IMG/VR virus record: IMGVR_UViG_3300021579_000010 | Coordinates: 1 to 51,412 of that record | Strand: one strand, 5' to 3' | Source: a virus | Lineage: Duplodnaviria; Caudoviricetes | DNA: 51,412 nt | Notes under the pieces: model-generated | What the model saw: the letters and a program-made list of their open reading frames with translations, nothing else | Told to the model about the DNA's origin: nothing | Databases searched by the model: none | Shown: positions 1 to 51,412 of the stretch, piece after piece | Position numbering within the stretch: the stretch's first letter is position 1 | How the letters are laid out: each line of letters starts with the position of its first letter | Translations under genes and position numbers: made by a program

Positions 1-13
1 ATATATGGAAGCC
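1..13. repeat. 13-nt terminal repeat ATATATGGAAGCC (left copy); candidate cos cohesive end
   Basis: Identical to 51400..51412; flanks GTGCA/CGCAC show dyad symmetry; genome encodes a lambda GpA-type terminase. Confidence 0.7.
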
Positions 14-93
14 CGCACAAGCACACCTGTAACCACTTTTTTCAAACATGTTGCGCCCTCCCTAAGGCACTTTTGCCCTAATTTAGGGCTTTA

Positions 94-400
94 TTGCCAC
101 CGATTGCCACCGATTGCCCTAGAATTTACTTGTAGAGCAAAGGGTTAACTCATTGATAATCAGTAAATTAGCTATCAACATTGCCACCATTGCCACAAAA
201 TTAGTATAATGATAAATATAAGAATATAGGAAATATATACGAACAGGCACGTATACGTATACGCATATACGCGTATATAGAACTCTTTCCTGTGGCAATG
301 GCAATTGTGGCAAAGGTGGTATCTAACAGACTGGTTTACAACAAATTAACCCTTTGCTCTACCACAATCACTTAAGGCAATGGTGGCAATCGGTGGCAAA
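94..400. repeat. Nested imperfect palindrome of TTGCCAC/GTGGCAA iterons around an AT-rich core; candidate replication origin or cosB-like site
   Basis: TTGCCAC-type copies at 94-120 and 181-196; inverted copies at 292-313 and 376-399; perfect 17-bp inverted repeat 132-148/346-362. Confidence 0.75.
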
Positions 401-466
401 GGTACTTTCAGTTAAACACATCAAAACTAAGTTTAATATGTTAGGTGGAACCTTTTTAGCAACAGA

Positions 467-498
467 TTTGCTTTGTTGCAACACTTTGATTAGCTTTG
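467..498 (+). promoter_or_regulatory. Bacteroidota housekeeping-sigma promoter (-33 TTTG, -7 TAGCTTTG)
   Basis: TTTG 467-470, 20-nt spacer, TAnnTTTG 491-498, upstream of ORF 515. Confidence 0.65.
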
Positions 499-514
499 TT
501 GCAAATTCGATTTT

Positions 515-871
515 ATGAGGGAATCAGGGTACTATTGGGTAAAGCTTGTGGGTGAATCAAATTGGTCTGTCGCATTTTATGACAATGGGTTTTCCACAAA
601 AGAAGGTATGCATCAGATTTGTGATGCCCGAATACTCACTCCTGATGAAGAAAATCCGCTTCTCAAAGCACAAGCCATTCTTGATTCTATGCTAAGTGCC
701 AAAGCCTTTGTTGTGAATTTCCTTGGCGAAGATTTTCCAAAACCTGTTTTCCCAGATGGTTACATTCCAGGGTTCACTGAATATGTGAAAGTTGCCTACC
801 CAACAGGTACAACGCCTATGGACATCAAAGTTAAGCACTACATAAACTTTGTCAATGGCCTTACTCACTAA
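515..871 (+). CDS. Hypothetical protein
   Basis: 118-aa ORF after a promoter, overlapping terS. Confidence 0.7.
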   Translation: MRESGYYWVKLVGESNWSVAFYDNGFSTKEGMHQICDARILTPDEENPLLKAQAILDSMLSAKAFVVNFLGEDFPKPVFPDGYIPGFTEYVKVAYPTGTTPMDIKVKHYINFVNGLTH

Positions 872-1541
872 AGCAGAGTTCTGCATCAAGATAGGCTGGC
901 TCAAAGAGAATGCCAAGGGCGAGATGAAACCTGAGACCAATAAACTCTCGGTAATGACCAACCCTAAACGCAGAAAAGTAATCTTGACAGAGGATGACAT
1001 GATTGATACGGAGCATCCGACTAACAAGGCATTTATGGCTAAGGTGTCAGGTGTGGTTCCTAAAAAAACCAACAATAAGGAAACTTTGAAAGCACCTAAG
1101 CCCGAAACTTCGAAAGCACCTAAGCAGGAAATACCAAAATCACCTAAAACCGAAACGCCAAAAGCAGAACAAGACGATGAACCAGAGCTAGATGAAGACG
1201 GTATTATGCCACTTCACGTAAGCGATAAGCTCTGGAACCATAGCAGGGCTTTGAAAGTACAAAGCGAGGCAATACTAGCAAAGGTAAAAGTTGAGAAAGA
1301 GAGTGGCACATTGATACCCACAGACTTGATAATCCCTCTATTCCAGACCCACAGCCAACAGATATTGGTGGCAATGAGCAATATGGTTGAAGATGCCCTG
1401 CGGGTTATGTGTAAAAAATATGACATTTCCATAGAGGATAGAGCAGAAATTAAGGGAAACTGGACACTAATAATCAACAAAACCCTTGAAAATGCAAAAG
1501 AAGGTACAAAAAAGCAGTTAAAAACATTATTAGCGTCATGA
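849..1541 (+). CDS. terS: Terminase small subunit (lambda Nu1-like)
   Basis: Upstream of terL; PK/ET-rich linker; Nu1-like 'KVEKESGTLIP' segment and helical C-terminus. Confidence 0.75.
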   Translation: MSMALLTKAEFCIKIGWLKENAKGEMKPETNKLSVMTNPKRRKVILTEDDMIDTEHPTNKAFMAKVSGVVPKKTNNKETLKAPKPETSKAPKQEIPKSPKTETPKAEQDDEPELDEDGIMPLHVSDKLWNHSRALKVQSEAILAKVKVEKESGTLIPTDLIIPLFQTHSQQILVAMSNMVEDALRVMCKKYDISIEDRAEIKGNWTLIINKTLENAKEGTKKQLKTLLAS

Positions 1542-1750
1542 TAGACCAAAACCACCCACTCAAACTAGCCGGCTTCACGGATGAAGCAATTACCGAGCTT
1601 GACAACCTGTATGACAGTAGGCCGCCCATGCTCACACGAGAGCAGTTCTATCTAGGCACGATAGCCCAATTTTCCGGCAAAATGATGCCTACACCAGGGT
1701 ATGTACCCGATTTATCCAAGAAGGAATTTGTAGAATTTGAGGAAAAGTGA
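1538..1750 (+). CDS. Hypothetical protein
   Basis: 70 aa; ATGA/GTGA overlaps with both neighbours. Confidence 0.65.
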   Translation: MIDQNHPLKLAGFTDEAITELDNLYDSRPPMLTREQFYLGTIAQFSGKMMPTPGYVPDLSKKEFVEFEEK

Positions 1751-3789
1751 TTGATGCCAACTACGACATAGAAAATGTAATAGCACAACTTGAAAGGATA
1801 CTCGATTCCGACAAGACTGCGCTATCTACAATTAAACCATCCGAATGGGTGGAGGCAAACCTGATTATGGAAGAGCCCTTTCCTGGGCCATATAGGTACA
1901 GCCTCACACCCTATTGCCGTGAAATCATAGACTGTTGGGCTACGGACCATCCGATGCTCTGGATAGCTATTATGAAGGGTGCGCAGATAGGCCTGTCATC
2001 AGGTGTCATAATACCTTCAATCGTGTGGTCAATAGCCAAAGACCCCTGCCGAATGCTGTTCACGGTAGGCTCGCCAGCCCTGATAGAGAAAGCCATGGAA
2101 AAGCTGGACAAGGCTATCTTTGGTGCCGGTGTAAAGTCTTTGATAGCTGACCAAAGTAATCGTAAGAAGAACCAGAAATCAGGTGATACCGATACCAAGA
2201 AAAGTTTTCCTGGTGGCTTCGTTGAAATATTCAACGCAGGTAACCCGAACCTGTTCAGGGATACCTCGCACAGGAAATTCTGGCTAGATGACTTTGAAGC
2301 AGTGCGCACCAGCAGTAAGAGCGCAGGTTCTACTAGGAAGGTGGCAGAGATGCGAGCAGCTGCATATGAGAACCGGCACAAGCTGGCATATGTCAGCACA
2401 CCGGAGTTAGCGGAGAACTCCAACATTGAAGAAGCATACTTACTTGGTGACCAGAGGAAGTATTACATCCCATGTCCGTGCTGTGGTGCGTTAATAGATT
2501 TGCACTGGTCTATTGAGAAAAATGGGATACAGGGTGGCATCGTCTGGGAGTGGAGTGATGAGGATATGAACGCACTTAAACCAGGTTCGGTGAAATACAG
2601 GTGCCAGGAGTGCGGTGATGCTTTCAACGATAAGACCAAGGATGCCCTGCTGAATGCAGGTAAGTGGATACCTACAGCACAACCAAGTAAGCCGGGGTAT
2701 TATAGTTATCACATAAGTTGCCTCTATGCACCAACAGGGTTCTATGGGTGGGAGAAGTATGTGTACGATTACCTAGAGGCCTGCCCAAGAAATCAGCCAC
2801 GTAAAGAGGCTTTGTATCAATCCTTCGTTAACACGGTATTAGGTCTTACCTACAAACCACCTACCGAGAACCTGGATGCTTCCAAGATTGCAGGTAATAT
2901 TGCAGACTATGAGCCGGGTGTAGTGCCTGACAGCCTCAGCGTAGAACACGGAAATGGCCACATAGTGATGCTCACATGTGGTGCTGACTTGAATGGTAAA
3001 ATGAAAGGCTCACAGCATAACGTGAATGATGCAAGGCTGGATTATGAGGTGGTAGCGCACTCTGAATCAGGTGCCACATACTCCATACTCCAAGGCAGCA
3101 TAGGTACATTCAAACCACTTGGCGGTAATGAAGGTGAGGACAGGGTGATTTGGTCATATGAGCAGGACGTGGAGAACTCTGTCTGGCCGGAGTTCGAGAA
3201 AATACTGAAACGTGAGTTCCCGATAGATTCAGGTGGTACAATACCAATAGCTGTTACCCTGCTTGACTGCTCGGCTTATGCCACTACAGCAGCATATCCA
3301 TTTTTGGAACGCACCAACTGCTATGTGGTAGGTGTGAAGGGCGAAAAAGAAGAAGAGTACAAGTACCTCGGAAGGAACACTAGATTTGTTAAGCCATCCA
3401 TGGAGCGACCCAAGGACTTGTGGATATTACAGGTAGGTCTGCTTAAAGACAGGAATGCAGAGTATATGGCTTTGAACCACGACAAGAAAACAAAGCAGCC
3501 TGACGGCTTTATGAATTTTCCGCATCCATCAAACAGGATGTATGAGTATGCCACATACTTCCAGCACTTCGAGGCAGAAGAGAAAAGGGTAATCAACAAA
3601 GATGGCAAAACATACTACAGGTGGGTTAAGAAAAACTCCGAGGTACAGAACCACTTCCTAGACTGCCGTGTGTACAACTTGGCAGGTAAGGAAATAATGA
3701 TGGCTATCTACGATAAGGAAACAGATGACCGCAGCAAGGTCAAAGGGGATTGGAGGGCTTTTGCTAAGATACTGGCAGAGGCAATATAA
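1747..3789 (+). CDS. terL: Terminase large subunit, lambda GpA family
   Basis: 'TPYCREI', Walker A 'MKGAQIGLS', 'STP', CPCC..CQEC zinc motif, C-terminal 'NHFLDCRVY'. Confidence 0.95.
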   Translation: MIDANYDIENVIAQLERILDSDKTALSTIKPSEWVEANLIMEEPFPGPYRYSLTPYCREIIDCWATDHPMLWIAIMKGAQIGLSSGVIIPSIVWSIAKDPCRMLFTVGSPALIEKAMEKLDKAIFGAGVKSLIADQSNRKKNQKSGDTDTKKSFPGGFVEIFNAGNPNLFRDTSHRKFWLDDFEAVRTSSKSAGSTRKVAEMRAAAYENRHKLAYVSTPELAENSNIEEAYLLGDQRKYYIPCPCCGALIDLHWSIEKNGIQGGIVWEWSDEDMNALKPGSVKYRCQECGDAFNDKTKDALLNAGKWIPTAQPSKPGYYSYHISCLYAPTGFYGWEKYVYDYLEACPRNQPRKEALYQSFVNTVLGLTYKPPTENLDASKIAGNIADYEPGVVPDSLSVEHGNGHIVMLTCGADLNGKMKGSQHNVNDARLDYEVVAHSESGATYSILQGSIGTFKPLGGNEGEDRVIWSYEQDVENSVWPEFEKILKREFPIDSGGTIPIAVTLLDCSAYATTAAYPFLERTNCYVVGVKGEKEEEYKYLGRNTRFVKPSMERPKDLWILQVGLLKDRNAEYMALNHDKKTKQPDGFMNFPHPSNRMYEYATYFQHFEAEEKRVINKDGKTYYRWVKKNSEVQNHFLDCRVYNLAGKEIMMAIYDKETDDRSKVKGDWRAFAKILAEAI

Positions 3790-3815
3790 CTCTATTTAAC
3801 TCTATTTAGCACTAT
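3783..3815 (+). promoter_or_regulatory. 33-bp element upstream of the tail operon (copy 1); putative late promoter/activator site
   Basis: AATATAACTCTATTTAACTCTATTTAGCACTAT, identical to 18654-18686. Confidence 0.7.
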
Positions 3816-3865
3816 CCAAAAAAGAATTTTTAAAACATTCATACTTTGCGGCAAAATACAATAAC

Positions 3866-5407
3866 ATGGGTAATAGTGCTGTACCGAGTAATTATGTAAC
3901 ATCTGTCTTAGGGTATGTGTTACAAAAGGGCTTTTTCAATCCAAGCTCACCGAACTTACCACAGAACATAAGCATCTTAGGTGAAGCGAACCATGCCAAT
4001 CAATCAGGCCTTGTACTCACAGGTACAATCATAACTTCTACTAAGCAGGCTGCTACACTTTACGGATATGGTTCACCTATCTACTCTGTTTGCCGCATCC
4101 TTTTCAACAATAATTGTACAGTTCCTGTCACTGTTTACCCACAGCTTGAAGCTGGTGGTTCTGTAGCTAAAGTGATTACGGTCACTCCTACAGGCACAGC
4201 CACGGCAAATGGCACAGTGAATTTTTGTGTATCAGGCCGTGAACAGGTTGACAGTCAATCCTACTCAATTAACGTAGTTATAGGTGATGACCCGACAGCT
4301 ATTTGCGATAAAATGCGCACTGCGTTTGCAGCCGTATTAGGTTGCCCACTTATAGGCTCAGGTACATCAACTTTTATCGGAACTGCAAAATGGCAGGGTC
4401 TTACAAGCAATGACATAAACATTGTTGTAGATATGCCAGCTACATCAATCGGTGTAACTTTCGCTGTGGTTAATACTACTGCCGGTGCTGGTACACCTTC
4501 TATTGGAAGTGGTACCGGTGCTACTACAGGCTTGGATTTCTTTGGTAACGCATGGAACACCATTGTTATCAATACTTATGGCCTTGTTGCGGGTACACTT
4601 ACGTCTTTGGAATCCTACAATGGTGTTCCTGATGAAACGAATCCTACCGGTCAGTATGCTGGTATCATAATGAGGCCATTACTGGCTTTATCAGGTACTA
4701 AGTTAGATGACCCTACTTCGATAACTGTTAACCACAGTACCCAAGTAACTGTGGTAACATGTCCAGCCCCTTTAACCTTAGGTATGCCTTATGAGGCTGC
4801 TGCTAACGTGGCAGTCCTCTGGGCTAAAACAGCACAGGATACCCCACACGGTGATATTCAAGGTCAAGCATATCCAGATATGCCAGGTCCTGATGTTGCA
4901 GTTAATCCTTCAATGTCAAGTGTGGCATTCAGGCAGTACTGTGTGACCCGTGGCTGCTCCACAGTGAATTTTCAATCAGGAAACGGCACACCTGGAACAG
5001 GTACATACACAATGGTGGATTTTGTCACTACATACAATGTATCCGGTGAGTTCCCTCCGTTCTACCAATACCCACGTACATTGAACATACACTTCAATTA
5101 CAAGTTCGGGTATTACCTGAAACAGTTGGAAACCTGCGAGGGTAAAGCACTGGTACCGGATACAAGTATTGTACGTGTAGGCAATGTAGTTAAACCTCTT
5201 ACATGGAGGGCTGTGCTAGAGCAGTACAATCTTGACTGTGAAAGCAGGGCTTTGATTGTGAATGCTGCTGCCAATAATAAATTAATTTCTGTAACAATCA
5301 ACAATTCCAACCCTAACAGGATGGACACTGAAGAGCCTATACAGATTTCAGGTTATGGCAGGATTTTCTCTACCGCAGTAAAAGGCGGGTTTTTCTTTGG
5401 CAATTAA
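3866..5407 (+). CDS. Tail sheath protein (Mu gpL-like)
   Basis: 513 aa; 'AATLYGYGSP', 'GTATANGT', C-terminal 'NPNRMD' typical of Mu-like sheaths. Confidence 0.9.
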   Translation: MGNSAVPSNYVTSVLGYVLQKGFFNPSSPNLPQNISILGEANHANQSGLVLTGTIITSTKQAATLYGYGSPIYSVCRILFNNNCTVPVTVYPQLEAGGSVAKVITVTPTGTATANGTVNFCVSGREQVDSQSYSINVVIGDDPTAICDKMRTAFAAVLGCPLIGSGTSTFIGTAKWQGLTSNDINIVVDMPATSIGVTFAVVNTTAGAGTPSIGSGTGATTGLDFFGNAWNTIVINTYGLVAGTLTSLESYNGVPDETNPTGQYAGIIMRPLLALSGTKLDDPTSITVNHSTQVTVVTCPAPLTLGMPYEAAANVAVLWAKTAQDTPHGDIQGQAYPDMPGPDVAVNPSMSSVAFRQYCVTRGCSTVNFQSGNGTPGTGTYTMVDFVTTYNVSGEFPPFYQYPRTLNIHFNYKFGYYLKQLETCEGKALVPDTSIVRVGNVVKPLTWRAVLEQYNLDCESRALIVNAAANNKLISVTINNSNPNRMDTEEPIQISGYGRIFSTAVKGGFFFGN

Positions 5408-5420
5408 ATAAATAATTTAT

Positions 5421-5813
5421 ATGGCAATTTTAGCGGCTGGTGATATAAGGGAGATAACAGCAAATAACCCTGATGTAGGGATTATTTTCTTTGACCCGGT
5501 ATCCGGTGAAGATAACCAGATTGATGTCGGTGGCCTCCGTGCTGATGACACAAAAGCTGTTACCAGTTCAGGTACGCTTATCAACTCTTACAAGAGAGTG
5601 GTGGCTATGACTGAGATACTTGTGGCTGCTGACACATACCCTGATGCTGTGGCGATTGCAGGCAGTACCAAGGAAACAGTATGGACTATAGCCATGTTAA
5701 ATGGTACAGTCTACAAGGGCGCAGGTGTTATCCAGGGTGACCTTGCAGCGTCATTGTATAAAGGCACTTATAAGCTGTCAATTGTTTCAGGTTTAGGTTT
5801 TGTAATTCAGTAA
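5421..5813 (+). CDS. Tail tube protein
   Basis: 130 aa, beta-rich, directly after the sheath. Confidence 0.8.
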   Translation: MAILAAGDIREITANNPDVGIIFFDPVSGEDNQIDVGGLRADDTKAVTSSGTLINSYKRVVAMTEILVAADTYPDAVAIAGSTKETVWTIAMLNGTVYKGAGVIQGDLAASLYKGTYKLSIVSGLGFVIQ

Positions 5814-5817
5814 TCAT

Positions 5818-6213
5818 ATGTTCGTAGAAAAAATCACACCAGAGTTGGCACTTAAAGAAGCCAACGACTATGCGGATAAAAAGAATTTGCTCCCAAGCCG
5901 CAGAGCAATGTTACAACCAGCAGTAAACACGCTGGCAGAGGCTATTCAATACGGTATTTGCGCCATACTTGATGACGGTTCTATATCGCACGTCTTAGTA
6001 AGTCCTGTGTTAAGCCTGACCACAATAGACTACAAGCCAAGGCTAAAACCTTTGGACGTTAAAAATGAAATAGCCAAAATAAAACAGGATAGCATCAGTG
6101 ACCGTACAGGTGTTTACCTTAAGCTGCTTACAGGGCTTACGGTAACAGAGATTAATTCATTGGAACCAACTGATAGCAGCATAGCTGAGGCGATTTCCCT
6201 TTTTTTCTGGTAA
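5818..6213 (+). CDS. Tail assembly chaperone (G / P2 gpE-like)
   Basis: Between tube and tape measure; 'LTGLTVTEINSLEPTD'; ends in slippery T TTT TTC. Confidence 0.85.
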   Translation: MFVEKITPELALKEANDYADKKNLLPSRRAMLQPAVNTLAEAIQYGICAILDDGSISHVLVSPVLSLTTIDYKPRLKPLDVKNEIAKIKQDSISDRTGVYLKLLTGLTVTEINSLEPTDSSIAEAISLFFW

Positions 6214-6407
6214 CTGATAAACAGGGAAGGGATTTATCTATTTGCCAAGGTGATACAGGAATCGAGGACAACATTAAAAACATAGTAAGAGTATATGTAG
6301 AGCATTTCAAGGTGGAGCCTTCCGTGATAGGGAGGCTTTTTTGGGATAGGGAGGACTGGGATGGTTTAGTATTCTGGTATGACCACATAAAAGATATTAA
6401 AAAGTAA
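6201..6407 (+). CDS. -1 frameshift extension of the tail chaperone (GT / gpE'-like); not in the ORF track
   Basis: -1 frame open from TTTTTTC (6201-6207): FFLVTDKQGR...HFKVEPSVIGRLFWD..LVFWYDHIKDIKK*; its TAA overlaps the TMP ATG. Confidence 0.8.
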   Translation, partial: FFLVTDKQGRDLSICQGDTGIEDNIKNIVRVYVEHFKVEPSVIGRLFWDREDWDGLVFWYDHIKDIKK

Positions 6408-8287
6408 TGGCGCAACCTAATGTATTACAGACGTACTTCACAGCCGTAGACTTAATGTCAGGGCCGATGTCTCGTATGCAGCTAGGTCTGATGAAAATGA
6501 CTGCCTCAGCACATCAGTTACAGACAGCAATGGCGAGTACGAATGCCACGCTGATGTCTGTAGGCACTTCTGCGCTCATGACAGGCGCAGCCATAGCAAT
6601 ACCACTCGGATTGGCAGCTAATGAGGCTATGAAGTTTGAGAAAGCCATGGGTAATGTAGCTACCCTGGTGGACACCACGAAAGAGAGTATGCAGCAAATG
6701 GGCGATGAGGTGCTGAATATTGCCAAGCAGATGCCCGTACCAATCCACGACCTTACTACAGCTTTATATCAAATCAGAAGTGCCGGTGTTCCTGCGGAGA
6801 AAGCAATGGAAACACTTAATGCTTCAGCTATGTTGGCTACAGCAGGTTTGGGGGAAACCCGTGAGGCAGCGAACATGATAACCTCCGTTCTTGTGGATTT
6901 CAAAAATGAGGGTCTTAATGCTGCTGCTGTAGCAGATATACTTTTTAAGGCTGTTAAGAACGGTAAAACTACAGTGGCTCAAATGGCACCTGAATTTGGT
7001 AAGGTGGCACTTGCAGCAGCAGAGGTAGGGGTATCATTCAAAGAACTCATAGCTATGACTGCGGCCATCACCAACACAGGTGTGCAGACAGCAGAGGCAC
7101 AAACGGAAATAACAGGTGCGCTTATAGCCATGAATAAGCGTACTGCCGAGATGATAGATATACAGGAAAAGCTGTCAGGCACTATGGGTATATCCGGTAC
7201 AGAGTTCCTGCAATGGGCTGGCGGTGCTGTAGGTGCCATGAAAATGGTAAGCGACTACGCAGCATCCCACAGGCTTGACTTGTTCCACATCTACGGACGT
7301 AAAGAAGGTGCTTTGGCATCAGGTGCAATTATTAAAATGCAGAAGGAGAAGTTTGACGAACTTTATTCAACCATAATGCACGGTAATGCTATTCAGGATG
7401 CTTTCAACAAGCAGAACGAAACGGCAGCAGCAGCCATGCAAAAAGCTACAAGCCAACTCACGATATTAGGCATCCGCATAGGTGGCATCCTATTACCAGC
7501 ACTTGTAAAAGTAGGTGATGTCTTACTACCTGTGATAGAAGGGATTGGTAATTTTGCTAGGGAACACCGTGACCTTACAGCAATTATAGTAGGTAGTATA
7601 TCTATTTTCTCACTACTAGCCCTCACAATAGGTTCTGTAAGTCTAGCCATGAGTACCATGATTAAGGGTGCGGTTATGTGGAAAATGGTTATGGGGGGTT
7701 ACGCAATGCTCATGAATCGTGCTACATCTGCGCTTGTGGGTTTTTATATGGCTGTAGATGTAGGTTCAATCACGATATTAAGTGCTTTAGGTACTTTGGG
7801 GCTATATGTGGCTGCTATAGGTGCGTTAGCGGCAATGTTTGGCGGTAAATTGTATGACAACACAAAGCAGTATGATAAGCTGTTAGTCCAGACCAAAGAT
7901 GGCATGAAGGATTTGGTAAAACCTACGGAGCAAGCCACTATAGCACTTAATGATTACATAGATACGAAAAACAGATACCAAAAAACACAAAACTTTCAGA
8001 AGTTTTTAGACTATGAAAGATTAAAAGGTGGTGATTTTGCAGCACAAAGGGCCATACTTAAAAACGCTATTTTTTCAGAAGATAGAGATATCGTTTGGAA
8101 CCCTCAGCGTGAAGCACCTAAGCCGTCTGATTTTCCAGGTATTGATACTGTTGCCGCGGCTAAAGCAGATAGCACTATGAATGTGTACGTGAATACCAGC
8201 GTAGATAAAAATGGTAATAGTACAACCACAGTAACTAATAATGCAAACATTCCAATAAATGTAAGGCAAACAGGAGTACCACACTAA
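6407..8287 (+). CDS. Tail tape measure protein (TP901-like core)
   Basis: 626 aa, Ala-rich helical, 'FEKAMGNVAT', 'LYQIRSAG', hydrophobic segments. Confidence 0.92.
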   Translation: MAQPNVLQTYFTAVDLMSGPMSRMQLGLMKMTASAHQLQTAMASTNATLMSVGTSALMTGAAIAIPLGLAANEAMKFEKAMGNVATLVDTTKESMQQMGDEVLNIAKQMPVPIHDLTTALYQIRSAGVPAEKAMETLNASAMLATAGLGETREAANMITSVLVDFKNEGLNAAAVADILFKAVKNGKTTVAQMAPEFGKVALAAAEVGVSFKELIAMTAAITNTGVQTAEAQTEITGALIAMNKRTAEMIDIQEKLSGTMGISGTEFLQWAGGAVGAMKMVSDYAASHRLDLFHIYGRKEGALASGAIIKMQKEKFDELYSTIMHGNAIQDAFNKQNETAAAAMQKATSQLTILGIRIGGILLPALVKVGDVLLPVIEGIGNFAREHRDLTAIIVGSISIFSLLALTIGSVSLAMSTMIKGAVMWKMVMGGYAMLMNRATSALVGFYMAVDVGSITILSALGTLGLYVAAIGALAAMFGGKLYDNTKQYDKLLVQTKDGMKDLVKPTEQATIALNDYIDTKNRYQKTQNFQKFLDYERLKGGDFAAQRAILKNAIFSEDRDIVWNPQREAPKPSDFPGIDTVAAAKADSTMNVYVNTSVDKNGNSTTTVTNNANIPINVRQTGVPH

Positions 8288-8685
8288 TGACGGACGTTCT
8301 AATATATGAAACAGGTAATGGTGGTGACATCATAGTCAAGCAGGGGGCAAATGATGTCACCACTGTGAATGGCTATGAGAACTCACCATATCTTGCCATG
8401 TTCGGTGGTTCAAACTGGTGGGGTAACTACATTGCTACATCTCCATACCTGTGCAAGACTGAAGCCGTACTGAAGAACCTGGTGTTAAACAGTGCAGGGC
8501 TACAGAACCTAGAGAAAGCCATAAACTCCGATTTGGATTATCTGAAGAACATACCCGGCACCACGTACAAGGTGTCCACTAAAATTGAATCACCATCTAG
8601 GCTAGCCATAAATATTGAAATCAACGGAAAAATATTTAGTTACCTTTGGAATCCTGATAGCATGTTTTTAACTTATTCAGTATGA
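8287..8685 (+). CDS. Baseplate protein (Mu gp46-like)
   Basis: 'LAMFGG..WWGN', 'DLDYLK'; precedes baseplate J. Confidence 0.7.
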   Translation: MTDVLIYETGNGGDIIVKQGANDVTTVNGYENSPYLAMFGGSNWWGNYIATSPYLCKTEAVLKNLVLNSAGLQNLEKAINSDLDYLKNIPGTTYKVSTKIESPSRLAINIEINGKIFSYLWNPDSMFLTYSV

Positions 8686-9818
8686 CAACCATACCCACCA
8701 TATCGACCTTAAAGAGTAACCTGATTTCTGACTTTAACGCGGAGTTTGACATTAGTGTGAACCCTTACGGTAAGGCTTTCCTTGAAGCCCTTGCCACTGT
8801 GCTTGCTGGTATGTTGTGGATATGTTACACAGCTATAGGGTTTGTGCAGGGTAACCTATGGGTGGATACATGTGATTATGAAACACTTATCAGGTTCGGG
8901 TATATCATACTCGCCAGATACCCTAATGAGGCTATAGCCGGGCAGTACACATGCACTGTTACAGGTACTACGGGCGCAGTGATACCTAATGCCACTGTAT
9001 GGGCTGCTGATAGCACAAGCACTTCGCCAGGGCAATTGTTCACCATCCTTGGCGGGGCTTATACAATGCCCGGAACTACCGGCACAATTACGATACAGGC
9101 CTTATCAGGTGGTTTATCATCCAGGTTGTCTGTAGGTGACACACTGACCTCACAGGCACCCATACTCAATGTTAGCAACAACCTTACTGTCACGGTTGAA
9201 GTTTTAGCACCTATCAACGCTGAAACCGAAGCTCAGTACAGACAAGCCGTAATAAATAAAATCCAGCTTACTCCCGGTTCTTGGTCAGCAGTTGATTACC
9301 GTCTGGTGGGTGCCGGGGTAGCTGGTGTCTATAACACATATGCGTATGCTACATCAGGTGCATCTAATGAGGCATCGGTGTTTTTACAAGGTCCTATCCC
9401 ACTCGCATATCCGGGACCCTCAGTAAGTGGAACCGTGCTTACCAATTATGAAACAGCACTTGAACTGGTAAGACCCATGACAGTGTTCCTTGTGAACTAC
9501 TATAGCAGCCCAATCAATAACATTGATGTCACGATAGTGATGGGTGGATTTCCAGCATTCACAACAGCACAGAAAGCACTGATAAGTTCTGCACTGACAA
9601 GTTTTGTAAATAGTGTTCACCCGTTTATACTAGCGTGTGATAATATTTCAGACAGGAATGATACAATAGCCACATACAACCTGAGTAGCACAATATCTGC
9701 TGCTGTACCGGGTTATGGGTTTAGTGCAGTGACATTCACGGTAGCAGGTACACCAGCCACGCTTTGGCTCGCTGACTTAGGTAATATACCATATTTAAAC
9801 TCAATTACGTATGCTTAG
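8682..9818 (+). CDS. Baseplate J / Mu gp47-like wedge protein
   Basis: 'TVTGTTGAVIP', 'AETEAQYRQ', 'GSWSAVDY', 'AGV'. Confidence 0.9.
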   Translation: MTTIPTISTLKSNLISDFNAEFDISVNPYGKAFLEALATVLAGMLWICYTAIGFVQGNLWVDTCDYETLIRFGYIILARYPNEAIAGQYTCTVTGTTGAVIPNATVWAADSTSTSPGQLFTILGGAYTMPGTTGTITIQALSGGLSSRLSVGDTLTSQAPILNVSNNLTVTVEVLAPINAETEAQYRQAVINKIQLTPGSWSAVDYRLVGAGVAGVYNTYAYATSGASNEASVFLQGPIPLAYPGPSVSGTVLTNYETALELVRPMTVFLVNYYSSPINNIDVTIVMGGFPAFTTAQKALISSALTSFVNSVHPFILACDNISDRNDTIATYNLSSTISAAVPGYGFSAVTFTVAGTPATLWLADLGNIPYLNSITYA

Positions 9819-10623
9819 TAATGACCTGCAATGGCTATCCAGGATACTCTACCCTAACGGTAGGGCCTATTCTATGCCTGTACCGCAGTTCACACCTGAC
9901 GAATACACTACGGAAGATGGTTCAGAGGTCTATACTACCGAGGATGGCCTAGAATCGTACACGGCAGAGGGCGCACTTGTTACCGGAGGGTATTTATGGA
10001 GGTTACACCGGGCTTTGAATAAGAGCTTTGAAAGGCTATGGGCTGATGCCAAGTCCATCAGCTACAGCATGTTACCGGACAACCCATTTTTCACGATGGA
10101 TGATGCTGTAGCGTGGTACAGGAGGCTAGGATTGTATAACTCAGGCTCAGTGTCACTAACAGATATGAAGGCCGCTATCAGGCAGAAACTAAGCTTTCCT
10201 GTTACACCACTTAATGCGCAACACTACACATATATTGAGGCACAGCTACAGGCGGCGGGGTTTGATGTGTATGTGTATGAAAATAGGTTTTACGTAAGTT
10301 CTACGTGGGTAACAGAAACACCATCAGAGATACTTGGAACTGATGAAGGTAATGCCTACCTGAATGAGTTTAGCCTAGGTGATACAGACTTAAATCATGA
10401 GTGGGATTTTGATAATGTCACACTTATAGCTAACTACCTTGAAGAGAGTAAAGATGCACATTTTGCTATAGCACCAAATTACAGGTCAACTTTTTTTGTG
10501 GCATCCGCAACGATAGATACTTTTGCATCTGCCCCTCTAGCCCGTAAGCAGGAGTTCCGGCAGTTATTAATGAAACTTAAACAGCAGACAGCCATTGGCT
10601 TTCTGTTCATAAACTATACATAA
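9811..10623 (+). CDS. Baseplate wedge protein (Mu gp48/YmfQ-like)
   Basis: 'LYPNGRAY', 'WYRRLGL', follows J; contains a YTTEDG repeat insert. Confidence 0.75.
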   Translation: MLSNDLQWLSRILYPNGRAYSMPVPQFTPDEYTTEDGSEVYTTEDGLESYTAEGALVTGGYLWRLHRALNKSFERLWADAKSISYSMLPDNPFFTMDDAVAWYRRLGLYNSGSVSLTDMKAAIRQKLSFPVTPLNAQHYTYIEAQLQAAGFDVYVYENRFYVSSTWVTETPSEILGTDEGNAYLNEFSLGDTDLNHEWDFDNVTLIANYLEESKDAHFAIAPNYRSTFFVASATIDTFASAPLARKQEFRQLLMKLKQQTAIGFLFINYT

Positions 10624-10625
10624 AA

Positions 10626-11207
10626 ATGGCATTTCCAATATCAGCACTTGACGGAGTAGTAACAGGACCGGGCGCAGGGTATCCTTATGGGGATATAGTA
10701 GATTCTGCGGTAGGCACGGCAGGCACAAGGGTTAACAGGAAATTCACTGATGACCTGATGCAGACATCGCAGAAGCTGATGGCAGATGCAGGTATTACAC
10801 CTAATGGCAACCCGGATAATTCCATCAACGGTTATCAGATATTTAATGCAATAATCAATTGCAGGCCATTTAGTAGCACAGGTATTGTGTTCACTAACTC
10901 AGGGCAGAACGTGTGGGGCAATTCAGGTGGCGGCAGTTACAATGTCGGTTTTCGGCAAGCAGGTAATATGGTTAACTTATGCGGAGCTGCAACCAATTCA
11001 GGTATCGCAGGCTCAGCTACAGTTAATATAATGACACTACCCGTTGGTGCAAGACCCGCATCCAGTGTTACCATAGCGGTGCTTACCGACACGGGGGCTA
11101 TGCACAGTATAAGTATTTCACCCGCCGGACAGGTTACCTCATCGGATACAACGACTACTTTTGGTGGTACAGTGTATTTAGATAACGTGTCATTCCGCTT
11201 TGTATAA
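10626..11207 (+). CDS. Short tail fibre / baseplate-anchored receptor-binding protein
   Basis: Mu gp49-like N-terminus 'AGITPNGNPDN..YQIFNAI'; C-terminal 'TLPVGARP' tip domain. Confidence 0.75.
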   Translation: MAFPISALDGVVTGPGAGYPYGDIVDSAVGTAGTRVNRKFTDDLMQTSQKLMADAGITPNGNPDNSINGYQIFNAIINCRPFSSTGIVFTNSGQNVWGNSGGGSYNVGFRQAGNMVNLCGAATNSGIAGSATVNIMTLPVGARPASSVTIAVLTDTGAMHSISISPAGQVTSSDTTTTFGGTVYLDNVSFRFV

Positions 11208-11861
11208 CAGCTTATGATTACACAGGTACAACCCAACAGGAAGTGTGCTGTAATCGTAAGTTAGGAACTGACCCATCAGGTTATAAACGGGAGAAGGTTC
11301 TAAGTTCTTTGATAAAGGGGAAACACCCAAGGCACCTGCGCCCAACACACGTACAGGGTAGTCCTGTGTCGTACCGTAGTTACCTGTGGTTTCACTACCG
11401 ACAGCACACAGCCTAGGTGATGCAGTTCCAGAGTACCGGACAATCCGCATACGGGTATCACAAGGTATCGCTGTAACAGGTACGTTAATGTGGAAGGACC
11501 TAACCTCGGTAGTACTTAGGGCAGCTAGTACAAAAGTGGTATCATAACCACCGAAAAAGGATATGTATCCACTTGCAGTATTGTAACACAAAGCAATTCT
11601 CACCCACGAAGTGCTAGGACAAGGTTCAAAAGCGATAGTTGTGTTGAAAGAGGAATCAGGGAACAGCAGTATTTCAGGTAGGTTATCAAACAGTGTGTAA
11701 TGACCAAGACCTGGCACAGAGTTGTCCAGATTGGATATTTCCACACGAGAGATACCACCTCCGCAAGTGTTGCAGTTGTTCAAGGCAGCGCAGTATGGTG
11801 CCGGATTAGTGTGCTGGCCATAAGATGCCACGCAAAGAAGTAATAAAATAAGTGTTCGCAT
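11190..11861 (-). CDS. Secreted GEVED-domain protein with a T9SS CTD-like tail (moron)
   Basis: Signal peptide MRTLILLLLCVASYG|Q; 'YC..ISRVEI..HYTLF..TRMRI..GTTQDY'; C-terminal 'VYNLMGQ..LPVGLY..KLLYK'. Confidence 0.75.
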   Translation of the reverse strand: MRTLILLLLCVASYGQHTNPAPYCAALNNCNTCGGGISRVEISNLDNSVPGLGHYTLFDNLPEILLFPDSSFNTTIAFEPCPSTSWVRIALCYNTASGYISFFGGYDTTFVLAALSTTEVRSFHINVPVTAIPCDTRMRIVRYSGTASPRLCAVGSETTGNYGTTQDYPVRVLGAGALGVSPLSKNLEPSPVYNLMGQFLTYDYSTLPVGLYLCNHKLLYKAE

Positions 11862-11864
11862 AGT

Positions 11865-11872
11865 CAAAGATA
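11865..11872 (-). promoter_or_regulatory. -7 promoter element TATCTTTG of the GEVED moron
   Basis: Perfect TAnnTTTG ending 3 nt before the ATG at 11861. Confidence 0.6.
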
Positions 11873-11889
11873 AGTAATATATTTGAGGT

Positions 11890-12645
11890 GTGGCAGTTTT
11901 TAACGTAAATAGCGCAGCCCTGTCAGTCTATGTAGCGGTTCTTCAGCACATGAAGAAATCAGCTTTACCTGTGGCTATACGACAGACGTTGAATGATATG
12001 GCTTTTGACACTAAAACCAACACAATGCCAGCAGAGGCACACAAAGACTTTATCCACAGGAAGGATACATTCTTTAAAGCGAACTCTAGGGCAGAAGTGG
12101 CTAAAGGTTTTGATGTCAACACTATGAGGTCACAGGTGTATTTTAAACCAAAAGAGAAAGATAAAAGTCATTCTGTGGAGGACTTGGAGGAACAGGAAGA
12201 AGGTACACCGATTAAGTACAGCAGGGCTTTTGTCGGTCTTGCTACATCACGTAGTAGCAACAGGTGGAATAAAAATATCAGGAACAGGAACAGGCGTAAT
12301 AATATGCCTGATGCAATTGATGCTAAGAATTACGTGAGTAAGTATGCACCAACAGACAAGAGTAAATATGTGGCAGCAGCTATATGGGCTGCTAAAACAG
12401 GCGCGCTCGTCATAGGTAATAAGGTCAATGGCAGAGGTAATAAAATGGCGTGGAGGCCAGACCACTTGAATAGGTTTAATGGTGACACATTTGTAGTGGC
12501 AACACCTCTTTTTGCTGTTAAAAGGGCAAGGATAGTAAAACCACCAGCAACCCACTTTATGAGAGATGCTAGTGAAGAGAGCCTGAGAAAAGGTGATAAA
12601 TTCTTTGCTAAAAATGTAAATTTGCAAATAGCTAAAATAAAGTAA
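11890..12645 (+). CDS. Neck/tail completion protein (lambda gpZ / Mu gpG-like)
   Basis: Basic; 'AIRQTLNDMAF' and C-terminal 'ATHFMRDA'. Confidence 0.6.
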   Translation: MAVFNVNSAALSVYVAVLQHMKKSALPVAIRQTLNDMAFDTKTNTMPAEAHKDFIHRKDTFFKANSRAEVAKGFDVNTMRSQVYFKPKEKDKSHSVEDLEEQEEGTPIKYSRAFVGLATSRSSNRWNKNIRNRNRRNNMPDAIDAKNYVSKYAPTDKSKYVAAAIWAAKTGALVIGNKVNGRGNKMAWRPDHLNRFNGDTFVVATPLFAVKRARIVKPPATHFMRDASEESLRKGDKFFAKNVNLQIAKIK

Positions 12646-13907
12646 TGGCAACAGATTGGCGGCAGCTTATTGGAGAGAACTTAATCATCAACACAGGTGA
12701 CACTAAGGTGTATAATCCTGACTGGATGGCTGCTACTTTTTCAAGTAAGTCCAAAGAGTTCAACATAGCCCAATTTGTATTTAAAAATATTCCAGGCACT
12801 TTAGTCGACAGGGGAGAACCTATGTCAAATGTGTATGATTTGGAGATGTATTTCCAAGGCACTGACACACTGGATATTGCAGCCGAGTTCTGGGAATCCG
12901 CAAACGACAAGAACGCTTGGACTATACAACACCCTTTTTATGGCAGTTTGTACGTCCAGCCCATAAATCTTTCACAGGATAATGCAGGTTGGAATGTGAC
13001 AAAAATTACAGGTCAAGTAATTGAAACAATCCTCAGCAATACTAATCAGGCCGCTAATGGTGGTCCGTCACAGGCAGTATCATTAGCTGAAACTGCTAAG
13101 AAGGTTATGGTGAGCAGGTTTTCCGACAGAACAGCTACAATGAGTGTAGGTGCTTTGCAGAATCAGACCAATGGTATTAATGGTATTTACCCGGCAGTGA
13201 TTGGTAATATCCGTTCATCACAGGATGAAGTGAATACATACACTAATTACTTTAACCAGGCATTAAGTGTTATTGATACGGCACTTTACAGCACAGGTGA
13301 TATAATTATAGCAGGGCAAAATCTAATTTGCGCACCATCCAACTTCCTAATATCAGTGAAGTCCAGGCTTAGTATGTATGCTAGTATGCTTGAAGTATAC
13401 GGGCTACAAATCACCAGCATACTTGCAATGTTCACTCCTACAGCGCAACTAAAGAATCTGTATGCGAGCAATGCAGGCAGCACAGTTCTAGGGCTATGCC
13501 AATCCACGATGCTGAATATCACGGATGATTATGACTACAGGCCTGACATTCTGGACGTAATTACTTCTGTAGTTAATGGTTACAACAGTTACGTTGCCAA
13601 TTTGAATCTAATACAATCGCCAAACAACAGTACACCGGATAGCTATGTTCCTGATTACGATATAGTCAGCAATGTAAAGCTGGTAGTAGTGAACGTGCTG
13701 ATACAGTTACACTTCTACTACAATGCAGCTAAGACCAGAAGGAACATGACATTGACTGAGGATACCAATGTGATACTATTGGCTAACCAGCTTTACGGTA
13801 TGCTTCCTGATGATAGCACTATTACAACTTTAATGAAAAATAACAATATCGGGTACTCTGAAATTTTAGTTCTTCGCAAAGGGAGAAATATAATATACTA
13901 TGTATAG
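12645..13907 (+). CDS. DNA circularization / tail tube initiator protein (Mu gpN-like)
   Basis: 'LEMYFQG', 'IQHPFYG', C-terminal LysM-like 'LANQLYG..LMKNNNI'. Confidence 0.85.
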   Translation: MATDWRQLIGENLIINTGDTKVYNPDWMAATFSSKSKEFNIAQFVFKNIPGTLVDRGEPMSNVYDLEMYFQGTDTLDIAAEFWESANDKNAWTIQHPFYGSLYVQPINLSQDNAGWNVTKITGQVIETILSNTNQAANGGPSQAVSLAETAKKVMVSRFSDRTATMSVGALQNQTNGINGIYPAVIGNIRSSQDEVNTYTNYFNQALSVIDTALYSTGDIIIAGQNLICAPSNFLISVKSRLSMYASMLEVYGLQITSILAMFTPTAQLKNLYASNAGSTVLGLCQSTMLNITDDYDYRPDILDVITSVVNGYNSYVANLNLIQSPNNSTPDSYVPDYDIVSNVKLVVVNVLIQLHFYYNAAKTRRNMTLTEDTNVILLANQLYGMLPDDSTITTLMKNNNIGYSEILVLRKGRNIIYYV

Positions 13908-15210
13908 TACTGAAGTATACATATCAGGTCATAAAGTCGACTTAGTGAATCAGATTAGCCTCAATCTGAAGTATGACAGTATTGCTGATACTTTTTCATT
14001 TACAGCATATTATGATGTAAAGAACCCGGTACACAAGAAAATATTTAGACCACTTAGTTATCAAACAGTAAAAATAGTTCATGCAGGCATTACGATGCTC
14101 ATAGGAACTGCATTACGAAATGAGTTCTACTCAGCAGGTGACCCACCTAAATCCCTTGTACGTGTAAGTGGGTATTCTATCACGGGTATATTACAGGAGT
14201 GTACTGTTGGCGGGTTCCAGCCTAATTATGTTAGCAGTACCAATAATCCCGGTGACCCATCAAAGCACGTACCCACTCAGTTTGATAATAACACACTCGC
14301 CCAGATAGCTAATAAAGTCTGTGGTATATTTCCGTTAAAAGTGATTGTGGATAAGGAGCTATTAAGTGATAAGGTATTCAACGCACCATATCAGCAGGTA
14401 GCCATAAAACAGGATGAATATCTGTCTGATTTCCTGGATAATCTGTGCGCCCAAAAGAATGCAATACTGAGCCACGATGCTTATGGTAACATCCTTATTA
14501 CCAGAGCGCACACAGACGCATTACTGACTACCACGACAACTTTAGTAGCTACACAGCCTGTAGCACGTAATCCAGCGATTCAGGGCGCACCACAAGGCAC
14601 TTTGTTGAAAACCACCACTACATCTTCTGCGAGGCACATACTGCACAGGTTTGATGGCACAGACTACATAAGTGCATCAGCTTGCTATAACGGGCAGAAC
14701 ATGCACAGTATCATCCAAGTTCTAGGGCAGAATGACAGCACTGATGAAGTGGTGCAGGAAGGTTCAGCATATAACCCGTACATACCATTACCTGAGAATT
14801 TCCGAGCAGCCATTGTAGGGGGCCACGGCTCTGACCCATCGAGTTCCAACGTGATACAGGTAGATGAGTTCGGGTATTATGGCGTAATAGGGCCACTAAG
14901 GATGCGTAGGTATATCCAGAGCGTAGGTAATGATAATGATGTAAAACTCACAGCACGTAGCTTGCTTAATGATGAATTACGCAAGGCCGTGGTAGTTACG
15001 ATAGAAATAAACGGGTGGCACCTGTCAGGGAACCTCGTTACACCAAATCAGTTAATAACTATTAAGGACGTAGATTTGTACCTAGCAGGTGAAGTCAAGC
15101 TATTTATACAGGAAATAAGCTATAGCACAGACCCTACTAAAAACGTAGCCACTTTGACCTGTGTGTTACCTGAGGCATTTAACGAGGAAAAAATAAAAAG
15201 GATATTCTAA
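13900..15210 (+). CDS. Baseplate hub protein (Mu gp44/gpP-like)
   Basis: 'DSIADTFSF', 'SHDAYGNILIT', 'TIEINGW'. Confidence 0.85.
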   Translation: MYSTEVYISGHKVDLVNQISLNLKYDSIADTFSFTAYYDVKNPVHKKIFRPLSYQTVKIVHAGITMLIGTALRNEFYSAGDPPKSLVRVSGYSITGILQECTVGGFQPNYVSSTNNPGDPSKHVPTQFDNNTLAQIANKVCGIFPLKVIVDKELLSDKVFNAPYQQVAIKQDEYLSDFLDNLCAQKNAILSHDAYGNILITRAHTDALLTTTTTLVATQPVARNPAIQGAPQGTLLKTTTTSSARHILHRFDGTDYISASACYNGQNMHSIIQVLGQNDSTDEVVQEGSAYNPYIPLPENFRAAIVGGHGSDPSSSNVIQVDEFGYYGVIGPLRMRRYIQSVGNDNDVKLTARSLLNDELRKAVVVTIEINGWHLSGNLVTPNQLITIKDVDLYLAGEVKLFIQEISYSTDPTKNVATLTCVLPEAFNEEKIKRIF

Positions 15211-15731
15211 TGTCAGTCATAGCAAAATTAGATACAACTAAACTTAAAGACGGTATCCGCACTTACCAGGCGAACCAAATGGGAAACTATGACCCTAGTA
15301 ACTCCACAGAAGTAGCACCTCCGGGGGTTGATTGTGCGCCACCTGACGTTAAGAACTTGAAAGTAATATACGATGACACAGCACGTAACGGTAAATCTGT
15401 TTGTTACGGTGTCATCAACACTAATCAGAAATCACTTGCTGGTGAAGTAAGGATGTACTCTCAGGACGGTGAAACCGAGAAAGCTAAAATATGGATTCAT
15501 AAAGATGGTAAAATTGAAATAGGGGGTACAAGTGATGCTGTAAATCCGAACCATCTTGTAAGATTTGAAGATTTAAACACTATATTGCAAAATCAGGTAA
15601 TAATTCCCATAAATTTGCAATTAGACTTAATAGCTGCTGCTATCAATGTGATTGCGCCCGGAAGTTATACACCTACGCACCTATCACTTGATTTGACTTT
15701 AGCTAAAACCGATGACCTTTTAATAATTTAA
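15210..15731 (+). CDS. Baseplate spike protein (Mu gp45-like)
   Basis: 'PPGVDCAPP', 'LAGEVRMYS', 'DGKIEI'. Confidence 0.8.
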   Translation: MSVIAKLDTTKLKDGIRTYQANQMGNYDPSNSTEVAPPGVDCAPPDVKNLKVIYDDTARNGKSVCYGVINTNQKSLAGEVRMYSQDGETEKAKIWIHKDGKIEIGGTSDAVNPNHLVRFEDLNTILQNQVIIPINLQLDLIAAAINVIAPGSYTPTHLSLDLTLAKTDDLLII

Positions 15732-15732
15732 C

Positions 15733-16047
15733 ATGGCAGTATTCGCATCAGAAATAGATTATATAAATGCACAGGATGCCAAAGACCAAATAGCGGCGTA
15801 TACAGCAGCTATTACAGCTTTGTCTACCACTGTCATGACTACAGTAGCTAAAGCTAACGTACAAGAGTACAGGCTATCGGATGGGCAAACAGACATCCGA
15901 AAAACATACAGAAACCCTAAAGAGGTACTAGATATGATTTTGGTACTTCGCAGGCTTAGGCAGTTGGCCATAAATGATATTACATCGCAACAGGTACGAC
16001 TTGTATCATCACCGAACTTTATAATTGATACTCCATGGGGATATTAA
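15733..16047 (+). CDS. Head-tail joining protein (lambda gpW-like)
   Basis: Helix-'QEYRLSDGQTDIRKTY'-helix, immediately before the portal. Confidence 0.65.
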   Translation: MAVFASEIDYINAQDAKDQIAAYTAAITALSTTVMTTVAKANVQEYRLSDGQTDIRKTYRNPKEVLDMILVLRRLRQLAINDITSQQVRLVSSPNFIIDTPWGY

Positions 16048-17822
16048 AAAATATTACTTCATTTTTCAGCCCTACAGTAGAGGTATCTAGTGTAGTAAAA
16101 CCTGTACCATTTACACCTAGAGAGCCTGATGCCAACAGGCAGGAGATAGTGATGGGCAGACCTATGGCTAGTAGCTTTGACTGGCAAGCGATACCTATGA
16201 GTGCGCCAATGTTACAAAAGATGTTTTCTGGTGAAAAGGATGCCTACTCAATAGGTCCTATCATAAAGTACAACATGGATAACCAAGCCCTGGGGCAAAG
16301 GTCTTGGCAGTTATACATTGAGGGTGAGACCATTCACACGGTAGTCAACCAAAAAGCTAAATGGGTAGTAGGCAAGGCACTCAGGCTACAATCAGCACCT
16401 AAGAAGTCATACTTGAAAAAGAAGGGTGTTAGCCTAGATGAAAAGGGATGGGAGAAGCTGACTAAAGATATAGAAGAGCTTTGGGATTTGGCTAGTAACA
16501 AGTCAAGCATGATGGACTATGCTGGTCGTGACCCGTTTAATAAGTTAACCAAACGCATATATCTGAATAAGTCGAATTGGGGTGATGTGCTAGTTATCCA
16601 CCGGATTGACAAGAACAACATAGTTACCACTCAGATTGTAGATGGCCAGTGGGTGGTTACCCCTGTAGGTAAAGTCGTAATAGGTGGTGAAACCAAGTTA
16701 GTAGATAACAAAGTAGGGTATGATTGGGTTTGGGAAGAAACAGGTAACAGGGTAAGAAATGGTGTCGAGATAGGCAGTAAAGGTGAACACGTAGCCTATT
16801 GGCTTAGGGATGGCATATCATTGGTTTACAAAAGGATTCCGGCTAAGAACAGGCAGGGGCTACTTATGGCCTACCTTGTGTATGGTACGGAGAACAGACT
16901 TGCTGATACTAGGGGTATTCCTGAAACCACAACCAACATGCAGTCAAGCAAACAGCTTGACGAGTTCACGGATGCCTTTGTATCATCCGCAGTTGAGGAG
17001 GCTAAACTGACGTACTTCTTCACCCACGAAAAAGGTACAGAAGAGAAAGACCCAAGGCGTGATGCTATGGCTAAGATAGTAGGTAGCAGAGGGGCTTCAC
17101 TGGATAACCCTGTCACCATCGATGGGCAGGAACTGGCTAACAGGGTTGCAGCTACTACAAAGAAAATGACATTCAACCTTGGAGAAGGTACTGATGTCGT
17201 TACACCTGAAAGCAGGAGGCTACTGAATTATGCAGAGTTCCGAAAGTCACGGTTTGAAGCTGACAGTGCTACGGTAGGCATACCACCTGAGGTAGCATCG
17301 CAACTGTATGGGTCAAGTTATTCAGCGAGCAGGGCAGCTACTAACGGATGGCAGTACATGCTGAACATTGACAGGGATGACTTTGGCAACCAGCTTCACC
17401 AGAGGGTGTATAACCTACAGCTTATGGTGTGGATAATGGCGGGTGAAATAGATGCACCCGGTTACCTTGAAGCATTCTTTGCCGGTGATGCAATGACCAT
17501 AGCAGCTTGGCAGTATGCAGAGTGGAGAGGCGCACCAGTGCCACAGATAGACGAGAAAAAAGAGGTTGAGGCTATCAGGCTTAAACTCGGATTAGGCTCA
17601 GTACATATGCCACTCACAGACTTTGAATCAGCTTGTGATGCACTTGGTACAGGTGACTACACCGACATATCAGCGCAATACTCACAGGAAATGAGAGATG
17701 CGGATGACCTTGGTATTGAGAAGGTTGCAACACGCGGTACGGATATTGAGAACTTCGATGACCCTAAGGAAGATGATAAGGGTAAACCAGGACGTAAGCT
17801 CAATGACGGAACTAAAGGATAA
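16035..17822 (+). CDS. Portal protein, lambda family
   Basis: 'RNGVEIG..GEHVAYW', 'TRGIP', 'SYSASRAA', 'IDEKKEVEA'. Confidence 0.93.
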   Translation: MGILKNITSFFSPTVEVSSVVKPVPFTPREPDANRQEIVMGRPMASSFDWQAIPMSAPMLQKMFSGEKDAYSIGPIIKYNMDNQALGQRSWQLYIEGETIHTVVNQKAKWVVGKALRLQSAPKKSYLKKKGVSLDEKGWEKLTKDIEELWDLASNKSSMMDYAGRDPFNKLTKRIYLNKSNWGDVLVIHRIDKNNIVTTQIVDGQWVVTPVGKVVIGGETKLVDNKVGYDWVWEETGNRVRNGVEIGSKGEHVAYWLRDGISLVYKRIPAKNRQGLLMAYLVYGTENRLADTRGIPETTTNMQSSKQLDEFTDAFVSSAVEEAKLTYFFTHEKGTEEKDPRRDAMAKIVGSRGASLDNPVTIDGQELANRVAATTKKMTFNLGEGTDVVTPESRRLLNYAEFRKSRFEADSATVGIPPEVASQLYGSSYSASRAATNGWQYMLNIDRDDFGNQLHQRVYNLQLMVWIMAGEIDAPGYLEAFFAGDAMTIAAWQYAEWRGAPVPQIDEKKEVEAIRLKLGLGSVHMPLTDFESACDALGTGDYTDISAQYSQEMRDADDLGIEKVATRGTDIENFDDPKEDDKGKPGRKLNDGTKG

Positions 17823-17824
17823 AC

Positions 17825-17851
17825 AGAAAGCCCACCTAACGGTGGGTTTCT
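17825..17851. terminator. Bidirectional intrinsic terminator
   Basis: AGAAAGCCCACC-TAAC-GGTGGGTTTCT between convergent genes. Confidence 0.75.
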
Positions 17852-17854
17852 TAT

Positions 17855-18016
17855 TTAGCACCTAATAAGGCCTAATAGTAATAGAATTATGATAAAGCTA
17901 AACAAAACTGTTTGTTCTCTTAGATATGATTTTCTGGGTGGGTGCAATACGTCAAGCAAAGATTCAATAAACTCTTTTTTAGCTTTTTCATAAGCATCAG
18001 TAGGTTCTATATTCAT
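17855..18016 (-). CDS. Small protein with C-terminal transmembrane helix
   Basis: MNIEPTDAYEK...VLFSFIIILLLLGLIRC. Confidence 0.6.
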   Translation of the reverse strand: MNIEPTDAYEKAKKEFIESLLDVLHPPRKSYLREQTVLFSFIIILLLLGLIRC

Positions 18017-18197
18017 GATGTTTCTCTTTTTTAAAGTAATATGTGTAAACACCAGCTACATATAGAACACAGACCAGCACCCATCCTTCTGCACAGAGGC
18101 GGTTCAACATGTCAATCTCCGTTTCCGTGTTGCTATTCCACAGGATTTGAAAACCACTTATATCCCTCGTTTCAATCTTGTATTCTATTTGTGCCAT
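17997..18197 (-). CDS. DUF4177-like small protein
   Basis: 'EYKI...LNRLCAEGWVLV...YYFKK' pattern. Confidence 0.7.
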   Translation of the reverse strand: MAQIEYKIETRDISGFQILWNSNTETEIDMLNRLCAEGWVLVCVLYVAGVYTYYFKKEKHHEYRTY

Positions 18198-18472
18198 TTT
18201 TCAAGAGTAAATATGTGTTCGGTAAAAATGATGTCTGCGCCTACAGGTTTTATATAGTCATCAACATCACTGCTCACCCTAGTAAAACCATCTTCGCAGG
18301 TCGTGACTGTTGCGTAACTAATATGCCCATATCTATCACAACCACCTACATGGGTTTTTACAACGCAATGTACGTAAACATCCTTCGTAAAAGAATCAAT
18401 CAATCCGTTAACACCTACGACGACCATACCCGCAGCTAGTAATGCGCATAGCGCAATAATTAAAGTTTTCAT
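18185..18472 (-). CDS. Membrane-anchored hypothetical protein
   Basis: N-terminal hydrophobic helix followed by a small beta domain. Confidence 0.65.
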   Translation of the reverse strand: MKTLIIALCALLAAGMVVVGVNGLIDSFTKDVYVHCVVKTHVGGCDRYGHISYATVTTCEDGFTRVSSDVDDYIKPVGADIIFTEHIFTLEKWHK

Positions 18473-18645
18473 ATTTTAGCTTTTTTACTTTCAGGAAGTT
18501 TGTCGTGTTCCTTCATTATTAAATCCTTTACAGGCTGGATGAGCATAGTACACAGTGGCATCTCATAGTGTTGCTCTATGGCTTCCTTACGGGCTTTGTC
18601 CTCGTTACCCAAGGTTATCTGTATTCTGTTTTGCTGTTTTTTCAT
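18469..18645 (-). CDS. Putative ribbon-helix-helix DNA-binding protein
   Basis: 'NRIQITLGNEDKARKEAIEQHYEMPLCTML' strand-helix-helix pattern; own -7 element TATATTTG at 18652-18659. Confidence 0.5.
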   Translation of the reverse strand: MKKQQNRIQITLGNEDKARKEAIEQHYEMPLCTMLIQPVKDLIMKEHDKLPESKKAKI

Positions 18646-18653
18646 AAAACACA

Positions 18654-18686
18654 AATATAACTCTATTTAACTCTATTTAGCACTAT
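18654..18686 (+). promoter_or_regulatory. 33-bp element upstream of the head operon (copy 2)
   Basis: Identical to 3783-3815; followed by TATTTTTG at 18713-18720. Confidence 0.7.
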
Positions 18687-18739
18687 TCCTAGAAATATTT
18701 TTTAGTAGTACATATTTTTGGCTGTCTTAAAGTACTAAA

Positions 18740-19291
18740 ATGAAAAACTTACTTCTTATTTTACTGGTGTTCACTGGATTACTTGCCGAAGCGCAACCTA
18801 CACGTAAACACCCTAACTGGTCACCTGCACCATTTATCTACACAGGCCAGATGTACTACACAGCTAATGCCATCGCCTACACAGGTACTTATATACAGGA
18901 CACCATCGGTGCTTCTGCATCTATCAATCTTGCTGTAGCTGATTATAGGAAGGGTATTGTTGCGACTGATAGCTTTAGTTACCTGCCAATATTCGGTCAG
19001 GCTGCTCAGCAGTTTACTGTAAAATACACAAAAATATCCGGTAGTCCGGCTGTAACAGTTGTCCATGAATCATCTCCCGATGGTGTGTTGTGGGGTCCAC
19101 AGCTTACTACAAGCACGAACAGGTCACTGGATACACTAACTTTCACGGCATCAGGTACGGCTATTCTGTATGCACCTATCAGATATGGTAACTATGAGAG
19201 GTTAGCAATATACACTACATCAGCTACCCAATCAGGCTACATTAAGGCTTCTCACAACACTATTTTCCCGAACTACAACGCTACTAAGTAA
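18740..19291 (+). CDS. Signal-peptide-bearing beta-sandwich protein, first gene of the head operon
   Basis: MKNLLLILLVFTGLLAEA|Q; beta-rich 'VHESSPDGVLW'; TAATG overlap with the protease. Confidence 0.75.
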   Translation: MKNLLLILLVFTGLLAEAQPTRKHPNWSPAPFIYTGQMYYTANAIAYTGTYIQDTIGASASINLAVADYRKGIVATDSFSYLPIFGQAAQQFTVKYTKISGSPAVTVVHESSPDGVLWGPQLTTSTNRSLDTLTFTASGTAILYAPIRYGNYERLAIYTTSATQSGYIKASHNTIFPNYNATK

Positions 19292-20277
19292 TGGCTAAGG
19301 AAATCCTCATTTATAACGAACTTTATTCTTACACTGTGAGCAAATTCATTCAGGAGATGGAGGACGCACAGGGTCAGGATATTGTCGTTAGGGCTAACTG
19401 CCCTGGTGGGGATGTATTCTCTAGTTACGGTGTAGCTGCAAAGTGGAATGAACATACAGGTAACAAAACGCTGAAGATAGATGGCCGTGCTGATAGCATG
19501 ATGGCTTTCCTTCTTTGTAACGTAAACGATGCTGAGTGCTTAGATGTATCTCGTGTAATGTTCCACAGAGCAGCTTACCCATCTTACATAGAGGATAATA
19601 AAGAGCGTTTTACCGAGGCCATTAAAAAAGAACTTACAAGTGTCAATACAGACTTGCGTAAGATGATGGAACGCAAGGTGAATGCTAATATGTGGCAAGC
19701 CATTACAGGCGTGTCACTGGATGCAATGTTTAGTCTTGACACAAGAATTGACGTTGAACTTGATGCGCAGAAATGCTTAGCACTTGGTTTAGTAAAAAGG
19801 GTCAACAGCCTTACGGCAGAAAGGGCAAATGAGATTAATGCTATTGCCGCAAGATTTGGTATAGCAGCCATCCACAAGGTTGAAGCAAAAATTACAGAAA
19901 CAATTATTAAAACCCATAAGATTATGACAGTTGCGGAATTTCAAGCAGCAAACCCTACAGGGTACAAAGAAATCCTTAATGCAGGTGCAGCACAGGAGAA
20001 GGAGCGTATTGAAGCAATCATGACTTTCGCTGATGCGGATTTGAAAGCCTGTACGGACATGATTGCATCAGGTGCAACACCTGGCCCTAAATTCTTTGCA
20101 GAAATGTCAAAGAAGATGATGGCTAAGGGAACCCTGGGCGCATTGAAAGATGAGAACGTGGAGAACCTTGACCCTAACGCTAAGGCATCGGAGAAACCAG
20201 CAGAAGTTCTTACTGCTAAGCAGAAGGAAGCGGCTGAAATAGCTAAGGCATTAAAGGATGCCCGGAACATCAAATAA
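19291..20277 (+). CDS. ClpP-like (S14) prohead protease with C-terminal scaffold
   Basis: 'NCPGGDV', 'ADSM', 'MFH'; possible internal scaffold start ATG 19924 (MTVAEFQAANP). Confidence 0.9.
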   Translation: MAKEILIYNELYSYTVSKFIQEMEDAQGQDIVVRANCPGGDVFSSYGVAAKWNEHTGNKTLKIDGRADSMMAFLLCNVNDAECLDVSRVMFHRAAYPSYIEDNKERFTEAIKKELTSVNTDLRKMMERKVNANMWQAITGVSLDAMFSLDTRIDVELDAQKCLALGLVKRVNSLTAERANEINAIAARFGIAAIHKVEAKITETIIKTHKIMTVAEFQAANPTGYKEILNAGAAQEKERIEAIMTFADADLKACTDMIASGATPGPKFFAEMSKKMMAKGTLGALKDENVENLDPNAKASEKPAEVLTAKQKEAAEIAKALKDARNIK

Positions 20278-20305
20278 TTATAAACCCTTTTAAAGCATAA
20301 ATAAA

Positions 20306-20749
20306 ATGGCCGGATTCGGAGTTTTACAAAACAACTGGACAACCCAACAGTTGTTCATCGGTGGTAACCTGCTGTACAAGACAGGCACTTACACCAATTC
20401 AGGTGGCTCACCTGTGACCCTCGCGATGGGTACACTTGTTGGACAGGTGCTTGCTACAGGTAAGATTTTACCTTTAGTAGCTGCTGCGACAGATGGTAGT
20501 CAATACCCTCGTGGTGTGCTACAGCAGTCTTACACGGTTGCTGCTGGTGCGAGCGTAACAGTGTCATACTGTTTTTCTGGAATGGTGAACCAGAACATGC
20601 TTATCCTGAACGGTTCAGAAACACTTGACACCACGGTAGCGAGTGCAACCACAGGTGGTGGCAGCATAGGCGCACTTATCACCTCACTGACTACAATCAC
20701 ATTGTGGGCTTCAAACGAACTGTCTAAGTACGACAACGCAGTATCCTAA
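20306..20749 (+). CDS. Head decoration protein (lambda gpD/HDPD-like)
   Basis: 'GTLVGQV..TGK...ATDGSQYPRGVL'; between protease and MCP. Confidence 0.85.
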   Translation: MAGFGVLQNNWTTQQLFIGGNLLYKTGTYTNSGGSPVTLAMGTLVGQVLATGKILPLVAAATDGSQYPRGVLQQSYTVAAGASVTVSYCFSGMVNQNMLILNGSETLDTTVASATTGGGSIGALITSLTTITLWASNELSKYDNAVS

Positions 20750-20776
20750 TCTATAACCTTATAAAATAATAATACT

Positions 20777-21889
20777 ATGGCCAGTTCATTCGGCAATATC
20801 AGTAGCTCCGAAATTAAACCATTATTTACCACCGAGATTGTGGACAGGTTTGATGAACTCATGGAAATCCGCACAACTGGGTTCTTGAGGTCATTCTTTG
20901 CGCCCGTAATAGCTAAGGTACTTTACCCTGCTATCGAGGTAAGGCGTGGTACTGAGAAGGTGGGAGTTGACATAACCTTGGGTTCTCAGGGCTTGCGTAC
21001 GCAAATCACAAAAGCCACGCAAAAAATCTATGACCCTTACTACTTCTTCTATTTTTCCGATGTGTCTAAATTGGAGTGTTACTACAACACGTTTGGCAGT
21101 GGTACATTCAACTTAAACTCAATGGTTGAACTGGCAGATAAGGTGTCCGTAAGCAACAAGTCCAACATGGATTTGATTGACAGGGCAATTGAACTGTGGT
21201 GCGCTGAGGTTATGGAGTTTGGTACAACGACCAGCTTACGTGACGGTACTGTGATTGACTTTGGCCGTAAAGCTGAATCTATTGTTGACCTAGGGGCAGG
21301 CCATTACTGGAACGTATCAGGGGTTGACCCTTCTGTATCTTTCCAGGCAGCAGGTGAGTTTATGCGTAAGGAAGGTAAGTATGCAAGCACTGTGTTCCAT
21401 GCCATCCTTGGCAGCGAAGCAAACCTCGCATTACAGGCTAACGATGTTATCCTGAGCCGTGCTAAGAGCATTGAAACACTGAAGCTGGAAACCATCATTG
21501 CACCTACACAGTTGAAAGCTGACGGTCAGGCATACCGTGGCACGTACACGGCTGGTAGCTATACTTTCCATTTATGGGAATACCCACAGTTCTACGAATT
21601 GGCTGACGCTTACCCTGAAACACCAAACAGCACCTACACACTGACACCATACATCAACCCAATAAAGGTATTCGTTTTACCAGCAGAAGATATTTTGCCA
21701 GGTAACATCCTTTACGGTGCCTGTCCTCAAATCGGAATGAACACAGCATCTCTGGAAGCTGGACCGTTCCACATGAAGGAAAGAATTGACACATGGAATG
21801 TATTCCACGAATTTGGTGTAGAAAGCCGCCCTATGGTAGTTCCTAAGTTGATTGACAGATTTTACACCATGCAGGTTCTACCTGCTTAA
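20777..21889 (+). CDS. Major capsid protein (lambda gpE family)
   Basis: 'FLRSFF', 'IDRAIELWCAEVM', 'IDFGR', 'VESRPM'. Confidence 0.92.
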   Translation: MASSFGNISSSEIKPLFTTEIVDRFDELMEIRTTGFLRSFFAPVIAKVLYPAIEVRRGTEKVGVDITLGSQGLRTQITKATQKIYDPYYFFYFSDVSKLECYYNTFGSGTFNLNSMVELADKVSVSNKSNMDLIDRAIELWCAEVMEFGTTTSLRDGTVIDFGRKAESIVDLGAGHYWNVSGVDPSVSFQAAGEFMRKEGKYASTVFHAILGSEANLALQANDVILSRAKSIETLKLETIIAPTQLKADGQAYRGTYTAGSYTFHLWEYPQFYELADAYPETPNSTYTLTPYINPIKVFVLPAEDILPGNILYGACPQIGMNTASLEAGPFHMKERIDTWNVFHEFGVESRPMVVPKLIDRFYTMQVLPA

Positions 21890-21900
21890 AACCAACATAA

Positions 21901-22269
21901 ATGGCAGACAAGTATTACGTTACAGCAGGTGCCATCCCTGCGTTCAAACACGTCAAGAGGCATGTCAAAGGGAAAGACGGTAAAATGCGTATGGTCATGA
22001 TGGGTGACCTACTTGAAGAAAGTTTTTTTGAGGATGGCGAAATTGCCGACCTGATGAGGAAAAACTTCATAGTCCTATATGAACCACACACGGTTACCAA
22101 AGCGGATTTGGAACACACATCTACCGTACGTAACCCTACAACAGGTGTAGGTGAGCAGGTGAAAACCAACAGGCACGTAATTGAGGCGCATGACCTTAAA
22201 CCAGGTATGGTCATTCATAAGGGTACAAAAGGGTTCAAGCCTGCGGCAGTGACCGAGGCTAAGAAATAA
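21901..22269 (+). CDS. Small head-associated protein (packaging chaperone-like)
   Basis: Directly after MCP; 'GD....F....IADL....IV' similar to the next ORF. Confidence 0.55.
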   Translation: MADKYYVTAGAIPAFKHVKRHVKGKDGKMRMVMMGDLLEESFFEDGEIADLMRKNFIVLYEPHTVTKADLEHTSTVRNPTTGVGEQVKTNRHVIEAHDLKPGMVIHKGTKGFKPAAVTEAKK

Positions 22270-22293
22270 TAAAGATAATTTTTAGTATAGCAG

Positions 22294-22321
22294 AAAAGCC
22301 GTCAGCAATGGCGGCTTTTTT
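22294..22321 (+). terminator. Intrinsic terminator after the capsid genes
   Basis: AAAAGCCGTCA-GCAA-TGGCGGCTTTTTT. Confidence 0.8.
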
Positions 22322-22334
22322 AAAATCAGGGAAT

Positions 22335-22496
22335 ATGTATAAGATATTAGCAGCATCGGTTACAGGGCATGGAGCCAACAGGTTTAAGGAAGGTGATGAA
22401 GTGCCTAAGTACAGGCTTATTGAAGCCAACATACCTGCGCTTATAGAGGCTGGTGCAATTGTGGAAATTAAACCTGAAGAACTAGACGGGGAATAG
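22335..22496 (+). CDS. Small head-associated protein, probable paralog of 21901..22269
   Basis: MYKILAASV...GDEV.....NIPALIEAGAIVEI; start moved downstream of the terminator. Confidence 0.6.
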   Translation: MYKILAASVTGHGANRFKEGDEVPKYRLIEANIPALIEAGAIVEIKPEELDGE

Positions 22497-23239
22497 TGGG
22501 GTTCACTGCCGACATAGCGCAAGATATAGCAGATATTCTGTCCGACACGGACGAGTTCGCCATACCTGTAATCTGGACGGTTACCGGTGGCAGCACTGTT
22601 GTGTCTAAGACATGCAACGCACAGGTAGTTCTCCACAACTTTTACATCAACGACACAGGTAATGCTGTGATAGGCACTACTTCACGCATTATGGTGAGTG
22701 AGGTATCTTTGAAAGCAGCAGGGTTCCCTACACGGGATAGCAACGGCAAATTCAGCTTAAAAGGAGATATTGTAACTTTTACTGAGGAAGTGAACCAAAC
22801 GCAGATAACCTTTGGTATCCGTGAAGTTTTCGGAAATTACCAGACAGGAATGATTACCTGCACACTCGGCACATATGGCACTGTTACACCTCCTGGTAGA
22901 ACGATTATAGGCTGGATTGCAGCACCTATCCTGATTAAAGTAATGACCACTCCTGGCACTCAAAAGCAGACATTGGCTAATGGTGACCAGATTAATATTG
23001 AGTATGCAGTAGATGGCCAAGGTAAGCTACCAATTCCTTACCTGGTAAGCTACACGGCACTTACTCCGTTCTTAATGGACAATGTGAATTACAGCTTAGT
23101 AGTAACACCTGCTTTTGACGCAAACGCTGTGCTGTACACAGTGGCTACAGGCACATTCAACAATGCTAATAACGGGGGCTTTGCTCCTGATATAAATGTA
23201 ATAACTGTTAACGCATCAATCCCAATTTGGAAAACATGA
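22496..23239 (+). CDS. Head closure / head-tail joining protein (lambda FII-like) with C-terminal extension
   Basis: 'DIADILSDTDEFA', 'LKGDIVTF', 'GMITCTL', then ~120 extra aa. Confidence 0.65.
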   Translation: MGFTADIAQDIADILSDTDEFAIPVIWTVTGGSTVVSKTCNAQVVLHNFYINDTGNAVIGTTSRIMVSEVSLKAAGFPTRDSNGKFSLKGDIVTFTEEVNQTQITFGIREVFGNYQTGMITCTLGTYGTVTPPGRTIIGWIAAPILIKVMTTPGTQKQTLANGDQINIEYAVDGQGKLPIPYLVSYTALTPFLMDNVNYSLVVTPAFDANAVLYTVATGTFNNANNGGFAPDINVITVNASIPIWKT

Positions 23240-23556
23240 GAAAACTAATGACACTGATTGCCTTACTTGTGGCATCAGTAGCTTTCGGGCAGGCCAACAC
23301 AAAACAAGTGCAGATTAAAAACATATCCAGCACATGTATTCAGATTAACGGTCAGGATTACCCTAAAAACGGGTTTCTGCTCACGCAGTACAAGTATGGC
23401 ACGACCGACAGCACACTAGGGCTGCTATACGCCAATACAAGGACTTACATGCTTGCACCCACTATTGATTCGCTGTTCTACTATGTGGACAGCAGCAAGA
23501 AAGCGTACAACATGACAGTACTCCGGACGTGGTTCAGAACTAATCTAGGCAACTAA
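23236..23556 (+). CDS. Signal-peptide-bearing hypothetical protein
   Basis: MRKLMTLIALLVASVAFG|Q; ATGA and TAATG overlaps with neighbours. Confidence 0.75.
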   Translation: MRKLMTLIALLVASVAFGQANTKQVQIKNISSTCIQINGQDYPKNGFLLTQYKYGTTDSTLGLLYANTRTYMLAPTIDSLFYYVDSSKKAYNMTVLRTWFRTNLGN

Positions 23557-24164
23557 TGGGCTTAATACCAGGACTTATACCGAAGCAGAATTTCGAGGTC
23601 ATACGTGATGCATTAGGTGCTTTGCTTATGCTAGAGATGTCTGCGCAGTATGCACTGGATAACAGCTACCCAAACATACAAGCTGTTGATGTAGAGAGGT
23701 TCATCCCATACAGTGGTGATACCGAGCTACCCCGTATCAACGTGAACGTGGATAAAATAGAATGGAACCAACAGAGTAGCAGGATTGCTTATGGCGATGT
23801 CACATACAACATAGATATATACGCAACAGGTAACAGCAGTGAGGTAGCTGAAGGTGATAAAGAGGCTATGTACCTGACCAGTAAGATAGCAGGTCTGGTG
23901 AGGGCTATCATCACTAATCCTGTATATGCTAATCTTGGTGTTACCCCAGGTGCCATCAGCAGCAGGTGTATTGATAAGCTGATGATACTCAGTAAAGCCC
24001 AAGTAGCTGATGCTCTGAGTAATGTACTAGGTAGGGTACAGCTAATGGTACGCTGTGCAGAGGGTGTTGAACTGTCGCTGGCAACTAACCTTGTCACTGA
24101 AATGACTACAAAAGTAAAACTTAACAACAGTACCTATGGGTACTACTATGACATCATATTATGA
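23556..24164 (+). CDS. Tail terminator / neck protein
   Basis: 'NFEVIRD', 'ELPRINV', 'YNIDIY'; position in the neck region. Confidence 0.7.
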   Translation: MGLIPGLIPKQNFEVIRDALGALLMLEMSAQYALDNSYPNIQAVDVERFIPYSGDTELPRINVNVDKIEWNQQSSRIAYGDVTYNIDIYATGNSSEVAEGDKEAMYLTSKIAGLVRAIITNPVYANLGVTPGAISSRCIDKLMILSKAQVADALSNVLGRVQLMVRCAEGVELSLATNLVTEMTTKVKLNNSTYGYYYDIIL

Positions 24165-24619
24165 AACTAGGAGCGTTACCAACAGATACACTTGACCCAG
24201 CCACCGATACAGTGCTAGTGGTTCGTGATGTGGCTGGTGTCAAGTCTGACATCAGAGTACCAGCTACTGATTTTTCAGTGCCGGTTACGCCAGGTACACC
24301 AATACCTGCACTACACCCCGGAGCTGGAACAGGAGCCACGGTAACACTAATTAACTGCACTGATAAGTCAGGCACAATACAGGTTACAACAGGCACTTCA
24401 CCATCTACAAGTCAAAGAATAGTAGAAATGGCGTTTAGTACAGCTTACACAACACCTGTAAGCGTGGTATTTAGCCCATTTGACGAAAACGCTAACACCG
24501 CATCAGGGTTTGTGTACTGTAACTCAAATCACACAGCAGGTTTTTCCATTGTTGCTAATTCGCTAGGAAGTTTAAACGGACCAGGGGTTGTTTACGAATG
24601 GTCATACATTGTTTTATGA
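24161..24619 (+). CDS. Short fibre/adaptor protein with beta-rich tip domain
   Basis: N-terminal 'KLGALP..D.VLVV' anchor-type motif; 'FSTAYTTPVSVVFSP..WSYIV'. Confidence 0.55.
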   Translation: MKLGALPTDTLDPATDTVLVVRDVAGVKSDIRVPATDFSVPVTPGTPIPALHPGAGTGATVTLINCTDKSGTIQVTTGTSPSTSQRIVEMAFSTAYTTPVSVVFSPFDENANTASGFVYCNSNHTAGFSIVANSLGSLNGPGVVYEWSYIVL

Positions 24620-26943
24620 GGTATTTAATATTCACACTACTTTTCCTCTCTGCAACCAGCTATGGGCAGGCACCTGTAAGGCAGGTTAACAGATATGGGC
24701 AGCTAGGCTACATAGATTCCAACAAGGGAACTTCTATGCAGAACCAACTCATAATACCTGACACAGGTACTTTGTTCAACCCCTTCCTTGATAGCATACG
24801 CTCCATTAGGTTCAATCCTGTTGACACTACTTTAGAGGTATACCTACCATCATTAGGTGGCTGGTTTGCTATTAAAGGAGGTACTGGTGGTGGCGGTAGT
24901 TACTCTGCCGGATACGGTCTATTACTGGCGCGACACACATTCAGGGTTGATTCAGGAGTTGTAGCATCCCTGAACTGGATTGATAGTGTCCTAGCAGCCA
25001 ACCCCTACGGGTGGATAAGTGAGGAAACAGACCCTTATAGTTTTCATTTTGACGATAGCAACACACATAACAATGCAATTACATTAGACTACTTCAATGA
25101 CAGCACTTACTATTTAAGGCAATTGCGAGATGCTAAAATTACCAGCCCTGTAGATAAGCAAGTGTTAGAATACAATTCCTCGTATTGGGTTAACCGTACG
25201 CCATATTGGGTAAAATCAGGTGATAGCAATGTAAATGGCGGTTATGCAAGTTATTACTCAATCAATCCTATACCTCACGCAGGCATGATACTAGGAAGTA
25301 ATGGCACAGGCTTTGTATGGACTTCCTTACCTACATCAGTAGGCAGGCTTGCTTGTACCGATAACAGTATCAACATACAGCCTATTAGTGGCTCGGACAG
25401 CGTTGTGTATGTATCAGTGAATGTAGCGAACGGCTATAAATTTTCAGGTGTAGATACTTTCACCCAAAACCTTTATCTACAAAACAAATTAGGTATCGGA
25501 ACAGGCGCACCAGGCGCACCGCTTGACATTCATAGTTCAGGTAGTGTACTTGCCCAAATGGAGAATACTAGCACAGGCAATAGCTTAATAACATTCAGAA
25601 ATCAGGGGTCGGCATATTGGGGAATAGGTAATAATTACAATGGAGGTTTGAATGATTTTATAATCTACAATGCCCAAACCTTTACAAACCCGATAAGTAT
25701 TGCTGAAGATAACACTATTACGGTATCAGGTAACATAATTGCCACAGGTCATAACGCAACAGCCGATACGTTTAAAGGCATACCATACAGCGCAGCAGGG
25801 GGAGCGCTAACAGGCAACTTTCCCAATCCTACAATTGCGGCAAGCGGAGTTGGCGCAGGAACATGCAACTATTGCAATCTTACCATTGGCTCGGATGGGC
25901 GAGTTTCATCTAAGAGCAATGGTACAGCCCCAATTAGCTATTCGTTTAAGCTACCACTATCAATCAACAGTACTACGGTTTCTATACCTGCCGTTTCAGC
26001 AACAGATAGTGGTTATGTTACTCCAACACAATATAACACGTGGAACGCTAAGGGGGCAGGTACGGTAACAAGCCTATCAGTCGCCACTTCAAACGGTTTT
26101 GCAGGTTCAGTCGCAACAGCCACTACAACACCTGTTATTACTATGTCATTAACCCCAACAGTAGGTAGTATTGTTAAGGTCGGTTCAGGTGGTTCAGCTA
26201 CAGCAGCAGTGGCAGGAACGGACTATTTGACAACAGCCGTTACAAGTGTTGGGCTATCAGTACCGTCTATATTTTCAGTTACACCTACACCAATCACCAC
26301 AACAGGTACATTCAGCGTTACGGCAGTTCCTGAAACAGCCAACTATGTCTGGGCAGGACCTACTACAGGCGCAGCAGCACAACCCTCGTTCAGGGCTTTA
26401 GTTGGGTCGGATATACCCACAACCACTGTTACAGCAGGCATTTATGGCAGTGGGTCGCTTATACCATCATTCACAGTAGACGCAACAGGTAGGCTCACAG
26501 GGGTTACCACATATACCTTCAGTGCCGGGGGCAGCTCTACCACCCTGACAGCAGGTCCAGGAATCGCACTTACGGCAGGTACTAACACGTATACGGTATC
26601 TGTAGCAGCCAACACCATGTATGACAATGGGAACAGCAGCACAGCGAAGACATGGGATGGGGTAAACGGTACGCTCCAAAAAATGGCAATGACAGGTAAT
26701 TGTGTAATCACGCTACAGAACTTATTAGTAGGAGTGCCTTACTATTTCTATGTCACACAGTCAGCAGGTACGCTATACGCTCTGAGCAGCACAGGCACCA
26801 GTGCGATTAAAGCACCCTTCAACGGGGTGGGCGTATGGCCGCTAACGCAGGTAGCATCAGCACTTGATGTGTACACCATAATCAATTATGGTACGGTAGC
26901 AAGCCCTTTATATAAAATGTCCTACAGCCCATACAACAACTAA
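24616..26943 (+). CDS. Long fibre-like protein with N-terminal Sec signal peptide
   Basis: MRYLIFTLLFLSATSYG|Q; fibre motifs 'ETDP', 'LGIGTGAP', 'LTIGSDGRV', 'IPSFTVDATGRLT'; Thr/Gly/Ser-rich. Confidence 0.8.
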   Translation: MRYLIFTLLFLSATSYGQAPVRQVNRYGQLGYIDSNKGTSMQNQLIIPDTGTLFNPFLDSIRSIRFNPVDTTLEVYLPSLGGWFAIKGGTGGGGSYSAGYGLLLARHTFRVDSGVVASLNWIDSVLAANPYGWISEETDPYSFHFDDSNTHNNAITLDYFNDSTYYLRQLRDAKITSPVDKQVLEYNSSYWVNRTPYWVKSGDSNVNGGYASYYSINPIPHAGMILGSNGTGFVWTSLPTSVGRLACTDNSINIQPISGSDSVVYVSVNVANGYKFSGVDTFTQNLYLQNKLGIGTGAPGAPLDIHSSGSVLAQMENTSTGNSLITFRNQGSAYWGIGNNYNGGLNDFIIYNAQTFTNPISIAEDNTITVSGNIIATGHNATADTFKGIPYSAAGGALTGNFPNPTIAASGVGAGTCNYCNLTIGSDGRVSSKSNGTAPISYSFKLPLSINSTTVSIPAVSATDSGYVTPTQYNTWNAKGAGTVTSLSVATSNGFAGSVATATTTPVITMSLTPTVGSIVKVGSGGSATAAVAGTDYLTTAVTSVGLSVPSIFSVTPTPITTTGTFSVTAVPETANYVWAGPTTGAAAQPSFRALVGSDIPTTTVTAGIYGSGSLIPSFTVDATGRLTGVTTYTFSAGGSSTTLTAGPGIALTAGTNTYTVSVAANTMYDNGNSSTAKTWDGVNGTLQKMAMTGNCVITLQNLLVGVPYYFYVTQSAGTLYALSSTGTSAIKAPFNGVGVWPLTQVASALDVYTIINYGTVASPLYKMSYSPYNN

Positions 26944-27803
26944 TGAGAACACTGGTATTTATATTATTAAGCACGATAGCCATGGCTCAGGACTACCCTC
27001 CGCAAGCCAGAGCAGTCCTTATCACTACCAATGCATCATCAAGCCTGACTGACGGTAGGGCTTATGCTGTGGCGTACCAAGCAGGGCTACTCAACTACTA
27101 CGCGACCTCAGCATTCGGGTTAACCACCACTGGCGTGATAGCTTCTTATTATGCGGCTAAGTACTACTTGCTCGGTAGTACCCTGGCGCAGATGAAATAT
27201 AACTTCATCAATACCAGTAGCTACACCTTAACAGACGTAAACACATGCACCTACTCAGCAGCAGGCATAGGAACAAGTGCATCTGGTAATAAATACGTAA
27301 ACACCAATTTCAACGATAGCACTAATGGCAGTGATACCATGGGTATCCAAATATACAGCAGTGCAATATCTACTACAGGTGATAATAATATGATGGGTGT
27401 AGATGGTACGATTCTTGCTACTTCCAGTTTTACATACCTGCAAATGAATGGCAGCACTATATACACAGGTATGCATGACAATGGTAACTTTAGTTTTGCG
27501 AATGGTTCAACCACGTACAACGGGATAAGCCATTTCATACAAAGGCAGGGCGCACCGAACTACACGAAAACAGTCTATTTCCAATCAGGAGCGCTAAAGA
27601 AAACCAACACTGCCACAGCCCTGTTCAGGCCAAATTATAGTATCTTTGTTGGTGGGGTGAGCGACAGGGGTACGATTAATAAGCCTATGACAGCCACAAT
27701 CGGGTGTTTTGGTATTACGTCAGGCAGGGAACTAACAACAGCACAGGTGTTGGAAAGTTGGAATATTGATAGCAAGATATTAACTACAGGAGGGAAAAAC
27801 TAA
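26943..27803 (+). CDS. Signal-peptide-bearing LamG/concanavalin-like lectin protein
   Basis: MRTLVFILLSTIAMA|Q; 'YVNTNF', 'IFVGG', 'GRELTTAQV'. Confidence 0.65.
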   Translation: MRTLVFILLSTIAMAQDYPPQARAVLITTNASSSLTDGRAYAVAYQAGLLNYYATSAFGLTTTGVIASYYAAKYYLLGSTLAQMKYNFINTSSYTLTDVNTCTYSAAGIGTSASGNKYVNTNFNDSTNGSDTMGIQIYSSAISTTGDNNMMGVDGTILATSSFTYLQMNGSTIYTGMHDNGNFSFANGSTTYNGISHFIQRQGAPNYTKTVYFQSGALKKTNTATALFRPNYSIFVGGVSDRGTINKPMTATIGCFGITSGRELTTAQVLESWNIDSKILTTGGKN

Positions 27804-28009
27804 TGAAATTCATAATCCTACCCTTATGGTTCGTACACTGGATTGTCACTGTAGAAGTGAACAACCACAAGATAGCACCGTGGAAGTACCCTATTAATGG
27901 AGACAGCCAATGGATTTGCAATTATGATTCTTACCCAATATTTTACAAACAATTCGACAGTTTGTTGTATATTGAGGGCAAATTAGATACTGTAACAATA
28001 AAAGAATGA
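27803..28009 (+). CDS. Hypothetical protein
   Basis: 68 aa, TAATG-coupled. Confidence 0.6.
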   Translation: MKFIILPLWFVHWIVTVEVNNHKIAPWKYPINGDSQWICNYDSYPIFYKQFDSLLYIEGKLDTVTIKE

Positions 28010-28013
28010 TATT

Positions 28014-28322
28014 ATGCCACAACAAGATTTAATGGTGGAAGTTAGCTTTGCAGTTGAACCAACCACTTTAGTACACAGGATAGGTGGTAGCACCTATAAC
28101 CCTGCGGTAGAAGCACAAAATGTACCTGCCGTGGATTTAATATCTTGGATTGATACCAACACTGATGGCGAGTTTCGCTTATGTACTCGTAAATTTTTTG
28201 GTGAAGTGTTGGATGGTGACTTTGAGAACTCGGTACACACGTACTCCACTAAAGCTGCTGACCACGTACTCGTATGTGGCTTAGTTGGTGGGCACCCTAC
28301 AACCGTACTGCGCCCAAGGTAA
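28014..28322 (+). CDS. Hypothetical protein
   Basis: 102 aa in operon. Confidence 0.65.
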   Translation: MPQQDLMVEVSFAVEPTTLVHRIGGSTYNPAVEAQNVPAVDLISWIDTNTDGEFRLCTRKFFGEVLDGDFENSVHTYSTKAADHVLVCGLVGGHPTTVLRPR

Positions 28323-28657
28323 TGAAAAGGGTAATTGCCATACTTGCTATAGCCTGGTTACGGGTTATCCACTTACCGGTAGTGCCGTTTGGTGCGTATC
28401 CTGATGTCAATAACTTCGTGTGGTTCTTTGCTGAATCGGTAATGTGGGTTCTGGCATCGCTGGAAATACACGACAGGTACAAAGGCAAATGGTGGAGCCG
28501 GTATCTTGTAACGCTTGCCATACTCGGTGTAGCTGACGAGATAGCAAAACCTTTCAGGACTGGTGGGTATTGGAATTATTGGATTTATGCTGTATCACTT
28601 ATTATAATTATCTATGACGTTAAGAATAGGAGAAATCCCACACGAGCAATTAGCTAA
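28322..28657 (+). CDS. Multi-pass membrane protein (holin/antiholin candidate)
   Basis: MKRVIAIL..., 3-4 hydrophobic helices; TAATG-coupled start. Confidence 0.6.
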   Translation: MKRVIAILAIAWLRVIHLPVVPFGAYPDVNNFVWFFAESVMWVLASLEIHDRYKGKWWSRYLVTLAILGVADEIAKPFRTGGYWNYWIYAVSLIIIIYDVKNRRNPTRAIS

Positions 28658-28892
28658 CATAGGTAATCACTTACTCACTGTTTTAGTGCTGTTCGGTGTT
28701 TCCCAAGTGTGGGTACATGACGCACACATTGCTTACAAAGTGATTGTCAGTTTGGTAGCTGGAGTTGGCTCATTTTTCTACACTTTAAACCAAGTATCAA
28801 TATACAAAAAAAATAATAAGACGAAAAACAAGCATACTACCAAAGCAGTAACTAACTTTAGGGGCAAAGACCCTAAAATTGATAACAGATAA
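28614..28892 (+). CDS. Two-TM membrane protein with basic tail (holin candidate)
   Basis: Two hydrophobic helices, Lys-rich C-terminus. Confidence 0.6.
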   Translation: MTLRIGEIPHEQLANIGNHLLTVLVLFGVSQVWVHDAHIAYKVIVSLVAGVGSFFYTLNQVSIYKKNNKTKNKHTTKAVTNFRGKDPKIDNR

Positions 28893-28971
28893 TACAGCTT
28901 TAGCAATATTGTTTTATGCCATAGCTGTAATTATAATCCTTAAAATATTCAAACGAGATGATGTACCATAA
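28879..28971 (+). CDS. 30-aa single-TM microprotein (not in ORF track)
   Basis: TTG start: MITDNTALAILFYAIAVIIILKIFKRDDVP; fills the intergenic gap. Confidence 0.35.
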   Translation: MITDNTALAILFYAIAVIIILKIFKRDDVP

Positions 28972-29284
28972 TGCCCTTTTATTCGTGTTCGGTGTAGCAG
29001 GTGTAGCCCTGCATAACCTGATTAAGATAAGCCAGCAAAAGAAAGCCACTGGCAAGTTCAATGTGGCAGATTACTATATCACCGAGTGGCCATCTATAGC
29101 CATATCATTTATTATCGTGAGCTTGGCTGTTGCCCTGAAGGGGGAGATAAAGCAGCTTGAAGCGGCGGGTGACTACCTAGGATTTGGCTTTGTGGCTATA
29201 GGCTATATGGGTCAAAGCCTATTCATCACAATACTTAATAAGGCAGCTAGCGCTGCCGGAGTTGACACTAAAACAGACCAATAA
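28958..29284 (+). CDS. Holin (three TM helices)
   Basis: Three hydrophobic helices, 'AIGYMGQS', lysis context. Confidence 0.7.
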   Translation: MMYHNALLFVFGVAGVALHNLIKISQQKKATGKFNVADYYITEWPSIAISFIIVSLAVALKGEIKQLEAAGDYLGFGFVAIGYMGQSLFITILNKAASAAGVDTKTDQ

Positions 29285-29561
29285 TGGATGTTCAAGAAAC
29301 ACGAGATGGGATACATGAGTATTTCAATTTGACCTATGCGAGTTACCTAGTTCTGCCTAGAACTGTACTGCAATCTATGCCTGATACGTGGCAAGCTGAT
29401 TTTGTGGAAATGCTTGAAAAAATACCACGCACGCTAGATTACACGGAGGTTGATAATTACAGGGTTATGGCAACAGATGCAAAAGGCAAATTTGTAAAAG
29501 ACGATTTAGCAAATTATCAAAGAGGTAGGAGAAAATTACCCACTAAAACTGACCAATAATG
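29266..29561 (+). repeat. 21-bp direct repeats CACTAAAAC(A/T)GACCAATAATG flanking ORF 29284..29559
   Basis: Copies at 29266-29286 and 29541-29561, one mismatch. Confidence 0.85.
29284..29559 (+). CDS. Conserved phage hypothetical protein
   Basis: 'IHEYFNLTYASYLVLPRTVLQSMP..WQ' motif familiar from other phages. Confidence 0.7.
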   Translation: MDVQETRDGIHEYFNLTYASYLVLPRTVLQSMPDTWQADFVEMLEKIPRTLDYTEVDNYRVMATDAKGKFVKDDLANYQRGRRKLPTKTDQ

Positions 29562-30143
29562 AGAATCTATCTTATAGCCATCCTGCTGGCACTTGCCTCG
29601 TGTAATGGATTACGGAGGCAGACACACAGGTTTGAGGTATTTCATGACCAGCACGACAGCTTGGCAGCTATGTACTGCGCCAAGTGGTATCCCACTACCA
29701 GTGACAGCTCACGCAAGGTGAAAGTTCTACCCGGTAAGATACTCCGCATACCTGGTAAGACTGTGTACGCTAACTGTGATTCAGCATACAGGGCTGCTCT
29801 TGCCAAGGCTAAACATGATGGTTCAGATGTAGTGGTGGTACCATCTGTAAAGGTGAAATCCCAAGACAGCTACAGGCAGAGGGATACCGTGCAGATACAT
29901 GATGAAGTAGTGACGGTGGATAATAAGCAACTAATAGCTTTGGCGTACCAGAAGAACCAGGAGATTGCGGCCAAGAACGCAGAAATAGAGAGATTAAATA
30001 TTCAGGCTGTCACATTTAAGACTAAGATGATGACTTACAGGAAAACGACATTTACGCTACTAGGGTTGCTGGTGCTTGCTATTGCAGGTACAATATTAGA
30101 ATTGAAGTATAAGCTGTCAACAAAAGTAAAAAGGCTGGTGTAG
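29559..30143 (+). CDS. Unimolecular spanin (u-spanin) candidate
   Basis: Lipobox LAS|C at the N-terminus plus C-terminal TM 'FTLLGLLVLAIAGTIL'; upstream of the endolysin. Confidence 0.75.
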   Translation: MRIYLIAILLALASCNGLRRQTHRFEVFHDQHDSLAAMYCAKWYPTTSDSSRKVKVLPGKILRIPGKTVYANCDSAYRAALAKAKHDGSDVVVVPSVKVKSQDSYRQRDTVQIHDEVVTVDNKQLIALAYQKNQEIAAKNAEIERLNIQAVTFKTKMMTYRKTTFTLLGLLVLAIAGTILELKYKLSTKVKRLV

Positions 30144-30194
30144 ACGCACCAACCCTCAAATCCTATTCGGCTCAAAAAAAATACAATTTTTTTT

Positions 30195-30659
30195 ATGAAA
30201 CCAAAAATTATTTCTGTAGCGGAAACACAAATAGGCATCCAAGAGGATGAAGCACACACTAACCGTGGTGAAGCTATTAAATACCAAAGAGCAGCAGGTC
30301 TAGGTGATGCTGGCGGTTACCCCTGGTGCCAATCCTTCATGGTATGGTGTGGACGTGAGGCATATGGTAAGGACAGTCCTATACCTAGAGTGGGTGGCGT
30401 ACTAGAGTGCCTCAGGCTCGCAAAAGATAAGGGTATCCCTATATCTAATATCCCCGTGATAGGCTCACAATTTATCATAGATGAAGGAGGCAGTAGGGGT
30501 CACACCGGATTAGTGGTTGCTATTGACGGTGATAGGCTGACCACTATTGAGGGCAATAGTAACCCACAAGGAGGCCGTGATGGCTACGCTGTGGTCCTGC
30601 AAACGAAAAGAAGGATAAAAGATATGAAGTGCTTTATAAACTATAATTATGTAGGTTAG
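30195..30659 (+). CDS. Endolysin, CHAP domain
   Basis: 'PWCQSF', 'GHTGLV', 'TIEGN'. Confidence 0.92.
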   Translation: MKPKIISVAETQIGIQEDEAHTNRGEAIKYQRAAGLGDAGGYPWCQSFMVWCGREAYGKDSPIPRVGGVLECLRLAKDKGIPISNIPVIGSQFIIDEGGSRGHTGLVVAIDGDRLTTIEGNSNPQGGRDGYAVVLQTKRRIKDMKCFINYNYVG

Positions 30660-30694
30660 TAGAACCTGTTCCCAGGCTCTTTGGTGTGAACGAG

Positions 30695-30722
30695 AACCCT
30701 GTCCTAGTGGCAGGGTTTTTTC
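30695..30722 (+). terminator. Intrinsic terminator ending the late operon
   Basis: AACCCTGTC-CTAGT-GGCAGGGTT plus T-tract. Confidence 0.85.
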
Positions 30723-30792
30723 ATTTTCAGCAACTTACACTTTATATAAACAAATATACCAAAATAACTTGTTTAATTCAAAAAGGTTACGC

Positions 30793-30800
30793 TACATTTG
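30793..30800 (+). promoter_or_regulatory. -7 promoter element TACATTTG of the replication operon
   Basis: TAnnTTTG match 24 nt upstream of ATG 30825. Confidence 0.6.
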
Positions 30801-30824
30801 TGACGTACAAAACATCCGTATAAA

Positions 30825-31043
30825 ATGGACGCTGAATTAAAAGCACAAGAGTTAGGTAAACAGCTTAAAGAACTAAAAGACCAATGGCCTTATGAAGAGC
30901 GATTGAAATTTGCTCTAGAGAATGGCTATAACGAGGGTACACTCCGAAAATATTATTTCACAGGAAAGCCTGTTAACAACATTCCTACAGCAGAGAAAAT
31001 GCTGGCAACTATTAATGCATACCTAAGCCTTGTGAACGTATGA
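30825..31043 (+). CDS. Putative Cro-like HTH regulator
   Basis: 'RLKFALENGYNEGTLRKYYFTG'; first gene of the operon. Confidence 0.55.
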   Translation: MDAELKAQELGKQLKELKDQWPYEERLKFALENGYNEGTLRKYYFTGKPVNNIPTAEKMLATINAYLSLVNV

Positions 31044-31156
31044 GCCACACTGAAAAAGTTATACTTGGGATATTCTTTGCCCTTGTATTATCCTTTGTAT
31101 CAATTTTCTTGTATCTAATAATATCAGTACATGGCAACGATAAAAGTACACACTGA
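31040..31156 (+). CDS. 38-aa membrane microprotein (not in ORF track)
   Basis: MSHTEKVILGIFFALVLSFVSIFLYLIISVHGNDKSTH; ATGA overlap. Confidence 0.55.
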   Translation: MSHTEKVILGIFFALVLSFVSIFLYLIISVHGNDKSTH

Positions 31157-31340
31157 GGTTACCTTAAGCACTGCTGACATAGCAAACGCTATTCTATCCA
31201 TGCCTCAATACGAAATTGCCTCTATGTTCAACATCATTGGCTCTAAAATGGATGATGAAGCAAAGCAGAAATTTAAGTATTCTGCTAAATCAGGAATACT
31301 CAATTTATATGGTAAGGAGTTCCTGGAATTACTAAAATAA
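31131..31340 (+). CDS. Hypothetical protein
   Basis: 69 aa in operon. Confidence 0.6.
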   Translation: MATIKVHTEVTLSTADIANAILSMPQYEIASMFNIIGSKMDDEAKQKFKYSAKSGILNLYGKEFLELLK

Positions 31341-31371
31341 GTTTTTTTTCTTAACCAAAAACAAATATCCA

Positions 31372-31788
31372 ATGACTTGGAAATTAGAAATCGTGGGTGA
31401 ATCACCCACCGAGTTACTGTCGCTGTTAAGCAACTATGCAGCCGCAGGTACACCAACCATCGCACTAAATTCTTCTGGCGGTGATATGGCAAAACGAAAA
31501 GCTATAGAAGCTATAGAGCCTAAGCCACAGGTGAAAGCTGACGCTCCGAAACCGGAACCAGCTAAAGCAGTAGAACTGCTTGTAGGAACTGCCAAGACAG
31601 AGGCGCCTAAGACAGCCAAAGTGATAACCTCAGAGGATTGCGTATCGCTTTACATGGCTAAAAAAGCAAGTGGTGTAACACCTGCTACTGTAAAAACTTT
31701 AGCACAGAAACACGGTAGCCCTGAGGGTATCAGCAAGATACCTGCTGCCAATCTTGCTGCGTTCTACGAAGAACTAAATTCCCTGTAA
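31372..31788 (+). CDS. Conserved protein preceding DUF2800 in APSE-like replication modules
   Basis: PAK-rich linker and C-terminal 'VKTLAQKHG..ISKIP' helical domain. Confidence 0.7.
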   Translation: MTWKLEIVGESPTELLSLLSNYAAAGTPTIALNSSGGDMAKRKAIEAIEPKPQVKADAPKPEPAKAVELLVGTAKTEAPKTAKVITSEDCVSLYMAKKASGVTPATVKTLAQKHGSPEGISKIPAANLAAFYEELNSL

Positions 31789-31790
31789 CC

Positions 31791-32999
31791 ATGGGAGATG
31801 TAGCAGCACACTCCGTACTAAGCCCCTCGTCCTCTAAGAGGTGGCTTGCTTGTACACCAAGTGCAAGGTTTGAGCAGCAGTTCCCTAACACGGAATCAGA
31901 TGCAGCAGCCGAGGGTACACTTGCACACGCACTGGCAGAGATAAGCCTTAAACTGCTTACCAACAAGATACAGCACAGCCTGTATGAGATTAAACGTGAA
32001 ACCCTGCTTAAAGAGGATGCAGGTAAGTTCCACAGTCCTGAAATGGATGCCTATGTAGCAGGGTATGTGAATTATGTGTATGAGCAATTCAGTAGTAGCA
32101 TTGGTACTGCGGAGGTCTTAATCGAGCAGAAAATTGACATCAGTGATTTCATACCTGAATGCTCTGGTATACTTGACGCTGCTGTATTCAATAAAGTATT
32201 CTTATACATTAATGATTTGAAATATGGTAAAGGTGTTGAGGTATCCGCAATAGAGAACACTCAGCTTATGGCTTATGCAGCAGGTCTTATAAAAAGTAAG
32301 AATTTAACACCCGATGTAGTAGTGTTAAACATATACCAGCCTAGGATGAACAATATTAGTCAATGGTGTATTTCCGTAGCTGACTTAAACAAGTGGGTAA
32401 CTGAAACACTGGTGCCTAAAGCTGAGGAAGCCTTTATGGGTGATGGTGAGTTTACTCCCGGTGACCACTGCTTATTCTGTAGGGCGAGGAACGTATGCAG
32501 GGCTAATGCTGACTTTATGCTACAGGATTTGCTCAATGACTTTATGGACCCGATAGCAGAGGACGGTTTAGCAGATTTAGCAAAGCCTCACACTTTGACA
32601 CCTGATGAAATATCAGTAATACTGCTCAAAGCACCTTCTGTTATCAAATGGCTAAACAGTGTCCAGGAGTACGCACTCACACAAGCCCTTGCAGCAGGTG
32701 TGGAGTGGCCAGGGTTCAAGTTGGTTAACGGGCGTACTAAGCGGGTCATCACTGACCCCGCGTATGTAGCAGACTACCTTGAAATGGATGGCTACCCTGA
32801 AGATGCCTATTTTAACAAAGACCTTAAATCCCTGACTGACCTACAAAAGCTGGTAGGTGGTCAAAAGAAGTTCGATGAACTATTTAAAAACCAAATCAGT
32901 AAATCAGCAGGTAAGCCGACACTCGTACCTGTTGAGGATAAACGTGAAGTGTTCAACAGCGCACTGACTGATTTCAGTGATGAAATAAACTTTGAATAA
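31791..32999 (+). CDS. DUF2800 PD-(D/E)XK (Cas4-like) nuclease
   Basis: 'HSVLSPSSSKRWLAC', 'EGTLAH', 'DLKYGKG', 'HCLFC..C'. Confidence 0.92.
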   Translation: MGDVAAHSVLSPSSSKRWLACTPSARFEQQFPNTESDAAAEGTLAHALAEISLKLLTNKIQHSLYEIKRETLLKEDAGKFHSPEMDAYVAGYVNYVYEQFSSSIGTAEVLIEQKIDISDFIPECSGILDAAVFNKVFLYINDLKYGKGVEVSAIENTQLMAYAAGLIKSKNLTPDVVVLNIYQPRMNNISQWCISVADLNKWVTETLVPKAEEAFMGDGEFTPGDHCLFCRARNVCRANADFMLQDLLNDFMDPIAEDGLADLAKPHTLTPDEISVILLKAPSVIKWLNSVQEYALTQALAAGVEWPGFKLVNGRTKRVITDPAYVADYLEMDGYPEDAYFNKDLKSLTDLQKLVGGQKKFDELFKNQISKSAGKPTLVPVEDKREVFNSALTDFSDEINFE

Positions 33000-33547
33000 T
33001 GGCAAAAGTAATGACGGGCAAGATACGCCTAAGCTACTTCCACGGATTTGAGCCGCATAGCACCGAGGAAGGTAAGGAGAAAAAATACTCCACGGCAATC
33101 CTGATTCCAAAAACAGACACAAAAACAGTCGATGCCATCCGCAAAGCTGTTGAAGAAGCCAAGGAAGAAGGTAAGACAAAATGCTGGAATGGAAAGATAC
33201 CACCAGCAGCTAAGTTGAAGTTACCACTCCGTGACGGTGACGAGGAAAAACCTGATGACCCCAACTACGCAGGTATGTGGTTTATGAATTGCAGCAGCAA
33301 GGATAAACCGGGTATGATTGACCAGGGTAGGAAGCAAATCACTGACCCCAAGGAACTGAAATCAGGTGACTATGCCCGTATCACTATGAACTTGTATCCA
33401 TTCAATACCTCTGGTAATATGGGTGTAGGTGCTGGCTTGAATAACATACAGAAGTGGGCTACTGGTCCTGCTCTAGGTGGTGGAGGCGTAAGCGCAGAAG
33501 AGGACTTTGACGAGTTGATGGTTGATGACGAAGATGATGCACTTTAA
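32999..33547 (+). CDS. DUF2815 ssDNA-binding protein
   Basis: 'RLSY', 'KYS..ILIPK', 'PLRDGD', 'GLNNIQ', acidic tail. Confidence 0.92.
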   Translation: MAKVMTGKIRLSYFHGFEPHSTEEGKEKKYSTAILIPKTDTKTVDAIRKAVEEAKEEGKTKCWNGKIPPAAKLKLPLRDGDEEKPDDPNYAGMWFMNCSSKDKPGMIDQGRKQITDPKELKSGDYARITMNLYPFNTSGNMGVGAGLNNIQKWATGPALGGGGVSAEEDFDELMVDDEDDAL

Positions 33548-33552
33548 TTAAC

Positions 33553-33648
33553 TAAAGCAAGGGGATAACAGGCAGTAGTTACAAACATTTAACTTTTGAC
33601 TGTGGGTTTGAGGGAACCCGTAATTGACTGTACTGGCCCCTAGCTTTA
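33553..33648 (+). ncRNA. Putative structured intergenic RNA (nested stems)
   Basis: TAAAGC-AGGGG/CCCCT-GCTTTA outer stem; GCAGT-AGTTAC/GTAATT-ACTGT inner stem; GGGTT/AACCC hairpin. Confidence 0.45.
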
Positions 33649-33663
33649 TAAAATTCACACCAA

Positions 33664-35010
33664 ATGAGCAAGATACAGCGAATTAACCTGGTCAACTGTA
33701 AGTCCATTAATGCTATGGATGTTGATTTCAGAGGACTTACTGCCATCGTAACTGGTGGCAACGGTAAGGGCAAAAGTACGTTACTCAGGGGCTTACCTGA
33801 TGCCATACGTGGCAACAAGCCGGAGATAATACTGAAGGAGAACACCAACGAAGGGAAAGGCACTATGTGGCTTACTACCGGTGAACGCTTTGAGTGGGTG
33901 TTTGATGATACTGGCACCGACAAGCTGACCTACTTCACTAAAGAAGGTGTCAAGAGTAAGGTCACCAAGGAACTAGGGGCTAAGTTCTTTCCTGAAACCT
34001 TTGATATTGATAAGTTCCTGCGTCAGTCAGCTTTGGAACAATCCAAGACCCTACAGAAGGTACTCGGTATTGACCTGACAGCCTCGGATAAGGAATTAGC
34101 TGATGCCATTGAGAACAGGAAAGTAGCCAAGCGTGACCTTACTGATGCTAAGGCAAAGCTAACAGCAATGGGTACACCTGAGAAGGTTGACTTCGTGGTA
34201 CTTACAGACCTGCAAGCTGAGAAAGAGGGCATCAGGACAAAACTGAATAACCTGTACCTCGAAAATGTAAAGGCTAATAAAGAGGCACTGTCACGATGGG
34301 AGATGGCTAAGATTGAGGTGGATGAAGAGGTGGCAGAATATAATTCGGCAGCAAAGGACTTTGAGGTAAAGAGCTTAGCACTTAAAGTATCCTTGGGTAT
34401 CCTACGTGCATTTAATTACCCTGCTTTAGATATGCTGGATAGGTTCATACAGGATAATCATAAATTCCCAGAACAAGAGTTTAAGTACCCCGAAAAGCCT
34501 ACTCCAATAGAGGAACGTCCTGATGATGCTGAACTGGTAGCTATTGATGCTAAGATTCTCAAAGCCAGCGAGATAAACACCAAGGCTCAGGCGTATATAG
34601 ATTTCAGAAAGCAGGAAGAATGTGTTGAAACACTGTGGTTAGATGTAGAGAGCTATGAACGTAAGGTGACCGAAATTCGTAACAAACGCAATGAGATACT
34701 AAAGGGTGTCACTTTACCTGAGGGCTTGGAGTTCACTGATGAAGGGCTTACCTTCAATGGCTTGTCACTTGGTAAGATGCAGCAGAGTTCAAGCGAGCTT
34801 ATGATTATCGCTTTGGAACTGGCGTACATGAACCTTGGAGCAGTGAAAACCTTATACTTCGATGCCACCCTGCTTGACCGCAATAACCTTATACGGATAC
34901 AGGAGTGGGCAGACCAACGTGACTTACAGCTACTCATAGAGCGTGTAGACTTTGACGGTGGCGAGATACAGTACGAGTTAGTTGAGAACGAGATTGATGA
35001 TGCACTATAA
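33664..35010 (+). CDS. SMC/Rad50-like AAA ATPase
   Basis: Walker A 'GGNGKGKST', long coiled coil, C-terminal ABC-like half. Confidence 0.85.
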   Translation: MSKIQRINLVNCKSINAMDVDFRGLTAIVTGGNGKGKSTLLRGLPDAIRGNKPEIILKENTNEGKGTMWLTTGERFEWVFDDTGTDKLTYFTKEGVKSKVTKELGAKFFPETFDIDKFLRQSALEQSKTLQKVLGIDLTASDKELADAIENRKVAKRDLTDAKAKLTAMGTPEKVDFVVLTDLQAEKEGIRTKLNNLYLENVKANKEALSRWEMAKIEVDEEVAEYNSAAKDFEVKSLALKVSLGILRAFNYPALDMLDRFIQDNHKFPEQEFKYPEKPTPIEERPDDAELVAIDAKILKASEINTKAQAYIDFRKQEECVETLWLDVESYERKVTEIRNKRNEILKGVTLPEGLEFTDEGLTFNGLSLGKMQQSSSELMIIALELAYMNLGAVKTLYFDATLLDRNNLIRIQEWADQRDLQLLIERVDFDGGEIQYELVENEIDDAL

Positions 35011-35020
35011 TTAAAGTCAG

Positions 35021-35045
35021 AACCCGCCCTAGCAAGGCGGGATTT
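35021..35045 (+). terminator. Hairpin CCCGCC-CTAGCAA-GGCGGG; weak terminator or processing site
   Basis: 6-bp GC stem, short U-tract. Confidence 0.4.
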
Positions 35046-35062
35046 GGCGGCAAAACGAGTTT

Positions 35063-35245
35063 ATGGCAGTTAAATTAACAGACGAATCATTGATGCCTTT
35101 TGGAGCATTCAAGGGAAAGAAATTAGCCAACGTACCTGATAAATCTTTATTGTGGTACTGGAATCAGACTTGGTTTGACAAGACATCTCCAATAGGTCTA
35201 TACATCGCTGAAAACCTTGATGCTATTAAGAAAAATTGTTCATAA
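35063..35245 (+). CDS. ExoX C-terminal-like (DUF3820-like) small protein
   Basis: 'MPFGAFKGKKLANVP..LLW'. Confidence 0.8.
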   Translation: MAVKLTDESLMPFGAFKGKKLANVPDKSLLWYWNQTWFDKTSPIGLYIAENLDAIKKNCS

Positions 35246-37227
35246 TGACAATTAGCATAGATATAGAAACGTACAGCAGCGTTGACCTTAAAAAGTCAGG
35301 CGTGTATAAGTACACCGAAGCCGAGGACTTCGAGATTCTGCTCATAGCCGTGGACTATGGTAAGGGTTCTGTGTGTTGGGATTTAACACCTTTTACTGAT
35401 GAAAAATTTCAAGATGACACTGATTACTTTAGTGCGAAATATGGTGGCTTGGAGGATTTCCTTGATGGCTTCATCACTGACCTGCAAGACCCCAACATCA
35501 CTAAGACAGCGCACAATGCCGCTTTCGAGCGTACTTGTTTAGCTGCTTTCTTTAAAATAGAATTACCACCTGAGCAGTGGCAATGTACTATGGTGAAGTG
35601 CAGCAACCTTGGATTACCGATGTCGTTAGGTGCTGTTGCCAAGGTGCTTGGTACTGAGCAGAAGGGTGCCGGTACTGCTCTTATCAACTACTTCTGTAAG
35701 CCCTGCAAACCTACAAAGATTAACGGTGGCAGGACACGTAACTATCCACATCATGCACCAGCTAGGTGGGCTGAGTTCGTGGAGTACTGTACACAGGACG
35801 TGGTGGCGGAGAAAGCCATAAGGGAGAAGTTAGAATGGTTCCAAATACCCGACTTTGAGCATGAACTGTGGTGTCTGGACCAGCGTATCAATGATGCGGG
35901 TATCCTTATGGATATGCAGCTTATCCACAATGCTTTAACCATCAATGCAGAGTACCGCAGCAAGCTGGTGGCAGAGGCAATAGCACTCACTGGATTAGCT
36001 AACCCGAATAGTAACGCACAACTTATGTCGTGGCTAAATGAAGAACAGGATGAGGAGGTTACAACACTCCGTAAGGGTGATGTGGTGAACCTGATAAAAG
36101 GTGCTACTGATGATACTGTGAAACGTGTGCTGACCATAAGGAAAGAGCTAAGCCGTACTTCAGTGAAGAAGTATGTAGCCATGGTCAATTGCGCTTGTAA
36201 GGACAACAGGGCCAGGGGGCTATTCCAATTTTACGGTGCAAGCCGTACTGGTAGGTGGGCTGGTAGGCTGGTGCAGATGCAGAACCTTACAAAGTGGACT
36301 TTTGGAGAGGACTTAGAAGTGATGCAGCTAGCACGTGATATGGTGCTTGACAACAACCTTGAAGATTTAGAACTGTGTTTTGGTAATGTCATAGACGTGC
36401 TTTCAGGGCTTATCAGGACAGCTTTCATAGTACCTGAAGGACAGCACTGGATAGTAGCGGATTTCAGCTCTATTGAGGCTAGGGTGATAGCTTGGCTGGC
36501 AAACGAGAAGTGGCGGCTTGACGTATTCAATACACACGGTAAGATTTATGAGGCATCAGCAGCAGCCATGTTCCACGTACCAATTGATGCAGTGACCAAG
36601 GACATGAGGCAGAGGGGGAAAGTTGCAGAACTTGCACTCGGTTACCAGGGCGGTGCTAAAGCACTTATATCTATGGGCGCACTGGAAAAGGGTATTGCTG
36701 AAAAGGATTTGCCCGGTATCGTTACAGCCTGGCGCAAGGCATCACCAAACATTGTGCAGATGTGGTATGATTTTCAGGATTGCGCTGTAAGGGCTATAGA
36801 AGAAGGTGGTGAGTTCTCTCCTTGCAAAGGTGTTAAGTTCTTTAAGAAAAGAGGTATCCTGTTTATGCAGTTGCCATCAGGCAGGTGTTTAAGCTACATG
36901 AGGGCACATACGGAAGATGGCATGTACGGCAGGGAGGTGAGATTTGAGGGTGTGCTGGAAAACACACAATGGGGTATTATTAAGACGTATGGCGGTTCAT
37001 TAGTGGAGAACGCTACACAGGCCATAGCCCGTGACTGCCTCGCCTATACAATGCTCAACGTGGCTAAGGCTGGACACAACATTGCCTTACATGTGCATGA
37101 CGAGGTAGGTGTACCGGGTACAGCATCTCTTGAAGAGCTTTGCAATATAATGACACAGCCTGCACCATGGGCTAAGGGATTGCCTCTAGGGGCAGATGGT
37201 TTCACAAGTAAATTTTATAAGAAATAA
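35245..37227 (+). CDS. polA: DNA polymerase, family A (APSE-like) with 3'-5' exonuclease
   Basis: 'DIETYS', 'HNAAFER', 'TGRWAG', 'DFSSIEARV', 'RQRGKVAELALGY', 'HVHDE'. Confidence 0.95.
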   Translation: MTISIDIETYSSVDLKKSGVYKYTEAEDFEILLIAVDYGKGSVCWDLTPFTDEKFQDDTDYFSAKYGGLEDFLDGFITDLQDPNITKTAHNAAFERTCLAAFFKIELPPEQWQCTMVKCSNLGLPMSLGAVAKVLGTEQKGAGTALINYFCKPCKPTKINGGRTRNYPHHAPARWAEFVEYCTQDVVAEKAIREKLEWFQIPDFEHELWCLDQRINDAGILMDMQLIHNALTINAEYRSKLVAEAIALTGLANPNSNAQLMSWLNEEQDEEVTTLRKGDVVNLIKGATDDTVKRVLTIRKELSRTSVKKYVAMVNCACKDNRARGLFQFYGASRTGRWAGRLVQMQNLTKWTFGEDLEVMQLARDMVLDNNLEDLELCFGNVIDVLSGLIRTAFIVPEGQHWIVADFSSIEARVIAWLANEKWRLDVFNTHGKIYEASAAAMFHVPIDAVTKDMRQRGKVAELALGYQGGAKALISMGALEKGIAEKDLPGIVTAWRKASPNIVQMWYDFQDCAVRAIEEGGEFSPCKGVKFFKKRGILFMQLPSGRCLSYMRAHTEDGMYGREVRFEGVLENTQWGIIKTYGGSLVENATQAIARDCLAYTMLNVAKAGHNIALHVHDEVGVPGTASLEELCNIMTQPAPWAKGLPLGADGFTSKFYKK

Positions 37228-37328
37228 CTGAAGTATACCGAGAGGTACGAAATACCGCCAGACCCAGAGGTGGAGAAGTTCTGGGAAAAACCAATTACAA
37301 ACTTAAACGAGGAATGTCCTTTTTAATT

Positions 37329-37652
37329 ATGAAACGAATTTACATTAGTGGTAAGATTACCGGGTTGCCGATAGAACAGGCAAAAGCTAACTTCAAGGAA
37401 ATGGAGGACAAGCTAAGTGTGGCGGGGTATGAAGCTGTAAACCCCTTTGTGGTTATGCCCTATAAACCCGAAGCAACTTGGGCAGATTACATGCTCGCTG
37501 ACATAGCTGCGTTGTTTAAGTGCGAAGCTATAGTGATGCTACCTGACTGGAATGAGAGCAGAGGGGCTAAGATTGAACACGATATAGCCTTGCATATGGG
37601 TTTACCTATTTACTACTCTAACATGCATCACCACTTAATAGCCGACCTATGA
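37329..37652 (+). CDS. DUF4406 / nucleoside deoxyribosyltransferase-like protein
   Basis: 'IYISGKITG', 'W.ESRGAKIEH'. Confidence 0.85.
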   Translation: MKRIYISGKITGLPIEQAKANFKEMEDKLSVAGYEAVNPFVVMPYKPEATWADYMLADIAALFKCEAIVMLPDWNESRGAKIEHDIALHMGLPIYYSNMHHHLIADL

Positions 37653-37807
37653 ACCAAGCAGATATAAATAACAATGCGGATTTAAAAGCAAGAGAAGCTA
37701 TGTCCGAACTTATCCGAAATATGCACAAATCAGGTGCCACAGCAGTAGTTAAGAAGATAATCATTAAGAACCTGATTAAGCGGTTACTTGATGAAGAAAT
37801 AAATTAG
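37649..37807 (+). CDS. 52-aa hypothetical protein (not in ORF track)
   Basis: MNQADINNNADLKAREAMSEL...; ATGA overlap. Confidence 0.5.
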   Translation: MNQADINNNADLKAREAMSELIRNMHKSGATAVVKKIIIKNLIKRLLDEEIN

Positions 37808-37853
37808 CTGACTAAGTAGTTATTATCAAAACCAAGAAGTACATTTGTTCCGT

Positions 37854-37982
37854 ATGAAATATGCGTCTGTTTGTTCCGGTATTGAGGCTGCAACTGTTGC
37901 ATGGCACCCTTTGGGCTTTAAGCCTGCATGGTTTAGCCAATTGACACATAACCTTTTAGAAGATTTAGAATGCATAAGATAG
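37854..37982 (+). pseudogene. Truncated C5-cytosine DNA methyltransferase (motif I remnant)
   Basis: MKYASVCSGIEAATVAWHPLGFKPAWFSQLTHNLLEDLECIR*; matches the phage Dcm N-terminus, only 42 codons. Confidence 0.8.
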
Positions 37983-40414
37983 ATATAGCCACGGCTGCTA
38001 ACAGGGAAAGTAAAACATGGAAGAACCAGAAGGTGACTTGGGAGGCTTTCGTTAAGAAGGTATCTGTCACCCACAGGACGCATGAGAAGTATGCTGTGTA
38101 TTGTACCTCCCCAAGGAAGATACAAACCGAAATAAAGGATGTGGGTGGTTTCGTAGGTGGTTACCTCTCTGGTGGCCAGCGTAAGAAAAACACCGTTCTC
38201 CATAGGCAGTTGATTACCCTTGACGTGGATAACACGACTGTGAACATCTGGGATGATTTCACAATTAAATTCAGCTTTGCCGCTTGCTGTTACTCCACAC
38301 ATAAGCATACAAGTGCTGCACCGAGGCTTAGGCTTATCATACCTGTTGACAGGGAGTTAGGTGTAGATGAGTATGAGGCTGTAGCAAGGATGATAGCAGG
38401 TTTGATAGGTATTGAAGCCTTTGACCCTACTACTTTTGAACCCTCTAGGTTGATGTATTGGCCTAGCACCTCTGTTGATGGTGAGTGGTTCTTTGAAGAG
38501 CAGGAAGGTGATTGGCTGGTAGCTGACAACATACTTTCGCAGTATGTGGATTGGAAAGATACCTCTGCATGGCCTGTATCAGAGAAGTTCAACAGCTTGA
38601 TTAAGAACACAGCCACTAAGCAAGGTGACCCGCTAGAGAAACCAGGTGTTATCGGTGCATTCTGTAGGACTTACTCTATTGTTGAGGCCATAGAAACCTT
38701 CTTACCAGATGTCTATGAGCTAAGTGATGTCGAGGACAGGTACACGTTTAAAGGCGGTAGCACGGCAGCCGGGCTTGTGGTGTACGAGGACAAATTCGCA
38801 TACAGCCACCATGGTACTGACCCTACAAGTATGCAACTGTGTAATGCCTTTGACCTTGTAAGGATACACAAGTTTAGCCATCTGGACGAGAACTCAGATG
38901 TTACACAGAACAACAAGAAGCCTAGCTACATGGCTATGCTGGACTTTGCCGGTGCAGATGGTCCTGTGCGTAAGCTGATAGGTCAGGAGCGGCTAGCTGA
39001 GGCAGAGTATGACTTTGCTGATGACTTGGAAGAAACAGACGAGCCTGTTGATACAGATTGGCTTACAGGGCTTGCAGTGGATAAGAAGGGTAACTACCTA
39101 GGCACTGCCGATAACATGGTGAAGATACTCACCAATGACCCAAAGCTGAAAGGACGCATAAGGTTGAACACCTTTGAGCAGCGAGAGGATGTGCTTGGTG
39201 ATTTACCGTGGCGCAAGGTTACCCCACTGACGCAATACCTGAATGACCGTGACGTGAACCTGTTGCAGCATTACCTAGAGCAGGTGTATGACATCAGCAA
39301 TGCAAGCAAGCTGGAAGTGGCTTTAAGTGTGGTGCTGGAACGTAACCAATACCACCCTATTAAGGACTACCTCGGAGCGCAGAAGTGGGATGGCACCAAG
39401 CGGGTTGATACCCTGCTGCATGACTACCTAGGCTGTGAGGACAGTGAGTACACGAGTGCCATCATCAGGAAAACCCTGTGTGCTGCTATTGCACGTGTGT
39501 ACACTCCCGGATGCAAGTTCGACTATGTGTTGACATTCGTAGGTGCGCAGGGGTTAAAGAAATCAATGTTGATAGACAAGCTAGGCGGTGCGTGGTTCAG
39601 TGACAGCTTTACAACCGTACAGGGCAAGGAGGCTTATGAGCAAATACAGGGTAGCTGGTTTGTGGAGATGGCAGAGTTAAGTGGATTGGGTAAGGCAGCA
39701 GTGGAACAGACCAAGCATTATATCAGTAAGCGCAAGGATAAGTTCAGAGTGGCTTACGGCAGGAGGGTTGACGAGTTCCCAAGGCAGTGTGTGTTCCTTG
39801 CCACTACTAACATCCTGTTCTTCCTGAAGGATAAGACAGGTAATAGAAGGTGGTGGCCGGCAGTAGTGTATAAGGAACAGCCTACACTGGACGTGGCAGG
39901 GATAAACGAGTATATCCGTGGGCAGATATGGGCTGAGGCTATGTCGATGTATAAAGCCGGTGAGGACTTGTACTTGACACCCGAACTAGAGGCGGTGGCT
40001 AAACAGATACAGGAGAGCCATACTGAGGTGGATGAGCGTAGTGGCATCGTTGAGAAATACCTTGATGTGCCACTGTGTAGCGAGTGGGATGATATGGACA
40101 TCTACGCAAGGCGTGGCTGGATACAGGGCGGCTGGAAAGACTACTCAGGTGACCTGTATATGCGTACCAGAGTGTGTGCTGTGGAGATATTCTGTGAGGC
40201 ATTCAATGGCAAGCTGGAAGAGGTGAATACCCACACCACCAGGGATATACACGACATCATGGGTGGTATGCCAGAGTGGACCCGCAGCATTACTAAGTTG
40301 AGCTTTAAGAAGTATGGAGTGCTAAAGGGCTACACTAGACCTTACAAGAGCTTTGAGAATAATAATTTGTTAACTGTTTATAAAGATTTTGAGGATGACA
40401 CCATTGAAAACTGA
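37970..40414 (+). CDS. Primase-helicase (AEP/PriCT + VirE/VapE helicase)
   Basis: 'LDVD', 'YSTHKH', 'RLMYWPS', Walker A 'GAQGLKKS', 'TGNRRWW'. Confidence 0.93.
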   Translation: MHKIDIATAANRESKTWKNQKVTWEAFVKKVSVTHRTHEKYAVYCTSPRKIQTEIKDVGGFVGGYLSGGQRKKNTVLHRQLITLDVDNTTVNIWDDFTIKFSFAACCYSTHKHTSAAPRLRLIIPVDRELGVDEYEAVARMIAGLIGIEAFDPTTFEPSRLMYWPSTSVDGEWFFEEQEGDWLVADNILSQYVDWKDTSAWPVSEKFNSLIKNTATKQGDPLEKPGVIGAFCRTYSIVEAIETFLPDVYELSDVEDRYTFKGGSTAAGLVVYEDKFAYSHHGTDPTSMQLCNAFDLVRIHKFSHLDENSDVTQNNKKPSYMAMLDFAGADGPVRKLIGQERLAEAEYDFADDLEETDEPVDTDWLTGLAVDKKGNYLGTADNMVKILTNDPKLKGRIRLNTFEQREDVLGDLPWRKVTPLTQYLNDRDVNLLQHYLEQVYDISNASKLEVALSVVLERNQYHPIKDYLGAQKWDGTKRVDTLLHDYLGCEDSEYTSAIIRKTLCAAIARVYTPGCKFDYVLTFVGAQGLKKSMLIDKLGGAWFSDSFTTVQGKEAYEQIQGSWFVEMAELSGLGKAAVEQTKHYISKRKDKFRVAYGRRVDEFPRQCVFLATTNILFFLKDKTGNRRWWPAVVYKEQPTLDVAGINEYIRGQIWAEAMSMYKAGEDLYLTPELEAVAKQIQESHTEVDERSGIVEKYLDVPLCSEWDDMDIYARRGWIQGGWKDYSGDLYMRTRVCAVEIFCEAFNGKLEEVNTHTTRDIHDIMGGMPEWTRSITKLSFKKYGVLKGYTRPYKSFENNNLLTVYKDFEDDTIEN

Positions 40415-41144
40415 CATGATAGCACTGGGTATGGTTCAATTAGGTGATTGCCTTGAACTCATGAAAAGTATGCCTGACGGTATGGTGGATATGGTGTTAT
40501 GCGATTTACCTTACGGCACTACGCAGTGTAAATGGGATACCATAATCCCTTTTGAACCTTTATGGGAGCAGATAAAAAGGGTGACCAAAATTAATTCAGC
40601 AATAGTATTGACCGCAGCAGAACCCTTCTGTTCTAAGCTAGTTCTGTCTAACATTGATATGTTTAAGTACGATATTATCTGGCATAAAACGCATCCAAAA
40701 GGACACTTAAATGCTAAAAAGATGCCTATGAGAGCGCATGAAAACGTGTTGGTATTTTATCAGAAGAGACCCACATATAATCCACAAATGACATCGGGTC
40801 ATAAACGTAAAGTCGCAAAAACAGCATATATAAAAGAAGCTGATGGTAATAGTGTTTATGGTGGCGAGAACAGGAACACGTCTTATGATAGCACAGAGAG
40901 ATACCCTTTAAGTGTACAGACCTTCAGTAATGCAGACCAGAGTAACCCATTACATCCTACGCAAAAGCCTGTTTCCTTATTTAAGTATCTTATAAGCACT
41001 TATACTAACGAAGGTGACTTAGTACTTGACATGTGCGCCGGTTCTGGTACGACTGGTGTAGCCTGTAGAGAGCTAAATCGAGATTACTGGTTAATGGAGA
41101 AAGACCCTGAACATTTTAAAACAATAGTAAACAGATTAGTATGA
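40395..41144 (+). CDS. DNA N6-adenine/N4-cytosine methyltransferase (beta class)
   Basis: 'GDCLE', 'DLPYG', 'HPTQKP', 'LDMCAGSGTT'. Confidence 0.92.
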   Translation: MTPLKTDMIALGMVQLGDCLELMKSMPDGMVDMVLCDLPYGTTQCKWDTIIPFEPLWEQIKRVTKINSAIVLTAAEPFCSKLVLSNIDMFKYDIIWHKTHPKGHLNAKKMPMRAHENVLVFYQKRPTYNPQMTSGHKRKVAKTAYIKEADGNSVYGGENRNTSYDSTERYPLSVQTFSNADQSNPLHPTQKPVSLFKYLISTYTNEGDLVLDMCAGSGTTGVACRELNRDYWLMEKDPEHFKTIVNRLV

Positions 41145-41926
41145 TACTATCTGACAAACAAATACTCTCTGAAATAGAGAAAGGGCTTATTAAGATTGAG
41201 CCGTTTGACCAGGCGCAGCTTGGTACGAACTCTTATGATGTGCGCCTTGGTGCGACATTAGCCATCTACGCTGATAAGGTGCTTGACTGTGCCAAGGAGA
41301 ACGTGGTGCAGTACATCCCTATACCTCCTGAGGGCTACGTGCTGGAACCGGGCATCCTGTACCTCGGTAGTACCGTGGAGTACACTGAATCCCTAGGTCA
41401 TGTGCCACTGCTAGAGGGCTGTAGCTCTACCGGACGTTATGGTTTAAGCATACATGCTACTGCCGGATTCGGTGATGTGGGGTTTAAGAACCACTGGACA
41501 TTAGAACTATCCGTGGTGCAGCCTGTAAGGGTGTATGCAGGTATGATAGTGGGTCAGTTGTATTGGGTTACTTGTGGTGACCCTGCGCTATATGCTAAAG
41601 AGGATATTGCTGATGGCTTAGTTCACATGAATAAAATATGTGGTTTCCTACAAACGTATGACCAGAAAGCAAGTGCTAAGTACAATACTCGTAACGTGCT
41701 GCCACAGCCGAGCCAGATGTGGAAGAAATTCACCGAGGCAGAATTGGAGGGTATCAGGGTGGCCAAAGGAGTTTGCCCTAACTGTGATGGTTCAGGTAAT
41801 GTGCTTGACCATTTTATGCTACCTTCTCAGAAATGTGACCTGTGCGGTGGTATGGGTGGAGTGGTTCAGAAACCGAATATATCCGAAGGATATGATTATT
41901 GGGATAGTGTATGGGAAAGCCTTTAG
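41141..41926 (+). CDS. dcd: dCTP deaminase with C-terminal CxxCxGxG zinc finger
   Basis: 'ILSD', 'NSYDVRL', 'SSTGRYGL', 'AGFGDVGF..HWTLE'; 'CPNCDGSG..CDLCGGMG'. Confidence 0.88.
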   Translation: MILSDKQILSEIEKGLIKIEPFDQAQLGTNSYDVRLGATLAIYADKVLDCAKENVVQYIPIPPEGYVLEPGILYLGSTVEYTESLGHVPLLEGCSSTGRYGLSIHATAGFGDVGFKNHWTLELSVVQPVRVYAGMIVGQLYWVTCGDPALYAKEDIADGLVHMNKICGFLQTYDQKASAKYNTRNVLPQPSQMWKKFTEAELEGIRVAKGVCPNCDGSGNVLDHFMLPSQKCDLCGGMGGVVQKPNISEGYDYWDSVWESL

Positions 41927-42201
41927 TATCCGAAAAGCTCTTGGAGAGCAAGCTGCGGAATATGGTCAAGGAAGCAGGTGGATTAGCGATTAAGATGGTT
42001 GCTGTATCCTTTGTAGGGCTTCCTGACCGTATCATCCTGCTACCGGGTGGCAGGGTGTGCTTTGCAGAGATTAAAACCACAGGCCAGAAGCTCAGGCCAA
42101 CCCAAGTAGCTGTTAAGGCTATGCTGGAGAAAATGGGCTTTGATTACAGGGTGATAGACAGTCACCTTGATTTAGAACTTTTTAAAATTGATTACTTATG
42201 A
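41911..42201 (+). CDS. VRR-NUC nuclease
   Basis: 'GLPDRI', 'FAEIK', 'LRPTQ'. Confidence 0.9.
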   Translation: MGKPLVSEKLLESKLRNMVKEAGGLAIKMVAVSFVGLPDRIILLPGGRVCFAEIKTTGQKLRPTQVAVKAMLEKMGFDYRVIDSHLDLELFKIDYL

Positions 42202-42692
42202 ATAAACGAATAATTAAATTCCGAGTATGGGATGGAAACGAAATGACATACCCAAACATAATAGCATTCCAAGAGAACTTTAGTTGGAATCATTGGACAA
42301 GTGCATTACATGATTCAACCCAGTGGTGCGGAGAAAAAGGGTATGTTTATAAACCTGAATTAATGCAGTTCACGGGTTTTACCGATAAAAACGGAAAGGA
42401 GGTGTATGAAGGTGATATTGTCGTTGCTTGGTCGGCAGGCTCTAAGGCAACATTTGAAATAAAATGGCGGCAAGAAGCATCTCCGTGTTATATTCTATTC
42501 CCTGCATGGCAAAATCGTGAAATGTGGCACATATCAGCTACTAAATTCGAGAAAGGCAAACAATTTATTGATGTAGAAGGTAATATAACAACATCTGACA
42601 TTGACGGCTATATCGACGATGGCATTGAAATAATTGGAAACATTTATGAAAATCCGGAATTAATAATTCAAAAACAGACGGATGCTAAATAA
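42198..42692 (+). CDS. YopX family protein
   Basis: 'IKFRVWD', 'MQFTG..DKNGKEVYEGDIV', 'IIGNIYENPEL'. Confidence 0.92.
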   Translation: MNKRIIKFRVWDGNEMTYPNIIAFQENFSWNHWTSALHDSTQWCGEKGYVYKPELMQFTGFTDKNGKEVYEGDIVVAWSAGSKATFEIKWRQEASPCYILFPAWQNREMWHISATKFEKGKQFIDVEGNITTSDIDGYIDDGIEIIGNIYENPELIIQKQTDAK

Positions 42693-44088
42693 ATCCAACC
42701 TGCACGTATACCAGGCACACGGTGTTGACCATGTCATAGCTAATCCGTTCTGTGGCTTGTTGCTAGAGATGGGCTTAGGTAAGACTGTGACCACTGGTAC
42801 AGCCATCAACGAGTTAATGTATGACCTGATGGAAGTGAACAAGGTGCTTATCATAGCGCCCCTAAGGGTGGCGCAACAGACTTGGACTGATGAGTTCAGT
42901 AAGTGGGAACACCTGATGCACTTTAGCGTCAGTAAAATCCTAGGCTCTGCTACCGAGCGCAGGCGCGGTCTTGCTGCCAAGTCTGACATCTACATCATCA
43001 ACAGGGAGAACATCGTATGGCTGGTCGCTGAGCTAGGTGGTTCGTGGCCTTTTGATATGGTGGTGATTGACGAGCTTAGCAGTTTTAAGAACCCACAGTC
43101 TGCACGGTTCAAGGCACTAAGGCAAGTACGTGATAAGATTAAGCGGGTTGTAGGGCTTACCGGAACACCGGCACCTAATGGACTTATTGACCTGTGGCCC
43201 CAGATATGGCTGCTGGACAAAGGCGCAAGGCTGGGTAAGACCATCACGGAGTACCGGAACAGGTACTTTAAGCCTGGTAGGAGTAAGGGTCATGTGGTGT
43301 ACGAGTACAACATTGACCAGCATAAGGATGATGAGGCTCTGGGAGCCGATTTAAACGTACGTCTTATCCACGAGAAGATAAGTGACATCTGCATATCAAT
43401 GAAAGCCGAGGATTGGCTAGAATTGCCACCGCGCATAGATTTAGTCCGTGACATAGTGTTGCCTCCTGACATCATGAAGCAGTACCTTGACTTCGAGAAG
43501 AAAATGATACTGGAAATCAGTGATACAGAGAACGTAAGTGCTTTAAGTGCATCAGCACTTACTAACAAGCTGTTGCAGTTCTGTAACGGTGCTGTGTATA
43601 CTGATGACAAGGGTAACTACGCTGAGGTGCATAACGAGAAGATAGCTGAACTAGAAGAGCTTATCGAGGCGGCTAATGGCAACCCTATGCTGGTAGCTTA
43701 CTCGTTCAAGAGTGATGTAGAACGTATCCAAAGGCACCTGAAACACCTACACCCTGTGAAGCTGGATACCACGGCTAAGTTCTATGACTGGAACGCTGGT
43801 AAGATACCCTTTGCTTTAGGCCATCCTGCGAGTATGGGTCATGGTTTGAACCTGCAAGATGGTGGTCACCTTGCTACATGGTTCGGGTTTAATTGGGCTT
43901 TAGAACTGGTGCAGCAGTTTAATGCAAGGCTGTTCAGGCAGGGGCAGCAAAAGAGCGTCAGGTTTAACTACTTGAAGTGTGTAGGCACCATGGATGAGGA
44001 TGTGCTAAAAAGCAATGCCTCCAAGGAACATTCCCAGGAGGCACTGATGCAAGCTGTTAAAGCAAGGATTAAGAAGTATAAGGGTTAA
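42682..44088 (+). CDS. SNF2-family helicase
   Basis: 'MGLGKT', 'IDELS', 'LTGTP', 'GHGLNLQ', 'ARLFRQGQ'. Confidence 0.93.
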   Translation: MLNKSNLHVYQAHGVDHVIANPFCGLLLEMGLGKTVTTGTAINELMYDLMEVNKVLIIAPLRVAQQTWTDEFSKWEHLMHFSVSKILGSATERRRGLAAKSDIYIINRENIVWLVAELGGSWPFDMVVIDELSSFKNPQSARFKALRQVRDKIKRVVGLTGTPAPNGLIDLWPQIWLLDKGARLGKTITEYRNRYFKPGRSKGHVVYEYNIDQHKDDEALGADLNVRLIHEKISDICISMKAEDWLELPPRIDLVRDIVLPPDIMKQYLDFEKKMILEISDTENVSALSASALTNKLLQFCNGAVYTDDKGNYAEVHNEKIAELEELIEAANGNPMLVAYSFKSDVERIQRHLKHLHPVKLDTTAKFYDWNAGKIPFALGHPASMGHGLNLQDGGHLATWFGFNWALELVQQFNARLFRQGQQKSVRFNYLKCVGTMDEDVLKSNASKEHSQEALMQAVKARIKKYKG

Positions 44089-45107
44089 CCGAAAAAATGT
44101 TCCCAGGAATAAAACCTAATGTCACCTTCATCATTAACCACATTACAGCCTTCTTTGGTTTCTAAAACTACCTCATAATAAGCTAAATGTGTGAGGGTAA
44201 TCATATTTGCAACTTTACACCGAACAGTCTTACACACAACTGGTTTCTCCGAGGTGAACATATCCTTGTCGTACCACTTATTAAGCCCTCTGTCGTTGGT
44301 AATGAAGATTATGTTCTTACTGGTGTCCTCGTTGAGTATCTTGTAGCCCTTGTTTTTAGTGAGCCATAGGCCTGCTATTTCGAGACAGTAGGCGAACACA
44401 GGCTCTTCCGGTGGCACAGGGTCCGTGAAGGTGGTGAAGTAGTAGCCTTGGTTATGACCTTTGTCGTTAACCACGTGGATATACACCAAGTCATCACCTC
44501 TGTAATTACCCTGTACCACCTTATAGCTTTTGCCGTTAGTCAGGGATTTGCAGTCATCGGTTTGGCAGGTGACTATGTAACCTTTGATGTCTTTTGGTGC
44601 GCCATCTGCTGATGTGAATACTGGCTTAGGTTTGTCAAAGGGTTCGGAGAAATTTATTGCGACATAGACAACTTTCGAACCTTCATCATTTACGACCTGT
44701 ATCAGTGTTAATTCACCAGATTGGTATTTGTACCCACACACCTCGTATTCAGTACCCATAGTCAGGTACTTAGCGCGTTTCGATTGGCACCTGACCCACA
44801 TACCTAGGATGTCCTTTTCAGGTTCGAGTGTAGCCTGTTTAATGATATTTGCTGCATCTGGGAAATCCTTTTTCGCAAACTGGTTTAGGTAGTCGTACAT
44901 AGCTGGCACCGCTTCTGGGTTAATCCCTTGGCCCCAGGTGTTGTTGAGTGCCGAGGCGATGTCTTTTGCGTTTTGGGTCACATCGTGGCCATATACACCT
45001 CCTGTTGTCTTATTCCACTCGGTTGCGTGAAACATAGCTATACTTGCACCGTGGGCATCAAATATGTACCCACCATCGGCTTTCACCGGAAATAATTCTT
45101 TTTTCAT
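44085..45107 (-). CDS. Protein with four tandem SH3-like (DUF6501-like) repeats
   Basis: Repeat 'C...LT.G..Y.V....VVND.G...Y....F' occurs four times. Confidence 0.7.
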   Translation of the reverse strand: MKKELFPVKADGGYIFDAHGASIAMFHATEWNKTTGGVYGHDVTQNAKDIASALNNTWGQGINPEAVPAMYDYLNQFAKKDFPDAANIIKQATLEPEKDILGMWVRCQSKRAKYLTMGTEYEVCGYKYQSGELTLIQVVNDEGSKVVYVAINFSEPFDKPKPVFTSADGAPKDIKGYIVTCQTDDCKSLTNGKSYKVVQGNYRGDDLVYIHVVNDKGHNQGYYFTTFTDPVPPEEPVFAYCLEIAGLWLTKNKGYKILNEDTSKNIIFITNDRGLNKWYDKDMFTSEKPVVCKTVRCKVANMITLTHLAYYEVVLETKEGCNVVNDEGDIRFYSWEHFFG

Positions 45108-45823
45108 AACCATAATTTGTTGTAACGAATGGCTATTTCGTTGGTTATCAGTTGTGCTTTGTCCAGGTCGCCTGCCTGGATAGCGAATTCGAGGAATACA
45201 CCTAAATCTGAGGTGCTGGCGTGGGATAGTGGTGTACGTGATTCTAAGACAAAAATCCTGTTCTTATTCTCCGCAAATGCTGGGTGCGTACCCTTTAGCA
45301 CCCTCAAAGATACCATATCACCTATAATACCTAGCACCTTGTATAGATTTGGTATCGTGCCTTGGGATGGTATAAATCCGTAGATTATACAACCTTCTTT
45401 GTAATCAGGGTATTTGGCATCAGGTACTATTTCTATATCTGATATTTTGTAAGTACGTCTTTCACCCACCCACATAAGACCTTCAGAGCTACACACCCTC
45501 TCAATCACATCTCCTGACATGGTTATTATCCTAAACTGCTGCTTATCACCACCATTTATCCGGGCTTTGATGGTATCACCTGCCTTGCATCTCACTGGTT
45601 CTGTGATTTTCACAGGTTCCGGGATTAGCTCAACAGCATCTAGCATATACTTGGATTTATACAGGCTGAACTCTGTGCCATCAGCATGTTTGATTTCCAA
45701 AATGTTACCTGCTATATCAACTTTCGTAATTAGCCACTCAAATACCTCAGGTGTGTTATCAACATCGTAGGTCTTGCCTACCAGTAGCACCCTGGCTCGG
45801 ATTTTGTCATTAACTTTGTACAT
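45104..45823 (-). CDS. Hypothetical multidomain protein, paralog of 45810..46199
   Basis: Shares 'YKV.D.I.ARVL' and 'PLSH.S..DL...E...RYN.L'. Confidence 0.7.
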   Translation of the reverse strand: MYKVNDKIRARVLLVGKTYDVDNTPEVFEWLITKVDIAGNILEIKHADGTEFSLYKSKYMLDAVELIPEPVKITEPVRCKAGDTIKARINGGDKQQFRIITMSGDVIERVCSSEGLMWVGERRTYKISDIEIVPDAKYPDYKEGCIIYGFIPSQGTIPNLYKVLGIIGDMVSLRVLKGTHPAFAENKNRIFVLESRTPLSHASTSDLGVFLEFAIQAGDLDKAQLITNEIAIRYNKLWL

Positions 45824-46199
45824 AAAATTGGTTTAGATTGTTATAACGCTTGTTTAATTCACTGTCTACCTCATCATAGAGGGCCTTGTGGCCTAAGATG
45901 TAGGCCTTGTTACGGATGCTGTTCAGGTCCGTGTAGCTGAGGTGGGAGAGTGGATTTTCCCTTGTTGCTTTATTCGGTAACTTTTCAAGATGTGTAAGGT
46001 AGTATCTACCATCAGGTGATACGTTGTAACTATTGCCATCAGAGTGTTCTATTTCAACGATATTACCTTTCACATCTATTTGGGATACCTCCCAGTCGTG
46101 TAAGTCTGGCAATTTATAATCTGTGTATTCGGTGCTTTTGTATAGCACCCTTGCGGATATTCTATCACCTACTTTGTAGGTTTGTGCCGTGTTTTGCAT
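45810..46199 (-). CDS. Hypothetical protein, paralog of 45104..45823
   Basis: See paralog. Confidence 0.7.
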   Translation of the reverse strand: MQNTAQTYKVGDRISARVLYKSTEYTDYKLPDLHDWEVSQIDVKGNIVEIEHSDGNSYNVSPDGRYYLTHLEKLPNKATRENPLSHLSYTDLNSIRNKAYILGHKALYDEVDSELNKRYNNLNQFYVQS

Positions 46200-46360
46200 A
46201 TTTTACGTGTTTTGCAATTATCAAAATTTTGAATGATTTTAAATTTTTCAGGGTATTCGATACCTGCCATGGCCATTTTCAACCGTTCTGAGAAATCAGG
46301 TGCTGGAACGGATTTGTGTTTGTCAGGAAACCTGAATATGTAAGGGTCATTGGTTAACAC
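46169..46360 (-). CDS. Hypothetical protein
   Basis: 63 aa, overlaps both neighbours in the operon. Confidence 0.45.
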   Translation of the reverse strand: MLTNDPYIFRFPDKHKSVPAPDFSERLKMAMAGIEYPEKFKIIQNFDNCKTRKICKTRHKPTK

Positions 46361-46865
46361 TGTAGTTTTTAGATTTTAGAAATTCATAGAGTTTGTCAAA
46401 CGGTTTTTCAGCTATTGTGCCGTCAAGCACATATTTCACATGAAATGCACCTGTAATGAGTATTAACATCTCTGAGCCGTCAGGTGCTGTGAACCTGGCA
46501 CCATCTTTCACGTGAAGCCCATAGTTGCAATATTCGTTTGCCAGAGATGGGTCAAAGCCAAAGTCTTGACAGGCTTGCATGGCTATCTCGTAACGTGGGT
46601 CTGTACAATGGTTTGCAAGGGCCTTCCACAGTATGCTTTTTTCGTTGTACCCAGACATAATGTCTTTCAGTTTGTCGGCATCAGCGAGGCCCAGGATTTC
46701 AGGGTTCGGTACTTCCAGTAAATAGAACCGACTGAATTTGTCTATCCGGGTAACACCGGGTAACAGTGTTGCCATCTTATCCGGGTTTTTCGCACATGTG
46801 CGGATTGCTGACCCTACAGCTTGTGGCGAGATACCTCGCAGTTTTGAATACTCTTGTGGTGTCAT
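46347..46865 (-). CDS. Protein with N-terminal helix-turn-helix
   Basis: 'MTPQEYSKLRGISPQAV..AI'. Confidence 0.65.
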   Translation of the reverse strand: MTPQEYSKLRGISPQAVGSAIRTCAKNPDKMATLLPGVTRIDKFSRFYLLEVPNPEILGLADADKLKDIMSGYNEKSILWKALANHCTDPRYEIAMQACQDFGFDPSLANEYCNYGLHVKDGARFTAPDGSEMLILITGAFHVKYVLDGTIAEKPFDKLYEFLKSKNYSVNQ

Positions 46866-46880
46866 AAAATTGAATTTTAA

Positions 46881-46929
46881 AAATTTGATTGGTTTTACCT
46901 CAAAATCCCGCCGAAGCGGGTTGAGGTGT
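46881..46929 (-). repeat. 49-bp intergenic hairpin repeat, copy 1 (UUCG loop)
   Basis: Minus strand ACCTCAA-CCCGC-TTCG-GCGGG-ATT-TTGAGGT; one mismatch to 47249-47297. Confidence 0.85.
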
Positions 46930-46945
46930 GTTAAGGATTTTGGTT

Positions 46946-47248
46946 TTAATCGTGATATACTTTTTTACCGTCAATAATCATGTAGTCGCGACATGGTTTC
47001 TCTATATGTGCTGTGACTGCATCAATAGTGAGGCTGTTTTTACCTAGGTTACGCTGGATTTGACGTTTGTCACCTTCGTAATAATCTACTGCTTTGTCTT
47101 TCAGATATTGTCTGGCTTCTTTGATTGTGCCAAAGGTTTCGCTACCTGAGTATGAACCGTTACCATTTTTAGTGGTGCCAATGTTAAACGCACTAAGGCT
47201 GTTTAATTGGTAAATTGTCGGAGCTGTTGCTGTGATTTTGACTGTCAT
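46946..47248 (-). CDS. Hypothetical early protein flanked by 49-bp repeats
   Basis: 100-aa ORF with AT-rich start region. Confidence 0.7.
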   Translation of the reverse strand: MTVKITATAPTIYQLNSLSAFNIGTTKNGNGSYSGSETFGTIKEARQYLKDKAVDYYEGDKRQIQRNLGKNSLTIDAVTAHIEKPCRDYMIIDGKKVYHD

Positions 47249-47297
47249 AAATTTGATTGGTTTTACCTCAAAATCCCGCCGGAGCGGGTTGAGGTGT
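47249..47297 (-). repeat. 49-bp intergenic hairpin repeat, copy 2
   Basis: See copy 1. Confidence 0.85.
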
Positions 47298-47315
47298 AGT
47301 GTATGATTTTGGTTT

Positions 47316-47561
47316 TTACATCGTGGTGTAAATATTTTTAACTATCTTTTTACCTTTGGCACTTGGCGGGGTTGTTCTCGATACCATCTCCTGGTAAACA
47401 GCGCAAAGTATCATTTTAGGGGTTCCCATATCTGATTTATCATACTCAGATACGTTAATAGCTCCTGACATTATAGCTTTTTCGATTAGACGCTTAATCA
47501 TTTCCTGGTGGTCCTCCATAATTTGGAGAGTATTCAATTTCAATTGGTCTGCTGGTTCCAT
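47316..47561 (-). CDS. Hypothetical early protein
   Basis: MEPADQLK...; preceded by an AAAAATCAAAATTTTTATG initiation region. Confidence 0.65.
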   Translation of the reverse strand: MEPADQLKLNTLQIMEDHQEMIKRLIEKAIMSGAINVSEYDKSDMGTPKMILCAVYQEMVSRTTPPSAKGKKIVKNIYTTM

Positions 47562-47602
47562 AAAAATTTTGATTTTTGTAAAGTTATACAATTGTTTTGA
47601 GA

Positions 47603-48022
47603 TTACCTAATTAATTTTGATGCTTCGTGTGTGAGATGGGATAAAAGTTTTTCAGTTGCTTCAATGGCACCCGGTAACGCGGTATCAAGTACCATAACTA
47701 AATCACTCGTTTTCTGGTCCGCATTGGCTAATACCCCATCTTCACTGAGGGCTAAATCCAAGTCTTCCATTTGGGCCAATAGCTGAGCTACTTTGGCATA
47801 ATTTTGCTGTAGCTCGATTAATCTTTCACCTGGTATTAAACCACATTCTGTAAGGGTTTGAACCTTTGTAGGTGTAAAGGTTTGACCTGGTTTGAGCTTA
47901 CTTTTACCTGGAGTAAGGACCATAAATGAATAACCTTTGCAGCTACTTGATGGGCTTGCATACCCTAGGAACTTGCATGTTAGCCCGTTGGCTAATCTGT
48001 ATATTACGCCTGTTTTATACAT
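47603..48022 (-). CDS. Hypothetical early protein
   Basis: 139-aa ORF. Confidence 0.65.
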   Translation of the reverse strand: MYKTGVIYRLANGLTCKFLGYASPSSSCKGYSFMVLTPGKSKLKPGQTFTPTKVQTLTECGLIPGERLIELQQNYAKVAQLLAQMEDLDLALSEDGVLANADQKTSDLVMVLDTALPGAIEATEKLLSHLTHEASKLIR

Positions 48023-48306
48023 ACTTTTAAAGTTGGTTTGATTAAATGTGGATTTGATTTGAGATATTGTTCGCGCTCAGATTCTAATTTCTGGTGTAGT
48101 TTGATATACTTGAAATAATTTGTAGTAGCATTGGTGCCTGGTAGCTCCTTATAGTATGCTATTTTATTTTGGGCTTTTTGAATTTCAACCACATTATAGA
48201 AATACGGGTGTGCCTCATGTTCTTTGCGGACCTGTTCTAAGTGCTTCAGTAATTCACCCTGATTACTGAAGCTGCGTATTTGGCCGTTAATGTTTGTTTG
48301 TATCAT
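48004..48306 (-). CDS. Hypothetical early protein
   Basis: 100-aa ORF. Confidence 0.6.
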   Translation of the reverse strand: MIQTNINGQIRSFSNQGELLKHLEQVRKEHEAHPYFYNVVEIQKAQNKIAYYKELPGTNATTNYFKYIKLHQKLESEREQYLKSNPHLIKPTLKVCIKQA

Positions 48307-48316
48307 TTTGTTGGTT

Positions 48317-48772
48317 TTAAAGTAGTTCCCAATTTAGGCCCTTGTATCCCGTCTCGATTTTTGCCATATCCAATTTTATAGGATTGCCAAAGTCTATTGA
48401 GGACCATATTTCAGCTTCAGATTTCACAGGTGTTACCTGTGTGCGAAGGTTTTTGCAGGGTGCCACATAAACTGGATTACCAAATTCGTGTGTTACCATA
48501 ACATACTTTTCAGGGTGCAATTTTAGGTATTGCTTAGTTGTTAAGGGTTTTACCTTTAAATCCTTATACCCTTGGTTAACTAGCTCATTGTATAAGTCCT
48601 TATACTCATCAGGTGTGGCCCTTTGTAGGTCCTTCACATAATCAGGGTGACAGGCCGAATGTTGGCCTATGTGTACATAACAGGTTTTATTACCTTCGCT
48701 ATCTCCAATTATATCAGGAAAATAGGCTAAAATTTCACCGTCGGATTCTTTGTAGAAAATTACGTTTGTCAT
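48317..48772 (-). CDS. Conserved phage hypothetical protein
   Basis: 'VIF....GEILAYFP...YVHIGQHS...ATPDEY.DL..EL...GY' motif. Confidence 0.75.
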   Translation of the reverse strand: MTNVIFYKESDGEILAYFPDIIGDSEGNKTCYVHIGQHSACHPDYVKDLQRATPDEYKDLYNELVNQGYKDLKVKPLTTKQYLKLHPEKYVMVTHEFGNPVYVAPCKNLRTQVTPVKSEAEIWSSIDFGNPIKLDMAKIETGYKGLNWELL

Positions 48773-48783
48773 AAAATATATTT

Positions 48784-49017
48784 TTAACTTTTACATTCAA
48801 TTTTAATACGTTCAACTAATAATTCTTTTGTATCTGCCTCAAATACCCAACTTGGTATGGATTTAAAGGACCTTGTTTGCATATTCCGGTGGTACACATT
48901 AACCCTATGGTTAGGACCACTTTTAACATATTTGTACAAATAGTTTTCGCGTCCGATATACTGAGCATTAGTTATTTTTGGTTTAAGTACCTCGGTTATG
49001 AATTGTTCTTTTGTCAT
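48784..49017 (-). CDS. Hypothetical early protein
   Basis: 77-aa ORF. Confidence 0.6.
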   Translation of the reverse strand: MTKEQFITEVLKPKITNAQYIGRENYLYKYVKSGPNHRVNVYHRNMQTRSFKSIPSWVFEADTKELLVERIKIECKS

Positions 49018-49036
49018 AAGAATTTTTGATTTTAGA

Positions 49037-49312
49037 TTAACTAATTAATGGTACACATACGCCGGTTAAAACTGTATTTAACCTTTGCAAGATGGTAAGT
49101 GATAAATCTTTGCCGGCCCTTATTTCATGGCTGGATTCAATCATTTTAGCCATGTACTGTTCCTTTTGGGCATCGGTAACATGCGAGGCGTATTTATCCT
49201 CAATTCTGATACGCTTAGCCAAATTTTCCCAGTCTGTTACTACCTTATCGAGTGCAACTGTTAACCGTGTGCCGGTAACTACTTCTCCGGTATGTGTTGT
49301 AAATGATTCCAT
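49037..49312 (-). CDS. Hypothetical early protein
   Basis: 91-aa ORF, 'QRLNTVLTGVCVPL'. Confidence 0.65.
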   Translation of the reverse strand: MESFTTHTGEVVTGTRLTVALDKVVTDWENLAKRIRIEDKYASHVTDAQKEQYMAKMIESSHEIRAGKDLSLTILQRLNTVLTGVCVPLIS

Positions 49313-49325
49313 TTTTTTTTGATTT

Positions 49326-49541
49326 TTAGGCTAAACAGTCTTCAATAAATAACCAAAGTTTTTTATTTGAATACTTCGCAGTATCCGCGCTTGAGTATGG
49401 CGGAAAATTAGCAATTATAATATCCATGTGGTCCTGTAATAACCATTTCTTAATGTACTGCATTCTATCATATCTCGAATTTCCAACGGCCGTATGCGCA
49501 ATGTGCCATAATTCGGTAACTTTAATTTTTAGCTCTTCCAT
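49326..49541 (-). CDS. Hypothetical early protein
   Basis: 71-aa ORF. Confidence 0.6.
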   Translation of the reverse strand: MEELKIKVTELWHIAHTAVGNSRYDRMQYIKKWLLQDHMDIIIANFPPYSSADTAKYSNKKLWLFIEDCLA

Positions 49542-49609
49542 AACGTTTTATTAAGTTGTTTAATGCCTAATTGAATAGGCACCTATCACAAGACTTTAGA
49601 CCTTTTTAA

Positions 49610-49975
49610 TCAATTTGAATAGTTAGGATGTTGGTAAAGTACTATTTTACCCTTGCTAGTGGTAATCTTTACAATTGAGCTAGTTAAAGCTCCACCACCA
49701 TAAGAACGGGAATTATAGACTAATAAAGGCACTTTAATTTCTCCGGTGGAACGTCCTATATATCCGGTGGTATCAAATGTTTCATTACAACTTTTGCCGG
49801 TGGTGATATCTCCGTAATCAAATATTAATCTGGTTCTACTTTTAAAAGCATCAGATATTATTTGCATTACCTTTTCGTTGGTCCCTTCAGTGAAATATAA
49901 TCCACCATAAAGCCAATAGATTTTATTGAATTTTGCGTCCGTTGGATGCGTGTAATTAACTATTGAATAATTCAT
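49610..49975 (-). CDS. Conserved phage hypothetical protein
   Basis: 'YGD..TG.....D..GYIGRSTG..KVPLL..NSRSYGGGA' motif. Confidence 0.75.
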   Translation of the reverse strand: MNYSIVNYTHPTDAKFNKIYWLYGGLYFTEGTNEKVMQIISDAFKSRTRLIFDYGDITTGKSCNETFDTTGYIGRSTGEIKVPLLVYNSRSYGGGALTSSIVKITTSKGKIVLYQHPNYSN

Positions 49976-50094
49976 AATGTTTGAATTTTAGATTGTTTGA
50001 TTAAGAATAATTTTTGGTTACATTACACCAGATACATTTTACCTTATCTGGTGCCATCTGTATTTTTTATTACCGACTTTGGACGGTCTAAAAA

Positions 50095-50370
50095 TTAATC
50101 TCTGTCAAACAACCTGCAAACCTCTTCAAGTGCAAACCATGCCATAACATTTGTAATAGATGATTGTTCACACTTTCCACCACCTAAATAATTATAAAGC
50201 TCTTGTTTTTCGTCTGCATCCATGCCTTTTTTGCCGAATACACCGAACCCATTAACCATTATAACAACATCTTCGCCAAAGTCGTTGGCTTGTTCTTTTA
50301 ACCATGCTATAATTGCTTTTCTGTGCCTCATAGCAAATTTATGTGTATCATGGTAATAGATAAAACCATT
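50095..50370 (-). pseudogene. 5'-truncated conserved early gene ('GFIYYHDT..F' family)
   Basis: Frame reads NGFIYYHDTHKFAMRHRKAII..WFALEEV with an upstream in-frame TAG; first ATG only at 50331. Confidence 0.55.
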
Positions 50371-50431
50371 CTTTAGCCTGAATGTCTAAAGTTTTAATTG
50401 TGGTGTTCACTGCTGCTGTTTGATTGTTCAT
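50348..50431 (-). pseudogene. 3'-truncated early gene MNNQTAAVNTTIKTLDIQAKEWFYLLP*
   Basis: Strong AAAAATTCAAATTTTATG initiation region but only 27 codons. Confidence 0.5.
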
Positions 50432-50463
50432 AAAATTTGAATTTTTATTGAGTGAAAAATATA

Positions 50464-50679
50464 TTAATCGGCTAAAATTTGATCTAGTAATACTCTTATT
50501 TTTTTACCCTTATAGCTGATAATTGCACCTCCGAAATTACCGAACATGAATTGTTCTATTAATGTACGGGTAATTTGTTTACCTGATAAGGTAGTAAATG
50601 TGTGCTTTGATTTTACACCGTTAATATAATGCACGGATCTTGACCCGCTATTGTTTAAATAATAAGTTCCGTTTCTCAT
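50464..50679 (-). CDS. Hypothetical early protein
   Basis: 71 aa; 'FGNFG....SYKGKK'. Confidence 0.65.
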   Translation of the reverse strand: MRNGTYYLNNSGSRSVHYINGVKSKHTFTTLSGKQITRTLIEQFMFGNFGGAIISYKGKKIRVLLDQILAD

Positions 50680-50747
50680 AAAATTTGAATTTTTGATTGG
50701 TTAATATACCGGTGGGCCGGTATTTCGGGTAATAATGCCGTTATCAG

Positions 50748-50921
50748 TTAAACTATTTGCGTATAAAAACCTGAGTTAATACGGCGGGTAAATGTTGACA
50801 TTTTTATTTCGTATTGTGCACCGGTATTATCTAATACCAATACAGTTTGAAAATTACCCTCTGTTAAAGTAATTGTGCGTGTTAGGCCGTTTCTCTTAAC
50901 TACTGTTATTACTGTGTTCAT
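50748..50921 (-). CDS. 57-aa first early gene (not in ORF track)
   Basis: MNTVITVVKRNGLTRTITLTEGNFQ...FYTQIV*, directly downstream of the early promoter. Confidence 0.6.
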   Translation of the reverse strand: MNTVITVVKRNGLTRTITLTEGNFQTVLVLDNTGAQYEIKMSTFTRRINSGFYTQIV

Positions 50922-50963
50922 TTTATTGTTAGTTTAAATCTCCGCTTTATTGCTTCGACATGT

Positions 50964-50971
50964 CAAAGATA
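50964..50971 (-). promoter_or_regulatory. -7 element TATCTTTG of the leftward early operon
   Basis: Perfect TAnnTTTG with TTTG candidates ~20 nt upstream. Confidence 0.7.
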
Positions 50972-51058
50972 CAATGATTGTTTTGAAACAAACAAATTAT
51001 TTTCGAAAATTCTTTTTTGTAATACGTAAATCATTGATTATGTGCGTTACTGGATTAT

Positions 51059-51114
51059 GTAGATAGTAGGTATTAGATGGTAGATAGTAGGTATTAGATG
51101 GTAGATAGTAGGTA
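51059..51114. repeat. 21-bp tandem repeat GTAGATAGTAGGTATTAGATG x2.7
   Basis: Units at 51059, 51080 and a partial unit at 51101. Confidence 0.9.
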
Positions 51115-51290
51115 ACACTATAGCATAGCACCCTGGCAGCAGGTAACACTATAGCATAGCACCCTGGCAGCAGCCCGGAGCAGTAACACTATAGTACGGC
51201 ACCCTGGCAGCAGGTAACACTATAGCATAGCACCCTGGGAGCAGGTAACACTATAGCATAGCACCCTGGCAGCAGGCCAACAGGTAACAC
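51110..51290. repeat. 31-bp tandem repeat AGGTAACACTATAGCATAGCACCCTGGCAGC x5 plus partial
   Basis: Units at 51110, 51141, 51182 (variant), 51212, 51243; partial at 51282. Confidence 0.92.
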
Positions 51291-51331
51291 ATTATATGAT
51301 GCGCATGTTTGCAACAAACAAAGCTATTGAT

Positions 51332-51344
51332 TATCAAATAGTTA
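51332..51344 (+). promoter_or_regulatory. IHF-consensus-like site TATCAAATAGTTA
   Basis: Matches WATCAANNNNTTR; near-match AATCAGTAAATTA at 158-170 on the other side of the putative cos. Confidence 0.4.
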
Positions 51345-51399
51345 TGTATTTTGCTAATAACGTATTAAGGTACTCCCACACGTATTAGGATTTGGTGCA

Positions 51400-51412
51400 A
51401 TATATGGAAGCC
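51400..51412. repeat. 13-nt terminal repeat (right copy)
   Basis: Identical to 1..13. Confidence 0.75.

What the first reader, a model, noticed from the sequence alone, without database searches (positions are those of the whole stretch)
18740..27803. Virion-type genes with Sec signal peptides: possible periplasmic route for phage fibre/decoration proteins
Seen in sequence: four genes in the head/neck/fibre operon begin with classical SPI signal peptides followed by Gln. They are 18740 (MKNLLLILLVFTGLLAEA|Q), 23236 (MRKLMTLIALLVASVAFG|Q), 24616 (MRYLIFTLLFLSATSYG|Q) and 26943 (MRTLVFILLSTIAMA|Q). Each is coupled to neighbours by TAATG/ATGA overlaps, so they are integral to the late operon rather than independent morons. 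The 24616 product is a 775-aa fibre-like protein, 26943 looks lectin-like, and 18740 precedes the prohead protease. Established: Bacteroidota SPI substrates typically expose an N-terminal Gln that is cyclised to pyroglutamate (Q-rule), whereas tailed-phage virions assemble in the cytoplasm. Inference: the phage exports a set of accessory virion proteins that fold in the periplasm and join particles at lysis, or that act at the infected-cell envelope (receptor masking, adhesion).
Basis: partly seen in the sequence, partly recalled or inferred. Interest (0 to 1): 0.88.

Follow-up and report, generated by a model that had tools for sequence, protein, structure and literature searches.

The report
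Phage fibre and lectin genes with export signals
A 51-kb phage of Bacteroidota puts its host's secretion signal on four fibre- and lectin-type proteins encoded inside its particle-building operon, so these parts probably mature outside the cytoplasm, which is not how tailed-phage parts are known to be made.

Summary
The window is a complete 51.4-kb myovirus genome of the flavobacterial "Winoviridae"-type lineage. Genes 18740, 23236, 24616 and 26943 start with 15-18-residue Sec/signal-peptidase-I leaders followed by Gln (the Bacteroidota Q-rule). A fifth such gene lies on the minus strand (11190-11861, GEVED domain). My scanner found 5 hits here, 0 in 548 kb of reversed control sequence, and 3 (all in one locus) in 242 kb of 24 related loci. 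All five homologous protein clusters found (49-95% identity) keep leader plus Gln. The four genes lie in one late unit (18.7-30.7 kb) bounded by strong terminators and headed by a 33-nt element that also precedes the sheath gene. SP3 is a mosaic fibre-like protein, SP4 probably a ConA/LamG-like lectin, SP1 a small beta-sandwich. They are lineage-specific add-ons, not core virion genes. In cultured Cellulophaga phages, four large leader-plus-Gln proteins are annotated as virion proteins from MS/MS. Export is well supported (~0.85). Whether the products join particles at lysis (my best guess, 0.45) or act on the envelope (0.35) is open. I found no paper describing exported tailed-phage fibres.

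The parts
18654..18686 (+). 33-nt element containing the tandem TAACTCTATT repeat. It is identical to 3783-3815 upstream of the sheath gene and is a candidate late-operon control site ahead of SP1.
   Evidence: all 4 exact copies of the 10-mer lie in these two places.
18740..19291 (+). SP1: 183 aa, leader residues 1-18 (nt 18740-18793), mature protein starts at Gln19. Small beta-sandwich, CBM/DUF6385-like (weak). First gene of the late head-to-lysis unit, directly upstream of the prohead protease.
   Evidence: DUF6385 16.8 bits, below the 26.8 cut-off; Atlas, pTM 0.52; 95% homolog keeps ...LLASA|Q.
23236..23556 (+). SP2: 106 aa, leader 1-18 (nt 23236-23289), mature 88 aa, basic, no family. Inserted between Hc1 and the phrog_4671 neck protein.
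   Evidence: Hc1 and neck hits 23-26 nt apart in 6 of 6 related loci where both are seen; 93% homolog keeps ...TTTFG|Q; 5 of 7 substitutions lie in the first 20 residues.
24161..24619 (+). 152-aa protein with what I recognise by eye (recalled, untested) as a fibre-type N-terminus. It has no leader and is translationally coupled to SP3. Possible cytoplasmic partner or adaptor (untested).
   Evidence: no family and no solved relative.
24616..26943 (+). SP3: 775 aa, leader 1-17 (nt 24616-24666). Mosaic fibre-like protein with about 65-aa repeats (residues ~470-680) shared with phage tail-fibre proteins.
   Evidence: P0010 shares residues 1-120 including the leader and then diverges. P0005 shares the middle behind a different leader-bearing N-terminus.
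26943..27803 (+). SP4: 286 aa, leader 1-15 (nt 26943-26987). Probable ConA/LamG-type jelly-roll lectin.
   Evidence: 49% homolog P0155 keeps ...LNSRA|Q; Atlas model pTM 0.74; TM 0.67-0.80 to viral and LamG clusters. No Pfam hit.
11190..11861 (-). SP5: 223 aa, leader 1-15 (nt 11861-11817), 9 Cys, GEVED domain. Opposite-strand gene inside the baseplate module, where relatives have a second fibre gene.
   Evidence: (PF20009 25.2 bits against cut-off 24.4), 17/18/40.
10626..11207 (+). Short (193 aa) baseplate fibre without a leader. Its N-terminus is homologous to the 343-392-aa fibres of phiSM and FCV-1.
27803..30659 (+). Lysis region directly downstream of SP4: small membrane proteins, a 194-aa lipobox protein with a C-terminal membrane helix (29559-30143), and the endolysin (30195-30659).
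17828..17849 (+). Strong intrinsic terminator after the portal gene. Upstream boundary of the late unit.
30692..30720 (+). Strong intrinsic terminator after the endolysin. Downstream boundary of the late unit.

Best explanation
Four accessory proteins encoded in the late head-to-lysis operon are made with genuine Bacteroidota Sec/signal-peptidase-I leaders. They are SP1 (small beta-sandwich), SP2 (88-aa basic protein), SP3 (mosaic 775-aa fibre) and SP4 (ConA/LamG-like lectin).

Late in infection they are threaded through SecYEG and cut before Gln. The host's periplasmic glutaminyl cyclase then converts that Gln to pyroglutamate (established for the phylum, PMC5837995 abstract). They fold in the periplasm, where disulfides and the phylum's O-glycosylation at D-(S/T)-(A/I/L/V/M/T) are available.

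Inferred step: when the holins and endolysin encoded just downstream breach the envelope, compartments mix. The fibre/lectin set (SP3 with SP4, perhaps docking on a cytoplasmic adaptor such as 24161 or the short baseplate fibre 10626) then attaches to finished particles as host-recognition or adhesion gear.

Shown: the leaders, their conservation, the operon structure and the fibre/lectin character. Inferred: export itself (about 0.85), and attachment to virions (about 0.45, the figure given as confidence).
For: Leaders and controls:
- 5 of 5 leader-bearing ORFs have Gln at +1; the reversed-sequence control gave 0 hits in 548 kb.
- All five homologous clusters found keep leader+Gln: P0001, P0157, P0010, P0005, P0155.
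- In SP2's sibling, 5 of 7 substitutions fall in the first 20 residues while hydrophobicity and FG|Q are kept.

Operon structure:
- One late unit bounded by strong terminators at 17828 and 30692, with no comparable plus-strand hairpin beside the SP genes.
- 1-4-nt overlaps with neighbours.
- The same 33-nt element precedes SP1 and the sheath gene.
- GC and GC3 are within the range of the structural genes.

SP3 behaves like a receptor-binding protein:
- Its repeats are shared with annotated tail-fibre proteins and with 5151 proteins at E<=0.001.
- It shows modular exchange, with the N-terminal 120 residues kept in a sibling and the rest swapped.
- No close SP4 homolog turned up for the sibling, although SP1 and SP2 are 93-95% identical there. 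This suggests SP3's tip and SP4 swap together (inference).

The ordinary baseplate fibre is shortened to 193 aa, against 343-392 aa in relatives.

Virion association elsewhere: of 8 leader+Gln ORFs of at least 100 aa in the examined parts of two MS/MS-analysed Cellulophaga phages, 4 are annotated 'structural, MS/MS'. These are 4 of the 5 longer than 200 aa.

Leader-bearing fibre/lectin genes sit next to the lysis cassette in four lineages: this window, L006, phiSM, and phi18:3/phi46:3.

O-glycosylation sequons: 12 observed against 5.2 expected in the five mature proteins (p=0.006), against 23 and 22.1 in 23 cytoplasmic structural proteins.
Against: - No mechanism for post-export attachment of tailed-phage parts is known, and the convention is that phage virion proteins lack leaders (PMC6199706, passage read).
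- The genes are accessory: 23 of 24 related loci (242 kb) have none, and SP2 is an insertion between normally adjacent genes.
- The window still has leaderless fibre candidates (10626, 24161), so a virion role for SP3/SP4 is not forced.
- The MS/MS evidence is second-hand, from GenBank notes. The paper (Holmfeldt 2013) and its supplements could not be read, and sticky lectins could co-purify with particles.
- phiSM gp09, an exported esterase/lyase-type protein, is not MS-flagged.
- phi40:1 fibres have no leader.
- Sequon enrichment is modest here and absent in the MS-detected Cellulophaga proteins: gp085-087 have 3 against about 9.5 expected.
- In crAss001 the anchoring fibre gp22 keeps residues 1-26 in the virion (PMC10172136, passage read).
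- Fold assignments rest on Atlas models only. My AlphaFold runs failed.
Confidence: 0.45

Rival explanations
1. The proteins are exported but never become virion parts. They act on the infected cell's envelope or in the lysate. Possible roles: binding or modifying surface-glycan receptors or their periplasmic precursors so that progeny are not trapped on debris, blocking superinfection, or helping release. This would be the logic of T5 Llp or of exported depolymerases. Their linkage to the lysis cassette reflects this envelope role.
For: - Leader-bearing genes abut the lysis cassette in four lineages.
- phiSM gp09 is an exported SGNH-esterase (PF13472 above cut-off) with sub-threshold CBM and pectate-lyase-like matches, and it is not MS-flagged.
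- The genes are patchy, lineage-specific and near-orphan, as accessory genes are.
- SP5 is an opposite-strand GEVED gene of moron type.
- Q-rule genes of P. gingivalis phages were read as outer-membrane modifiers (PMC10367356, passages read).
Against: - No T9SS sorting domain, lipobox or barrel signature was found, so the products should stay periplasmic, where they cannot mask surface receptors.
- A 775-aa mosaic fibre with RBP-like module exchange has no obvious periplasmic target.
- Four large relatives-in-kind are MS/MS-annotated as structural.
- There are no own promoters or terminators, and the genes are tightly coupled to structural genes.
Confidence: 0.35
2. The hydrophobic N-termini are not used for Sec export during infection. 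They could be transient membrane tethers or assembly or propeptide segments removed by the prohead protease, and the proteins would assemble in the cytoplasm like ordinary virion parts.
For: - Tailed-phage assembly is cytoplasmic (established).
- The P. gingivalis phage paper suggests that predicted leaders on capsid proteins are removed by the prohead protease (PMC10367356, passage read).
- SP1 lies next to the protease gene.
Against: - Gln at +1 after a small -1 residue in 5 of 5 proteins and in all homologs is the specific mark of signal peptidase I plus periplasmic glutaminyl cyclase in this phylum (PMC5837995 abstract).
- The cores are 9-13 residues, typical of cleaved leaders.
- The leader sequence drifts while its properties are kept.
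Confidence: 0.1
3. Annotation artefact: the true starts lie downstream of the hydrophobic segments, and the leaders are untranslated or chance features.
For: In-frame downstream starts exist: SP1 codon 38, SP3 codon 41, SP4 codon 14.
Against: - The upstream starts overlap the preceding stops, and downstream starts would leave 40-120-nt gaps in a genome packed by overlaps.
- The leader region stays open, hydrophobic and Gln-terminated in homologs down to 49% identity.
- SP4's Met14 is not conserved in P0155.
- The reversed-sequence control gave 0 hits.
Confidence: 0.03

Closest known systems
Leader-bearing 'structural proteins' of cultured Cellulophaga baltica phages: phiSM gp08 (KC821616) and phi18:3 gp085-087 (KC821620, Pachyviridae); phi46:3 gp079-083 by similarity
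   Same: - Large late proteins with K-rich n-region, short hydrophobic core and Gln at +1.
- Arranged in runs directly upstream of the lysis cassette.
- N-terminal module shared between different C-terminal domains.

   Different: - No sequence similarity to SP1-SP5.
- These are cultured phages whose records carry MS/MS 'structural' notes, whereas this window has no proteomics.
- They are not sequon-enriched.
- I found no discussion of their leaders in the papers I could read. PMC8776804 has 0 occurrences of 'signal peptide', and Holmfeldt 2013 is not held.
Q-rule signal-peptide genes of Porphyromonas gingivalis prophages (Matrishin et al. 2023, PMC10367356; passages read)
   Same: Phage genes of unknown function with SPI leaders exposing Gln. 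The authors read this as adaptation to the host's general secretion system.
   Different: There they are treated as host-modifying genes of temperate phages. Here they are fibre/lectin-type, overlap structural genes and sit in the late operon of a virulent-looking myovirus. Their Supplementary Data 4, which lists the genes, could not be seen.
Exported accessory genes inside late operons of tailed phages: lambda Lom and Bor, T5 Llp, phi80/N15 Cor (recalled, not searched here)
   Same: Sec-dependent leaders on phage proteins encoded among tail or late genes, acting at the envelope (exclusion, protecting progeny from debris).
   Different: Those are small outer-membrane proteins or lipoproteins, usually with their own promoter. 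They are not fibre-like, not mosaic and not reported in virions. SP1-4 have no lipobox, no own terminator and are translationally coupled.
Phage tail fibres / receptor-binding proteins with adaptor-mediated docking, for example crAss001 gp22 and its partner fibres (PMC10172136; passages read)
   Same: SP3 shares fibre repeats and modular exchange. In crAss001 an anchoring fibre carries further fibre proteins, and the tail is stabilised by disulfides.
   Different: crAss001 gp22 keeps residues 1-26 in the virion, so it is not leader-processed. No leader is mentioned in that paper: 0 occurrences of 'signal peptide' or 'signal sequence'.
Sec-exported or SAR endolysins, and coat proteins of filamentous phages (recalled)
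   Same: They show that phages use the host Sec system for late proteins, and in Ff phages for virion proteins.
   Different: Endolysins are lysis enzymes. Ff virions assemble at the membrane by extrusion. Neither involves adding parts to a cytoplasm-built tailed particle.

Membership tests
Sec/SPI signal peptide obeying the Bacteroidota Q-rule | Positively charged n-region and an uncharged hydrophobic core of about 7-15 residues | tested here: met
   SP1-SP5: n-regions MKN, MRK, MR, MR, MR; cores of 9-13 residues; total leader length 15-18 aa.
Sec/SPI signal peptide obeying the Bacteroidota Q-rule | Small residues at -3/-1 and Gln at +1 | tested here: met
   AEA|Q, AFG|Q, SYG|Q, AMA|Q, SYG|Q: 5 of 5. 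Control: 0 hits in 547,779 nt of reversed sequence. Rule taken from the PMC5837995 abstract.
Sec/SPI signal peptide obeying the Bacteroidota Q-rule | Leader conserved in homologs | tested here: met
   P0001 (95%), P0157 (93%), P0010 (54%), P0005 (63% over the middle), P0155 (49%): 5 of 5 clusters keep leader+Gln. P0003 is a start-truncated member of P0155's cluster.
Sec/SPI signal peptide obeying the Bacteroidota Q-rule | Call by a trained predictor (SignalP); cleavage and pyroglutamate shown experimentally | not testable with these tools
Lipoprotein (SPII) signal | Lipobox with Cys at +1 | tested here: not met
   There is no Cys in the leaders of SP1-4. SP5 has Cys10 preceded by LLL, which is not a canonical lipobox. 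By contrast 29559 has ...LALAS|C.
T9SS cargo | C-terminal sorting domain (Por_Secre_tail / type B CTD HMMs) | tested here: not met
   No Pfam or NCBIfam hit at E<=5 for SP1-SP5. My visual impression of a CTD-like end in SP5 was not confirmed.
Classical moron (lambda lom/bor type) | Own promoter and terminator, independent of neighbours; atypical composition | tested here: not met
   SP1-4 overlap their neighbours by 1-4 nt, have no strong flanking plus-strand terminator, and have GC 0.435-0.452 against 0.385-0.489 for structural genes. SP5, on the opposite strand, fits better.
Phage tail fibre / receptor-binding protein (SP3) | Sequence relationship to annotated fibre proteins | tested here: met
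   tblastn to phiRSL1 'tail fiber protein' and Motura 'minor tail protein' (E 2e-4 to 4e-4, but only 6-7% of the query). The repeat is shared with 5151 proteins at E<=0.001. There is no PHROG or Pfam family.
Phage tail fibre / receptor-binding protein (SP3) | Modular mosaicism: conserved N-terminal part, exchanged distal parts | tested here: met
   Alignment A1 with P0005 and P0010.
Phage tail fibre / receptor-binding protein (SP3) | Physical presence on the virion | not testable with these tools
   Needs virion proteomics or imaging.
ConA-like / LamG lectin fold (SP4) | Match to the family model or fold | tested here: inconclusive
   No Pfam hit. The Atlas's own model (pTM 0.74) aligns at TM 0.67-0.80 with viral clusters and LamG clusters. 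This is a lead only.
GEVED domain (SP5) | Pfam PF20009 above the gathering score | tested here: met
   25.2 bits against cut-off 24.4, residues 113-170.
Lambda-type head module (context) | ClpP-type protease, gpD decoration protein and gpE-type capsid protein above Pfam cut-offs | tested here: met
   PF00574 34.8/20.2; PF02924 45.6/29.1; PF03864 36.4/22.9. PHROG head closure Hc1 E 3.7e-10.

The most novel reading that the evidence does not exclude
Some tailed phages of Bacteroidota build part of their host-recognition gear outside the cytoplasm. Fibre and lectin proteins are Sec-exported, capped with pyroglutamate and possibly O-glycosylated and disulfide-bonded in the periplasm. They dock onto finished particles only when holin and endolysin action mixes the compartments. 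That would be a two-compartment assembly route for a tailed virion, here in a sheath-tailed phage with the exported genes embedded in the head operon.
Probability: 0.4. Interest if true: 0.9.

Novelty: new variant of a known kind. Interest (0 to 1): 0.72.

Why it matters
Tailed-phage particles are taken to be built wholly in the cytoplasm, and the absence of leaders is even used as an argument that a protein is of phage origin (PMC6199706).

If fibre/lectin proteins with Q-rule leaders really reach virions, several things follow:
- Host-range determinants of many Bacteroidota phages (marine, freshwater, gut) would be periplasm-matured and possibly host-glycosylated.
- This changes how receptor-binding proteins should be predicted, expressed and engineered, and how virion proteomes are read.
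- It would link fibre attachment to the lysis step.

If instead the proteins act on the envelope, they are a new class of late, fibre-like exit or exclusion factors.

Either way the question is directly testable in the cultured Cellulophaga systems, where the same kind of protein is already MS/MS-annotated.

Tried and rejected
Searches for relatives that found nothing:
- megablast of 18700-27900 against phages.
- tblastn of SP1 and SP4 against phages.
- Single-protein locus scans in viral contigs for SP3, SP1 and the capsid protein.
- SP3 alignment in metagenome contigs.
- Capsid alignment in bacterial genomes.
- SP4 alignment in viral contigs.

Host search with SP5: only a 36% match over 80 residues in an Ignavibacteriales MAG, not informative.

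Structure:
- AlphaFold2 of SP3 (3-row alignment) and SP1 (2 rows) gave mean pLDDT 29.1 and 31.0, so no fold search was run.
- Sequence searches of SP3, SP4 and 24161 against PDB chains gave nothing meaningful.

Complex prediction of 24161 (3 copies) with SP3 residues 18-135 (3 copies): no verdict, score 0.00, controls not folded. It counts neither for nor against.

T9SS sorting domains: suspected by eye in SP5, not found by Pfam or NCBIfam. Also none in phiSM gp08/gp09 or phi18:3 gp085-087.

Promoters:
- The Bacteroidota two-box motif (recalled consensus) is not enriched: 5 against 2.1 expected, with 7 of 100 shuffles reaching 5, and none lies upstream of SP1.
- The sigma-70 scan is uninformative: 27 against 29.6.

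No similarity between SP1 and the L006 protein at the same position, nor between any SP protein and phiSM or FCV-1.

Literature searches for exported phage fibres or virion proteins found no such report. Holmfeldt et al. 2013 is not held. Supplements were not opened.
Full report
WHAT THE WINDOW IS

The window is the entire assembly: 51,412 bp in one contig, with no tRNA genes. It encodes a complete sheath-tailed phage:
- Large terminase (1747).
- Sheath (3866), tube, tape measure (6407), baseplate and hub (8287-15731).
- Portal (16035).
- ClpP-type prohead protease (19291), lambda gpD-type decoration protein (20306), gpE-type capsid protein (20777), head-closure Hc1 (22496), and a phrog_4671 neck protein (23556).
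- Endolysin (30195).

The nearest cultured relatives, at about 29% capsid identity, are the Cellulophaga phiSM group and the Flavobacterium columnare FCV-1 group. These correspond to the 'Winoviridae' described in PMC8776804 (passages read). The host is therefore almost certainly a member of Bacteroidota. I could not name it.

THE OBSERVATION

Each leader has:
- a basic n-region;
- a 9-13-residue uncharged core;
- small residues at -3/-1;
- Gln at +1.
The stop/start overlaps with neighbours are real. The exception is 18740, which is the first gene after an 85-nt spacer.

A fifth gene of the same kind lies on the minus strand at 11190-11861. In a rough call of 80 ORFs, these five plus one lipobox protein (29559) are the clear leader-bearing products.

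A purpose-written scanner for 'leader + Gln' gave these counts (the first version is):
- 5 hits in the window, all at real gene starts.
- 0 hits in 547,779 nt of reversed sequence.
- 3 hits, all in one locus, in 242,178 nt of 24 related viral loci.
The scanner is a heuristic. No trained predictor was available.

ARE THE LEADERS FUNCTIONAL?

[quoted passage not shown] I took this from the abstract of PMC5837995. The proteins are near-orphans, but every homologous cluster found keeps the leader and the Gln:
- SP1: 1 hit among 124 candidates, 95% identical...LLASA|Q.
- SP2: 1 hit, 93% identical...TTTFG|Q. Five of its 7 substitutions fall in the first 20 residues.
- SP4: one foreign cluster, 49% identical...LNSRA|Q.
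- SP3: P0010 (...QVCSG|Q) and P0005 (...LFANG|Q).
Downstream alternative starts exist but are not conserved, and using them would open gaps in a genome packed by overlaps. I put export at about 0.85.

WHAT THE PROTEINS ARE

SP3:
- It shares a repeat of about 65 aa (residues ~470-680) with 5151 proteins at E<=0.001.
- Of the 150 best hits, 25 look leader-bearing by my heuristic and the rest do not.
- In deposited phages the same stretch hits a 'tail fiber protein' (phiRSL1) and a 'minor tail protein' (Motura), at only 6-7% query coverage.
- The alignment with its two closest relatives shows module exchange. P0010 keeps residues 1-120 and then diverges. P0005 has another leader-bearing N-terminus, a partly identical middle, and P0010's C-terminus.

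SP4: no Pfam family, but the Atlas's own model (pTM 0.74) matches viral and LamG/ConA-like clusters at TM 0.67-0.80.

SP1: a weakly modelled small beta-sandwith-type protein near viral DUF6385/CBM-like clusters.

SP2: no relatives beyond the sibling.

SP5: carries a GEVED domain, just above the Pfam cut-off.

No T9SS sorting domain or lipobox was found on SP1-5. The default destination is therefore the periplasm.

OPERON CONTEXT

Strong plus-strand terminators lie after the portal gene (17828-17849) and after the endolysin (30692-30720). None of similar strength flanks an SP gene.

A 33-nt block containing the tandem TAACTCTATT repeat is identical at 3783-3815 (before the sheath gene) and at 18654-18686 (before SP1). 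All four exact copies of the 10-mer lie in these two places.

The base composition of the SP genes is within the range of the structural genes.

So SP1-SP4 are late genes co-expressed with head and lysis genes. They are not autonomous morons.

COMPARATIVE CONTEXT

In 24 related viral loci the gene order is portal, variable gap, protease, gpD, capsid, Hc1, neck, sheath, tube.
- Hc1 and neck hits are 23-26 nt apart in 6 of 6 loci where both were detected.
- The neck hit is followed by the sheath hit in all 17 loci where both were detected.
- The same adjacency is annotated in phiSM and FCV-1.

It follows that SP2 is an insertion. In this phage the tail module has moved to between the terminase and portal genes, leaving 24161-SP3-SP4 and the lysis genes after the neck gene.

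Only the closest locus, L006, has similar genes. Its portal-protease gap holds:
- a 544-aa fibre-like protein with ...MVMA|Q;
- a 231-aa protein with a leader-like N-terminus;
- a 255-aa leader+Gln protein;
- holins and an endolysin;
- a 231-aa leader+Gln protein directly before the protease, the position of SP1.
The L006 protein at the SP1 position shows no sequence similarity to SP1.

DO EXPORTED PROTEINS REACH VIRIONS?

GenBank records of Cellulophaga phages carry notes of the form 'structural protein, experimental MS/MS'.
- phiSM (positions 589-29,644 examined): gp08 (407 aa...FLVLS|Q) is so labelled. The adjacent gp09 (1094 aa...FFAVA|Q) is not. gp09 has an SGNH esterase domain above cut-off, plus a sub-threshold CBM_4_9 match and a far sub-threshold partial pectate-lyase match.
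- phi18:3, of another family (positions 13,590-54,522 examined): three consecutive genes, gp085, gp086 and gp087 (547, 785 and 559 aa), all have leader+Gln and all are MS/MS-labelled.
- phi46:3: five consecutive such genes, labelled by similarity only.

By the second scanner, 8 ORFs of at least 100 aa score in the two directly analysed phages. Four of the 8 are MS-labelled, and these are 4 of the 5 longer than 200 aa. The other three are lysis-cassette membrane or lipoprotein-like products. The first, looser scanner (at least 60 aa) also flagged two short unlabelled ORFs.

Counter-examples:
- phiST (first 50 kb) has none.
- phi40:1 (first 50 kb) has MS-labelled fibres with ordinary N-termini, and only a 97-aa unlabelled leader+Gln ORF.

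Caveats:
- I could not read the proteomics paper or its supplements, so purity and peptide coverage are unknown to me.
- PHROG labels for these proteins derive from the same records.
- That search did show that the first ~60 residues of gp087, leader included, recur in front of different families.

GLYCOSYLATION SEQUONS

The motif (D)(S/T)(A/I/L/V/M/T) is taken from the abstract of PMC8550257 (search listing). Shuffle tests gave these results:
- Five mature exported proteins of the window: 12 sequons against 5.2 expected (p=0.006).
- 23 cytoplasmic structural proteins: 23 against 22.1.
- L006's three exported proteins: 6, 4 and 5 against 2.3, 1.3 and 1.7.
- phiSM gp08/gp09: 7 against about 7.1.
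- phi18:3 gp085-087: 3 against about 9.5.
The enrichment is real but modest here, and it is not general.

LITERATURE

- Q-rule leaders on phage genes of unknown function are in print for P. gingivalis phages, read as envelope modifiers (PMC10367356, passages).
- The conventional view that phage target proteins lack leaders is stated in PMC6199706 (passage).
- The crAss001 structure paper does not mention leaders. It shows the anchoring fibre gp22 bound through residues 1-26 and carrying further fibres (PMC10172136, passages).
- Seven searches for exported fibres or virion proteins of tailed phages found nothing relevant.

EARLIER NOTES OF THIS SCAN

A word search returned 39 notes in at least 35 other genomes that describe the same pattern and cite the same phi18:3 proteins. 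They are unchecked AI notes and do not count as independent evidence. I reached the phi18:3 result and the sequon test before reading them, and I re-tested both claims here.

VERDICT

Firm conclusions:
- These are real, conserved, Bacteroidota-type export leaders on four late, fibre/lectin-type accessory genes inside the structural operon, plus one opposite-strand GEVED gene.
- Export to the periplasm is likely.

Open question: the destination of the products.
- Joining particles when lysis mixes the compartments: 0.45, my preferred reading.
- A purely envelope- or lysate-acting role: 0.35.
- Non-export explanations: about 0.13 together.

The failed or no-verdict computations do not bear on this.

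Noticed in passing
window 11190-11861 (-): A GEVED-domain, Cys-rich (9 Cys), leader+Gln gene on the opposite strand inside the baseplate module. It sits where phiSM and FCV-1 carry a second fibre gene. Its C-terminus looked T9SS-CTD-like by eye, but no HMM confirms that.
   Followed up: partly
window 3783-3815 and 18654-18686 (+): An identical 33-nt block with the tandem TAACTCTATT repeat, upstream of the sheath gene and of SP1. Candidate late-gene control element. Only these two copies occur in the genome.
   Followed up: partly
window 29559-30143 (+): A 194-aa protein with a lipobox (...LALAS|C) and a C-terminal membrane helix, between the holin-like genes and the endolysin. It looks like a one-piece spanin. 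No PHROG hit.
   Followed up: no
window 1747-24164 against L006-L029, L001, L002: The gene order is rearranged relative to all relatives. The whole tail/baseplate module lies between the terminase and portal genes, and the otherwise invariant neck-sheath junction is broken.
   Followed up: partly
window 22496-23239 (+): Hc1 head-closure protein of 247 aa. Only residues 18-128 match the 127-aa family profile, so it carries an extra C-terminal domain of about 120 aa directly before the inserted SP2.
   Followed up: no
window 10626-11207 (+): The baseplate fibre is only 193 aa. Its first ~76 residues match the 343-392-aa fibres of phiSM and FCV-1, and its end matches the C-terminus of a 'minor tail protein' family.
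   Followed up: partly
window 51059-51276 and 93-118: Dense tandem repeats near the contig ends (21-nt x2.7, 31-nt x5.1, 10-nt x2.6). Possibly an origin or terminal region.
   Followed up: no
window 17855-18654 (-): Three small minus-strand genes between the portal gene and SP1, one of them (18185-18472) with an N-terminal membrane or leader-like segment without Gln.
   Followed up: no
L005 30343-38945 (phi46:3 gp079-083): Five consecutive leader+Gln genes. gp081 and gp082 share an identical leader and first residues but differ downstream.
   Followed up: partly
L006 2829-8552: The portal-protease gap of the closest relative holds three leader+Gln proteins, one further protein with a leader-like N-terminus, and a complete lysis cassette. 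Its three leader+Gln proteins are each sequon-enriched (p 0.02-0.04).
   Followed up: partly
L003 19302-24994 (phi18:3 gp085-087): The MS/MS-labelled exported proteins are depleted of the O-glycosylation sequon (3 against about 9.5 expected), the opposite of the window and L006.
   Followed up: partly
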